Positions 1 to 64,000 of a DNA stretch of 64,000 nucleotides are shown piece by piece. Origin of the DNA: Octopus vulgaris (taxonomy: Eukaryota); the NCBI GenBank assembly GCA_951406725.2, contig OX597815.1, positions 203,298,001 through 203,362,000 on the forward strand, read 5' to 3'. The first letter of the stretch is position 1. Every line of letters starts with the position of its first letter. The notes below the pieces were generated by a model. It ran no database searches. It was not told the origin of the DNA and saw nothing but the letters and a program-made list of their open reading frames with translations. The translations under genes were made by a program, and so were the position numbers.

Positions 1-44
1 GGGTGAATGTAGCGAAAATGGCCTGCGTTAGTGCACTTGTTGTT

Positions 45-112
45 GTAGCAGCGGCAGCAGTAGTGGTGGTGGTAGTAGTAGTAGTACTAGTAGTAGTAGT
101 AGTAGTAGTAGT

Positions 113-188
<76 letters not shown>

Positions 189-213
189 ACCGCAGCAGCA
201 ACAGTAGCAGCAT

Positions 214-255
<42 letters not shown>

Positions 256-297
256 CAGCAGCAGCAGTAGTAGTACTAGTAGTAGTAGTAGTAGTAA
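45..297. repeat. Compound (GTA)n/(GCA)n microsatellite
   Basis: Directly visible; explains the poly-V/poly-L ORFs. Confidence 0.97.
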
Positions 298-403
298 ACA
301 TCATCTATCTGCAGTATTTGGTATTATTTATTTCTAGTTTCTACTCTACCGAGTTTAGACTTTGTCTTTCGAATTTGTCCAGACACGATAAAACAAGTAG
401 AAG

Positions 404-453
<50 letters not shown>

Positions 454-728
454 ATAAAACGGTAAGATAACAAAAGAAAGAAAGAGACCTCAATATTATG
501 TAAATAGAGGAAATTTATCTATAGATATATATATATATATATATAAAGCGTTATCCAAATTCCCCTTAACCTTGTAAATGTTGGCATAATGCCTATGTAA
601 GAGTAATTACATACAAGATATGATTGACTTGGAAGTTTTAGTCATAAACTTTGAAATATCCAGTTGCTTGTCCAGTCAACAGCGATCCCATTAATTATTC
701 TCCGACTTCTTCACTCATTGATCTGTTT

Positions 729-729
729 T

Positions 730-785
<56 letters not shown>

Positions 786-805
786 TGTTGTTGTTGTTGC
801 TGTTG
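729..805. repeat. (TAG)n grading into (TTG)n microsatellite
   Basis: Directly visible. Confidence 0.95.
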
Positions 806-1364
806 TTTGCTTTTGCTTATGATTTTGTTTAGTTCCTGTTCAGTTTTGTTCCAGCGGACATAAAATTAAAAGCTCTTTCAAGCGCAACCATTTCATTTTT
901 TTCTTCAGGTTTTACGTTTATTAGCAACGAATCAACCTTTGCATTATTTCCATTTCAATACGGCAAAGTACAATTTGAAGGCACATACTCAAGTAGATAG
1001 GTCCATGGTCTCGCGATCGTAATGCTATAGCTTCGTTTTCTAGACCAAACGGTATGTTGTACTGTTGGGCAAATCACCTTCAAATGAGTGTTTACCATAG
1101 AATGGTGCATTGCGCATTGTTAGTCCAAGAGTATGTAAATGTATGATTTCAACGGCTTTTACAATGTGAAAGATATTTCGATGCTATTTCTTGAAGGTCG
1201 AGCGGCCGCCGTAGATGTGCCAATATTGGTTAGTTCCATTCTTTACCTGATGAAGTAGTTTAGACCTGATCATACCTGATGAAGCTCTATGCTGAAGCTC
1301 ATTGCTGCCATGACTATTCCGCATTACTTTTCCACACTTAGTTGAACCATAGTATCATCCAGTG

Positions 1365-1751
1365 TGGAGGCGCAATGGCCCAGTGGTTAGGGCAGCGGAC
1401 TCGCGGTCATAGGATCGCGGTTTCGATTCCCAGACCGGGCGTTCTGAGTGTTTATTGAGCGAAAACACTTAAAAGCTCCACGAGGCTCCGGCAGGGGATG
1501 GTGGTGATCCCTGCTGTACTCTTTCACCACAACTTTCTCACACTCTTACTTCCTGTTTCTGTTGTACCTGTATTTCAAAGGGCCGGCCTTGTCACTCTCT
1601 GTGTCACGCTGAATATCCCCGAGAACTACGTTAAGGGTGCACGTGTCTGTGGAGTGCTCAGCCACTTACACGTTAACTTCACGAGCAAGCTGTTCCGTTG
1701 ATTCGGATCAACCGGAACCCTCGTCGTCGTAACCGACGGAGTGCTCCCAAA
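1365..1751 (+). mobile_element. tRNA-derived SINE family A, full length
   Basis: Pol III A-box-like TGGCCCAGTGG and B-box-like GGTTTCGATTCC; 14-bp TSD AGTATCATCCAGTG (1351-1364 / 1752-1765); near-identical copies at 3948, 15707, 16254, 29498. Confidence 0.93.
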
Positions 1752-2455
1752 AGTATCATCCAGTGAATTATATTTCTAAGATAGTAGGACTTGGTTTGAG
1801 AGACAATGGCTTTTATTTCTACAACGACGAATTTCTTTGGCTGTTTTGCACTGTTAATTGGTGTCTCGTATAGAACTTTGATTATAATATAAGTTATATT
1901 GAACAGCATTAAAATTCAAATATTGTTATAAAAATTTCAGATATTGCAAGAGAATATTGTATTTCAATGGGATGCGTACAGGAGCATCATTGATTCTCTC
2001 TACATAAATAAAGTGGGCTCTATAATCGATTTTCCAATTCAGAGTAAAGCCATAATCCACAGCATTATTCTTGCTTTCATACGGCTATGTGTATTTATGC
2101 ATTGCATATCAACTTATCAACTTTTAAGCACATTTGTTGGTCTTATAAACATTTTTATAGAAAAGCCATTTGTTTTAATTCCGGTTTGCATAATTTATTA
2201 GTATCATTTGCTGTGTTTTATACCCAAATCATCTCCAGGTGACAAGATTTTTGAACATTCTCATCCTCATCCGATTATTTTCTATTTTTTTACCTTTTGC
2301 ATATCTGTGACTGTATCTTTATTTTTTAACACAGCATGGTATAATTTAAAGATTTGCTTGTTCTTTCTCGTAGATCGAGAAACCATGTATCTACTCCCAC
2401 TTTGATAATTTTTATGTCAGTATTTTGTTTTTGTTAATGTAACTTGACTTGTACT

Positions 2456-2862
2456 GGAGTGGCTGTGTGGTAAGTAGCTTGCTAACCAACCACATGGTTC
2501 CGGGTTCAGTCCCACTACGTGGCATCTTCGGCAAGTGTCTTCTGCTATAGCCCCGGGCCGACCAATGCCTTGTGAGTGGATTTGGTAGACGGAAACTGAA
2601 AGAAGCCTGTCGTATATATGTATATATATATAAGTGTGTGTGTATGTGTTTGTGTGTCTGTGTTTGTCCCCCCTAGCATTGCTTGACAACCGATGCTGGT
2701 GTGTTTACGTCCCCGTCACTTAGCGGTTCGGCAAAAGAGACCGATAGAATAAGTACTGGGCTTACAAAGAATAAGTCCCGGGGTCGATTTGCTCGACTAA
2801 AGGCGGTGCTCCAGCATGGCCGCAGTCAAATGACTGAAACAAGTAAAATAGTAAAAAGAGAG
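2456..2862 (+). mobile_element. tRNA-derived SINE family C (~410 bp, internal TA/TG tract)
   Basis: Head GGAGTGGCTGTGTGGTAAG...GGTTCAGTCCC; tail CCAGCATGGCCGCAGTCAAATGACTGAAACAAGTAAAA; homologous copies at 8784 and 26067. Confidence 0.9.
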
Positions 2863-3947
2863 TAATCAGTGTGTGAAGTTCTCATATCCCAACTCTTTTG
2901 CGATTTTTCTCTACCAAAATTAAATATGTAGCAACAGCTGACCTTCCTACAATTCTTAATCAAAAACATGTTTATTATTGTTACCCTTACAGCTTAGTTC
3001 CATGTTATCTAGGACTAGGCAGACTTATAAACAAAGGTGTGTCACTTGTGACCATCATAACTAACATACCTATACTACATTGTCCAATGTGGCCTTCCTA
3101 ATTTAAGATGAAATTATGTTTCATTGAAAATCGACTCCTGCTTCCAGATTTAGCCACTGATTTGGCTAGAACATCAAGTAATTGATCTTGCTAAAAATAA
3201 AACGTCTCTAATCAATACAAAGAATCTTTTGCTTCATAGACGTACAGAACCTTATTAATACTCTTTTTTCATTCTTTTATATATTATGTTGCTTCTTACC
3301 AAAGAAAGGAATTCTTTCTCTGAATTCACTTTTCTTCAAACCACTATAAATCCACTTTTATTCAAAATATAGTGATTCCACAATTCATTCTGATTTTATG
3401 GCAATTACTGTCTAGATAATTTAAAAGTCTTAGATGCGTGGTATGTGATCCGTTAAGAATGCTCGCTTTTAATGATAAAAACCTTTCTTCACAATTCCTC
3501 ATACCAATGCATAATTAGGTATTTGAATTTCTAACCAAGATTATGTAGTACAAGTCAAGTTAATGGTTGATGTCAAATTAACGACTAAGCAACATACAGA
3601 AGAATCCGATAATATATAATCCGATTTCTGGTTAATTACTGGTAATTACAATCTTACTGAAGGTTATCAAAGCAAAAGATTAACAGTAGAAATATGTTTG
3701 ATAATATTGTTATGAAAAACAAATATTAGCAAAGCTTTATCTTTCTATTCAGATCATTGTTTTGTAATATCGTCGACATTTTTGATTTCGCTTCATGTAT
3801 CACAAAGAATCCATCTTTTTATATAATTTAACAAATTTAACAATACTACCCAAGCAACAATACACTCACTATTACTATCAATGCATGACAACAAGCAAAG
3901 ATCAAATTCTAAATAGAGTAAACCGAATTTTATTTAACGTTTAGAAT

Positions 3948-4338
3948 GGATGGATGGAAGCACTCCGTCGGTTACAACGATGAGGGTTCCGGTTGATCCG
4001 ATTAACGGAACAGCCTGCTCGTGAAATTAACGTGTAAGTGGCTGAGCACTCCACAGACACGTGTACCCTTAACGTAGTTCTCGGGGATATTCAGCGTGAC
4101 ACAGAGAGTGACAAGGCCGGCCCTTTGAAATACAGGTACAGCAGAAACGGGAAGTAAGAGTGAGAGAAAGTTGTGGTGAAAGAGTACAGCAGGGATCACC
4201 ACCATCCCTGCCGGAGCCTCGTGGAGCTTTAGGTGTTTTCGCTCAATAAACACTCACAACGCCCAGTCTGGGAATCGAAACCGCGATCCTATGACCGCGA
4301 GTCCGCTGCCCTAACCACTGGGCCATTGCGCCTCCACA
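3948..4338 (-). mobile_element. SINE family A, full length
   Basis: Reverse complement of the 1365 copy; (TCCA)n tail; 13-bp TSD TAACGTTTAGAAT (3935-3947 / 4339-4351). Confidence 0.93.
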
Positions 4339-4829
4339 TAACGTTTAGAATAATTAGAAGCTGTTGGCACGAACACATAGAAATCGATACAGCCACTATA
4401 ATAAGCCCGGATGCATAAATCGATATTGTACTACCCTCTCGTGGATCATGAGTTCAGATATATTACAGGTGTTTCATTGTATCCTGCGATACACCGTGTA
4501 TCTAACAAAGTTTCGTAAGATCTTGAAATCAAACTAAAGCAAAAGACTCTTTGAGTTGACTTGGAAGCATTATATTTTTACCTCGATTAATTACTTTAAG
4601 TTTTACGGACAAAGCAAAACACTACACGATCACTAGACGTTTAAGAAATAGTGACAAAGTCTCTCAAATTACATGCTACAGTCTCAAAAAGGAGAGGGTG
4701 CATTGGATAATTTAGCCCTAAATAGATAGAGAGGAATGGTTAAGGTTGCAAAGTCTTTGGTAGTACTTCTTGATCCTATCTAATACAGATGACAGCACAC
4801 GGTTAAGTGCTCAGTGAGAGATAGGAGTG

Positions 4830-5366
4830 ACCTTCATAAGGCAGTGTGCTCAGTGACATCGCTGTGTTTACTTCACAAGTTGTGAAATTTGTGCTTTTTT
4901 GATCACGTGTATGCTGTAGTCGGTGATTTTGTCATGGACAGGAACAAAGAGCTAACGTGAAATTTTGCATTAAACTTGAGAAGTTGGCTACAGTCGGCAA
5001 GCTTACACCGCCAAGGTAATGGATCGTATGCAATGTTTCGAGTGGCACGAGCGCTTCGAAAGCGGAAGGACGTTCCTGGAAAATGATGAGCGATCCGAAA
5101 GACCTACTACGAGCACCACCCCGGAAATATGGAGAAATTCATCAGATTGTCCATGGGGATTTTTAGAGGACAATCAACAACATTGCCGATGTTGTTGGTC
5201 TGTCGTATGAGTCCCTGCAGGCAACCCAGTGTCTGAATTGGACATGCGGTGTGTCTCTGCCAAGTTTGTCCCCCGCCTGATGACCACTGAGCAGAAAGGA
5301 CATCGCATCGAAGTCTCTTAAGATCTCAGTCAGCGCGCCGCTGATGACCCATCCTTCACGTCGAGG
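4830..5366 (+). mobile_element. Decayed mariner transposase, N-terminal half
   Basis: Frameshifted peptides EQRANVKFCIKL, CFEWHERFESGRTFLENDERSERP, SAKFVPRLMT match the mariner HTH and WVPR-type linker motifs. Confidence 0.85.
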
Positions 5367-5639
5367 TTAAAATCATGATACCACAAAAGATACGCAAGAA
5401 CTCTAACGTGCACTGGTGCACTCTTTATGGAGTCAATTCATTTGAAAGCACTTAAATCTTGTCAGAATAAAACGTGCGGCACCATTCGATCAAGCTATCC
5501 CTAGTCACGGGCTCTTGTCTAACTACTTTCAACAGAATTAACTACGACAAAGTTACCCAGGGACCATGTTGTGCTCCCTGGTTATCTTTATCAGAGAAAA
5601 GATTACGTCCACTATCGGAAGGATGCAGCTCATTCGACA

Positions 5640-6040
5640 GACTCCTGCTCAGTTTCCGTCTAATTAATTCCACCCACCCACAAAGCATGGATCGAATCGA
5701 GGCTTTAGTAGATGGCAATTGCCTTAGGTAGTATATATATTTCTTTACTACCCACAAGGGGCTAAACACAGAGGGGACAAACAAGGACAGACAAAGCGAT
5801 TAAGTCGATTCTATCGACCCCAGTGCGTAACTGGTACTTAATTTATCGACCCCGAAAGGATGAAAGGCAAAGTCGACCTCGGCGGAATTTGAACTCAGAA
5901 CGTAAAGACAGACGAAATACTGGTAAGCATTTTGCCCGGCCTGCTACCGTTTCTGCCAGCTCGCCGCCTTAACTTAGGTAGTATATAACAGACCCGAACG
6001 TGAAACCACATAATTGTGAAGCAAGCGGCTTAACCTCATT
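5640..6040 (-). mobile_element. Old family-C-like SINE interrupted by a D1 SINE
   Basis: CTCAGTTTCCGTCTA...GAGGCTTTAGTAGA resembles the reverse complement of the family C body; similarity resumes after 5987. Confidence 0.55.
5738..5972 (-). mobile_element. SINE family D with D1 tail
   Basis: Head AAGGCGGCGAGCTGGCAGAA, B-box-like GAGTTCAAATTCC, central CCTTTCATCCTTTCGGGGTCGATAAATTAAGTACC; 15-bp TSD CTTAGGTAGTATATA (5723-5737 / 5973-5987). Confidence 0.92.
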
Positions 6041-7724
6041 ACAGTATCCGTATTCCCTTCCATGAATATCATTAACTGTATTTTCGAAGTTATCCTTCAG
6101 TGGTGAGTGGACTCGTTCATAGTGTATTGACACTGAAACAATTACTTCGAGAAAGAACGTTACAGTAGTCATTTAAATCACAGACATTCTATTATACTGG
6201 CTCTTGTTTGATTTCCTGATATTGTTGTATGTTATAAAGTGTCAAAAACTTTTCTCATATATCTACGAACTGGCCAGTGAAGCATCTCAATGAAGTTCTA
6301 TTGCATCTCAAGTGTTGGGATTATAAAATTAATTTAAACACACCGTACTTTCTGTGTTCACTTTCGTCCTACACAAAATAACTAATGAAATAAAAACAAA
6401 ATACTCCATAAAACAATAAGAGGATACTGAAGGATTAATGGTGCTTCGAATTTATTTTTTTTATTTCTCTTAAAACATTTCTTCGTAAAAGCAGTATCGT
6501 CACTTTATTTCTTTACTTTCCTCTTACATCAAGAATATTCTCTGGAAGACAGTTGAATCTAATAACGTTACTATTTGCATTGTCTGTCTGCTTTTAAGGA
6601 AATTTTGCTTTCTTTTTTTTTTTAATTATTTGCACTGAAACTTATAAAGCAATTTGTACCATGATTCCATTATTGCAAAATATTTTACAGTGAATCTAAT
6701 ATCTATGAGAGTTAAGTTAAATATCTATCTACAATATTCCAACTGTTACTAATTTAATTTAAGAATCTATATTTATGTTTAAATGCATTTTCCGAATCAT
6801 AATAAATATTCTCAGTTAATAGCCATTTATATTTCAGTGAAATAAAATATTTGCCGAAAATATCAAGCTCAATTATTATCAAGGAAAAATTTTATACTCG
6901 AAAAGCTAAACATAGAGTTCTGTATGAAAAATTACACACCAATGGAAGGCCACTTTGTGGTATATACTTCCTTGTACAAATTGCTTCATTGCATATAATT
7001 TTTCTGTAATCTACTGACTTCAGTCCTCATGTTACAATCGAATAAAGTTAAAATTATAGCTGAAATATTCCCAATGGTGGACTGCTGACAGGTGTAGTCA
7101 TTGTTACGAATGAGATATATTGCGTTGATTGTATAACAACGCATTATAAATAAGATACCTGTAATGCATTTATCGACCCAACCATCGAGTGATTATATAT
7201 CTAGCTATCAATATTTCCATCTCTCTCTCCTTCTCTCTCTCTCACTCTCTTTCTCGTTCTCTCTCTTTCTGTCTCTTCTCTCTCCACTCGCTCCTTCTCT
7301 ACGCATGTATGAGAGAGCGCATGTATAGTTACATATGTGTGTATGGCTGCGTGTTTTCATGTATATAGACATTTTGTATGCATGTATGTAACTCTAAGAG
7401 CAACTCTGATCAAAAGCATTATAACCATAACCATCTAGCCTTTTTCATTTCTAATCTAATCCACATTGCATAACCCAGTGTCTTTGTATTTAAAAAAAAA
7501 TAAGGGCAATGAATTATGAGAGATTTGACTGCTATTTGTAGCTGAGTAATCAATCACGTAGATATTTTCACATTGGCTCTTTCTGGAATGCTTGATGTTC
7601 ACTTGAATTTTTAACAATACCTCTTTGCTTGGAAAGTGATCCACAGAGAAGGGATTCCAAAAGGTTACGGTTTCTGAAGAGAATGTGTCTGCGTGCGTGC
7701 GTGCATGTGTGTGTGTGCGTGCGT

Positions 7725-7930
7725 TCTGTCTTGAACTCTATCACTCATCGACCCGATTACCTAGTTTCCATGGTATATAAGTGACCAAGGTTACAACATT
7801 CTCTTTGAACCGGTCGCCGGTTTATTCATTTCCATCTGAGTGAACACAAACTACTTGCCCGATCTGGGAATCAAAACCAACATCTCAAATTGCGAATGCA
7901 ACATATAGCTAGTAGGTCACACACCTTCAT
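7725..7930 (-). mobile_element. Diverged tRNA-type SINE
   Basis: Minus strand reads TGAAGGTGTGTGACC...GGTTTTGATTCCCAGATCGGGC, similar to the A/E family heads. Confidence 0.45.
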
Positions 7931-8605
7931 TCCGAACAGAAAAGACAGGTTAAAGTATTTATTTCGAGAATTAACGAGAAAGCAATAACAATGATGACAG
8001 AAAATCGGTGACCGCTCATGTGGCCTTTAGTAACCGCAGCTGCAGCTGCTACAAGGGAGTAGACGAACCAGAAAGTAACTGATATAGCTTGACGTGAATT
8101 TAGATATTTTAGATTTCCTTATGCACGTTCTTTGCGCATTAGACATTTATTAATCACGCCACCGATAAAGGCACTCTATGCCAATTACTTTAGCTATTCC
8201 GGCAACTTAATACTACGCGTTTCGTTTAAACACCACCTGCCATACATTTCTCATCGTAAGCAAAGCAACGAGAAGTAGAAGACCTATAAAGAAGGGTCAG
8301 TTAATTATGAGACCTGTCAAGATAGTCACTTTCCTCTTTTGTACGCGAGCAAAAATCACAAAATACATTTACATTTAGTTTACTTTCTTTAGCGTAAGCG
8401 TTATAAGCACTATCCTAACTACATTAAGTTTTACTTTGATTTTCTAAATCGCACTGTTTATGCAAATAATGTGTGTGTGTGTGTGTGTGTGTGTTTATAA
8501 ATATGTATGCACACATACATATATACACACACACTCATATATATATAGCAATTATATATGTATATGGTTGGCAAGCAATCTACTTATCACACAGCCGCTC
8601 CTGTG

Positions 8606-8783
<178 letters not shown>

Positions 8784-8937
8784 GGCACAGGAGCGGCTGT
8801 GGTAAGTAGCTTGCTTACCAACAACATGGTTCTGTCCCAGTGTGTGGCACCTTGGGCAAGTGTCTTCTATTATAGCCCCGAGCCAACCAAAGTCTTGTGA
8901 GTATATTTGGTTGACGGAAACTGAAAGAAGCCCATCG

Positions 8938-8988
<51 letters not shown>

Positions 8989-9300
8989 ATGTTTGTGTGT
9001 TTGTGTTTGTCCCCCCAGCATCGTTTGACAACTGATGTAAGTGTGTTTTAAAATAGGTACAGGAGTGATAAGCCCGATGTATATATATGTGTGTTTGCGT
9101 GTGTGTGTCCTCAACATCGCTTGATAACCGAAGCTGGTGTGTTTACATCCCCGTAACTTAGCGGTTCGGCAAAAGAGAACGATAGAATAAGTACCAGGCT
9201 TACAAAGAATAAGTCTTGGGGTCGATTTGCTCGACTTAAAGACGGAGCTCCAGCATGGCCAAAGTCAAATGACTAAAACAAGTAAAAGAATAAAAGAATA
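8784..9300 (+). mobile_element. SINE family C with partial internal duplication
   Basis: Homologous to 2456-2862; ends AAGTAAAAGAATAAAAGAATA. Confidence 0.88.
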
Positions 9301-9500
9301 CACGCGCATATATTTATGCACATGAGTACAGATTCCTGTATAGATTCAAACTCTCATGCAAGCTTTAGATGATATTAGACGATACGTAAGGACTACATAA
9401 GAAATAATCGAAATCCATATATTATTTTTTCTGTCTCCGTTGATGATTTGCTAATATCCCATGCGTTCTCTCTCTTCTAACTGTCTTTCTCCCTCTCTCT

Positions 9501-9539
<39 letters not shown>

Positions 9540-10918
9540 TCTCTCTCTTGCCCATATACATATGTGTGCTCATACGCATACATACATGTATGAAATTAAA
9601 AAAATTATCACAAACCAATTAGATATTCAATTCTACCATCAGCTTTAAATTTTGTTATTCTTGGAACACCTGCCTTAATATTAATGTCGTATAGAATATC
9701 CATGTATATTTCCTTAGAATTCCTAATTATTTTCTTTTGAATAAATGTCAATTACTACTCTGGTTCACTCAATATATCTTTCCATTTTTATTCACATCAC
9801 GTGTGGTTCGTCAGATTTCCTAATTTTGTTAAGTATCTCGGAAAGTTTTCTCTTAAATGGATTGCGATATTCCGGAATGTTATATTCTCTATCATTCTTA
9901 AGAGATCCCTTTGGAGAGACTACAAAAGCGCTTCCTTAATTCCTTCTGATCGTAGCAGCAAAGAGATATTTCTTAACTTGTTTTCGTCCGTAGCAGGTTA
10001 ATTCGATTTATCGATTTCTTTTTCTACTTCCCTCTTTCCTTCCTATTCCTTCTTCACTTTCCTTCTTTCTTAACTGAAGTTCAGAGCATGCCTATCTATT
10101 TATACATTTATTTACCTAAATATATATTTATTGATTTAGTTATTTGGATATGGCCATCTTTTGCCAATAAACACAAGCACTATTTATCTGACCTTCATTT
10201 TAGCTTTATTATTGCTATAATTATGCCTCTTCTCTTTGGTCTTGTCCTATCTATTCCATATTGGAATAGACCAGAGAGAAGAGGAGACTGAAATCGCTGG
10301 ATAGGTCACTGAATGTGTGACGAAAGAACTCTTTCTGACAAAGTAATAATAGCAATGATAATGCTAAAAGTGAAGATCAAAAATATAGCGCTTGTGTTTA
10401 ATGGCAAAAGACGACCATCCCCAAATATAACAACATCTGTTTCAACACACGATTTCACATGAAGAATCTTGCAAATCAAATATATAAGCGTATTTATGAA
10501 TGATTTTTTTTCTATCGTTCTCTCCCGTCTTTAGGAATCCCTGATGTTCTTCTTACCGTTTCTGTTTCAGTCCTTTTTCCAGTCTTCTACTGCTTATATA
10601 TAGCGTATGTATGTATATCTGTACGGGATTCCATCAATGTATTTCATTTGTAATCAACTGATGAGGGTACCTTTAGGGGTAACAAATTGCTATGTGACTA
10701 CTTGAGACATGTATATTAAATGCATTCGAAATATTAATTATTTGTTTGTGTCAATCTTATGATATATAACTGATGGTCATAACAAGCTAGCGTATCCCTA
10801 TTTAAATAAACGGTTATAGAGCAGTATGGGATTAGGACCGGGGATGTTAATCTGGACCCTGAGTCGAAAATATCTGCTAAAGTGTACTACCATAACAAAA
10901 CACACTACTGCATACTCG

Positions 10919-11885
<967 letters not shown>

Positions 11886-12251
11886 TGCTATGTTTATATG
11901 TATGCTGTTGCTATGTATGTAAATTTAGTAATATTCTATTTGTTGCTCCTCGTGAGGTAAAAAGGAAGACAATTCATATTATTACTTATTTCCAATCTGT
12001 ATTGCATTTCGATCTTCGATCTAACCTATGAGTTTTTAGCTTTGGGTAAAAGAGAGGGACAACGAGCGACAGAGGATGAAAAGTGCATGTACGTGTGCGT
12101 GTGTATATGTGGGTGCTTGTGTGTGCGTATGTGTGTGTTTATGTGCGTGCTTTTGTAGTGTATGTGTATGTGAGAATGTTCTGGAATTCAGTATCGATTA
12201 GCATCAAACCAGGAAATTGATAGACGATACTACGAGAAAGTACATAAATTA

Positions 12252-12618
<367 letters not shown>

Positions 12619-12908
12619 GATTAAATGTTTAGATAAAAACGCAAAAGCATTTGATCATATGCATTTGATGTTGCTATTTTTAGCTTTCACTCTCGATGCT
12701 TATTCATTTTTGAAATAACATCTTTTGATGTAGCTGCCTCTGCTTGCACAGTTACAGCTGCACACGTGTGCAACTAAATCTAGAGCAAGCAACTTCTCAA
12801 CGAATGATGTGACCTACCTAATCACTAACGTATGTGGCCCCTTTTTTTGTTTTCTTTTTTGCTGGTTACCGGTGTTATCGAAGAAGAAAGAATGGCATCA
12901 CTGACTAT

Positions 12909-13141
12909 TGGGTGGTGGTGGTGGAAGGGAAGATAGTTGTGATAGTGGTGGTGGTGGTGGTGTTGGTACTGGCTATCTGGTGATGGTAGTAGTGGTGGTG
13001 ATAGTAATAGTTGTAGTAGTAGCAATGGAGGTGATGGTGGCAGTTGTGGTGGTGGTGGTAGTGGTGATGGTAGTGGTGGTGGTGGTGGTAGTGGTGATGG
13101 TAGCGGTGGTGGTGGTGGTGGTGGTTGTAGTGGTGGTGGTT

Positions 13142-13185
<44 letters not shown>

Positions 13186-13257
13186 GGTGGTGGTGGTGGT
13201 GGTGGTGGTGGTGGTGGTGGTGGTGGTGGTGGATGTTGTAGTAGTAGTAGTAGTAGT

Positions 13258-13290
<33 letters not shown>

Positions 13291-13299
13291 TGTAATAGT

Positions 13300-13337
<38 letters not shown>

Positions 13338-13411
13338 TAGTAGTATTAGCAGCAGCAGTAGTAGTAGTAGAAGTAGTAGTAGTAGTAGTGGCAGCAGCAG
13401 CAGTAGTAATG

Positions 13412-13457
<46 letters not shown>

Positions 13458-13460
13458 CAA

Positions 13461-13520
<60 letters not shown>

Positions 13521-13589
13521 CAGCAGTAGTAGTAGTATTAGCAGCAGCAGTAGTAGTAGTAATTGTTGTAGTAGCAGCAGCAGCAGCAG

Positions 13590-13637
<48 letters not shown>

Positions 13638-13740
13638 TAGTAGTAGTAGCAGCAGCAGTAGTAGTAGTAGTAATAGTAGCAGCAGCAGCAGCGGCAGCAG
13701 CAGCAGTAGTCTGCGACAGCAACTGCAGCAGCAGCAGCAG
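12909..13740. repeat. Compound (GTG)n/(GTA)n/(GCA)n trinucleotide array
   Basis: Directly visible; source of the 330/355/249-aa homopolymeric ORFs. Confidence 0.97.
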
Positions 13741-14130
13741 ATCTGCAAAAACAAGCAGCAGCTACAGTAACAACAAAATACGTGAGAACCAATTTGAAAT
13801 TGAAAAAAATGTCCCAAGCTTTCTTAAATTACTACAGATATTTGAGATCCGGGGAGATGTTTTCTTCATCGTTCACTGCATACTCAGTCTGCAGGATCTG
13901 GAAAATATCACCGGCGCCTCCAAAGCGACAATCATTCGGGTAACCAAAGGATGCCATGTTTCTCAACCGCGCTGACCGTAACCCTTCTTCCTTCCTAAAT
14001 TGTTGCTACGTCCCCATCCGATTTCTTGCTCAAGAAGTCTGTACAAACTTTGCAGACTTCCTGTTCACGACGTCTGTTGATGGTTCACATGCATGCACTC
14101 GCAAATACGCACGCACACACACACACACAT

Positions 14131-14165
<35 letters not shown>

Positions 14166-14324
14166 GCCCCCCTCCCATACACACACACAGAGGCAAGGAA
14201 CTTCCTCTCAAATTCTTCGTTTTCGAAAAGTTTGATTCTAACCCATCAAAGCAGCAAGTTCTGACAAAACAGTGACCTCCACAGCTAGCACGTATCTTCA
14301 CCAAATTGTGTGCGGGTATTCTTG

Positions 14325-14543
14325 GCAGAAACGTTAGCACGCCGGGCGAAATGCGTAGCCGTATTTCGTCTGCCGCTACGTTCTGAGTTCAAATTCCGCC
14401 GAGGTCGACTTTGCCTTTCATCCTTTCGGGGTCGATAAATTAAGTACCAGTTACGCACTGGGGTCGATGTAATCGACTTAATACCTATGTCTGTCCTTGT
14501 TTGTCCCCTCTGTGTTTAGCCCCTTGTGGGTAGTAAAGAAATA
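14325..14543 (+). mobile_element. SINE family D1, slightly 5'-truncated
   Basis: 10-bp TSD GGTATTCTTG (14315-14324 / 14544-14553); tail ends GTAAAGAAATA. Confidence 0.92.
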
Positions 14544-14637
14544 GGTATTCTTGTATGCTATTAAGAATCTACCTCAATATCTTGAAACACAATATTTTAA
14601 TAGTAGGCATCTATTTCTCAATATATTGTAATACAGT

Positions 14638-14856
14638 AAGGCGGCGAGCTGGCAGAATAATTAGCACGCCGGGCGAGATGCTTAGCGGCATTTCGTTCAT
14701 CTCTATGTTCTGAGCTCAAATTCCATTGAAGTTGACTTCGCCTTTTATCGTTTCAGGATCGATAAAATAAGTACCAGTTGAGCACTGGGGTCGATTTAAT
14801 GGACTTAGCCCCTCCTCCGAAACTGCTGACTTGTGCCAAAATTTGGAATCAATATT
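14638..14856 (+). mobile_element. SINE family D with alternative D2 tail (TTGTGCCAAAATTTG...AATATT)
   Basis: Same head and core as D1, different 3' end. Confidence 0.88.
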
Positions 14857-14867
14857 TTGAGACAATG

Positions 14868-15312
14868 TAAGGCAGCAAGCTGGCAGAATTCTTAGTTCGC
14901 CAGAGGAGATGCTTAGCGGCGAGTTGGCAGAAACGTTAGCACGCCGGGCGAAATGATTAGCGGTATTTCGTCTGCCGTTACGTTCTGAGTTCACATTCCG
15001 CCGAGGTTGACTTTGCCTTTCATCCTTTCGGGGTCGAGAAATTAAGTACCAGTTATGCTCTGGGGTCGATATAATCGACTTAATCCGTTTGTCTGTCCTT
15101 GTTTGTCCCCTCAGTGTTTAGCCCCTCCTGGGTAGTAAAGAAATAGGCATTTCGTCCATTTTTACGTACCGATTCCACCGAGGTCGACTTTGCCTTTTAT
15201 CCTTTTAGGGGTCGATAAAATAACTACCAGTTATGCACTGGGGTCGATGTAATTGATTTACCCCCTCTCTGGAAACTGCTGACCTTGTGCCAAAGTTTGA
15301 AACCATTATATT
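14868..15312 (+). mobile_element. SINE D2 with a nested D1 copy (~14921-15145)
   Basis: Host reads ...GATGCTTAGCGGC | D1 copy ending AAAGAAATA | GGCATTTCGTCC... and continues to a D2 tail. Confidence 0.85.
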
Positions 15313-15706
15313 GAAACAGTTTTAATAGTATTTTTTTTTAGCGACTCCAAAAAAATTAGCTCAGTTTTGGCAGTGTGGTTAAGAACTCTGGCAGAATGGT
15401 TTTGAGTTCGATCTCAATATGCAGAACACAGGATAAATATTTTTCATCATAGTCTATTGTTGATCAAAATCGTCTGTCAAATTTGGAAATCGGAAGCTAT
15501 TTAGAAAGGCAGAGCAGGAATCGTTTTGACTGGCAGGTGGTAAACTTAATCCGCCATACTGTTTCTTACCACCAGCTTATTTTTGTCTATTTTCAGTGAA
15601 TCCGCGTTGGGTATCACAATGTATCGTAGAACAGTCAGCATATCATCGTGTAGCAAAATGCAATCGGCATAGTACTGTGTTGAATGTCAGAATGCATTGT
15701 AATATT

Positions 15707-16077
15707 GGAAGCACTCGATGAGGGTTCCGGTTGATCCGAATCAACGGAACAGCCTGCTCGTGAAATTAACGTGTAAGTGGCTGAGCACTCCACAGACACG
15801 CGTACCCTTAACGTAGTTCTCGGGGATATTCAGCGTGACACAGAGAGTGACAAGGCCGGCCCTTTGAAATACAGGTACAACAGAAACAGGAAGTAAGAGT
15901 GAGAGAAAGTTGTGGTGAAAGAGTACAGCAGGGATCACCACCATCCCCTGCCGGAACCTCGTGGAGCTTTAGGTGTTTTCGCTCAATAAACACTCACAAC
16001 GCCCGGTCTGGGAATCGAATCCGCGATCCTATGACCGCGAGTCCGCTGCCCTAACCACTGGGCCATCGCGCCTCCAC
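15707..16077 (-). mobile_element. SINE family A
   Basis: Near-identical to other A copies, small deletion near the tail. Confidence 0.93.
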
Positions 16078-16253
16078 GAGTACAGTATACAATAGTATCG
16101 TGTTGAGTACGACAATGCACCGTAGTATAATCAGAGTTGTGTTATGTGAAGTATTACAATGTAGCGCAGTGTGTATAGAATTGAGCATCGTACTTCGAGG
16201 TAGGGCTGCACATTCAGTATTCTACAGTGTCGAGAATCCCAATATATCGTAGC

Positions 16254-16640
16254 GTGGAGGCGCAATGGCCCAGTGGTTAGGGCAGCGGACTCGCGGTCGT
16301 AGGATCGCGGTTTCAATTCCCAGACCGGGCGTTGTGAGTGTTTATTGAGCGAAAACACCTAAAGCTCCACGAGGTTCCGGCAGGGATGGTGGTGATCCCT
16401 GCTGTACTCTTTCACCACAACTTTCTCTCACTCTTACTACCTGTTTCTGTTGTACCTGTATTTCAAAGGGCCGGCCTTGTCACTCTCTGTGTCACGCTGA
16501 ATATCCCCGAGAACTACGTTAAGGGTACACGTGTCTGTGGAGTGCTCAGCCACTTACACGTTAATTTCACGAGCAGGCTGTTCCGTTGATTCGGATCAAC
16601 CGGAACCCTCGTCGTCGTAACCGACGGAGTGCTTCCATCC
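16254..16640 (+). mobile_element. SINE family A, full length
   Basis: 10-bp TSD ATATCGTAGC (16244-16253 / 16641-16650). Confidence 0.93.
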
Positions 16641-17752
16641 ATATCGTAGCACGGAGATTGTAACAGTATCTTGATTCAACACGGCCATGACCATACATCA
16701 AGATGACAAGACAATTTATTTCAATATGCTAATTCCACTATATAAAATGTTTGGTTTGTTGCTATGGTAATAGATTAATACCCATCCCATTTTCTATCGT
16801 AAACATTGTAAGCGGGAGGAACATCGTCAGATTTCTATTGTTGTTCATATTGTCTAGCAATATATCGCTAACCTAGCAGTATTCTTTTTTTCTTTTTTGT
16901 CTTTAGTTTTAATTTTGATAATTAGAAGTCGCAACACAGTAAGTTAATTAGGCAACTGATCATTAGAGATATTGGAGTCGAATAATGGAAAATAATATTT
17001 AATTTTCAACAGTTTTACTCGTTTTTTCTTTATTTTTTATATTTAAATAATTACTGTAGCATTCATTTAATTTTAAATTGATATCTTTCTTTAACGTGTT
17101 TTTATTCTTATTTTTTCCTTTTCTTTTATTTTTTTCGTGCCATCTCGATGGAGCAGACTTCTTTTAGATATATTCTCTTGCTGAATGAAAACGAACATGA
17201 TTTTATAAAGAATATCATTTTACAAAAAAATATAATTTCATAAACGAAAATATTATGCGACTTCAGTTGAATAGTTCTTTAAAAATAACACTAAAAATAT
17301 AAAATAAAATCAACCAAGGGAAATAAACCAAGTGGGTCTATAGCATGAATTTAGATAAATATGATAAAAGATGATGTTCTGCATGACTCCCCAAAAAAAT
17401 TTTTAATTAATTGAAAATTTCTATGTTTTGGAGAGAGAAAATTAAAAGCTAGCAGTAATCATTAGCGAGATAATCTAAAGAATTTGAAAATTAATCTCAC
17501 AAAATTAATCAAAAACCTGTTATGCAGGTACATGACCTGAGGTATTTTCTGCCGGTCCTTTTGTTAATATCCATAATCACCGTCACTGTCACTTGCTTTC
17601 CCCGCTTTCTCTATAGACATATCATCTGTAAGCTTTTCCAACTGGCTGCATGGTTAAGAAGCTCGCTTGGTAGCCACGAGTATTCTACTGCAACGCCGCT
17701 CCAACGTGAGAGAATTTCGTAGAGAGGAAACTCTGTGGAAGTCCTTATACCT

Positions 17753-17911
17753 ATGTATGTATGTATGTATGTATGTATGTATGTATGTATGTATGTATGT
17801 ATGTATGTATGTATGTATGTATGTATGTATGTATGTATGTATGTATGTATGTATGTATGTATGTATGTATGTATGTATGTACGTACGTACGTACGTATGT
17901 ATGTATGTATG
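17753..17911. repeat. (ATGT)n microsatellite
   Basis: Directly visible. Confidence 0.97.
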
Positions 17912-18007
17912 TGTTTTTATAAATAAATCGTGTTTTGGCTTTACGCTAAGCTCTGAGCTGAACTGAAGCACTGCTTTCCATTACCACTTGATCTACGATT
18001 ACAACTA

Positions 18008-18640
18008 ATATAGGTTTCGAATTTTGGCACAAGGCCAGCAAGTTCAGGGGGGGGGATTAAGTCGATTACATCAACCCTAGTGTTCATCTGGTACGTATTT
18101 TATCGATCCCGAAAGGATCAAAGACAAAGTCGACCTCGGCGGAATTTGAACTCATAAATAAAGACGGACAAACGAAATGCCGCAAAGCATTTTCCCCGGT
18201 GGGCTAACGATTCTGTCCGCTCGCTGCCTTTACCACCACCAATGTTAGTTTCGAAATTTGGCATAAGGCCCGCAATTTCGAGAAAGGGATAGGTTGATTA
18301 CAACTACCCTAGTGCTCAGCTGGTACTTATTTTATCGAACCCGAAAGGATGAAAGGTAAAGTCGACCTCGGCGGAACTTGAACACAGGACGTAAAGACTC
18401 ACAAAATGACGCTAAGCATTTTGCCCGTGCTAACGATTCTGCCAGCTCGCTGCCTTTAGCATTATAAACATAAGTCAAATTTAAGGCAGCGTGTTCAAAT
18501 TCCACCGAGTTCGACTTTACTGTTTATCCTTTTGGGATCGATCACATAAGTATAAGTTGAGTTTTGGGGTCGAAGTAATCGGCTTACCCGGTCTCCCAAA
18601 ATTGCTAGCCTTGTGCCAAAATTTGAAAGCAATATTTCTA
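18008..18640. mobile_element. Cluster of three family D2 SINEs: 18008-18231 (-), 18240-18457 (-), 18481-18640 (+, internally deleted)
   Basis: Each matches the D core (GTCGACCTCGGCGGAA... or its complement) and the GCACAAGG/TTGTGCC tail. Confidence 0.85.
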
Positions 18641-19249
18641 GTGATAAAGTTAAATAACGAGATTTATGTAGCTTAGCATAGCCTTATTCACTCTCTACAA
18701 TTTTATGAAATTGTGAATCTGAAGGAGAAAGTAACTTTGATTTTCTATATTCCTATGATATATCTAGTCTTAGATATATCTAAAAACTCTAGTCAGTAAA
18801 AATTATGTTTAGTCTAAGAAGTACCACTAAAAGCTTCATCTTGTGCATGCCGTCTTCCTGAACAAGTCATTTTGCAGAAGCACAAACTTTGTACATCAAG
18901 CTCTAAATCAAAGAAGGGCTTAACTCTGCGCTGTAATATAATGTAATACACAACGTAAATAGTATACAGAGCTGAAGGCTGAACTTAGTGGCAATAAATC
19001 ACCCAACATAAGAACAATGAATGAATGCAAACACATTTGCGATTATTCGTTTCTAACCTTTGCACAATGTCAAATTTGGGAGCTGGTACAGTTCATCAAA
19101 TCGACCATAATGACAAAAAATCGCCCAACATAAGCGATGTAAATGGCTGTAATGACGGCTATGTCCTTGAGCAAAGTATTTCATTTCCCGATACTCCGAT
19201 CTACTCAGCTATAATGAGTATCAGCCGACTGCCGCAGCCAACCCCCCTC

Positions 19250-19314
<65 letters not shown>

Positions 19315-19864
19315 GCTGCTACAACCTAGGTTAAATGTAGAGAAGGCCAAGTGGGTACCTATCTCTGCGCTATATTGCATATAGACATACGAACAAAGAA
19401 AGGCTAATTTCATTTAATCTTCATTTGAACTCAGAACGTAAATAACAGTGTCTGAATAACCCAAAGAATTTTTTTCCGACGCTCTAACGATTCTATCAAC
19501 CCATCGCTTTGATATCTGATATAATTCATGTCAACAAACGAGATCTTATTCATTCAAAGTATTTACTAAAGAGAAAACATTTTTAAGAATCATTTTGCAA
19601 CAACAAATTGATAAGTTAGTTCTATATATGGTGAGACGAATTAACTGCACAAATTGTGAAATCCCTTATAGTACTAGGTTAAACTTAGCATTTTATCCTT
19701 CCTGGTTCTATAAATAAATGCATACAATGTCCTGGACTACATCGACGATAACTACACACTGTAGACATTAGACAATTAGATGCAATCTTATCCAGAAAGA
19801 TCAATCTATAATTATATATAGAGAACAAGGTTCCACTTCAACAAGCCAGAATATATCTTCTGAC

Positions 19865-19895
<31 letters not shown>

Positions 19896-20650
19896 TAAAA
19901 TCAATTCCAAGTGGGCTTATGGTATAGCTATTTTAGTCAGCAGAAAAGTGGTATATTCAGATCTATATGAGTTTCAACACACACACACACACATCACATA
20001 TAGACACACTCACATACACTCGACTGTGTGTATGAGTGTGAGAGAGAGAAAAAGAGAGGGAGTGCGAGCGAGCGTATATATACGTGTGTGTATGTGTGTG
20101 TGTGTGTGTGTGCATATACATATGCATGTATTATATGTGTTTATATGTGTGCGTGTACATGTAGATATGTCTAGCTTGAGTTTGGATCGCGTCCAGCAGA
20201 TCGACCTTATTTGGAATATAGTGAAGTGGACAAAGGGGACGTACGTTCAACGCACTCGACAGAGCAAAATCTCAAACTGTTTATGGGGGAGACATGTTAT
20301 GAACTCTACCGTAAGAAAATCAGAAAACTATCAAAATCGGTTTCGAGTGTTAAAAAGACAATATTTGAAGGCAAAAAATACACACGGTGGTTTAGATTTC
20401 AACCGAGGGTGCAACGTTAAGGACAGCTCCTTTCGAAAATTCCTATAGAGTAATAGTATGTAATATACCCGCAAAACAGGGGCGTAGAAATGAGATTTTT
20501 GAAAGGAAAAGTGGTTAAAGAACACGAAGAAAATTCCATCGAGTTGTAAGACCTATGGAGGCCACTGAAGATGTACAACATACGTGTACATATATATGTG
20601 CATGTATGCGTTTGTATGCATCAATATATATGTATATACATCAATATATG

Positions 20651-20720
<70 letters not shown>

Positions 20721-20722
<2 letters not shown>

Positions 20723-21774
20723 GTTAGACAAATTTCTTTTAATAAAGGATAGGACCACCTTAGACAATAATTACAGCTTGAATTCTACGAGGAATGGACT
20801 CGTTCTAGGTTTAAATTGTTTCCAAACGAATTTTTGTCCATTCTTCAGCTAAAACAGTCTCCGGTTCTTGTAGTGATGATGGTGGAAGATATCGACTCCT
20901 TACCTATTTTTCGAAAGTACACCATAAATGTTCAATAATATTGAGATCTTGGGACTGTGGTGGCCAGAAAAGATGTTCAACTTCACTAGAATTTTCCTCG
21001 TGCCATTCAGTAATAACTTTAGCTGTGTGAATTGGTGCATTGTCATCCTAAAAGATTGCGTTCCCTTCCGGAAACAGTTCTATATACATAGGATGAATTT
21101 GATCAGATAAAATGCTTAAATAGTCTTGACTATTAATTCTGCCATGAAGAGAAACCATTGCAAGAGTCCAACGGTCTCTATCTGAAAGTTTTGGTTTTTC
21201 TTCCGGAGTTTTGCTTCGACAAGGAGGTTTTTCCCTCTTTCTCAAAGTCTGTCATTACTTTCGAGACAGCAATTCTTGATACACCAGACATTTCGGCTGT
21301 TTTCGTTACGCTAATGCCTGCGATACGAACACCAGTTTGACTTTTGAAGTTCATAGTCTGTAATTTTAAATTGTTAATTACTTTTTCGTTCTATCTGAAA
21401 GTTTTGGTTTTTCTTCCGGAGTTTTGCTTCGACAAGGAGGTTTTTCCCTCTTTCTCAAAGTCTGTCATTACTTTCGAGACAGCAATTCTTGATACACCAG
21501 ACATTTCGGCTGTTTTCGTTACGCTAATGCCTGCGATACGAACACCAGCAATTTGATCTCTTTGAAAGTTCGATAGATCTGTCATTTTAATGAATTTTAA
21601 TTACCTTTTTCTGATTATATCTGAAAATTAACACGGATTTTAGCAAAACTTAGTAAGCAACACTTATAATAAATCAAAAAACATAAAAATAAAGAAGCTT
21701 TTGGCGGTTTTATAGATATTTCAAAATTATGATACTATGATGCTAGGTGTTTCCATTATTTTGTCCAACCCCTG
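20721..21774 (-). mobile_element. Internally deleted Tc1-family (DD34E) transposon inserted in (TA)n
   Basis: TIR CAGGGGTTGGACAAAATAATGGAAACACC (21746-21774, followed by TA); degenerate GGGTTAGACAAA at 20721; peptides MTDLSNFQRDQIAG..., DDNAPIHTAK, WPPQSQDLNIIEHLW; central part missing near 21160. Confidence 0.9.
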
Positions 21775-21843
21775 TATATGCATGCATATACGTACACATA
21801 TACACACACAACACACACATATATATACACACTCATACACACA

Positions 21844-21912
<69 letters not shown>

Positions 21913-22005
21913 GTATATGTATATATATATTTGCATGTATACGCTAATGTTGAGCAGTGATAATAAATGCTCAACACTGCATTGATGGATAAATATTCTT
22001 TATTT

Positions 22006-22213
22006 GTGGGTTAAAAAGGCAACCAATGGTTTCATGCGAAGAGATCATCACAATTGTTCAAATATGCCACATGAAAGTGTTGGTTCTCGTCTTCATTTTT
22101 TATGAGAATACGCCCATACAAAATGGAGACGAGTACAAACACATCCGTGTATTACGCTTGAACAATTGTGAAGATAATTTCACTTGAAACTATTGGTTGC
22201 CTTTTTAACCCAC
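22006..22213. repeat. Imperfect palindrome (~100-bp arms, 10-nt loop)
   Basis: GTGGGTTAAAAAGGCAACCAAT... pairs with ...ATTGGTTGCCTTTTTAACCCAC; loop 22105-22114. Confidence 0.88.
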
Positions 22214-22519
22214 ATTTTTTTTATAAATATTCACTTTACACAATTTTACGTGGTTCAGATTCTATTACAACAATATTGAATATAATATAATCTTTTCGCT
22301 TTAAAGGTACAGTAACTGTGCGTTACAAGACGTGTGCGTCTGTATATGTGTGTGTGAGTGCGTGCGTGGTGCGTGCGCGCGAGTGTGTGTGTGTGTGTGT
22401 GCGTGTGGGGGGGGGGGTGCATATGGACTAGTTTCGTTAGAGGAGCTATAATAAATGCTTTTTAATAGACTTCTTTAGCTGACGTACTAAATGTGCACTG
22501 AATAAAGAATTCAAATACA

Positions 22520-22810
22520 GTCTGTGGAGCCGAAACAATGTTCCCTGGAATGACTAGCATTGTGCCAAAATTTGAAACCCATATTAAGTCTCACATGGCG
22601 GTGAGCTGGCAGAATCATTAGCCTTCCAGCCGTAATGCTCAGTAGCATTTCGTTCTTCTTTACGTTCTGAGTTCAAGTTCCACTGAGGTCGACTTTGCCT
22701 TTCATCCTTTCGGGTTCGCTAAAATAGCAGCTGAGCACTGGGGTGGATGTCATCGACTTAGCCATTGCTTCGATCTTGCTCGTCTTGTACTAAAATTGGA
22801 AACCAATATG
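22520..22810 (+). mobile_element. D2 SINE tail fragment followed by a full D2 copy
   Basis: TGTGCCAAAATTTGAAACCC, then GGCGGTGAGCTGGCAGAA...GCCTTTCATCCTTTCGGG. Confidence 0.8.
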
Positions 22811-23879
22811 AATAGGGACTGTTCACTTCGGAGAGTCACCATTTTGCATATGTGTGTTTATGAAAGTCACTGTATGTTAACGAATAAAAAGAGAGTACAA
22901 TTTCATGAATTGAGTTTCAAATCACAGCAGTCGCCAGAAGAGAAATGGAATTACTCAGTATTCTTGTTCTTTTATATCTTCCATTTTTCTGTCAGATTGT
23001 TCTTTTGTTTACGAGTATTCCTACTGGTATTCTTTTTGTCATATTGTTTGTGTTAAGGTGTTCTCTGTGGCTGTTTATTTCACTGAACAGTTTTATTAAG
23101 TTGTTTGGTTACGTTTTCTTTGTTAGAGTTGTTTTAAGGATATTTCCATTTTACTGGTAAACTTGAATATTATTCTTTTTATGCCATTTATTGTTGTGTT
23201 TCTATAAACGTATTTCTCAGAGACTATTAATTGCCGCTTTTAGATTTTTTTCTTCGTTTTGTCGAGAGTTTTGCCTCTCTTTTACATTCTCTTGTTTTCC
23301 AATAAAATTAGTTTGTTTTTTTTTTTCTTACATTCGGTTGATTGCGCATATTTCCTGTTTATAAAATTCATTGTGTTCCAGTTGATGACTAGTTTTTTGA
23401 GATGTTTATTGGAAAGATTTTTTTTTTCAGTTCGCTGATCATGTAACCTGTTTTTGGCTAAAAGAGATAATTTGAGTGTCTCTCGTCGAGTGATTTTTTT
23501 TTCTTTTGCTTAATGGTTATAAACGCAATTTTGACAATGAATATATACTAGTACTTACATATATTTATGTGTGTGTAATGGATTGCATACATAGTTTGCA
23601 TTGGTTCTTTAGTGCACAGGTCTTCTAATCGTTTATAAGTACATTTTTACGCGTGTTATACGCCTAACTAGTTAATGCAATTCAATGCAATTCGTGATTG
23701 CAGTTTGCTCCCTATGCATATCGTTTTGGTGGACCGTGGTATTTCTACTATTCTGCTGGCATTGGCCTTGCGCTTTTTCGCTACCCATAACCGTTGTTGC
23801 GACATCCTTGCTTGACTACCCTTCTTGGAATTCAGGTGACTTTTTTGAAGATGAATTTATTTAGTATCATCAATGTATG

Positions 23880-24270
23880 CTCTCATTTCTACGGTTTTGC
23901 AAGTAGACACCTTATGCGAATATGTATTTTTTTCTGTAATGCACATGGATCATAAGGTACTATATGGTTTATTATTTCGTACTTTATGTCTGACTTGATG
24001 TTATTTTCCTTTAAATCCCTGACATGTATTCCTTCTGTTAATTCTGAATGAGTTTATTAGTGTGTATGTTGTGTTATTGAAAGTTCTGGTGATTGCACAA
24101 ATGCAGATTTTCCCATCTGTCCTTCTTGCAATAATATTGTTTTATAGACTCCATCATTTTAGTTAGTTTCCACTTAATAGGCTGGCTTTTGGTCAGTTGC
24201 AGATACCTTCTTTTCGGCTATATAACATGCGTTCTTTGATACAGTGTTATCTATGTTGTGCATAACATTT
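23880..24270 (-). mobile_element. Very decayed Penelope-like GIY-YIG endonuclease fragment
   Basis: Minus-strand peptide IHVRDLKENNIKSDIKYEIINHIVPYDPC resembles the HxWxLKxxxxxYxIxWxI..PY segment recalled from PLE GIY-YIG domains. Confidence 0.45.
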
Positions 24271-26028
24271 TTAGCAGGTTTTTATCAGTTCTGCCATCCA
24301 ACTCACATTCAAATTTGAGGGAGATTCTAAGTGGTGGATCCACCAGCTTGAAATAGCGAGAGATTATCCCTAAACTCCAACCCTACTATCTTTAATGAAA
24401 GAGGCCAAATCGGTTCATGTGATACTAAATGCACTGCAGTTGAAATATAGGATTGTCATGGTTAATACCTTGGATAAAATACTGATTAACCAGGACTAGC
24501 ATAGGGCTAAAGATTAATAATAACATGATAATTATAATTCTATGAGTTGCACTGCACTCCTCAATGAAAGTAACATAGAAATATATTTATGGTAAATTAT
24601 ATAAATGAAATCTATAAGTCACTGGGAAGGTTAAATAATAACAAAACTTGCCTCGAGTTGTTTCCCTTACCTGCAACACTACTTAAATCAGTATCAGTCC
24701 TTGTGATAACGTTTTCTCTTTCCAACATGAGTATTTACTTCTGTTTTCCTTCTTATTTCAATTTTTGGCTTTATCTTTTATACTTCTAGGGTTGAATAAA
24801 AGTCGATTCAATCGAGTTTGGGCACCGATCTCCCTGCTCATTTAAAATGTCTAGTATTTTGTTAAGGTAACAAATACGTATTCGGCGTTTAACTACATAA
24901 GTTAGGTTTGTAAAACTAGATCTATAAGATATGGCCGTTGTTATTTAGAACTAGATCATATGAAATTGACAAAACGATTGCTCAAAAGCGTCTGCAAATA
25001 TCCAGTATATTTAGTATCTTTTAACTTATTTCAACACGCTCTTCCTTCTTGAAGATCGTAAAAATTTTCAGTGGTATTTTTACAAGCGACGCAGAACCTC
25101 TTTATTGACACAATGTCTACGCAAGTACAACTATGCTCTCGTTTATAAAACTTTATCATATGATTAAAAATAATAGCTAAACTGAAATATTCGAAATATT
25201 CAAAACTACTGCGGAAATAATAGAGATCCATCTCTTATTTTTATTTTCATTCATCACATACTTCTTTGTTTCCACGGTAAATATGCTTTTTCATTCTATT
25301 TTAGTTTGTTTTGTAATATCAGCCACATCAGGAAGCTGACTTAGTCGTGTAAGAATATCTTTTTGATTATTTGTTTAGCTTTATATTTGATTTAAACGGT
25401 TGTATGAAACTTGTTCCTCATCCTGCTGCTTTTACTACCGTATACGCCCCATCGTACTATTGTATACAATAGTATATAATTGATCATTTGTATCGACACA
25501 TGAATGCCATAAAATATTTTTGTTAAAATTAATGTTTTGGCAACCAAATGAAATATACCTCTCTCACTCTCTCCCTCTACATACTCACAAATACACACAT
25601 GCACACAAGTACACACACACACATACACACTTACACACACATATATATACTAGTATATTACTCGTAAATATGTCAATGTAAACTTGAATAAGAGATAAAT
25701 TATGCGAGCATTAATTTTGTATAATGGCTTCTAGTTATAAACACGTTGTCCAACCTTGGAGGTACGGACGTTCAAATCTCGCTATAACGATGAATGGTAC
25801 CATCCATGCTTCAGTATGGGTGGTACATAAGCATGTAGAAATTTGGCAAATATAGGTTCGAGAAGGAAACATCGTCAGTCACTTATGGGTGTATATGTGT
25901 GTTTGGTATATGACATTGCAGTTAGACTATTAATCTCACGAACATAACAATAGAGTATTCTATTCCTTTAACTATCCTTATAAAAGTGTAACCATTTTTC
26001 TTTCAAGTTGTTACATCATTAATATATT

Positions 26029-26066
<38 letters not shown>

Positions 26067-26217
26067 GGCGTAGGAGTGGCTGTGTGGTAAGTAGCTTGCT
26101 CACTAACCACATGGTTCCAGGTTCAGTCCCACTGCGTGGCACCTTCTACTATAGCCTCAGGCCGACCAAAGCCTTGTGAGTGGATTTGGTAGACGGAAAC
26201 TGAAAGAAGCCCGTCCT
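26067..26217 (+). mobile_element. SINE family C, 5' half ending in (TA)n/(GATA)n
   Basis: GGCGTAGGAGTGGCTGTGTGGTAAG...GAAAGAAGCCCGTC. Confidence 0.85.
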
Positions 26218-26218
26218 A

Positions 26219-26341
<123 letters not shown>

Positions 26342-26357
26342 GAACACACATAGATAT

Positions 26358-26412
<55 letters not shown>

Positions 26413-26414
26413 AT

Positions 26415-26720
26415 GTGGAGGCGCAATGGTCCAGTGGTTAGGGCAGCGGACTCGCGGTTGTAGAATCGTGGTTTCAATTCCCAGACCGGGCGTTGAGAGT
26501 GTTTATTGAGCGAAAACACCTAAAGCTCCACGACGCTCCGGCAGTGGGGTGGTGGCGATCCCTGCTGTACTCTTTCGCCACAACTTTCTTTCACTCTTTC
26601 TTCTGTTGGCCTGCTCGCTTAGCCAGCGGGGTAGCTTAATTTGAAGGCAAAAACAATGCGAAGCGCATTGTGACCAGCGCTGTGTAGCAACATCTGATAA
26701 CCTGGTCGATCACGGTGGTG
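26415..26720 (+). mobile_element. SINE family B (family A head and body, different 3' half)
   Basis: Shares ~180 bp with A, then TTCTGTTGGCCTGCTCGCTTAGCC...CACGGTG; TSD ATATATATACAATAT (26400-26414 / 26721-26735). Confidence 0.9.
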
Positions 26721-26762
26721 ATATATATACAATATAAACATATAATATATATATGTATTCTT

Positions 26763-27368
26763 TTATTTATTTATTTGCAATCTTTGTACGCTGTCTCGTA
26801 AGAACTTTCCTTTCCGTGGGAATCTTGTTATTATGTGCATTTGTCCTTCTCTCTGAGGCAAAACTTTTTGCATATGGCTTGCATTACAGACATGAAAGTT
26901 TTCAATTTCATGTCTGTCAGATGCAGAAACAGATTGAGACCAGTCCTGTTTGGTGATCCCTTTGTTAATTGGTTTCCAGTCTGCTTTGTGGTAGTTCAGA
27001 CTGGATAGGTGTTTGGTGCTTCTCACAGGCTGCATGTCTGAGGTTTCCTTTGATCCATACATGATCAGCTCTACAATGTTGTGATCCGAGATTAGCGTCG
27101 GTGTCTCTTTCACATGATGGATGAGATCCACATTGTTTGTGAAGCAGGGATTAAGTATATTGCTTGCTCTGATTGGTTGGAGTACTATCTGCTCCATATA
27201 TAAGTTGTTGGTTAGGTTGAGCATATATTCCACCTGACTTTGCTCACATTGCATCATTCGTGGAAGGAAAAGGCCTTCAAGCCATTTCGCATTGGGCCGG
27301 TTGAAGTCTCGCATGAAGAAGTACACTGATGTGCTCTTCTATTTTAGTTAAGACCTCTTCTATTCTTG
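26763..27368 (-). mobile_element. LINE ORF2 AP-endonuclease fragment (CR1/Jockey-like)
   Basis: 187-aa ORF with (G)DFN, P.R.SNIL..CFTN, SDH and NYHKADW motifs. Confidence 0.82.
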
Positions 27369-27402
27369 CGTATATACATATAAACATACATACATACATA
27401 CA

Positions 27403-27438
<36 letters not shown>

Positions 27439-27466
27439 CATATATATGTACATTTATGTATATACG

Positions 27467-27523
<57 letters not shown>

Positions 27524-27688
27524 CTATGTATACATATGTATGTATGTATGTATATATATGTGTGTATGTATGTATATATATTTGTGTGCGTGTGTGTGTG
27601 TATTTTAATTATAATAATCAAGGATTTTTTTTTAATTTACCAGTGCCCAGTATATGAAAATAGACCAATTAAGGTGAAATTATATATA

Positions 27689-28135
27689 ATTATATAGGGG
27701 CTTAGAAAAATTCTAGTCTATATGCTGAAAATAGACGCTTGATTATTATAATTGAAAGATTTCTATTGACTCTGGGACAGTATAGTCACTTATGTGCTAC
27801 TATGACCTGATACACATGTGCTGAGGTAAGCTACGAAGTTCTATGTTGGATATATCTTTGATTTTTATATGTAGTTATAGTTTTGTGTTTGCTTTCCTGT
27901 AGATATGTATAAATATCTCGTTCTTAAGTGTTCTCTGCTGACGAGGAAAATCCATTTGGAGAATCCAGAAATTGATCAATCCAGAGCTCTCTATATTGTT
28001 ATGAATTTTCTATTAGCTTTCTCCCTCGATTTCAACACGTGTGTAACTTTGTGATGACTTTTAAAGTGATTGGACGATTTATCGCCTACTTTCATTGTAT
28101 GGGCTAAAATTTTTCTATGCCCTTAATTATAATTG
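27689..28135 (+). mobile_element. Penelope-like terminal remnant bounded by ~50-bp inverted repeats
   Basis: GGGGCTTAGAAAAATTCTAGTCTATA (from ~27697) vs TATGGGCTAAAATTTTTCTATGCCC (from ~28098); contains a hammerhead motif. Confidence 0.5.
27933..27986 (+). ncRNA. Minimal type I hammerhead ribozyme motif (PLE type)
   Basis: Stem I CTCTG/CAGAG, core CTGACGA, stem II GGA...TCC plus one extra A, GAAA, palindromic stem III ATTGATCAAT, cleavage triplet AUC. Confidence 0.65.
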
Positions 28136-28433
28136 TGAGCGCGCGTGTGTGTGTGTGTACACGAATGTATTTCGTTTCAGAAATTTCATTACTGCACTTT
28201 GTTTATTATCACCAATTGTTCAAACATTTTCAAACCAATATTAAATGCTTTCCTAAATCAGAATTCCATTATCAAATATTCTAAACGGCAAATATTATCA
28301 GCTGGCATATTTTAATAATTTTAGACGATCTACATTATTTTCTAAAAATATCCAAAAATATCCACATTGTGTCTATAAAAAGAAATAAAGAATGAAAATC
28401 GATAAATTTTCAGGCAGTCAAATTTAGAGAGTA

Positions 28434-29157
28434 GGGGAGACCAGGATTAGTTGACTATATTTTTTACATTTTCACTGACAGAGCAATACTATTTAATGTA
28501 TTGTACTGCATCTTGTATTACACGCATAAATCAACCATAGCACAAGACTAACAAAGCTAGAGATTTCATCTGCTTATTGTCTGGGTTTATATTTTGTGCA
28601 TTTTCTAAGACCGCTTAAATGTGTCTATTTGCCCCGATATCGGGTAAGTTGACATATATAATGTGGTATGTTGACACATGAATGCATTTTCTTGGAACAT
28701 ACATATTAGTGGACAGAAACACATGATATAAGCTTGTTGGTTTGATCAAGCGCCTATATTTCGGTTTCATTACATATCATCATCAGAGTCACAATTTGGG
28801 CATGTGGATATTGTTCAGACCTGGTGTGCATGCCTCGTGAACCCTATCTTTACAATCAGAGCATTGAAGCCACACTTCCTTTCCTTTGCTGTTGGAAAAA
28901 GGGCTCGCAGCACACTAAGCAATAGCACTCTTCTTCATCAGAGGTATCACTTTCGAAAATAACTTACCAAGTGGAAAGTTTCAATGTTGTCCGCGTATAG
29001 CAGACAAACTCTTACAACGGCGACGAAATCAAATGAGGGGGAAGCTTATACTAACAGCACTACTGTGATGTCATTAAATCACCCGAAAGTAGTTTCGCAT
29101 TTTCTCTAGAGAAAATGTGTCAACTTGCCCCTGTAGTCAACTTGCCCCAGTCTCCCC
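28434..29157. mobile_element. Non-autonomous DNA transposon (Tc1/mariner-pogo type, TA TSD)
   Basis: TA|GGGGAGACCAGGATTAGTTGACTA ... TAGTCAACTTGCCCCAGTCTCCCC|TA terminal inverted repeats; subterminal repeat GTCAACTTGCCCC. Confidence 0.75.
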
Positions 29158-29497
29158 TAAATCAAGCACAGAGACTAGGATTACTACCCCCAAAACTAGG
29201 AGAGTTAAAATGTAAATCTCAACAATTAATGCCTTCATGAAATCATAATTAACTTTCATGTTAAGAATTCACCTTTCTTTAGCTTGACTGAAGAACAAGT
29301 AAGACGATTATATAAATCAGGTGTTTCAGTATCTCATCCAAAGAAGATATCTCGTTCATAAATTATTCATTAAATTCAAAAGTATTACACGTATCTTAAG
29401 ACCATTTCTGCAGAAGCAGTACAATTTTTGCGCGTGCATGCATGTGTGTGTGTGTTTGTGTGTGTGTGCGCGCGCGCGCGTGTGTGTGTGTGTTTCC

Positions 29498-29885
29498 GTG
29501 GAGGCGCAATGGCCCAGTGGTTAGGGCAGCGGACTCGCAGTCATAGGATCGCGGTTTCGATTCCCAGACCGGGCGTTGTGAGTGTTTATTGAGCGAAAAC
29601 ACCTAAAAGCTCCACGAGGCTCCGGCAGGGGATGGTGGTGATCCCTGCTGTACTCTTTCACCACAACTTTATCGCACTCTTACTTCCTGTTTCTGTTATA
29701 CCTGTATTTCAAAGGGCCGGCCTTGTCACTCTCTGTGTCACGCTGAATATCCCCGAGAACTACGTTAAGAGTACACGCGTCTGTGGAGTGCTCAGCCACT
29801 TACACGTTAATTTCACGAGCAGGCTATTCCGTTGATTCGGATCAACCGGAACCCTCGTCGTCGTAACCGACGGAGTGCTTCCTCC
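29498..29885 (+). mobile_element. SINE family A, full length
   Basis: 15-bp TSD TGTGTGTGTGTTTCC (29483-29497 / 29886-29900). Confidence 0.93.
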
Positions 29886-32377
29886 TGTGTGTGTGTTTCC
29901 AATGAGCAATTTGAAACATGTAAAATTGAAAGTAATCTCGAAAACTGTAAACAGTCTGTAGGACTCAAACCTAAGCTGCTTTTTGGTTAGCTGCTGTAAT
30001 TACTACAGCACTACGCAGTTATACCTTGCTCGGCTATCTCACACTTAATGGTATTTTTCTTTTAAATAATATAACGCTAAAGACTTAATGGTTAGTAACA
30101 TAAACGAAATGCTAGACATTTATAATGATTGCATTAGGTTAATTACCACAATGCACCACGATAATTTGCTCTCAAGTGTGATTATTCCTTTCATTAGTCA
30201 TTTACTTGCTTCGTATGTTGATGCACGCGCATACAGTTTTCATATTTTCTCTGATATTTTTTCATCTTAAACCTTTTGAATTAATTCGTTATGAATTAAT
30301 TCAGACACCATAAAGAAAGCTGATGAAGATTTAACAAAGGAGGCTTGATTTTATTCATTCTCTTTCAAATAGCTCGACGGCAGCTTTTCACATATTCAAA
30401 AAGTTGAGATTTTCATGTCCCAAGATTTAAATTATCATGAGAATAGGAAAGTAGTTAAAGATTGAAATATATCTCGTATTTGCTGTCGTGAAATTTATAA
30501 AGAAAAGAAAACGATTGTAATTGAAACAAAGAACTCTTGACAGATCATAATGGAAAAGAAACTCCTCCATCAAGGAAATTATATATGAGCGGCAAATCCA
30601 CATCGCGTGATGAATCTAAACAGAGCCGTAATGAGAAGTCGCGTGATGTATAAACAACCAAAGATATTTGGTTGTTTGCTATTCGTAAATGATTCATTTA
30701 ATCAAATCATTGGTTATGCCTAAACTGCTTTTATTGCTCGTCATTCAACTCCTTTAATAATTATTCATGTCAAATCTCATCAGTGAAATGTAACTACCGT
30801 TTCTAAAACTATTGCCCCGTGAATTGACCTCCTCATTTTATGTTCATTCTCTTAACGACTGAAAATTCGGAATCAGTCGAATTGTAAATTCAAGTTATTT
30901 TTGCATGTCTTGGAATAAAATCCCATCGTGACATCAATGTTCCTAAAATGGTGTTCACCATTTTTTAAAATTATTTTAACCCTATCACATAAGCAGTTCT
31001 TGGCTCGCCAATGAGTTTTAATTGACTAACGACTTGATTAAATCATGCAAACATTTGGTACAATCACTTTGTTCGAATTCGTCAGCCATCGTAAAAATGG
31101 CAGAGCCGTTTGAATACAACATTACAAAACTTCGCATAATAATAGAAAAAGGTAGCAAGAAAACCATTCGTAGACCGAGTCAACAGGTTTCCTACCCACA
31201 ATCTTCAGCTGCACACGCACTTCCGCAGGATATAGCCTAGCAAACACTTCCTGGCAATAACTCGTAATCTAATCGGTGTGACGCCTATTCATTTCGCTTA
31301 GATCATTTTAAAGAAACCTCTCTGTAATTTACGAGCTACCTTTAAGCTCAATAAATGCATTACATTTTATAGTCGGTTAATCTAGACGTCAACGCAGTAC
31401 AATGGTAATTACGTAGACTTTTGAAACAAGAATATTTTAGTAGTAATGGCGCCAGCGAATTGCTTACTTTGTAATATTTCCTACGCCCTTTTATAACTGT
31501 ATGGTTGGCTTCACTTAAATATGAACAAATGGTCTCCTTCAGTCCTTAGTTAACAATCAGAAACATTTAAAATCATTTCTTGAATTTCGAACGAAATTGC
31601 AGAAAGGTAACAAACAAACAATATAAGTAATATATAATATAAACAATGAATGGACAGCTATAAATAATACCATAGATTTTAGGGCTATATAGTATATAGA
31701 ACAGTATTGCTCGTTTTGCTCCAATATTCTGTTTATATTATATACATACATATATTCATATTCATAAACACACTCATATATATGCGTATGTGTGTTTGCA
31801 TGCATGCATGTATGTATGTATGTATATATATTATGTATGTATATTATGATTCTATTTTTTGTGTTATTCAGTAGCGTGTTGGGAGACTCTTCAAAGCGTT
31901 GGAAAACAATGCTTTGCGATATTTTCTCCGGCTCTTCGATCTGAGATCGATTCGAGCTGAAATCAGTTTTGTCTTTCGTCCCACCGTGAATGCTAAAATA
32001 AAGTACCTGTGGAGTACTGAGATTGGTGGTATCGGCTAATCTCCTTCTCTAAAAGATATTGGCCCTGTGCTTAAATCAGAAAGTATTATTATTTATGATA
32101 ATAATAGTCGTTATCATTGTTTAACATTTTGTAGTTTCATGCAAATTTCTACCGCATCACCTGCTACACATCCGTGTTGCTAGAGTGTATGCAACCTTAT
32201 GTGTTATTTTTTCTTGTTGGCAGTATGCAAGCTCTTCCCGGTATTGTATTGCGCCAGTTTCTTTTTTAATGGGATTGTTGTTATTGTTATTGTCGTTGTT
32301 GTTGTTGTTGCTGTTGTTATCGTTACTGTTGTTGTCGTCGTCGATGTTGTTGCTGTTGTTCTTGTTCTTGTTGTTGT

Positions 32378-32530
32378 GTGCCTTAGGTATGTGCTGTGGT
32401 TTGCTGTGATGCTCTTATTTTCACTGTATTGAAAGTGTTTTACGTTAGGATATGTTCGGTACCTAGAAGTGCTAGTTTCTGTATATTATATATACTCGTA
32501 AGTCTCGGTGCCTGTGTTATGTATTTGTCT
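32378..32530 (-). mobile_element. R4/Dong-like LINE, extreme C-terminal fragment
   Basis: Minus strand DKYITQAPRLTSIYNIQKLALLGTEHIL matches the QKxALLGTAHILR terminus of RLE-type R4/Dong elements; abuts the (TAA)n array. Confidence 0.7.
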
Positions 32531-34310
<1,780 letters not shown>

Positions 34311-34810
34311 GAGTGAGAGAGCAGTTCATGCCATCAAAATGACACTGGGGTAAAATATACGAAGCCCAATATACCCATCATGACTACCCGTCTGATAAAG
34401 GTACACCAGGCACATGCATCACAACCATATGTGCGCAACATGGTAATCTCATATCAAGATAAACAGCACATGACCTTGCAGGTGGGGGCCCAGTTAGAAT
34501 TTTCTTCAGGTTGAGTAGCCCATCCCGCTCAAACGGTCCCTGAATAAGGGTTGCTTAAGGATGTTGAAAGAACCACCCATGTTTCCAGAGGTGAACTATT
34601 CAAACCCCAAAGAATCTCTCTCAACACATGGCTATGATGCTCCCCCACTACTTCTGCTCGTGATCAGAGATGCACATATCGTCAGCCACTAAGAGACATG
34701 CTCAACTGGTTAAGGTCAAACAACTGACAAGCAAATCTGTGGTATTGAGCAGAATATTTGCTGTAGCCCATCTTTTATACCAAGACAAAACAATGTACAT
34801 GATAACACTT
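34311..34810 (-). mobile_element. 500-bp non-coding insert with (TAA)n on both sides; probable 3' portion of a TAA-targeting retroelement
   Basis: Sharp boundaries into (TTA)n on both sides; no ORF; identity and strand are inferred from the neighbouring Dong-like copies. Confidence 0.45.
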
Positions 34811-34828
34811 TTATTATTATTATTATTA

Positions 34829-34883
<55 letters not shown>

Positions 34884-35815
34884 GTGATGAAACCTCACAG
34901 CTTATTTTGCTGGGTATGACGGAAAGTGTCAACTGTCAACGGAAAGTGTCACTGTCCACAGCAACAGACTAAGGTGACATTTACTGGTTATGCTTCAAGA
35001 ACCCTGCGAAGAAATCTTGCAGTCCCAAGGAATGCTGATCTACCTTCACACTTGCACCAATCTTTTGCTGATACTTCCAAGTGCACCAATTACTATTGGT
35101 ATCACATCTACTCTCCTCATTGACCACAACCTTCGTATTTCACACTTCATATCATCATAGTTTATTTTACTTTTCTTCTTGTTTCACACTGATCTTGATG
35201 ACACCTAGGCATACTATGTCGATTACCATGCATGTTCTTTCTTTTTTATTCACCACAACAATATCCGGTTTCCTATGTCTGGTAAGGTGATCGCATTTGA
35301 TCATTGCATCCTACAGGATTTTGCAATTTTCGTTCCCGAAGACTCTTTCTGGGGTTTGCTCATATAACGTCTTTGCTCTTTGTAAACCGTGATTTCTACA
35401 GTCCCAGTGGATCATTCTTGCCACATTGTCATGGCGGTTTTAGTATTCGCGTTGTGTCAGTTTCGGGCATTCGCTAACGATGTGTCATACCGTTTCATCC
35501 CTCTCACCACACATTCTGTCCGTAGTGTCATTTATTCTATACTTCATATAGTTGGTCCTTAACGCTTGTTCTTGAGCTGCGCATATGACTGCTTCTGTCT
35601 CTATCTTCAAGTCACTCCTCCTCATCCATAACCACCGGTCCTCTATATCTATCTTGACGCTCACATCTGTTGCAAGCCGAGCGTACATTTTTCCATCTAT
35701 GCATTTTCTGTTTTTTACTTTTTTTTTGTTCATTTCTTGTTTAAATTTTTCTTTCACACATTTTTCTGGTCTTCGTATACATTTTCATCACTTCTCTCTT
35801 TTGCCATTTTATAAC
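34884..35815 (-). mobile_element. 5'-truncated R4/Dong-like LINE (CCHC finger, restriction-like endonuclease, 3' UTR)
   Basis: Peptides LKIETEAVICAAQEQALRT, RMCGERDETV*HIVSEC, RHDNVAR, RKPDIVVVNK, VIPIVIGALG, FLGTARFLRRVLEA*; 3' end runs into (TAA)n. Confidence 0.9.
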
Positions 35816-36091
35816 GCTTAATAAGGAAATAGTAACAAAGAAAAATATGCTAGAGAAAAACCTAGCCAGTATCTTTGAAGAAGCGATTTCGAAAGGTATA
35901 GCAAACGATGTGCTGGCAGTGAGAATGAGCCTCGATTTTTTTCTCTTCAAAAAACATAAAGGTTGCATTATCAGAGCTAAACTGTATGGCTAAGACACGA
36001 AGATAAGAGAACCGTTTGGTGAACCCGACTGCAAGACACGCAATGTAGCAGTAAAGATGCAAATCTTTCTTTGGATGATTAGGACGGAAAC

Positions 36092-36129
<38 letters not shown>

Positions 36130-36335
36130 AGGCACAAGGGCCGTAACTTTTTAAGGGGAAGTTATTAGTCCTTCCTACAATTTAACTGGTACTTAATTTA
36201 TCAATCCCGAAAGGAAGGGAGGTGAAATTGTTTCTTGCAGGATTTCAATTCGTAACGTTTAGAGAAGAAACTAAATACCACAAGATATTTATTGTGGCAT
36301 CCTCTCATTTTTCTACACCACTACCTTTACTGCCA

Positions 36336-36561
<226 letters not shown>

Positions 36562-36922
36562 GATCGCTGTTATTCACCATCCTCCACCAGATTAATCCTA
36601 AAGGAGCCATCCCGTTATAAATGAGAGTTATAACACCAAAACATATTTCCAACATTCTAATGAGCTAAAAAATATTCAATTAATTTAAACCAAACTCGCT
36701 GTGAGATAAAAATACAAACTCACTTTGTTTCTACACGACCCCATTAAATTTTTAATTAACTTTCATTTAGGAATTTCTTAAAGGGACCTACCATTAATGC
36801 TAATGAGCATTTTTCTTCTGGCTGTGTAGGCAAATTTAATTACTGAAAGAAAGAAAGAAAGAAAGGAAGAACTATGAACCTTATATTCAATATATTTCAT
36901 TATTGATAATTAGGATTTGGGA

Positions 36923-37118
36923 GGGCGACAAGCTGGCAGAATTGTTAGCACGCTGGGCTGAATGTTTAGCAGCATTTCATCCGTCTTTACATTCTGAGTT
37001 CAAATTACGCTGAGGTAGACTTTGCTTTTCATCCTTTCTGGAGTCGATGAAACAAGGGTAATCGACTTACCTTCCTCCCTGAAATTACAGGCCTTGTGCC
37101 AAAATTTGAAACCAATAA
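36923..37118 (+). mobile_element. SINE family D2
   Basis: AGGGCGACAAGCTGGCAGAA...TTGTGCCAAAATTTGAAACCAATA. Confidence 0.85.
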
Positions 37119-37363
37119 TTAGGTTTTGAATAGAGATGTAGTAAGAATGTAAATTCTGTAAACGTCTGTTATTTATATTATCTCACCGTTCAGAGTAATG
37201 TCAAATGATTTATTCTTTTTGACTAGACACGAAAGCATTTCTTATAAATAATGGATATATTCAGTTCAATCAACTCTAAAGTATTGATTTCTTACGTAAA
37301 CGAAAGGAGATAAATTTGATAAGAGATGGTCGCTTAAATCGACTCCGGTATATGACTGGTCTT

Positions 37364-37695
37364 TATTAGGGGTACCAAGAGTAATGTTGTATTTCATATA
37401 ATGAGTCCAGATCAGCGTAGGATAAAACGTAAACTTGCTCATTCAAAATGTAATCGCCATCGTTGTCGAGGTTTCTCGCCTCGAAACCAGTTTTCTGATT
37501 CTCTGGACAAAAATAAAAACAAAATCAGGTTCTTTTGAAGAAAAAATATTCGTGCCGTTTCGTCTCTGCTTCTGAATAGTTTTCCAAAGTGTTCAAGTGA
37601 CCTGAATAAGTGAAAATCTGATGGTGCTAAGTTTGAGGAGTAAGGAGTTGAGGTAGAGTTTCCCAGCCCAATGAATTTATCTTGTCTGGGCTCAC
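37364..37695 (-). mobile_element. Mariner transposase C-terminal fragment with one TIR
   Basis: PYSSNLAPSDFHLFRSL (YSPDLAPSD motif); TIR-like TATTAGGGGTACCAAGAGTAATG at 37364. Confidence 0.78.
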
Positions 37696-37723
37696 TATAT
37701 ATATATATGTGTGTGTGTGTATG

Positions 37724-37760
<37 letters not shown>

Positions 37761-37767
<7 letters not shown>

Positions 37768-38053
37768 TATCACGTGACCGACCAGACCATCAGATGTTGT
37801 TACACATCGCTGGTCACAATGCGTTCGCATTGTTTTAGCCTTCGAATGACGCCACTCCGCTGGCTAAGTGATCAGGTCAACAGAAGAAAGAGTGGTGAAA
37901 GAGTACAGCAGGGATCACCACCCCCTGCCGGAGCCTCGTGGGGCTTTTAGGTGTTTTCGCTCAATAAACACACACAACGCCCGGTGTGGGAATCGAAACC
38001 GCGATCCTACGACCGCGAGTCCGCTGCCCTAACCACTAGGCCATTGCACCTCC

Positions 38054-38054
<1 letters not shown>
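37761..38054 (-). mobile_element. SINE family B inserted in (TA)n
   Basis: Reverse complement of the 26415-type element. Confidence 0.9.
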
Positions 38055-38104
<50 letters not shown>

Positions 38105-38407
38105 AAGGTATGTATGTAGGTAGGTATGTATGTAGGTAGGTAAGTAGGTAGGCATGTAGGTAAGTAGGTAGGTACTACGTACGTACGTAGGTAGCTAGGA
38201 AGGTAAGTATGAATGTGTGTGGTATACAAAAATGTGGGGCCCGGAGAGTCAAATAGATTTTTATGAATATGTAATGGAACTTTCCAGCTTTAAAGAAAGA
38301 AATTCACCGTACCCTTAAATTTTCAAAAGGAATTCCTTCCACCGGTGGCCCAAAAGTAGTCTGCCTCATTTTGCAAAATACCTATCGGAGACCATGCAAA
38401 CTTATAT

Positions 38408-38480
<73 letters not shown>

Positions 38481-38773
38481 CGTGTTTATACACCGAGGGA
38501 GTGGGGAGAGAAATATAAGATACCTGGAGGGTGTGTAATGTAGATAGATTTAGTTATTTATTTGAAAGCCGTAGCTTACGTAAACGGAAAATAATAAGAA
38601 ATCCTCTTGCAGATGTTTCGAGTATTATTGATTCTTCATCAGGAAAATTATTCCACTTTGGCTACCCAGAGAATTTTATATAAATCGCCATAATGAACGT
38701 CAATATATATTATTCAATGTACTTTTTAGTTGGTAAAGGCATTTTTACAAATCAGAAAGGCTACTAGTGATAT

Positions 38774-39084
38774 CACCGTGATCACCGTGCCCGACCAGGC
38801 TATCAGATGTTGCTACACATCGCTGGTCACAATGCGCTTCGCATTGTTTTAGCCTTTAAATGACGCCACCCCGCTGACTAAGCGAGCAGGCCAACAGAAG
38901 AAAGAGTGAGAGAGAGTTGTGGCGAAAGAGTACAGCAGGGATCGCCACCATCCCCTGCCGGAGCCTCGTGGAGCTTTAGGTGTCTTCGCTCAATAAACAC
39001 TCGCAACGCCCGGTCTGGGAATCGAAACTGCGATCCTACGACCGCGAGTTCGCTGCCCTAACCACTGGGTTATTGCGCCTCCAC
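38774..39084 (-). mobile_element. SINE family B, full length
   Basis: 11-bp TSD ACTAGTGATAT (38763-38773 / 39085-39095). Confidence 0.92.
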
Positions 39085-39713
39085 ACTAGTGATATATCCC
39101 GATAAATCACTGCTATATAAAGCGTGTACAGCAGTATATCAAACTACGGCTGGATAGTTTTCGATCATTTTTATAAATGTATAGCTATATAGGTCATTAA
39201 TTCATTCAAATTTAGATAACGTGTCACACAAAATATCTAACCTGATAGTAAAATGTTATAATCTTATTTGGATTTTGCATATAAAAAAAAAATTAAATAT
39301 TTCATTTATTTCATCTGTTTCCCAATGTATTTGAAGAGATTCTTGACATGAGCATCCCTTTTTAGAAGGTGACTGTCTTCCCCGAGCTACATTATTTAAT
39401 GACCTTTTGTGACCTTTCTTTTTCTTAGATTATGAAAGAAATTTGCTTGCTATTTCTCACAATTCGAGCGACTACGCAGATGTTGCTTCGCTGGCTTGTG
39501 CTATCAATAATAAATGTAAGTAGTACGTGATATACTATTTGATGGTATCCTCATAGATCAAAGAGACAGTGAATCGCCTGAAACCAGTTATAAATTAATA
39601 CTGTACAAAGAGGATGCGGAAGCCAGAAAAAAATCGACCGCTGTTGTATTATGATAATTTAATTAAGCTGCATTCTACTAAACTAGTATGGCAACTATGT
39701 GAGAGTATACAAC

Positions 39714-39716
39714 TAT

Positions 39717-39782
<66 letters not shown>

Positions 39783-39869
39783 GGGAGAGAGAGAGGGAGA
39801 GAGAGAAACAGAGAGAGAGAGATAGGTAGATAGACAGATAGACAGGTAGATAGGTAGACAGACAGATTG
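39714..39869. repeat. (GATA)n/(GA)n/(GACA)n tract at the 3' end of a LINE
   Basis: Directly visible. Confidence 0.95.
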
Positions 39870-40061
39870 ATTTCTTTATTAGTCACACAGGGCCGAACAC
39901 AGAGGGGACAATGCAATGTGGAACTTTTCGAAAGAAAGAAAGAAAGAAAGATTGAAAGAAAGAATAAAAGAAAATGTAAAACAGATTAGGTTTATCCGTG
40001 GAAAGAAAAGCTTACGAATAAGACCACGGTAACCTCAGGCAAGGAAAGAAACACATGAGAG

Positions 40062-40107
<46 letters not shown>

Positions 40108-43100
40108 GCTCTTCGATTTACAAGATCACGCGTACCGTCTTTGCTACATTTACCTACCTTTTTGAAACTTTCATGAGACAACACTTCCCTCTCTATTCTC
40201 ACCTTCTTTTTCAAGTGATACTTGAAAATATTGATGAGCGATTGACCAGAGAGAAAGTGTTTGTCTCTAAACCTTTCGCACGAGTCCACCACCCACATTC
40301 TTTCACTATAGCCACCAGCACAATGGAAACTGCCTTGCTTTCCCGGTTAAAGGAAGGTGGCGGGACAATATTCACGATAACCGAATTCGACCCACAGCAG
40401 CCGTTTGACATAAGCCCAAAGGTCTGGAATTGTTGGACACTGCACGAGTGCTTACAGAACGGTTTCGTCGCTCTGACTGCATCTCGGGCATGTAGGTAGG
40501 CAATTAAGTCCACTATGCGTTCTGACCCACCAGTTGTCCCGGACAGTCGGGCAAAGTGCTGTGAAAGGCCTCACATCCTTTCGGGCTCGAGTAATTCGCT
40601 CCCCTGTTCATCTGTCAGAGACCTAATTGTGGATTTGTTGCCTCGTTGCGCCTCCACCACTCGAACCTCTCGGGCGGCTCCAATTTCTCCGTTTCTCAGA
40701 GCATGCATCCTAGCTCTAACAACACATCCTTCGTGTTTGGCGTTGAAGTATTGGTCGAGGGCCAACCTCGCCTCCAGCACGTTGGACGCGATGTCACTTC
40801 TATGTGCCTCTTCTAATTTCTTAACTAAGTCTCCCTCTATTCTAATTTCGATCTATCACTAGAACCTTACTATACCTAGCCGATTCTGCTTTAATTGCTT
40901 TCTTTAAAGCATACCGCCAACTATTGTTGACGATGGCTATACTGTCAATGTTCTCTTGACTAATGTGCTAATCCGGTATCTGTAAGCCTGTCGCGCCGTG
41001 AACGATGCGTTCAGTTTCCAGCAACCGGGACCCTGCCTATGATTCTTATCTAAGTCAAACGTACACGTCACAAATTTGTGATCTGTGTAGCTGACTTTAT
41101 GAAATTGTGGACAAGCTACACTATCCCTATCTACTGCCCTACAGAATACTCTATCTAAATACGATCTCGACGACCCGATGCGGTTGCTCCATGTCCACAT
41201 TGGCACATTCGAGTGGTCCAGTCGGTCAGACAGTTGGAAACGTCTGAGCAGGTCTATGAGGTATTTACATCTCCTCCTATTCCTATCTCTACCCACGTAA
41301 TCTGGATGCATATCCAAGGTAGCGTTCCAATCCCCCACTAAAAGTAAAGGTCGAGACGTTCTCGGGAAAACCTCTAGACGTCAAAAGAAATCCGCTTGAT
41401 CTGTTAAGGACGGTACATAAACTGTTATGAGTCGAAAAGCACACCCATTACTGCCATCGACATCCAAGACGACCAGCCTACGCTTCCGGGTCTTGGAATA
41501 TTGCTCTTACTTTGAGGTCCAGACTCTTCCGAAAAAGCACCGTGGTACCACCTCCGCTCATTCTCGGCAGACACGGAGAAAAATAGATGTCAAATTGTCC
41601 GCCAAACATATGCTGGAGAGCCCGCAGGTTGTGGAGTCTCGTCTCACTGATGGCTATGATATGCACATTCTGTGATTTGATACCATTTAACAAGTAGCCT
41701 TGTTTCTAAGGCGACCTCAAGTCATGCACATTTACACAACCATGTTTCTATCGAAAGTTATGCTTTACACACGAAAGGAAAAGGAAAAGAATGAGAGAGA
41801 GAGAGAGCCACTAACTGTTCGGAAGTTGGTTGTTCTCCTCCTCGCCATCTTCTCTCAGGAGGTTTTTCTTTTTTCCTTTTCTTTTTTTTTTTTTTTGAGA
41901 AGTACTTTTGAAATCTCCCTACTGCATCAGGGTAGAGAGATTTCAGTGTGTTGTGTGTGTTTTGTGCCACGTATATGATTTTTATGCGTTGTGGTAGTGT
42001 TGTGCGTGGGTGACTGTTTGTTTTGACATTGTCTTCTGTTATGTTGGTGTTTGACCTAATGTATTGCATTAGGGCTGAATTGTTTGTGTTTATTGCTGCC
42101 AACATTGTGGAGCCATTTGGTGTTTGTGTGTTTGTAGTGTTGGTGGTAATGTTTTTACTTTGTGCTGTAGTTTTTGTTCTCGGGAGCGGTGAGATTCCTT
42201 GCTTTGTTTGATTGCGTGTCTCTTCTTTTCTTTCTCCATTTTCTTCTTCCCTCCCCGCCGCCTGTGGCCATTTGCCATTCTTCTGTATCGCCTTCGTCCG
42301 ACTACATATCGGAGGAATCACAAGAAGGGAGGGGAATTGTATTGGGATCAATTTGTGTGTGTGTTGTTGTTGATGTTACTGTTGTTGGTATTGGTTGTTG
42401 TTAGGATGTGATGTATGGGTTGATGGGGATGGGGTTAGTTTTTCCTTTTTTTCTTCTGGGTTGGATGCTTGTGTTGTTGGTGGTGGTGGTGATGATGGTG
42501 ATGGTGTTGTCTTTGTACTTGGTGGCGCTGATGGTGGTGTTGTTTGGTTGGGCTGGCTTTTGGTTGGTGGAGCTCTTTCATTTGCTTTATCAGTTGTGCT
42601 GCTGGCGTTGTGAGTAGCAGTGCTGGTTTGCCTTTCGGTTTTTGGTTTTGTTGTTGTTCCTGTTGTTGTTGTCGTTGTTCTTCTTCTTTTGCTAGTTGGC
42701 AGTCTTTTTTTAGATGATACCTGTTACCACAGAGGTAGCAACGTGGCCTTCTGTCTTCAACGGTCACAAGTAGGGTTGTGCCATCTGGATGTTGAATCAA
42801 ATCTGGAAGACATTAAATATGGAATCAAATCTGGAAGGACATTAAATATTTCTTTTGCTTTAAAACAGAACCAAAAGGATTTAGTTTGTCTGTGACATTG
42901 TTGTTGGTGGTAGCAGTTTTCGTGGCAGACGTGGTGGTGACAGAAGTGATAGTCATGGTTTCACTGCTCATTCTTTTATGAATGTTTTCATTGTTTCTGC
43001 CTTCACTTCCCACTTGTTCGGAAGGAGAGGATGCATTAGTATGCGTATTGTTTTTCAAATGTGTGGTGGGGTGCATCAATGTTTTTCTTTTTGTTCGACG

Positions 43101-43180
43101 TGTTCGGTGAAGGTAATGGAGAGAATTCCGTTTCTAACTGGAGCGCAGGAACGCTACCACTGTTAGCTGAACTGTCCATG
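39870..43180 (-). mobile_element. Tx1/L1-clade LINE, decayed, RT domain deleted
   Basis: ORF1 zinc knuckle CYLCGNRYHLKKDC (ORF 42435-42800); ORF2 APE motifs ISETR, GDWNA, TW, LDR, TDH, WKLN (40937-41740); linker joined at ~40491 directly to the C-terminal CPRC finger; AATAAA at the 3' end. The 5' boundary is approximate. Confidence 0.88.
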
Positions 43181-43386
43181 CATGCTTTCCAGACAGATGA
43201 AAGTATTTATGAGATAAGATTTTGCTATACGAAAATTGGCCCTTAAAGGGAAAATTTTGGAGTGATCTTCGCTCAAGGCCAAGCAGATTTTATTAGGAAC
43301 CTTTCTGACAAAAATATATACAGATATACATAAGCAAACACGACAAACTATATGAACTTATACGAGACGATGCGAGCAACAGCCAA

Positions 43387-43510
<124 letters not shown>

Positions 43511-44387
43511 GTTTCTTTATTAGCCACACAGGGCTGCACACAGATAGAACAAATTACAAGGTAGAGCTTTTCTTTTGAAGGTTTAAAAAAAAAAAAAAAA
43601 AAAAAAAGGAAGGAGTTTCGATCAAAAGGGATCGTAAAAGGAGAGAAAGAGGACAAAAAAAGGGGGGTTAAAAAAAAAGGGGGAGAGAAAAAAAAAAAAA
43701 AAAAAAAAAAATTGATCAATAGGGATCGTTATCACAGAAATGTCAATATGAAGTGTAAAGGGGAGGACAGGTGAGGTTTACCCGTGGAAAGAAAAGCCTA
43801 CGGAAAAGACCACGGTAACCTCGGTCAATGAAGTCACATTTTATATTTCTTTTTTTTTTTTTTTTTTTTTGCAAATAAGCAACTCTCTGTTTTCGATTTC
43901 TGGGTTCATAGGACTATGCTCAAGGTGGCTTCGTCATTCATACGTGCCATTCTTGCTACATTCACCCATCTTTTTTAAAACATTCGCTAGACAAAACTTG
44001 CCTCTCTACTCTCACTTTCCTTTTCAAGTGGTACTTGAAGAAGTTGATGAGAGATTGACCAGAGAGGTAAGTGTTTGTCTCCAATCCTTTCAGACGCGTC
44101 CACCAGATACATTCTTTCGCCATAGCCACAAGGATGATGAAAATAGCTCTTCCTTCCCGTTTGAAGGAAGGAGGCGTGACAATATTGATAGACTCAGCTG
44201 ATAAACCGACTCGTCCCACACGTGACAGCAGTTGTTCGACATAAGCCCACAGGTCGGAAATTGTTGGACACTGAACGAGTGCGTGCAGAACGGTTTCGTC
44301 GCTCTGACCGCATCTCGGGCAGGTCGGCCCCGTGTTTCTCGAGCCGTGTCTGTAGAGCTTATCCCGAACGGGTAGCGCTTCTCGGTA
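43511..44387 (-). mobile_element. 5'-truncated Tx1/L1-clade LINE (ORF2 C-terminus and 3' UTR), same family as 39870
   Basis: YREALPVRDKLYRHG..CPRCGQSDETVLHALVQCP zinc finger; homologous to 39870-40491; (GATA)n on both sides. Confidence 0.92.
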
Positions 44388-45202
44388 GATAGATAGATAG
44401 ATAGATAGATAGGCAGACAGAAAGATAGACAGATCATACATACATGCAAATATACATACCCATATATACACAGTCATCGATTTACATACATGCTTACATA
44501 CATACACATGCATATACATACATACATACATACATACATACATACATACAGACGGACAGACAAATTTATGACAATATCATAGAATGTGCTTTTCTACTTT
44601 CAAAGCCCATGGGGTGGCTCCGGAGAGAGATATACTCGTTGTTTCTAACACGTCAATCAATTTTGCAGAAGCCTTCTCATTAGATTGTATCTGAAATGTT
44701 AAAGTCGAAAATAAAGTGGAAAAAAAACTACTGAAATATAGCATTTTATCTGAAAGTAAAATAGAAGCTAAAAATGAATAAACAGATTCTCCGTCGACTT
44801 CGACGATGACTATTCCACTTGCTCGACTGTGTGAAAAACCTACTCATCATATTATACTGTGACTTCTGACATTTGTATCGTGAATGTAATCTGAAGCCAA
44901 GCTCAGAATGACAATGTATTTGACAAAGGTGTGTCTTTAAAGTACAAGCAAATCCAGTCGATGAGATTTCATGCAGTTTTAGTTCGTCCGTCAAGAATCT
45001 ATGCTAAAAGAACCTTACCCAAGACGCTAAGCAACTCTATCGAAATCGGATTATCGTGTTTTCAGGGCGAGTCTCTTAACCATTCGACTACGGCTACAGT
45101 TATAAACCAGAGACACAATGGCAAAGAAAAACACACACCGGCACTCACACACTCACGCACACACAGACCTATACAAAACGTCACATACGCAAACACATGC
45201 AC

Positions 45203-45442
45203 ATTTTTTTTTTTTTTTTTTTTTGTACTTGTTCCAGTCATTTGACTGCGGCCATGCTGGAGCACCGCCTTTAGAGTGGTGAAAGAGTACAGCAGGGATC
45301 ACCACCACCCCCTGCCGGAGCCTCGTGGAGCTTTTAGGTGTTTTCGCTCAATAAACACACACAACGCCCGGTCTGGGAATCGAAACCGCGATCCTCCGAC
45401 CGCAAGTCCGCTGCCCTAACCACTGGGCCATTGCGCCTCCAC
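45203..45442 (-). mobile_element. Chimeric SINE: A/B head and body joined to a family C tail and poly(A)
   Basis: 45273-45442 matches the A/B 5' half; 45226-45272 matches the C tail TAAAGGCGGTGCTCCAGCATGGCCGCAGTCAAATGACTG; T-run at 45203-45224. Confidence 0.8.
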
Positions 45443-45926
45443 ATAAACATAGACACACATAAACATAATTATACACATACACACTTTGCTGGTGTGTTCA
45501 AACTACCTTGTTTCTCTAGCTGCATGAACGGAATTGTTACCAAATCGTATTCAGTAATGAATAATTGTTTAATCCATTTTCTTGGAATAAATAGTCTCCC
45601 AGCGAAGGATGAACAGCTTTGAGTCATTTAACAAGCAGAAGGATGTTGGTAATAATTATTATATTTATGCATCATTTAACACATAATCTTACTTCAGTTC
45701 CAATTAAGATAGTCGATATTTAACCATAGTCACCTGAAGAGTGTGTTTGTGCAGGATTTATAGTAAAAGACTTGATTTATAGGTTCTTTCCTCGATGATT
45801 TTTTTACGAAATTCACTACTGTATGCTATAGAATGTCATTTGAATATGCAAAGGCTTTATTTTGATGCAGACGGTAAAAAGAATGGTACAATTTTTTCCT
45901 TTTCCATTGTTTAACCACGGGTCAGC

Positions 45927-46125
45927 TTTTTATCTTTTACCCTTTATTTGTTTCAGTGATTGGACTGCAGCCAGGCTATGCTGGGGCACAGCCTTAACGG
46001 ATTTTAGCCGACAGTACTTATTTTTAACGTCTGGTACTTATTTTTTTCGTACTCTTCTGCTGAAGTAGTAATTTACGTGGACGTAAACAATCCAACCAAC
46101 ACCGATTACCAAGTGGTGGACGCAC
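45927..46125 (-). mobile_element. Diverged family C 3' fragment
   Basis: TTTGTTTCAGTGATTGGACTGCAGCC...ATGCTGGGGCAC resembles the reverse complement of the C tail. Confidence 0.6.
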
Positions 46126-46176
46126 ATACATATACATACAAATATACATATAAATATAAGTGTGTATGTGTATGCA

Positions 46177-46497
46177 GTGAAGGCGCATGGCTCAGTGGTT
46201 AGAGCATTGAGCTCACGATCATGAGGTTGTGAGTTCGATTCCCGGACCGGGCTACGTGTTGTGTTCTTCAGCAAGACACTTTATTTCACGTTGCTCCAGT
46301 TAACTCAGCTGTAAAAATGAGTTGCGACATCACTAGTGCCAAGCTGTATTGGTTTTTTTGCATTTCCCTTGGATGACATCAGTGGTGTGAAGAGGGGAGG
46401 CTGGTATGCATGGGCGACTGCTGACTTTCCGCAAATAACCTTACTCGGAGGGTAACTTTCTAGGTGCAATCCCATGGTAATTCATGACCTCCTCCTC
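46177..46497 (+). mobile_element. tRNA-derived SINE family E
   Basis: A box TGGCTCAGTGG, B box GAGTTCGATTCC, central TTCTTCAGCAAGACACTTTA...CTCAGCTGTAAAAATGAG; possible TSD TGTATGCA; related fragment at ~19160-19240. Confidence 0.85.
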
Positions 46498-46507
46498 ATA
46501 TGTATGC

Positions 46508-46590
<83 letters not shown>

Positions 46591-46819
46591 TATATAAGAA
46601 AGTTGTTTTATTCCATACGGGTAGAAATATTTTTTTTAATGTTGAAAATGCGCTGGGATTCATTTAAACGCTTTATTTTTAAAGGCTTGTGGTTTCACAC
46701 ATGTTTCTGATTTTGAAAAGTTAAGCAAGGTAGAAAGATATGGGGCTAGACTGGAGTTCGAAAATTCTCTTGGTGTTATGGAGAGAACATGACTCAAATA
46801 AGTATCTATTTATGATACA

Positions 46820-47425
46820 ATTTGTTCCATTTCTGGATATTCTAGTAGCCAAAACAGACACAAACTTTGACAGAGATATTCACTACAAACCAGCAGATTC
46901 TAAACCTGCTGTTCTTCTCATACCATCCCAAACACACGAATATTGATATTCCATTTTGTCTAGCAAGAAGAATCTGCACAGTTGCTTCAAATTATGAAAC
47001 TCGTGGTAAATGACTCCAGTAACTGAAACAAAATAACTTGAAAGTCAATATCTATTAATGTTCATAGACAATGGGATAGAACGTGCCAAAGCAATAGATA
47101 TTTAAGAAATACGAAAAACAAAAACCACTTCAGACACGCCAAATACTTTTTCCTTTATTTCAAGATGCAACCAAAAAAAAAAAAACAAAAAAAACAGAGG
47201 TTTGCAACATTATCTACCAGGTCATTCCACTATTGAGACAAAAGCCAAGAATGAACAAGCACTCGAAACAAAATAATCAAAAGCAATAACAATTAAAATT
47301 CCTCAAATAACTGCTCACTAGTGCTAAATTTCCCCCAATAAACCCCCACTAACTACCAAAAAGTGTGGCCACCCTAGTTGCAGGATTTACATGAACTTTA
47401 TTGAAGACAAGTCATTTAAAATTTA
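46820..47425 (+). mobile_element. Penelope-like element RT C-terminus/linker fragment
   Basis: PFLDILV..DIHYKPADS, HPKHT..IPFCLARRICTVAS, KKCGHPSC across frameshifts. Confidence 0.8.
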
Positions 47426-48328
47426 AATCATTTATCTGGGACAACCCTTAGGGAGCAAACTTATGATTTAAGCCATTCATACTGTAATAATCTTTTCTAT
47501 ATATTTTTTTCAAGTATAATCTATTCTGTTACATCCCACACCATTTTCCAGATGCAGCCGCGCAAGTGACTCGAGCTTTCAACAATCACTTACAAATTTG
47601 TCACCAACGAGTGGTACTTCGGTATATTGGATATAGCAACCAAATTCCCTCGTATCACACTCAATCGTTCTGGAAAGAGAACAATACATTAGAGAATACA
47701 GAAATACGTGATGATTACGATTGGAATGCCTTTGGTCGTAGGCTAGCTCAGTCAGAGTTGATTAAACGACAACTAAAGGTATTACTACATAATCCACCAT
47801 TCAACTATTTACCAAAGAACATCAATTATACTCACACCCATACACACAGAAGACAAAAAATTCTAGAAATTATCTGAAGTATTTCTACAACACTCGTACC
47901 ATAATTCATTATTTTTATATTAGATACATATTGTTATTAGCGATATCAATTGAATACTGCGTTTTGGATTTATGTGCCCTATACAATAATGTCCTTTGAC
48001 AGTAATCGGTTCTTGTAGTGGTTGAAATAGAAATATTTTAGACAAATATAAAACAAGGATATTAATAAGAGAACATAAGATATGCACCTATTCTTCAATT
48101 AATCAAGTTAATTTCACTCGCTATTTTTTTTTCCATTGCTAAAATTAAACTTATCAGAGGAAAGTAAAACAGCTTATGTAGATAAATTTCTTTAATTATT
48201 GAAAGAAATATACGTTTATTTAAAATACATCGGGTTTAGAATGCTCCCACATATATAGAAAAAGTTCTTTGTAATTTCATCTAAACCTATACACTTTCTT
48301 ACGTTTCTTCAATAATGCGAAACACACA

Positions 48329-48710
48329 AAACAAGAGCACTCTGAGAGCGCAAACCTCCGCCAATGCAACACCAACGTTCTCTCAAAGATTAGCCAGAGA
48401 TGATTTTTAAAATGAAGATGTCTGAAATAAAATCGACTGCTCTCACAAACGAAAATACTAAAAATGAACCCAACCGCCCTCAAAAAGTAAGTTGAAAACA
48501 AAAACAGAAAAATACTCCGGAATCCTTGTTCGGTACCGGGTCGATCCCAGAATCTAATCAGTTCGTGCCAGTCACGAGGCCAAACATCCCTGAAAGTTTC
48601 ATTCGAATCCATCCTGCGGTTCGTGAGATAGCTTGTCCACGGACAAACAAACGAACGAACAAACATGACTGAAAACAATACATCCATCACAGCGAAGGCA
48701 GAGATAATAA
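48329..48710 (+). mobile_element. Non-autonomous Helentron/DINE-like element
   Basis: Starts AACAAGAG in an A-run; subterminal ACCTCCGCC vs terminal GGCAGAGAT; GAAAGTTTCAT..GAATCCATCC motif; (ACAA/ACGA)n tract before the 3' end. Confidence 0.6.
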
Positions 48711-48859
48711 CGATGGTATTACTGATTCTGTTAGAGTTATATTTTTATACAAAAAAAAACGTTTTCATGGTTTGTCTAACTTACCTTCTTCTTGCCAACT
48801 TTAATTCTTAATAATCCTAATGCTACCGTTAGTTCTTTTAAAGATTATACATACATACT

Positions 48860-48924
<65 letters not shown>

Positions 48925-49644
48925 ACCTGAACTAGACATTTGTTCTTTTGTTAACTCCTTAAAGACTTCATAAGTCAGTATGCTATAAATTTTGATGAGT
49001 GTCTACATCAACTTCTAATTCTACTTCATGCACCATTCGCTATCCCATCGGGCCTCCTTAACTACATCTGGATATAACGTTTTCCCGCCACCAACGAGAC
49101 ATGTGTAATTAACTTTCCACGTGTTAGCAATGGTTTTATTGCATTATTTTGTAAATTTTCTAGAATTCTTTAATGATCAGATGTTTCTCATCAGTCGCAG
49201 CGATCAACTGATTTTTAAGTTTGAATATATCTTGAAAATGGAAATAACTTTCTGAGTTTTTGTAGTAAAATGGTGGAATGAAACAACTTCAAAAGACACA
49301 GTTTTGGAATAATTCGAGATTTAAGGGATGACCTAAAGCATTGTCCGAAAGTAGAAATACTTAAAGCTCGGCATTATTCTTCTCATAACGTTTGACAACA
49401 GGGCAGAAATATTCACAAGACCAACCAGTACATAAAGCTTTTCTGTTACGTTTCCATTTAACAGAAGAGGCACACCCATTTTGTTGCTCTTATAATAGCA
49501 TAATCATAAACAAATAAAGCTTAAGTTTCAAATCTCCAATGAAATTTGCGCCTAACAACAATGAGAGACGATATTTTGCTATTATATACTGGCTCTTGTT
49601 CCTATTTTGCAATATCAAAATTAACTTACTTTCATTAATATTAT

Positions 49645-49847
49645 TTTCTACTCTAAGCACGAAATTTTGGGGGAGGGAGCCAGTCGATTATATCAACCCC
49701 AGTATTCATCTGGTACTTAATTTATCGACCCTGAAAGGATGAAAGGCAAAGTCGATCGGCGGAATTTGAACTCAGAACGTAAAGACAGACGAAATATCGT
49801 TAAGTATTTCGCCCGACGTGCTAACAATTCTGCCAGCTCGCCGCCTT
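49645..49847 (-). mobile_element. SINE family D
   Basis: Core and head match the 5738 copy. Confidence 0.88.
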
Positions 49848-50582
49848 GAATTTAGTAAATATTACCTGCTTAATGATAATATTCTATTATATTGAAAATT
49901 TCGATACGACTTGGGTGTCATCGTTTGTTGATTTCCTGGTTACTCGAATACTATGGAGGTTAGACTGTTTCGTGAACTTCTCAAAGCACTCAGGAAAAGT
50001 AAAAACACATTTCAGCTGCTTTCTCAGTTTCTTCTTTCAATTGTTTAAATAGATACAACACTTCTTGCTGGTTGCTGTCTTAGAAGAGAGAAGAGTTATA
50101 TATAGCCATATCCAGCCAAATACTTAAGATCATTCGATATTTTCCATGGTTATAGTGTGTCCGTGTTAGTTTATGAAGTTACACTCAGTCGAAATTTTGT
50201 AACTATAGTAACTTTTATTTTGTCAGATTAATTATTAATGTTTTCTTTTGTAAGTTGACAGTTCATGGTCTAATGATGCTGAAACATAATTTTATATATT
50301 TTTTACTCCAGCTATTTTCATAATCTTCATTTTGGTATCTAATAGTATCGCTTCACACTCAAGTGATATGATGAAATAACGCGAATATTAGATTACTTTT
50401 CGTTTTTAAACTACTTTACTTTAAGAAATTAAGCTGTCACACACGTGCAGTATGAACGAACATTCTGGAACGCAAAAGTAAGCCAAACGTAAATGATTGA
50501 TCGTCGTCTTTTGAGTTCTATATCTGATCACAGAAATCAAGAGATTGTCATACAAAGAGAATGTGTATGTTGTGTGTGTGTG

Positions 50583-50657
<75 letters not shown>

Positions 50658-51199
50658 GTGTAATTTTGAATGTTAAATTACCGCATTATCGAGCTTCATT
50701 AAACTATATTTTGTTCACTGGGGTAACATAGAACGAATTATGATTTAATCAGTTAAATAGAAAACAGTTCCTATTCAGAGAAATAGAAAATGTTTAATAG
50801 AATTTATTAGAAAAATATAAATTACTAAACAGTAAACAAATAATCATTAATACAAATAAAGAAACAAAAACAGTAAATATAAAAATGACGACACGAAACT
50901 AACATAAAGAAAAGAACTATCAAAGAACAGCAAAACTTGACATAACCAACTCGGTAGTAACAAAGAGAACAATAACGAAAGCACCAAAAGGAGAAAGAAA
51001 AAAATGCATAAATCAGAAATATATAAAACAAAACTAAAAGAAAAATGTAAAAGGAAAAGAATTACAATTACAGAAGACAATTTTGTTCACAAGGATAGAA
51101 ACATAACGAAATTATATGAACATGAATAGGAAACACTATCAAGTTATGTTAGCTGTTCTGAAAAGATATTTGCATCAACAGGAGATTTACGTAACAGCT

Positions 51200-51790
51200 G
51201 AAGTTAACACAAGGAAAAACAGATATGTCCACAAATATAGTCTCTATCTTGGGGAAATTTGTGTACTCAGTATAGTAGAAAAACATTTTCATGACATTCG
51301 AAAAAATAAACGTAAAAAGCAAGGAGATATAATTTTTACAAGAAAGAACAAGAGACAATCGGGGTTTTAAAAAAATATCTGCAGTGAAAAGTTTTAGGAA
51401 AATTACAATGAATCAGCGGATAAAGAAAGGTGTTATGCTATTTTTAATAAGCAAAATAGACAATCCATTTCTAACTACGAGAGATTTTATTAAAACTTAC
51501 GTAAAACCAAGGTTGGTTTAACGCTTGTAACTAAATAAATACCAGAAAAGAGTATAGTATCAATTAAGAATAAAGAAACACAACCTAGAAATTATGAATT
51601 AGAAACTTAAATACCGGAATAAACCTAGGCTGAAATGATAAATGAGGTCGCCTCAAATACAAATGAATGAAATAAACAAAAAGAAGACATATACGGCTCA
51701 CCGAGAGAAATTTAATCCTAGTCTGAATCCAAAAGAGTTTATCAGCAGTCGTCACCAATAAATAAATTTGCATTATTAATCATTATATAA
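51200..51790 (+). mobile_element. Very decayed A-rich remnant, possibly PLE GIY-YIG C-terminus
   Basis: Ends LNPK.EFISSRHQ..NKFAL, similar to the LNxRxE...CRHxNKF terminus recalled from PLE endonucleases; weak. Confidence 0.3.
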
Positions 51791-51798
51791 AGTATATA

Positions 51799-52038
51799 TG
51801 AAACGGCCGTAATGCACTGATATCTGGATATCCTTGTTACTTATTTGCTTTTTATTCACCTTCCTTCGAGAGCTGTGTGATGATACCGGACTGACCTGGT
51901 GCCTCAACTTAGTACCTAATTCAAATGAATCGTAACTATTTATTGTCCCTCTCTCTCTCTTTTTCTCTCTTATCCTGTCCCCAAATTTTTTCCTCTCCCC
52001 TTCACAGTTCTCTGTCTGTCACTCTCTCTCCTTCACCT
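51799..52038 (+). repeat. 240-bp dispersed repeat, near-identical to 58714-58953
   Basis: TGAAACGGCCGTAATGCACTGATA...CTCCTTCACCT in both places; the duplicated MNRNYL ORFs derive from it. Confidence 0.92.
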
Positions 52039-52264
52039 CAAGAAAAAGTGGAAGAGTTGACTAAATGTAGAAAGAGAATCTTGATATTAAGAATATTATT
52101 TAGTGATCAATCCTTTACATGGTAAAAGAAGATAGAGTCTAAGTATAGATAATTGTCACTTATTTGCGTTTGTGGAAGCATTGAAATAAATGAGACAGAC
52201 TTATTGAGTTCCTTAAGGCATGCCTTGAATAAATATGAAAACTGTTGAGTCATACAATGCTAGT

Positions 52265-52484
52265 AATATTGGCTTCAAATTTTGACAACAGGCCAGCAAT
52301 TTCGGGGAAGAGAGTAAGTCGATTACATGGATCCTAGTGCTCAAATAGTACTTATTTTATAGACCCTGAAATGGATGAAAGGTAAAGTGGACCTTGGAAG
52401 AATTTGAACTCTGATCGTAAACACAGACGAAATACTGTTAAGCAATTTGCGACGTGCTAACGATTCTGCCAGCTCGCCGCCTTA
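52265..52484 (-). mobile_element. SINE family D2
   Basis: Head GCCAGCTCGCCGCCTT, core and D2 tail present. Confidence 0.87.
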
Positions 52485-52869
52485 ATGCTAATAATAATAA
52501 AAATGAAATTACCCAGTAATATCGGAATAATATTCCAGTAGATAATGTTTCTTTACTATTTCGTAGTCATTAGGACTGCGAAACGTAGTCTCCAGACTCC
52601 CTCAAATCAAATTCCATCTTTAGCACCGAATTACAGATGGATAACGTAGTCCTGGAGATATACTCATAAAGAAGTCAGGATCACTGCATCCGGAATGCTT
52701 TAGATCGTAGCATTGCTCAATTGAGACACACCCAAAGCTAAGCAAGAACAGCAGTCTGGATGTTATGAGTTGATGCCAAATTAAACCTCTAATTTGTAAA
52801 GCAACTGTTGTAAAAGGTACAATATATTAAGCAAGTATGTCATGTAATTCAGTTTGGAGAACAATGTCA

Positions 52870-53400
52870 ATACCATTTTAAACAAGAAACAATAAAATAC
52901 GTGAAAAACCAATACAATAAATATTTAAAAGCATACTTAGGAATCAGTGAACAAAGTTAACTAAATAACTTAAATACGGCTTGTAATATTCTAGTTGTTC
53001 CACTGCAAAATGCAATTATAACATACATAACAAAACATGATCAAGACAAAACTAGGAAATATAACAGTTCTTAAATTATATCACTCAAAGTAGGACATAG
53101 AATAAGTATTTTTAACACAATCAATAGTATAAGGCCTTCTTCATAAGACATTTCATATTAGATAGATACTAGAGGATTGTAAAGATTTGTAACAGAAGCA
53201 AAAATGACAAACAATTGTGAAGAAACTAAGAAAAGTAAATACATCTCAGACTATAAATAAAGTAACAGATGTTAATGGCTGATGAGAAAGTATTTGTACA
53301 CTCCTGATATCCGGGTGGATGTAGAAAGATGCACCTCAGTACAGGTACATATTTCAAAGCTAAAACCAGAGATTAATGCACAGAACCAAAACCTCAATCT
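52870..53400 (+). mobile_element. Very decayed R4/Dong-like RT remnant
   Basis: Scattered motifs in the expected order: YLGI, NTACNILVVP, DKTRK, YHSK*DIE, LKPE..AQNQNL. Confidence 0.4.
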
Positions 53401-54261
53401 GAAAATACTTTTAAACATACTCAGTCCTCCAAGTGTAGCACTCCGTTTTACAATATAACTATTTGCATAACAAAGTATATAAGAAAGTTCCTGTCATAAT
53501 AGTAATTACATTAATGGTTCCGAGATTAACATAAGGCCAGAAATGTTTAATTACGCCCGAAAGTCAAATGCGACATTGGTATGGTTTGAATCTAAAACAA
53601 TGATATGAAACTAAAAACTTTATACGTTTTTATACTGTTGAACCACTGACGTCCTTGATTATGCTGACAGTGCTGTCTTGCAGCAGTAGTTTTTGAACTC
53701 CGGGTGCATTCTGAGAGCAGAGCCTTTCAGACATTGATGAGGACTTTCGTAAAAGCTATTTAACCTCAGATATTTCAATCTCGATCAAGAGATAACCTTT
53801 TTCACCATAGCCGCATAGATAATGAAGAGGTGCCCGCCTTTTTTGGTCAAAGGAAGGTGCGGTGTGATATTTACGTCAGTCTTGATTGGCGCTGGAACAG
53901 ACCAACATGTTATAATAGCTCTTCGACATGAAATGCTTGTGCACAGAGAGTGTGTGTTTATCCGAAATTTACAATGGCCACCAAGTAGCACTTCTGGCCG
54001 AAGTATTTCTTATCCATAGTACTTGATCCGGGATTTCTCTGGAATATGCTACTCATTTGATCCTTGTCATGGTCTAGAGTATTCCCCTAAAATATCGTCA
54101 CCCTTGCTTTCCACAAATCCTCTATATACTGAAAAGCTGATGCTCCTCTGGCCGTATTGCCCGATTGGTAGACAAATCGGGGTTGCTGAGATTATTTTAG
54201 TTGCTCGGTTCCTAATCCAGTACAGCAACTTTGTGAAAGACGTGAGTAGGGAAAAAATGTG

Positions 54262-54314
54262 TTAGGGTTAGGGTTAGAGTTAGGGTTGGGGTTAGGGTTA
54301 GGGTTAGGGTTAGG
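54262..54314 (+). repeat. Interstitial telomeric repeat, ~9 x TTAGGG
   Basis: Directly visible; two variant units (TTAGAG, TTGGGG). Confidence 0.93.
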
Positions 54315-55244
54315 CAACCACAATTGCTTAGCGTTCAGGAATCTCTGCTGATGCCGCAGAATCAATGCATACTTGTACATCGTTTGGCCTGACATACCGA
54401 AAGTTCTGCGTGTGAGTGTCGGCAGCAGATGTAATTTATGACCACTGGAATGTGTCTTTTCATAAGAAGTGAAAGAGCAGCTGTCCAACATTCCTATACA
54501 TTTAAGTCGATAATTATGTAGTGTCAAAACTGTAGTTTCTTCAAGTCTTTGTGTTTCAAGCATCGTAGATGATTCAATAAAGACAATGGTCAGGGGATTC
54601 CTCCGTCGCCAGCATTTCCATAATTGTTTAGTTTTTACCTTTTTTTGTGCTACTCACCCACTTTACACCAGAAGCAACATTCGTTGCATGTTTTCACGGT
54701 TAGACACTTGCATAGATTTCGGAACGAATTAAGATGATCAAAGAATTTCGTCGGCGGTAAATTGTCTGCAACACCAGGAGAAACGCACACACACACACAC
54801 ACACACACTAGCTCTTAACACTGGCATTTGAAGCTGACTGGGAGGTATTTTACACATAAACTCTAGGATAAAATACAAACAGAACTGAACATATTTCAAC
54901 CTGCACTCTGTCACCCTCACGAAATTTATTCTGACAGCATTATCAGAAGTTCCTTCCCAAAAGTATAAACTGTGCATATATTAATGTTAAAATCTGTAGT
55001 TAAACTTATATTAATAAGTATCTTAGTCTTTGAAACCGCTTATTATGGTAAATAGAACAAATGAATGTTGCATCGCATAAGGCTAAACCTGGTTAAAATC
55101 TGATTATGCATTTAGAATCGATGTACGAAAGTACATGGATAACGCATATCGAAACATGTGCTTATCCGAGTCGCTTTTCGTTTCACTCTTTGAAAGATTT
55201 CGCTCAAGCACGTAAGACAATATACAATAGAAAAATAACCAGCA

Positions 55245-55462
55245 ATTGTTTCTAATTTTGGCACAAGGCCAGCAATTTTAGAGAGAGTTATTTGATTACA
55301 TTGTTGTCAGTACTTGACTCGTACTTATTTTTATCGACTCTGAAACGGATGAACGGCGAAGTTGACTTCGGCAGTATTTCAACTCAGAACGTAAAAAGCC
55401 GGAAGAAATTCCGTTAAGCATTTTGTCCGATGCGCTATCGATCTTGCAAGTTTGCTAACTTA
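55245..55462 (-). mobile_element. Diverged SINE family D2
   Basis: TTTTGGCACAAGGCCAGC...AACTCAGAACGT. Confidence 0.75.
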
Positions 55463-55649
55463 GTAATAATATAATAGTACTGAATAAAATTCCAACAATA
55501 AATACGAGTATTTTAGGTGTTTTTGTTGGTGCTGTTGCTTAGATCAATGTCAATCAAACCGTAATTAACTTGCCATGGAGGAGATAATTTATCTAGAAAC
55601 TGCTTTAACTACTTTATCTAATGGGCCTAGTCTTTTCTTGAGACATTAA

Positions 55650-55853
55650 CCCCTTACCCGGCAGAAACGAATATATGCGTTTTGACCGAAATCGTTTTTT
55701 TTTCTATCTCTGGCGAGTGTTCGTCAAAACTCGTCAAAACTCGTCAAAAGAAATATATCTCGAAATCCCCATTCAAAACATAGTAAAGTAAAACAATTAA
55801 AAGCTATGTCTGAAAAAATACATTTATTTTCAAAATAATTGTTGGGTAAGGGG
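55650..55853. mobile_element. piggyBac-like MITE (204 bp)
   Basis: TTAA|CCCCTTACCC ... GGGTAAGGGG|TTAA; internal TCGTCAAAA repeated three times. Confidence 0.8.
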
Positions 55854-58020
55854 TTAATGTATAATATTAGGTTAATTTCGACTTGTTTTCTTTTTTAATA
55901 TCCACCCTCAGTAATCGTTGTTTATAGAGCTAATATCGTATACTTCCGTCTTTGAATATAATATGTCTGAAATAGAATTTAGGCATCTTCCCTAAACATA
56001 TTTTGTCGGTAGTTGAGTTCTCTTCTCTCCGAAAAAAAACTACTGTTGTTCTTTATAAAAAGAATAAAGAACCGAGTAAGCCACATCATTATTTTTCTCA
56101 CCAATTCACTTGCTGCAAATTGTCTTCATTATCAATGATAACCAGTTCATCTGCCGAGTAAATATTCAATTTTTTCCCACTGGAATTTTTCCAATTACGA
56201 AATAAACTATAGGAATCTCTCCAGAATAGTTCTATTGATTAAATTGTTGATAAATCATCTTAATCTAAACAGAATGGTGAAATTAAAGTAGTTGGCAAAG
56301 ACTTGACATTTCCTTATCAATTCTTCTATGTCATTCTCTACGTTGAGCATTATGCTTCTATTTCAATGAACATGTATAAGAAACCTACTGAAAGTTCATC
56401 TGGGATCAACACCGAACGCTTTATTAGCTTCTAATATTACATTCTGTCAAAGTAATACATCTGAACACCTGCGAGAAAAAGAATGGGGATATATATTAAA
56501 TCTCAGATTGTAAATCGACTTCGGGAAATTTATAATTACGTTTTTCTCTCCCTGTTTTTCTTTTATTCAATCTGTGCCGAATAAAAAGTAAACCTATACG
56601 AATTATATATGTGAGTATGCGCACGTACACACTCACGTGTGTGCGCGCGCGCTATATGCACCTATGTATGCATGCATATCTACATATATATATATATACG
56701 TACCATTCTATGATCGTGAAATCAGAAAAAAGTACTATTAGTTTCATGCGATGAAAGCATGCCAGACAGTATTTTTTAACACGTCTGGTGTCTCAACGCA
56801 ATCTTCAGACTCTGCTCATACAGCATAACAGGCTAAAAATATGACGATAAGATGAGAGAAAAAGTGAGAAAGGGCGGGAAAAAATAAACATAAATCTTCC
56901 ACTTATTATATCTACTTCTTTTCTCGCCTTTTCTCGTGATAACCTCTCACTTGTTAGGAACAACTACCGTTAGGTTTTAATGTATATCATATCTATAGGG
57001 ACTGTGTCAAAAACTTTGTGAATATTCCACAAAGTCTAATAGATTGCCATGATTTTTGGAGAGTGTATCGCACTATCTAGAATTAAATATTCAACTTATA
57101 TGCAGTAATTTCCTTCAAACAGATGCTCCACAGTATTCATGAATTATTCTGTCTTCAGAAATTGGAACACATAAATAGATAGTCTTACATAAAACGTACT
57201 TAATTGCTGAAATCATACACGATCTACCTGCTTTTCTGCTATGTGAATTTGGTTTCATAGGAAAGGAATTATCACGTATAGTTGAAAAAGAATTATCAAA
57301 AGACCGCCTCTTTTAACGTTGTCGTCACCATGTATCGTACACCTGCAGCTCCTTGATCACACTATAACGAAGTCATTCCGATTAAGAGCGAGTTCTCCAG
57401 CTGCCTTGCTTAACTGTTATGAAGACGCTTTTTCGTATTTATCGAGCACCCGATATAAATAAAGTTACTAGTTTCAGTCAAAACTACATTTGTAAACAAC
57501 AGTTTCTGCCAAAACTGTACATTTATAAACAAAATTTTGGGCTAAACAATAAATTTGTCTGTTATAGAACTTATCTCATTTTTTGCCTTTAATCCCTGAT
57601 TTTCAGTCAATAGAGAATGTGTACCTCCTTCTCGGATGAAATCTAAATTTAAATATGGGTTCATTGATGAATGGTTTTATCATGGCCACCTTAACAGTTT
57701 GCTAGTATGAAGCATTACGAGGTTTCTATTTTATGTAAAAGTACTCTACTTTTTTTAGGGCTTAAATTAGTTTGTATATCCTTCTTCTCTTACTTGGTCC
57801 TTAAATCCCTTTCTAAATTTTAAAAAGTTATCATTTATTATACAAACTATAGTAATATATAAATTTTGCTTAATTTAGATATACATTTTCCCTCCTGTAC
57901 CTTTAATGCCCATTTAGGTCTCATTATGACCTCCTTTGTTTTCTATTTTAGGCCCCTTTTAACTGATAGTAATAAAATAGTTTATGACACCCCTACCCTC
58001 CCTCTTTCTGGACATATACC

Positions 58021-58243
58021 TATTTCTTTATTACCCACAAGGGGCTAAACATAGAGGGTACAAACAAGCATAGACAAAGGGATTAAGTCGATTACATCGA
58101 CCCCAGTGCGTAACTGGTACTTAATTTATCGACCCTGAAAGGATGAAAGGCAAAGTCGACCTCGGCGGAATTTGAACTCAGAACATAGCGGCAGACGAAA
58201 TACTACTAAGCATTTCGCCCGGCGTGCTAACGTTTCTGCCAGA
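58021..58243 (-). mobile_element. SINE family D1
   Basis: Tail reads GGGTAATAAAGAAATA followed by GGTAT on the minus strand. Confidence 0.9.
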
Positions 58244-58685
58244 CCATTATCTTACTGACATGTTCCTTTATGTAGTCATAGCGAATTTATAGCTACAGTA
58301 AAATAGGGATAGGGAAGTGTATCTGACATTAATTTATCACCAGCAGCTAGAACTTAACTGTGAATTCCCAGTAGTTTTAACTCTAAGTGGATGTAGAATA
58401 TTAGCTGCATTAGATCTTGTGATCGTGATAAGTAGAAAGATAAATGTAGCCATATTACGATCTCTTGACCCCCGTTGTTATTCTTTTCGGCTACTCCAAA
58501 GTGTAGTTTAGTATTTTCTCCCTAAGTTCATTCCACTACAATAAAAGCAACAGGCATATAATGCTTTTATTTTCTACTTCTGATGAAAAATTTGCTAAAA
58601 ATTATAATGGAGTATCCTGTATGTTGAAAACCTATATGGTTTTATGCATCCAAGGATGGCGGTGTATTTCAAATTGATGTAATGT

Positions 58686-59325
58686 TTGCATTGATCGATT
58701 AAATGGAGCCACCTGAAACGGCCGTAATGCACTGATACCTGGATATCCTTGTTACTTATTTGCTTTTTATTCACCTTCCTTCGAGAGCTGTGTGATGATA
58801 CCGGACTGATCTGGTGCCTCAACTTAGTACCTAATTCAAATGAATCGTAACTATTTATTCTCCCTCTCTCTCTTTTTCTCTCTTATCCTGTCCCCAAATT
58901 TTTTCCTCTCCCCTTCACAGTTCTCTGTCTGTCACTCTCTCTCTCCTTCACCTTTCCTTCTTTGCTCACGTGGCCCCCATGTGACCATCGACTATTCTCC
59001 TAACTTGCGTTTCATGCTTTCTTCCTGTTTCAGCTGGACAGGGAAGACGTATTGTTCTCTGTCTCCTATCCAGACTTGTTTCTTCACGTTCGCCACCACA
59101 ACCTCCTCGTTCAGGCTTAGCAACCCTTCCTGTTTGTTTTCACGGTCCTGTTTTTGTCACCAATCTTGACTCTCCGCAAGCTCGCAAATTCTATTTAATT
59201 TGTTTTGCGGGAGAAACTGTTTTATCGAAGGCGTATCTTGTCGTGAATTGCTAGAAATACGGATTAGAAAAACTTCGTATTTTTTGTTGTTTATGTTATG
59301 TGACGTCCTGTGCCCACATATGCAT
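58686..59325 (+). mobile_element. Probable Penelope-like terminal repeat remnant (contains the 240-bp repeat)
   Basis: Half hammerhead GAAA-CGGCCG-TA-ATGCA with upstream TGCAT; pyrimidine-rich body ending in TA repeats. Confidence 0.45.
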
Positions 59326-59484
59326 ATGTATATACGTATACATATTATGTACGTATACGTATGTATATATGCATATATATATATATATAGTCAATAAAAA
59401 AGGGTAAAATTAATTAATTATTAATTAATTCGACCGAGCAGTGTTCGATATGTAAAACGACCATTTACGGTATATTTGAAATAT

Positions 59485-59772
59485 TACTTTATAAAAACAG
59501 GGTAAAGTAAAATAATTTACTTTACCACACACCGAGCTTTTTAGAAATAGCAGCCAAAAATTTGGCTATTTCTTCTACTGCAAGAAAAGTCTCCCAGACA
59601 ATGCATACTCAGAAATAATTCACGTAGGTATAAGGGAAGAGTTATTTCTGAGTATGCATTGTCTGGGAGACTTTTCTTGCAGTAGAAGAAATAGCCAAAT
59701 TTTTGGCTGCTATTTCTAAAAAGCTCGGTGTGTGGTAAAGTAAATTATTTTACTTTACCCTATTTTTATAAA

Positions 59773-59775
<3 letters not shown>
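59485..59775. repeat. Near-perfect long hairpin (134-bp arms, 23-nt loop)
   Basis: 59485-59618 is the reverse complement of 59642-59775, one mismatch seen by eye. Confidence 0.95.
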
Positions 59776-59863
<88 letters not shown>

Positions 59864-61375
59864 GATATGTAGAAAAATACAAACTGAGACAAGAACGCAT
59901 AAGAACTTAGAAGACGATACAACAAACACAGACAGGACATTCGAAGCCCTCAGTCTTCAGTCAAGAACCGGATCATCGTAGTAATTTCGGCTGATTAATC
60001 TTGAGATTACTAGAACCGGCCAGCCCTCCAGGAGAAACTAAGCAACGAGCATTAGAAAAACTAAGCTAGGAGCGTAGATTTCCTGGAAGAAGGATCGAAT
60101 GCATACGAACACAAAGATAGCAAAAAGGACGGTGCCACACGAATATAAAAAACAAAAAACAATAATGAAATACAAAAACGTGGAATACAAAAGCAATAAC
60201 GGTAGAATATATATAGTCTGTATGTCCTACCCTTTTTGTTTTAGTGATGAAATATAACTTAATGGAAATTCGCTCTTATGTCTAGTAGGTAAACCTTCGC
60301 ATAGAAAGTCCTGGTTGAAACAATGCGTATATATGTTTGCCTGATAGTATGCGTTTCCTGAAATTCCAGGATAAAGATTCATAAATAATCACGGTAAAGC
60401 CAGTTGTTCTGAAGAGTGTGATGTCAGCAACATAACGCTCTGTATGTCAACTTTTCACATGACAAACTCCGTGTATCTGATATATGTTATTTCTCAAGCT
60501 ATAAATTCTCTTTATCCACCCACACAGAATTTTGATTTTATAATGTCATATTTATGCATCTAAAAAAAAAACATTGTTTTGTGTGATTGAAATAAATCTT
60601 ACCGTGACATTTCTGTATTTAGAAAATGTCTGATTTGTGTAGGTGTTTGTACAACGCCTAGACTTACCTTATTTATTTCTGGTTTTCAAAAAATATCCGA
60701 TCCGGTGAGGATGCATCCAAACTCAGCTTGTCCTTTTATCCATCGCTCAACCTATCCTACCAATGGATAACAGCAACAGTCACAATAATAATTCATTCTA
60801 CTATAGGCACAAGGCCTGGATTTTTTGGGGAGGGTAAGTCGATCCCATCGACCCCAGTACACAGCTGGTACTTAACTTATCGACCCCACTAGAATGAAAG
60901 GTAAAGTCGACCCCGGCAGAATTTGAACTCAGAACGTGCAGACATACGAAGTACAGCTAAGCATTTCACCCTGCATGTTAACGATTCTGCCAGCTCACAG
61001 CCTTATGTAATGAATGTACTAATTATGATAATAATATCAGAGTAAAATGATGATGACGAGAAGAAGGTGGGGATATAGAGAAGAATCTTTTATCTAATTA
61101 GCAACATACATACGATACAAAATGAGTCATACAAACGCGTTACAAAACATGATTGGTGTATACATTCGAGGCTTTCTTCCAAGGAATCTAATGCGCTTGG
61201 CTTAGATTTTCCTTTGGGGCTGGCCAGATCGGAGCAATCTCAAGATTAATCAGCCGAAATTGCGAGGTTCTTGACTGAAGATTGAAAGCTTCGAATGTCC
61301 CGTCCGTGTTTTTTTTGTATCGTCTTCTAAATGTTTTGCGTTCTTGTCCCAGTTTGTATTTTTTTACATATATAT
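59864..61375. repeat. Diverged inverted pair of a ~230-bp repeat (59864-60110 / 61157-61375)
   Basis: AATTTCGGCTGATTAATCTTGAGATT vs AATCTCAAGATTAATCAGCCGAAATT; AATACAAACTGAGACAAGAACGCA vs TGCGTTCTTGTCCCAGTTTGTATT. Confidence 0.85.
60795..61005 (-). mobile_element. SINE family D
   Basis: Core and head match other D copies. Confidence 0.85.
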
Positions 61376-61470
61376 ACAGGTCGTTGTCGACTTAAGATCT
61401 ATCCGACTCACGACCGATCGACCTTACGACGATTGGCGCGCCAGCTCCCGGCAGCAATAAGAAATAGTCC
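61375..61470 (+). mobile_element. Tigger/pogo-like transposon end (one TIR only)
   Basis: TA|CAGGTCGTTGTCGACTTAAGA...CGACTCACGACC resembles CAGGTAGTCCTCGACTTACGAC-type TIRs; partner end not found. Confidence 0.4.
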
Positions 61471-61999
61471 AGTTGAAATCTACTTAGTTTAATTTCTTAG
61501 AAATTGACCCGTCCACAGATGACGTCAGCTAACGAACGCCATCGAAGATCCGCAACCAAGTACCAGTCTACAATAAATTTTTATATAAGTTTTGCAACTA
61601 TTTCTTACACTACACTGTATTTCTTGCGTCTGCATTCTTTGGTACTTTTCTATGAACAAATAACACTGTTGTAGTATAATACAGAATAATGTGTGTGTGA
61701 CTTTTACCTGAGAATGTACTTTAAGAATGTAAAAATATAAATCAAAGCTATGTAGGCTTATGTAGTTTGTTTCTGTTATGTTAGTATATATATTTGGTTG
61801 TGTTTGTGCGTGCGTCTGTGTTTTGGTACCTGTCACATACGCATGTGTGAACAGTCTCTTAAGGGACTCCAATTCTCTTTTTCCTGCACATATATTGCAA
61901 AGTAAGAATGTGTTTGCATTATCACTTAATCCATGTTGAAGACGCTTTATAAATTTTAAATTACTCGTTTTTTATTTCAGTTACATGCTGTGTTCTGCC

Positions 62000-62071
62000 A
62001 TACATACATACATACATACATACATACATACATACATACATACATACATACATACATACATACATACATAC
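62000..62071. repeat. (CATA)n microsatellite
   Basis: Directly visible. Confidence 0.96.
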
Positions 62072-62084
62072 CCGCTCCTATATA

Positions 62085-62122
62085 TCTTTCTGTTGAAGAG
62101 CGTAGGCTCGAAACGTTAAAGA
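62085..62122 (+). ncRNA. Variant minimal hammerhead-like motif
   Basis: TCTTT-CTGTTGA-A-GAGC(GTAG)GCTC-GAAA-CG-TT-AAAGA; the core departs from CUGANGA. Confidence 0.4.
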
Positions 62123-62249
62123 CTTATTTTATTTATATTTCCTGAGCGCCATACTAATACAATTGTTTGTTTGTATTCCACCTGCCTTCGTCTTTTGTTT
62201 ATTTCCGTAAACCTGCCTGTCTTTTGTCTATTTTCATAAAGCTTCCCGT

Positions 62250-62303
<54 letters not shown>

Positions 62304-62324
62304 GGTATATATATATATATATAA

Positions 62325-63097
62325 TAAATATTAGGGAATAAATCCAAATTTACAGGGAAAAAAATCAGATTTAGGATTAAATCCAATTTTATAGTAAAAT
62401 ATTATAAAATATTACTAGAGACAAAACCACTATTTTGCAAAGCAAACAAGGAAAGACTTAATCAATACATAAAATTTTAATAAATAGTCAATAAAACCGC
62501 CACTACAATTGTTTCTTGTCTTGATCGACAATCTTCAGGTGGACTTCAATCTAAAATATCAATATTTTAAAATATAAAAATAATAATTTTAAAATAATTA
62601 AAGTATTAATGAAAAAATATGAATATATAATCCATATATAACCTATATATAATCCATATATAATCAATATATAAACAATATATAAACTAAAATAAACCTA
62701 TCAACAATTAAATATAAAATATAAAATATAAAATATAAAATATAAAACAAAACAAAAAATAATAATAATATAATAATAAACTATATATACACCCATACAC
62801 ATATAACTAATTATATATAACCATATCTAATTACATACACTAAATCACACACCTATATATATATCCCTATACATACACATAAAAACGTCTAGGCAACTAT
62901 AAATAAATAAAATAGCTAAATACTTCAACACAATACTTATTCATACTCCCACACACTTATATAGCAATCCCTTTAACCTATACATTCACACACAAATACA
63001 CACACGTAAACCACACACCCATAACAAATATAAAATTTTATGTATTGATTAAGTCTTTCCTTGTTTGTTTTGCAAAATAGTGGTTTTGTCTCTAATA

Positions 63098-63106
<9 letters not shown>
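62325..63106 (-). mobile_element. Penelope-like terminal element with a 76-bp inverted repeat and a hammerhead
   Basis: 62404-62479 vs 63031-63106 inverted (74/76 by eye); (TA)n flanks; hammerhead inside. Confidence 0.65.
62500..62542 (-). ncRNA. Minimal type I hammerhead ribozyme with intact core
   Basis: Minus strand: CCAC-CTGAAGA-TTGTC(GATCAA)GACAA-GAAA-CAATTG-TA-GTGG; stems I and II pair, stem III is the palindrome ACAAUUGU, cleavage triplet GUA. Confidence 0.8.
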
Positions 63107-63138
<32 letters not shown>

Positions 63139-64000
63139 CAAAAATTTAAGAAAAAAACAACAAACGGAAAATTTTACAAAAACATAACAAATAGAAAATT
63201 CGTAGCTAATTCCTCATCAGTGAACGTCCGAAAGATCCTTACAATTTCGTGCCTTTGACGTTGATATTGTTCACTTTTGGTGGAGTCATCGGCGAAAACC
63301 CATTGAGAATAGCTAACGAACATATAGAGCAATGACTTAAACATGATAAAATGAAATATACATATAAAGAATTACATGTACAACAGAAAAAAGCATTTAT
63401 ACACATATATACATGTACATATGTATGTGTATGCTCGCTCGCGTGCACACACACACATACACACACTTAATTTTTCCTGCTCTTTTTTTCCACTACACAG
63501 ACACACACACACACACACATACAATCCCGCCGTAAAAATAGGTCTATATGTCATGGGAAGTGGAGTTTGTAACGTTTCAAACAGAGTTTCTTCAGGTTTG
63601 GGATGAAAAGAAAAATATAATAACGGACAAGTGTCATACTCTCTATATCAGAGTAACTAGCAGTATCTGACTCAAAACAAATTGGCAGTGCTTGAGTAGA
63701 TAGGAAGTAGTACAAATGAGATAGTTGGTGTGTAACTGGAAAGAGAAGGGAAAGTGAAAGTAGATGAGACACTGAATGAGGTGGAGGAAGTTAATGTAAA
63801 CATGAAAGAGAAAGAATGGAGAGATATGATATTGAGACTTGAAGCCAAAGTGGGAAGAAAGAAGGTTATTTAGAATTATTAGGTTGTCTGAAAAGTTCTG
63901 AGCGTTTTTCAACTAAATTTTTTAACGCTTCATTGAACACACCTGAAACGTAACACAGTTAAAACTTTGGCGTTGCTTGAAGTGGATCTCTTCTTTGTTC

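What the first reader, a model, noticed from the sequence alone, without database searches (positions are those of the whole stretch)
39870..39911. SINE D1 tail matches the 3' end of the Tx1-like LINE: a candidate SINE/LINE partner pair
Seen: LINE 3' end TTGTCCCCTCTGTGTTCGGCCCTGTGTGACTAATAAAGAAAT vs D1 tail (14501-14542) TTGTCCCCTCTGTGTTTAGCCCCTTGTGGGTAGTAAAGAAAT, 35/42 identical without gaps and ending at the same position. A small stem-loop persists despite the substitutions (second LINE copy AGCC-CTGTGT-GGCT; SINE GCCC-CTTGT-GGGT). Known: stringent LINEs mobilise SINEs that share their 3' end, mostly in the CR1/L2/RTE clades, whereas mammalian L1 recognises only poly(A). Inference: D1 is mobilised by this LINE or a sister Tx1 family through a structured 3' end, which is uncommon for the L1/Tx1 group.
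Basis: partly seen in the sequence, partly recalled or inferred. Interest (0 to 1): 0.8.

Follow-up and report, generated by a model that had tools for sequence, protein, structure and literature searches.

The report
Octopus SINE wears a Tx1 tail
A very abundant short jumping element in this likely octopus genome ends in nearly the same 42 to 50 letters as a group of L1-related retrotransposons that lack a poly(A) tail, so their enzymes likely copy it, but its landing sites differ from those of the family next to it, which points to a sister family as the likely main carrier.

Summary
The match is real: 35 of 42 bases, ending at the same place; the best of 300 shuffles reached 28. It holds beyond single copies: four D1 and two LINE copies score 29-35 of 42, and contigs of four runs show the LINE family varying toward D1. 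The LINE is L1-group, probably Tx1, has no poly(A), and sits in an (ATCT)n microsatellite; the copy at the finding has lost its reverse transcriptase. Targets differ: about 40% of D1 3' depth runs on into GGTATT, a site in the SINE's own head, while this LINE family ends in AT-rich repeats. A sister Tx1 family is therefore the likelier main carrier. The stem-loop is not shown: z -0.9 to +1.2, no covariation, shifted register, broken in the cited copy. Shared-tail pairs are known, also for plant and algal L1; I found no animal Tx1 case in the papers searched. This scan noted the same pairing before, in this genome and another (e1-9594145, e1-9580941).

The parts
39870..39911 (-). 3'-terminal 42 nt of LINE copy 1; no poly(A); the segment shared with D1
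39870..43385 (-). LINE copy 1, about 3.5 kb, decayed: 5' UTR, broken ORF1, ORF2 with APE endonuclease, RT deleted, C-terminal zinc region, 3' UTR; 5' end approximate
42699..42740 (-). CX2CX4HX4C zinc knuckle in ORF1 remnant (read by eye; no Pfam hit)
41050..41747 (-). ORF2 endonuclease domain in two frames, with stops
   Evidence: PF03372, E 1.1e-05 and 4.1e-04
40490..40500 (-). junction of the internal deletion that removes the RT (relative P0010 aligns over residues 1-213, then from 774)
39717..39869 (-). degenerate (ATCT/GTCT)n and (CT)n microsatellite directly after copy 1
43511..44385 (-). LINE copy 2, 5'-truncated: ORF2 C-terminus with zf-RVT, about 395-nt 3' UTR, tail at 43511-43560; lies head to tail upstream of copy 1
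   Evidence: (PF13966, E 1.7e-06)
43389..43510 (-). (ATCT)n target array between copy 2 and copy 1; the same repeat also precedes copy 2 at about 44386-44420
14325..14543 (+). D1 copy a, 5'-truncated, tail 14501-14542, 10-bp target duplication GGTATTCTTG (14315-14324 and 14544-14553)
5738..5972 (-). D1 copy b, full length, 15-bp target duplication TATATACTACCTAAG (5973-5987 and 5723-5737); AT-type site
14918..15145 (+). D1 copy d, inserted into the head of an older sister SINE between TTAGC and GGCATTTCG (host parts 14869-14917 and from 15146)
58021..58242 (-). D1 copy c, 5'-truncated, followed by GGTATA; no clear duplication

Best explanation
D1 is a SINE subfamily whose last 42 to 50 bases match the poly(A)-less 3' end of L1-group, likely Tx1, retrotransposons; it likely captured that tail by a template switch and is likely copied by the ORF2 proteins of this group, mainly by a sister family predicted to target the SINE head, not by the microsatellite-targeting family in this window. 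Shown: shared tail, same end point, target duplications of 10 and 15 bp, tail exchange against sister SINEs with the same head and core, different flanks for D1 and this LINE family. Inferred: Pol III transcription of D1, binding of the tail by ORF2p, target-primed reverse transcription starting at the AAAGAAA end. Untested: whether sequence, the weak 4-bp hairpin or both are read. D1 copy b sits in an AT-type site like the LINE's, so this family may carry a minority of D1 copies.
For: Tail identity D1 to LINE1 35, 35, 34, 32 of 42 and to LINE2 32, 32, 32, 29; LINE1 to LINE2 is also 35, so D1 falls inside the spread of the LINE tails. The tail is kept between two LINE copies that are 78% alike in ORF2 and mostly unalignable in the 3' UTR. 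In 1,190-6,512 contigs per run laid on the copy-2 end, 44-58% of depth has the D1 letter at 43548 and 40-45% at 43546; loose ends link the D1-like TTGTCCCC to LINE-type upstream sequence; no variant of 3% or more was listed in the last 26 bases. Eight other SINE copies with the same core have other tails that score 12-24 against the LINE ends, versus 51-59 for three D1 copies. D1 depth at 14544-14549 is 0.40-0.43 of that at 14538-14543 in 4 of 4 runs, then drops over 100-fold; the loose end there is the SINE head itself; 3 of 4 window copies are followed by GG(T/C)AT(T/A), a motif with 0.0006 sites per base. LINE ends continue as ATAT and AT/ATCT repeats. Likeness classes of laid contigs overlap for D1 and the LINE, a crude sign of overlapping ages.
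Against: No sister LINE with D1's exact stem or with a GGTATT flank was seen in my own data; its existence rests on unchecked notes of this scan. Only 24 of 180 loose-end rows were shown, and seeding may drop diverged families. D1 variants for 14517-14543 were among the 33 rows not shown, so D1's stem is known from four copies only. The GGTATT continuation could partly come from dimeric or tandem masters; contig depth is not copy number. The hairpin is not significant. Tx1 membership was not tested by a tree with named references. No mobilisation assay exists.
Confidence: 0.68

Rival explanations
1. The tail came from a Tx1, but it is now a relic or only a weak aid: Tx1 proteins are relaxed about the RNA and D1 is chosen by abundance or by pairing of its read-through flank (GGUAUU) with the nicked target.
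For: No significant fold (z -0.91 to +1.19 over 12 folds); no pair with change on both sides in either register; SINEU is moved by Tx1-Mar with no shared tail (PMC4494074, Results).
Against: All four D1 copies and both LINE copies stop at the same base; the last 26 bases show no listed variant in the LINE family while upstream sites vary; the tail survives in otherwise unalignable 3' UTRs.
Confidence: 0.15
2. The microsatellite-targeting family in this window is itself the main carrier of D1.
For: 35 of 42 identity to copy 1 with the first 16 bases exact; D1 copy b lies in an AT-type site like LINE loose ends at 43512; overlapping likeness classes.
Against: Flanks differ: GGTATT for about 40% of D1 depth, AT/ATCT repeats for this family; D1's letters at alignment columns 17, 23, 24 and 30 were not listed at 3% or more in the family.
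Confidence: 0.12
3. A LINE of another clade (CR1, L2, RTE) carries D1, and the likeness to Tx1 is secondary.
For: These clades supply most known pairs (PMC3747384 Table 1; PMC11481361 passages); O. vulgaris has recently active RTE and CR1 families (PMC13282606 Table 1).
Against: No other end in the window exceeds 25 of 42; D1 lacks a simple-repeat tail, and sequence-specific insertion is a Tx1 trait (PMC4494074). The window holds only a weak endonuclease fragment of another LINE, so the test is narrow.
Confidence: 0.04
4. Chance, or a D1 fragment that landed at the end of the LINE.
For: The segment is short and partly AT-rich.
Against: P about 2e-9 over the window; two diverged copies and thousands of contigs link the tail to LINE-specific upstream sequence with letters that differ from D1.
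Confidence: 0.01

Closest known systems
Maize/sorghum ZmSINE2 and ZmSINE3 with LINE1-1_ZM; Chlamydomonas SINEX-3_CR with L1-1_CR (PMC3472496 passages; PMC3747384 passages and Table 1)
   Same: tRNA-type SINE sharing a 45-80-nt 3' end with an L1-clade LINE
   Different: Those are plant or algal; the monocot hairpin has compensatory changes and -10.8 to -17.7 kcal/mol, and the algal pair ends in poly(A). Here an animal, no poly(A), a -4.5 kcal/mol hairpin without covariation, and site-specific insertion
Crocodilian SINEU with Tx1-Mar (PMC4494074, abstract and whole Results)
   Same: SINE likely moved by Tx1 enzymes; preferred insertion into another repeat; tandem insertions
   Different: SINEU ends in poly(A), and no Repbase LINE resembles the SINEU-1 3' half; the link rests on target only. 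D1 shares the tail, and its frequent target is the head of its own SINE group
Kibi, Koshi and crocodilian microsatellite-targeting Tx1 families (PMC4494074 Results; PMC3812793 one passage)
   Same: APE-type elements inserting in microsatellites
   Different: Their targets are (TC)n, (TTC)n, (TTCC)n, (TTTC)n; here (AT)n and (ATCT)n; no partner SINE is named for them in what I read
Stringent pairs of L2/CR1/RTE/Nimb: UnaL2, ZfL2 (PMC4176376 passages); bivalve SINEs (PMC11481361 passages)
   Same: shared tail of like size and identity (bivalves 35-61 bp, 72-95%); tail exchange among SINEs with one core
   Different: other LINE clades; for UnaL2 and ZfL2 the stem-loop requirement was shown by assay, here it is not
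Octopus SINEs OK, OR1, OR2 (Ohshima and Okada 1994; seen only as a citation) and the tRNA-Deu/tRNA-Core classes (PMC8967140 passages)
   Same: abundant tRNA-type SINEs of octopus; D1 may be one of them or a subfamily
   Different: could not compare sequences; no partner LINE is given in the passages read

Membership tests
L1 group of LINEs | ORF2 with N-terminal APE endonuclease | tested here: met
   PF03372
L1 group of LINEs | ORF2 closest to L1 ORF2p | tested here: met
   Relatives only, as copy 1 lacks RT: P0010 (68% to copy 2) E 2.7e-50 to L1 versus 3.6e-24 to R2; P0016 colinear with L1 over residues 6-854, E 8.8e-69. No CR1, L2 or RTE ORF2 appeared in those lists, so they were not compared
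L1 group of LINEs | C-terminal CCHC region | tested here: met
   PF13966 zf-RVT
Tx1 clade | RT phylogeny with named Tx1 elements | not testable with these tools
   no named references among homologs
Tx1 clade | ORF1 with CCHC knuckle instead of Transposase_22 (PMC5203782 passage) | tested here: inconclusive
   exact CX2CX4HX4C by eye at 42699-42740; no Pfam hit of either kind
Tx1 clade | target-specific insertion | tested here: met
   2 of 2 copies in ATCT-type repeats, head to tail; family depth continuing into the repeat 0.65-0.68 (first 3 bases) and 0.41-0.42 (next 3)
tRNA-derived SINE | tRNA-related head with A and B boxes | tested here: inconclusive
   box-like motifs by eye (consensus recalled); ARAGORN 0 and Rfam 0 hits
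tRNA-derived SINE | short, non-coding, very many copies, target duplications | tested here: met
   about 235 bp; 137,705-358,554 contigs laid per run on head-core-tail (sister subfamilies included); duplications in 2 of 4 copies
Stringent SINE/LINE pair | shared 3'-terminal sequence | tested here: met
Stringent SINE/LINE pair | conserved stem-loop with compensatory changes | tested here: inconclusive
   none found in 5 distinct rows; 9-13% of random three-change sets keep an equally stable hairpin; too few sequences
Stringent SINE/LINE pair | same target signature as the partner | tested here: not met
   for this window's LINE family: GGTATT versus AT/ATCT; a sister family was not available to test
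Stringent SINE/LINE pair | tail required for retrotransposition | not testable with these tools
   needs an assay

The most novel reading that the evidence does not exclude
Octopus Tx1 families are a stringent, poly(A)-independent branch of the L1 group in animals: they share one 3' recognition signal while their endonucleases diverged to different targets, and one SINE carrying that signal rides several of them, so each D1 insertion site records which enzyme moved it (SINE head or AT/ATCT repeat).
Probability: 0.4. Interest if true: 0.75.

Novelty: new variant of a known kind. Interest (0 to 1): 0.55.

Why it matters
L1-clade LINEs are the known exception to SINE/LINE tail sharing, and the proposal that the ancestral L1 was stringent rests on plant and algal cases (PMC3472496, PMC3747384). 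An animal Tx1 pair without poly(A) would test that directly. Families with one tail but different targets would separate RNA recognition from DNA targeting in L1-type ORF2p. It would also name the enzyme behind a major SINE expansion in octopus genomes, where SINEs make up 11.6% of O. vulgaris DNA (PMC13282606).

Tried and rejected
No whole genome is held, so no genome-wide consensus or target logo. Scans for related loci found nothing usable: LINE C-terminus in metagenome, viral and genome contigs (pattern matches 77, 33, 39, none confirmed); tail pattern (2 loci, no similarity to the window, judged chance; 0); SINE core pattern (0). ARAGORN and Rfam gave no hit for the SINE head. The window's own endonuclease fragment found no solved structure. 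Homolog names did not settle Tx1 versus L1. A longer hairpin in the LINE 3' UTR island is absent from D1 and not significant (z -1.72 and -0.54). The ORF1 remnant remains without a family assignment. Rejected: chance, a SINE fragment at the LINE end, copy 1 as an active carrier, a proven hairpin.

Full report
Observation. The reverse complement of 39870-39911 and the plus strand of 14501-14542 agree at 35 of 42 bases without gaps and end together. Sliding that 42-mer over both strands gives six places at 32 or more, the two LINE ends (39870, 43511) and four D1 tails (14501, 5739, 58022, 15103); the next best is 25. The best window match of 300 dinucleotide shuffles was 28, mean 24.1; the composition-aware binomial P is 1.5e-14, or 1.9e-9 over 128,000 positions. 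Against LINE copy 2 the match extends to 50 columns with one 3-base gap.

Organism. Homologs of the LINE carry the labels Octopus bimaculoides and Argonauta hians, so the window is likely from an octopod; this is an inference. No whole genome was held.

The LINE. Two copies lie head to tail on the minus strand in one (ATCT)n-type array: copy 2 (44385-43511, 5'-truncated, repeat on both sides) and copy 1 (about 43385-39870), followed by a degenerate ATCT/GTCT repeat. Copy 1 has an ORF1 remnant with an exact CX2CX4HX4C motif (by eye; no Pfam hit), an endonuclease (PF03372) and many stops. A 912-residue relative aligns over residues 1-213 and then from 774, so the RT is deleted and this copy cannot have supplied the enzyme. 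Copy 2 encodes zf-RVT. The relative P0010 (68% to copy 2) matches human L1 ORF2p at E 2.7e-50 and R2 at 3.6e-24; the full-length relative P0016 is colinear with L1 over residues 6-854. With the knuckle, the targeting and the missing poly(A), this fits Tx1, but I had no named references for a tree.

The SINE. D1 is about 235 bp; four copies are 90.5-94.6% alike. At least eight other copies share its core but carry other tails, which score 12-24 against the LINE ends versus 51-59 for the three D1 copies aligned. So D1 is a tail-exchange subfamily, and the direction LINE to SINE is the simplest reading (inference). A tRNA origin of the head rests on box-like motifs recalled from memory; ARAGORN and Rfam found nothing. 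Two of four copies have clear target duplications of 10 and 15 bp that fix the 3' end at AAAGAAATA.

Family level. D1 to LINE1 is 35, 35, 34, 32 of 42; D1 to LINE2 is 32, 32, 32, 29; LINE1 to LINE2 is 35. The two LINE copies are 78% alike in ORF2 and share only a 66-bp island and the tail in the 3' UTR. I laid contigs of 4 of the 24 listed runs (coded organisms A-D) on the copy-2 end: 6,512, 5,225, 1,521 and 1,190 were laid. The D1 letter makes up 44-58% of depth at 43548, 40-45% at 43546 and 5-9% at 43537, and loose ends join the D1-like TTGTCCCC to LINE-type upstream sequence. No variant of 3% or more was listed in the last 26 bases, which also means D1's own letters at columns 17, 23, 24 and 30 were not seen in this family; seeding bias can contribute to both.

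Targets. On D1, depth at 14544-14549 is 0.43, 0.43, 0.40 and 0.41 of that at 14538-14543 and then falls to under 1%; the loose end at 14549 reads as the SINE's own head (14366-14395) in 4 of 4 runs, and joints go back from 14549 to about 14400. In the window, 3 of 4 copies are followed by GG(T/C)AT(T/A), and copy d splits the head of an older sister SINE at exactly that site, which favours insertion over a dimeric master, though contigs alone cannot separate the two. The LINE family instead continues into ATAT and AT/ATCT repeats (ratios 0.65-0.68 and 0.41-0.42), and no SINE-head flank is among the 24 of 180 loose-end rows shown. D1 copy b lies in an AT-type site. Depth is not copy number, so these are rough shares. 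Likeness classes of laid contigs overlap between D1 and the LINE, a crude sign of overlapping ages.

Structure. Twelve folds of six tails gave z from -0.91 to +1.19. Copy 2 pairs columns 18-21 with 28-31, D1 pairs 19-22 with 28-31; neither register shows a change on both sides among 5 distinct rows. Copy 1 has no hairpin. The three differences between D1 and copy 2 keep a hairpin of -4.5 to -4.7 kcal/mol, which 13% of random three-change sets also do, 9% when a stem base is hit: suggestive at most. D1 variants in this stretch were among 33 rows not shown.

Mechanism. Most likely D1 RNA presents a Tx1-derived end to an ORF2p of this group, which nicks its target and reverse-transcribes from the AAAGAAA end without poly(A). 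Shown are the tail, the end point, the duplications and the flanks; transcription, binding and the identity of the carrier are inferred. Because a passenger should show the target of its carrier (the argument used for SINEU, PMC4494074), the main carrier is probably a sister family that targets the SINE head. I saw the D1 side of this before consulting the scan's notes; that such a Tx1 family exists comes only from unchecked notes (e1-8670513, e1-8672730, e1-9500842 and others). The tail pairing itself was noted before in this genome and another (e1-9594145, e1-9580941); these are not independent support.

What is known. PMC3747384 (passages, Table 1) counts 3 SINEs with L1 tails for over 800 L1-clade LINEs, all plant or algal; PMC3472496 (passages) proposes ancestral stringency. 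PMC4494074 (abstract, whole Results) links SINEU to Tx1-Mar by target only, with poly(A) tails. Bivalve SINEs use CR1, CR1-Zenon, L2 and Nimb (PMC11481361 passages). O. vulgaris has 13 recently active L1-Tx1 families, with no partner analysis in the text searched (PMC13282606, part 1 of 3 and passages). Also seen as passages: PMC4176376, PMC5786205, PMC4824008, PMC3531059, PMC4758252, PMC8967140, PMC5203782, PMC5804259, PMC3812793. Nine searches listed no paper on an animal SINE with a Tx1-derived tail. The library lacks most subscription papers; I did not see Repbase or Dfam entries, Ohshima and Okada 1994, Kojima and Fujiwara 2004, or any supplement (SINEBase table, octopus repeat library), where the pair may be recorded.

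Verdict. Real feature; a new variant of the known shared-tail SINE/LINE pair, unusual for the L1/Tx1 group in animals. Partner at group level is likely, the specific family is probably not the one in this window, and structure-based recognition is open. Interest 0.55.

Noticed in passing
window 39981-40046 and 43767-43832 (-): A 66-bp island kept at 86% between the two LINE 3' UTRs, predicted to form an 11-12-bp stem with a 22-nt pyrimidine-rich loop (z -1.72 and -0.54); absent from D1.
   Followed up: partly
window 40490-40500 (-): LINE copy 1 lacks about 1.7 kb of ORF2 including the RT; unknown whether this is one accident or an RT-less non-autonomous family.
   Followed up: partly
window 53752-54261 (-): Very old Tx1-like ORF2 relic (23% to P0010, E 8e-06) whose 5' break abuts a (CCCTAA)n telomere-like repeat at about 54260-54315; no recognisable tail.
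   Followed up: no
window 35811-35981 (+): Short fragment of a related ORF2 linker region (54% over 57 residues to P0010).
   Followed up: no
window 16253-16640, 1361-1749, 3955-4338, 15716-16078, 29497-29882 and truncated copies: A second, young SINE family of about 390 bp (96-97% alike) with a tRNA-like head and a different tail; no match to the LINE tail.
   Followed up: no
window 26766-27338 (-): Weak endonuclease fragment of another LINE type (PF14529, E 0.0048).
   Followed up: no
window 14637-14860, 18001-18460, 18493-18640, 22597-22815, 49663-49855, 52260-52510, 55244-55480, 60790-61005: Older sister SINEs with D1's head and core but at least two other tails; one pair is in direct tandem at 18001-18460; their partner LINEs are unknown.
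   Followed up: partly
window 59471-59789, 62399-62479 with 63031-63112, 51799-52038 with 58714-58953: Long near-perfect inverted repeats (MITE-like) and one 240-bp direct repeat at 97%.
   Followed up: no
protein P0013: An O. bimaculoides gene model joins this family's ORF2 end to an ORF1-like sequence, which may reflect a tandem Tx1 array in that genome.
   Followed up: no
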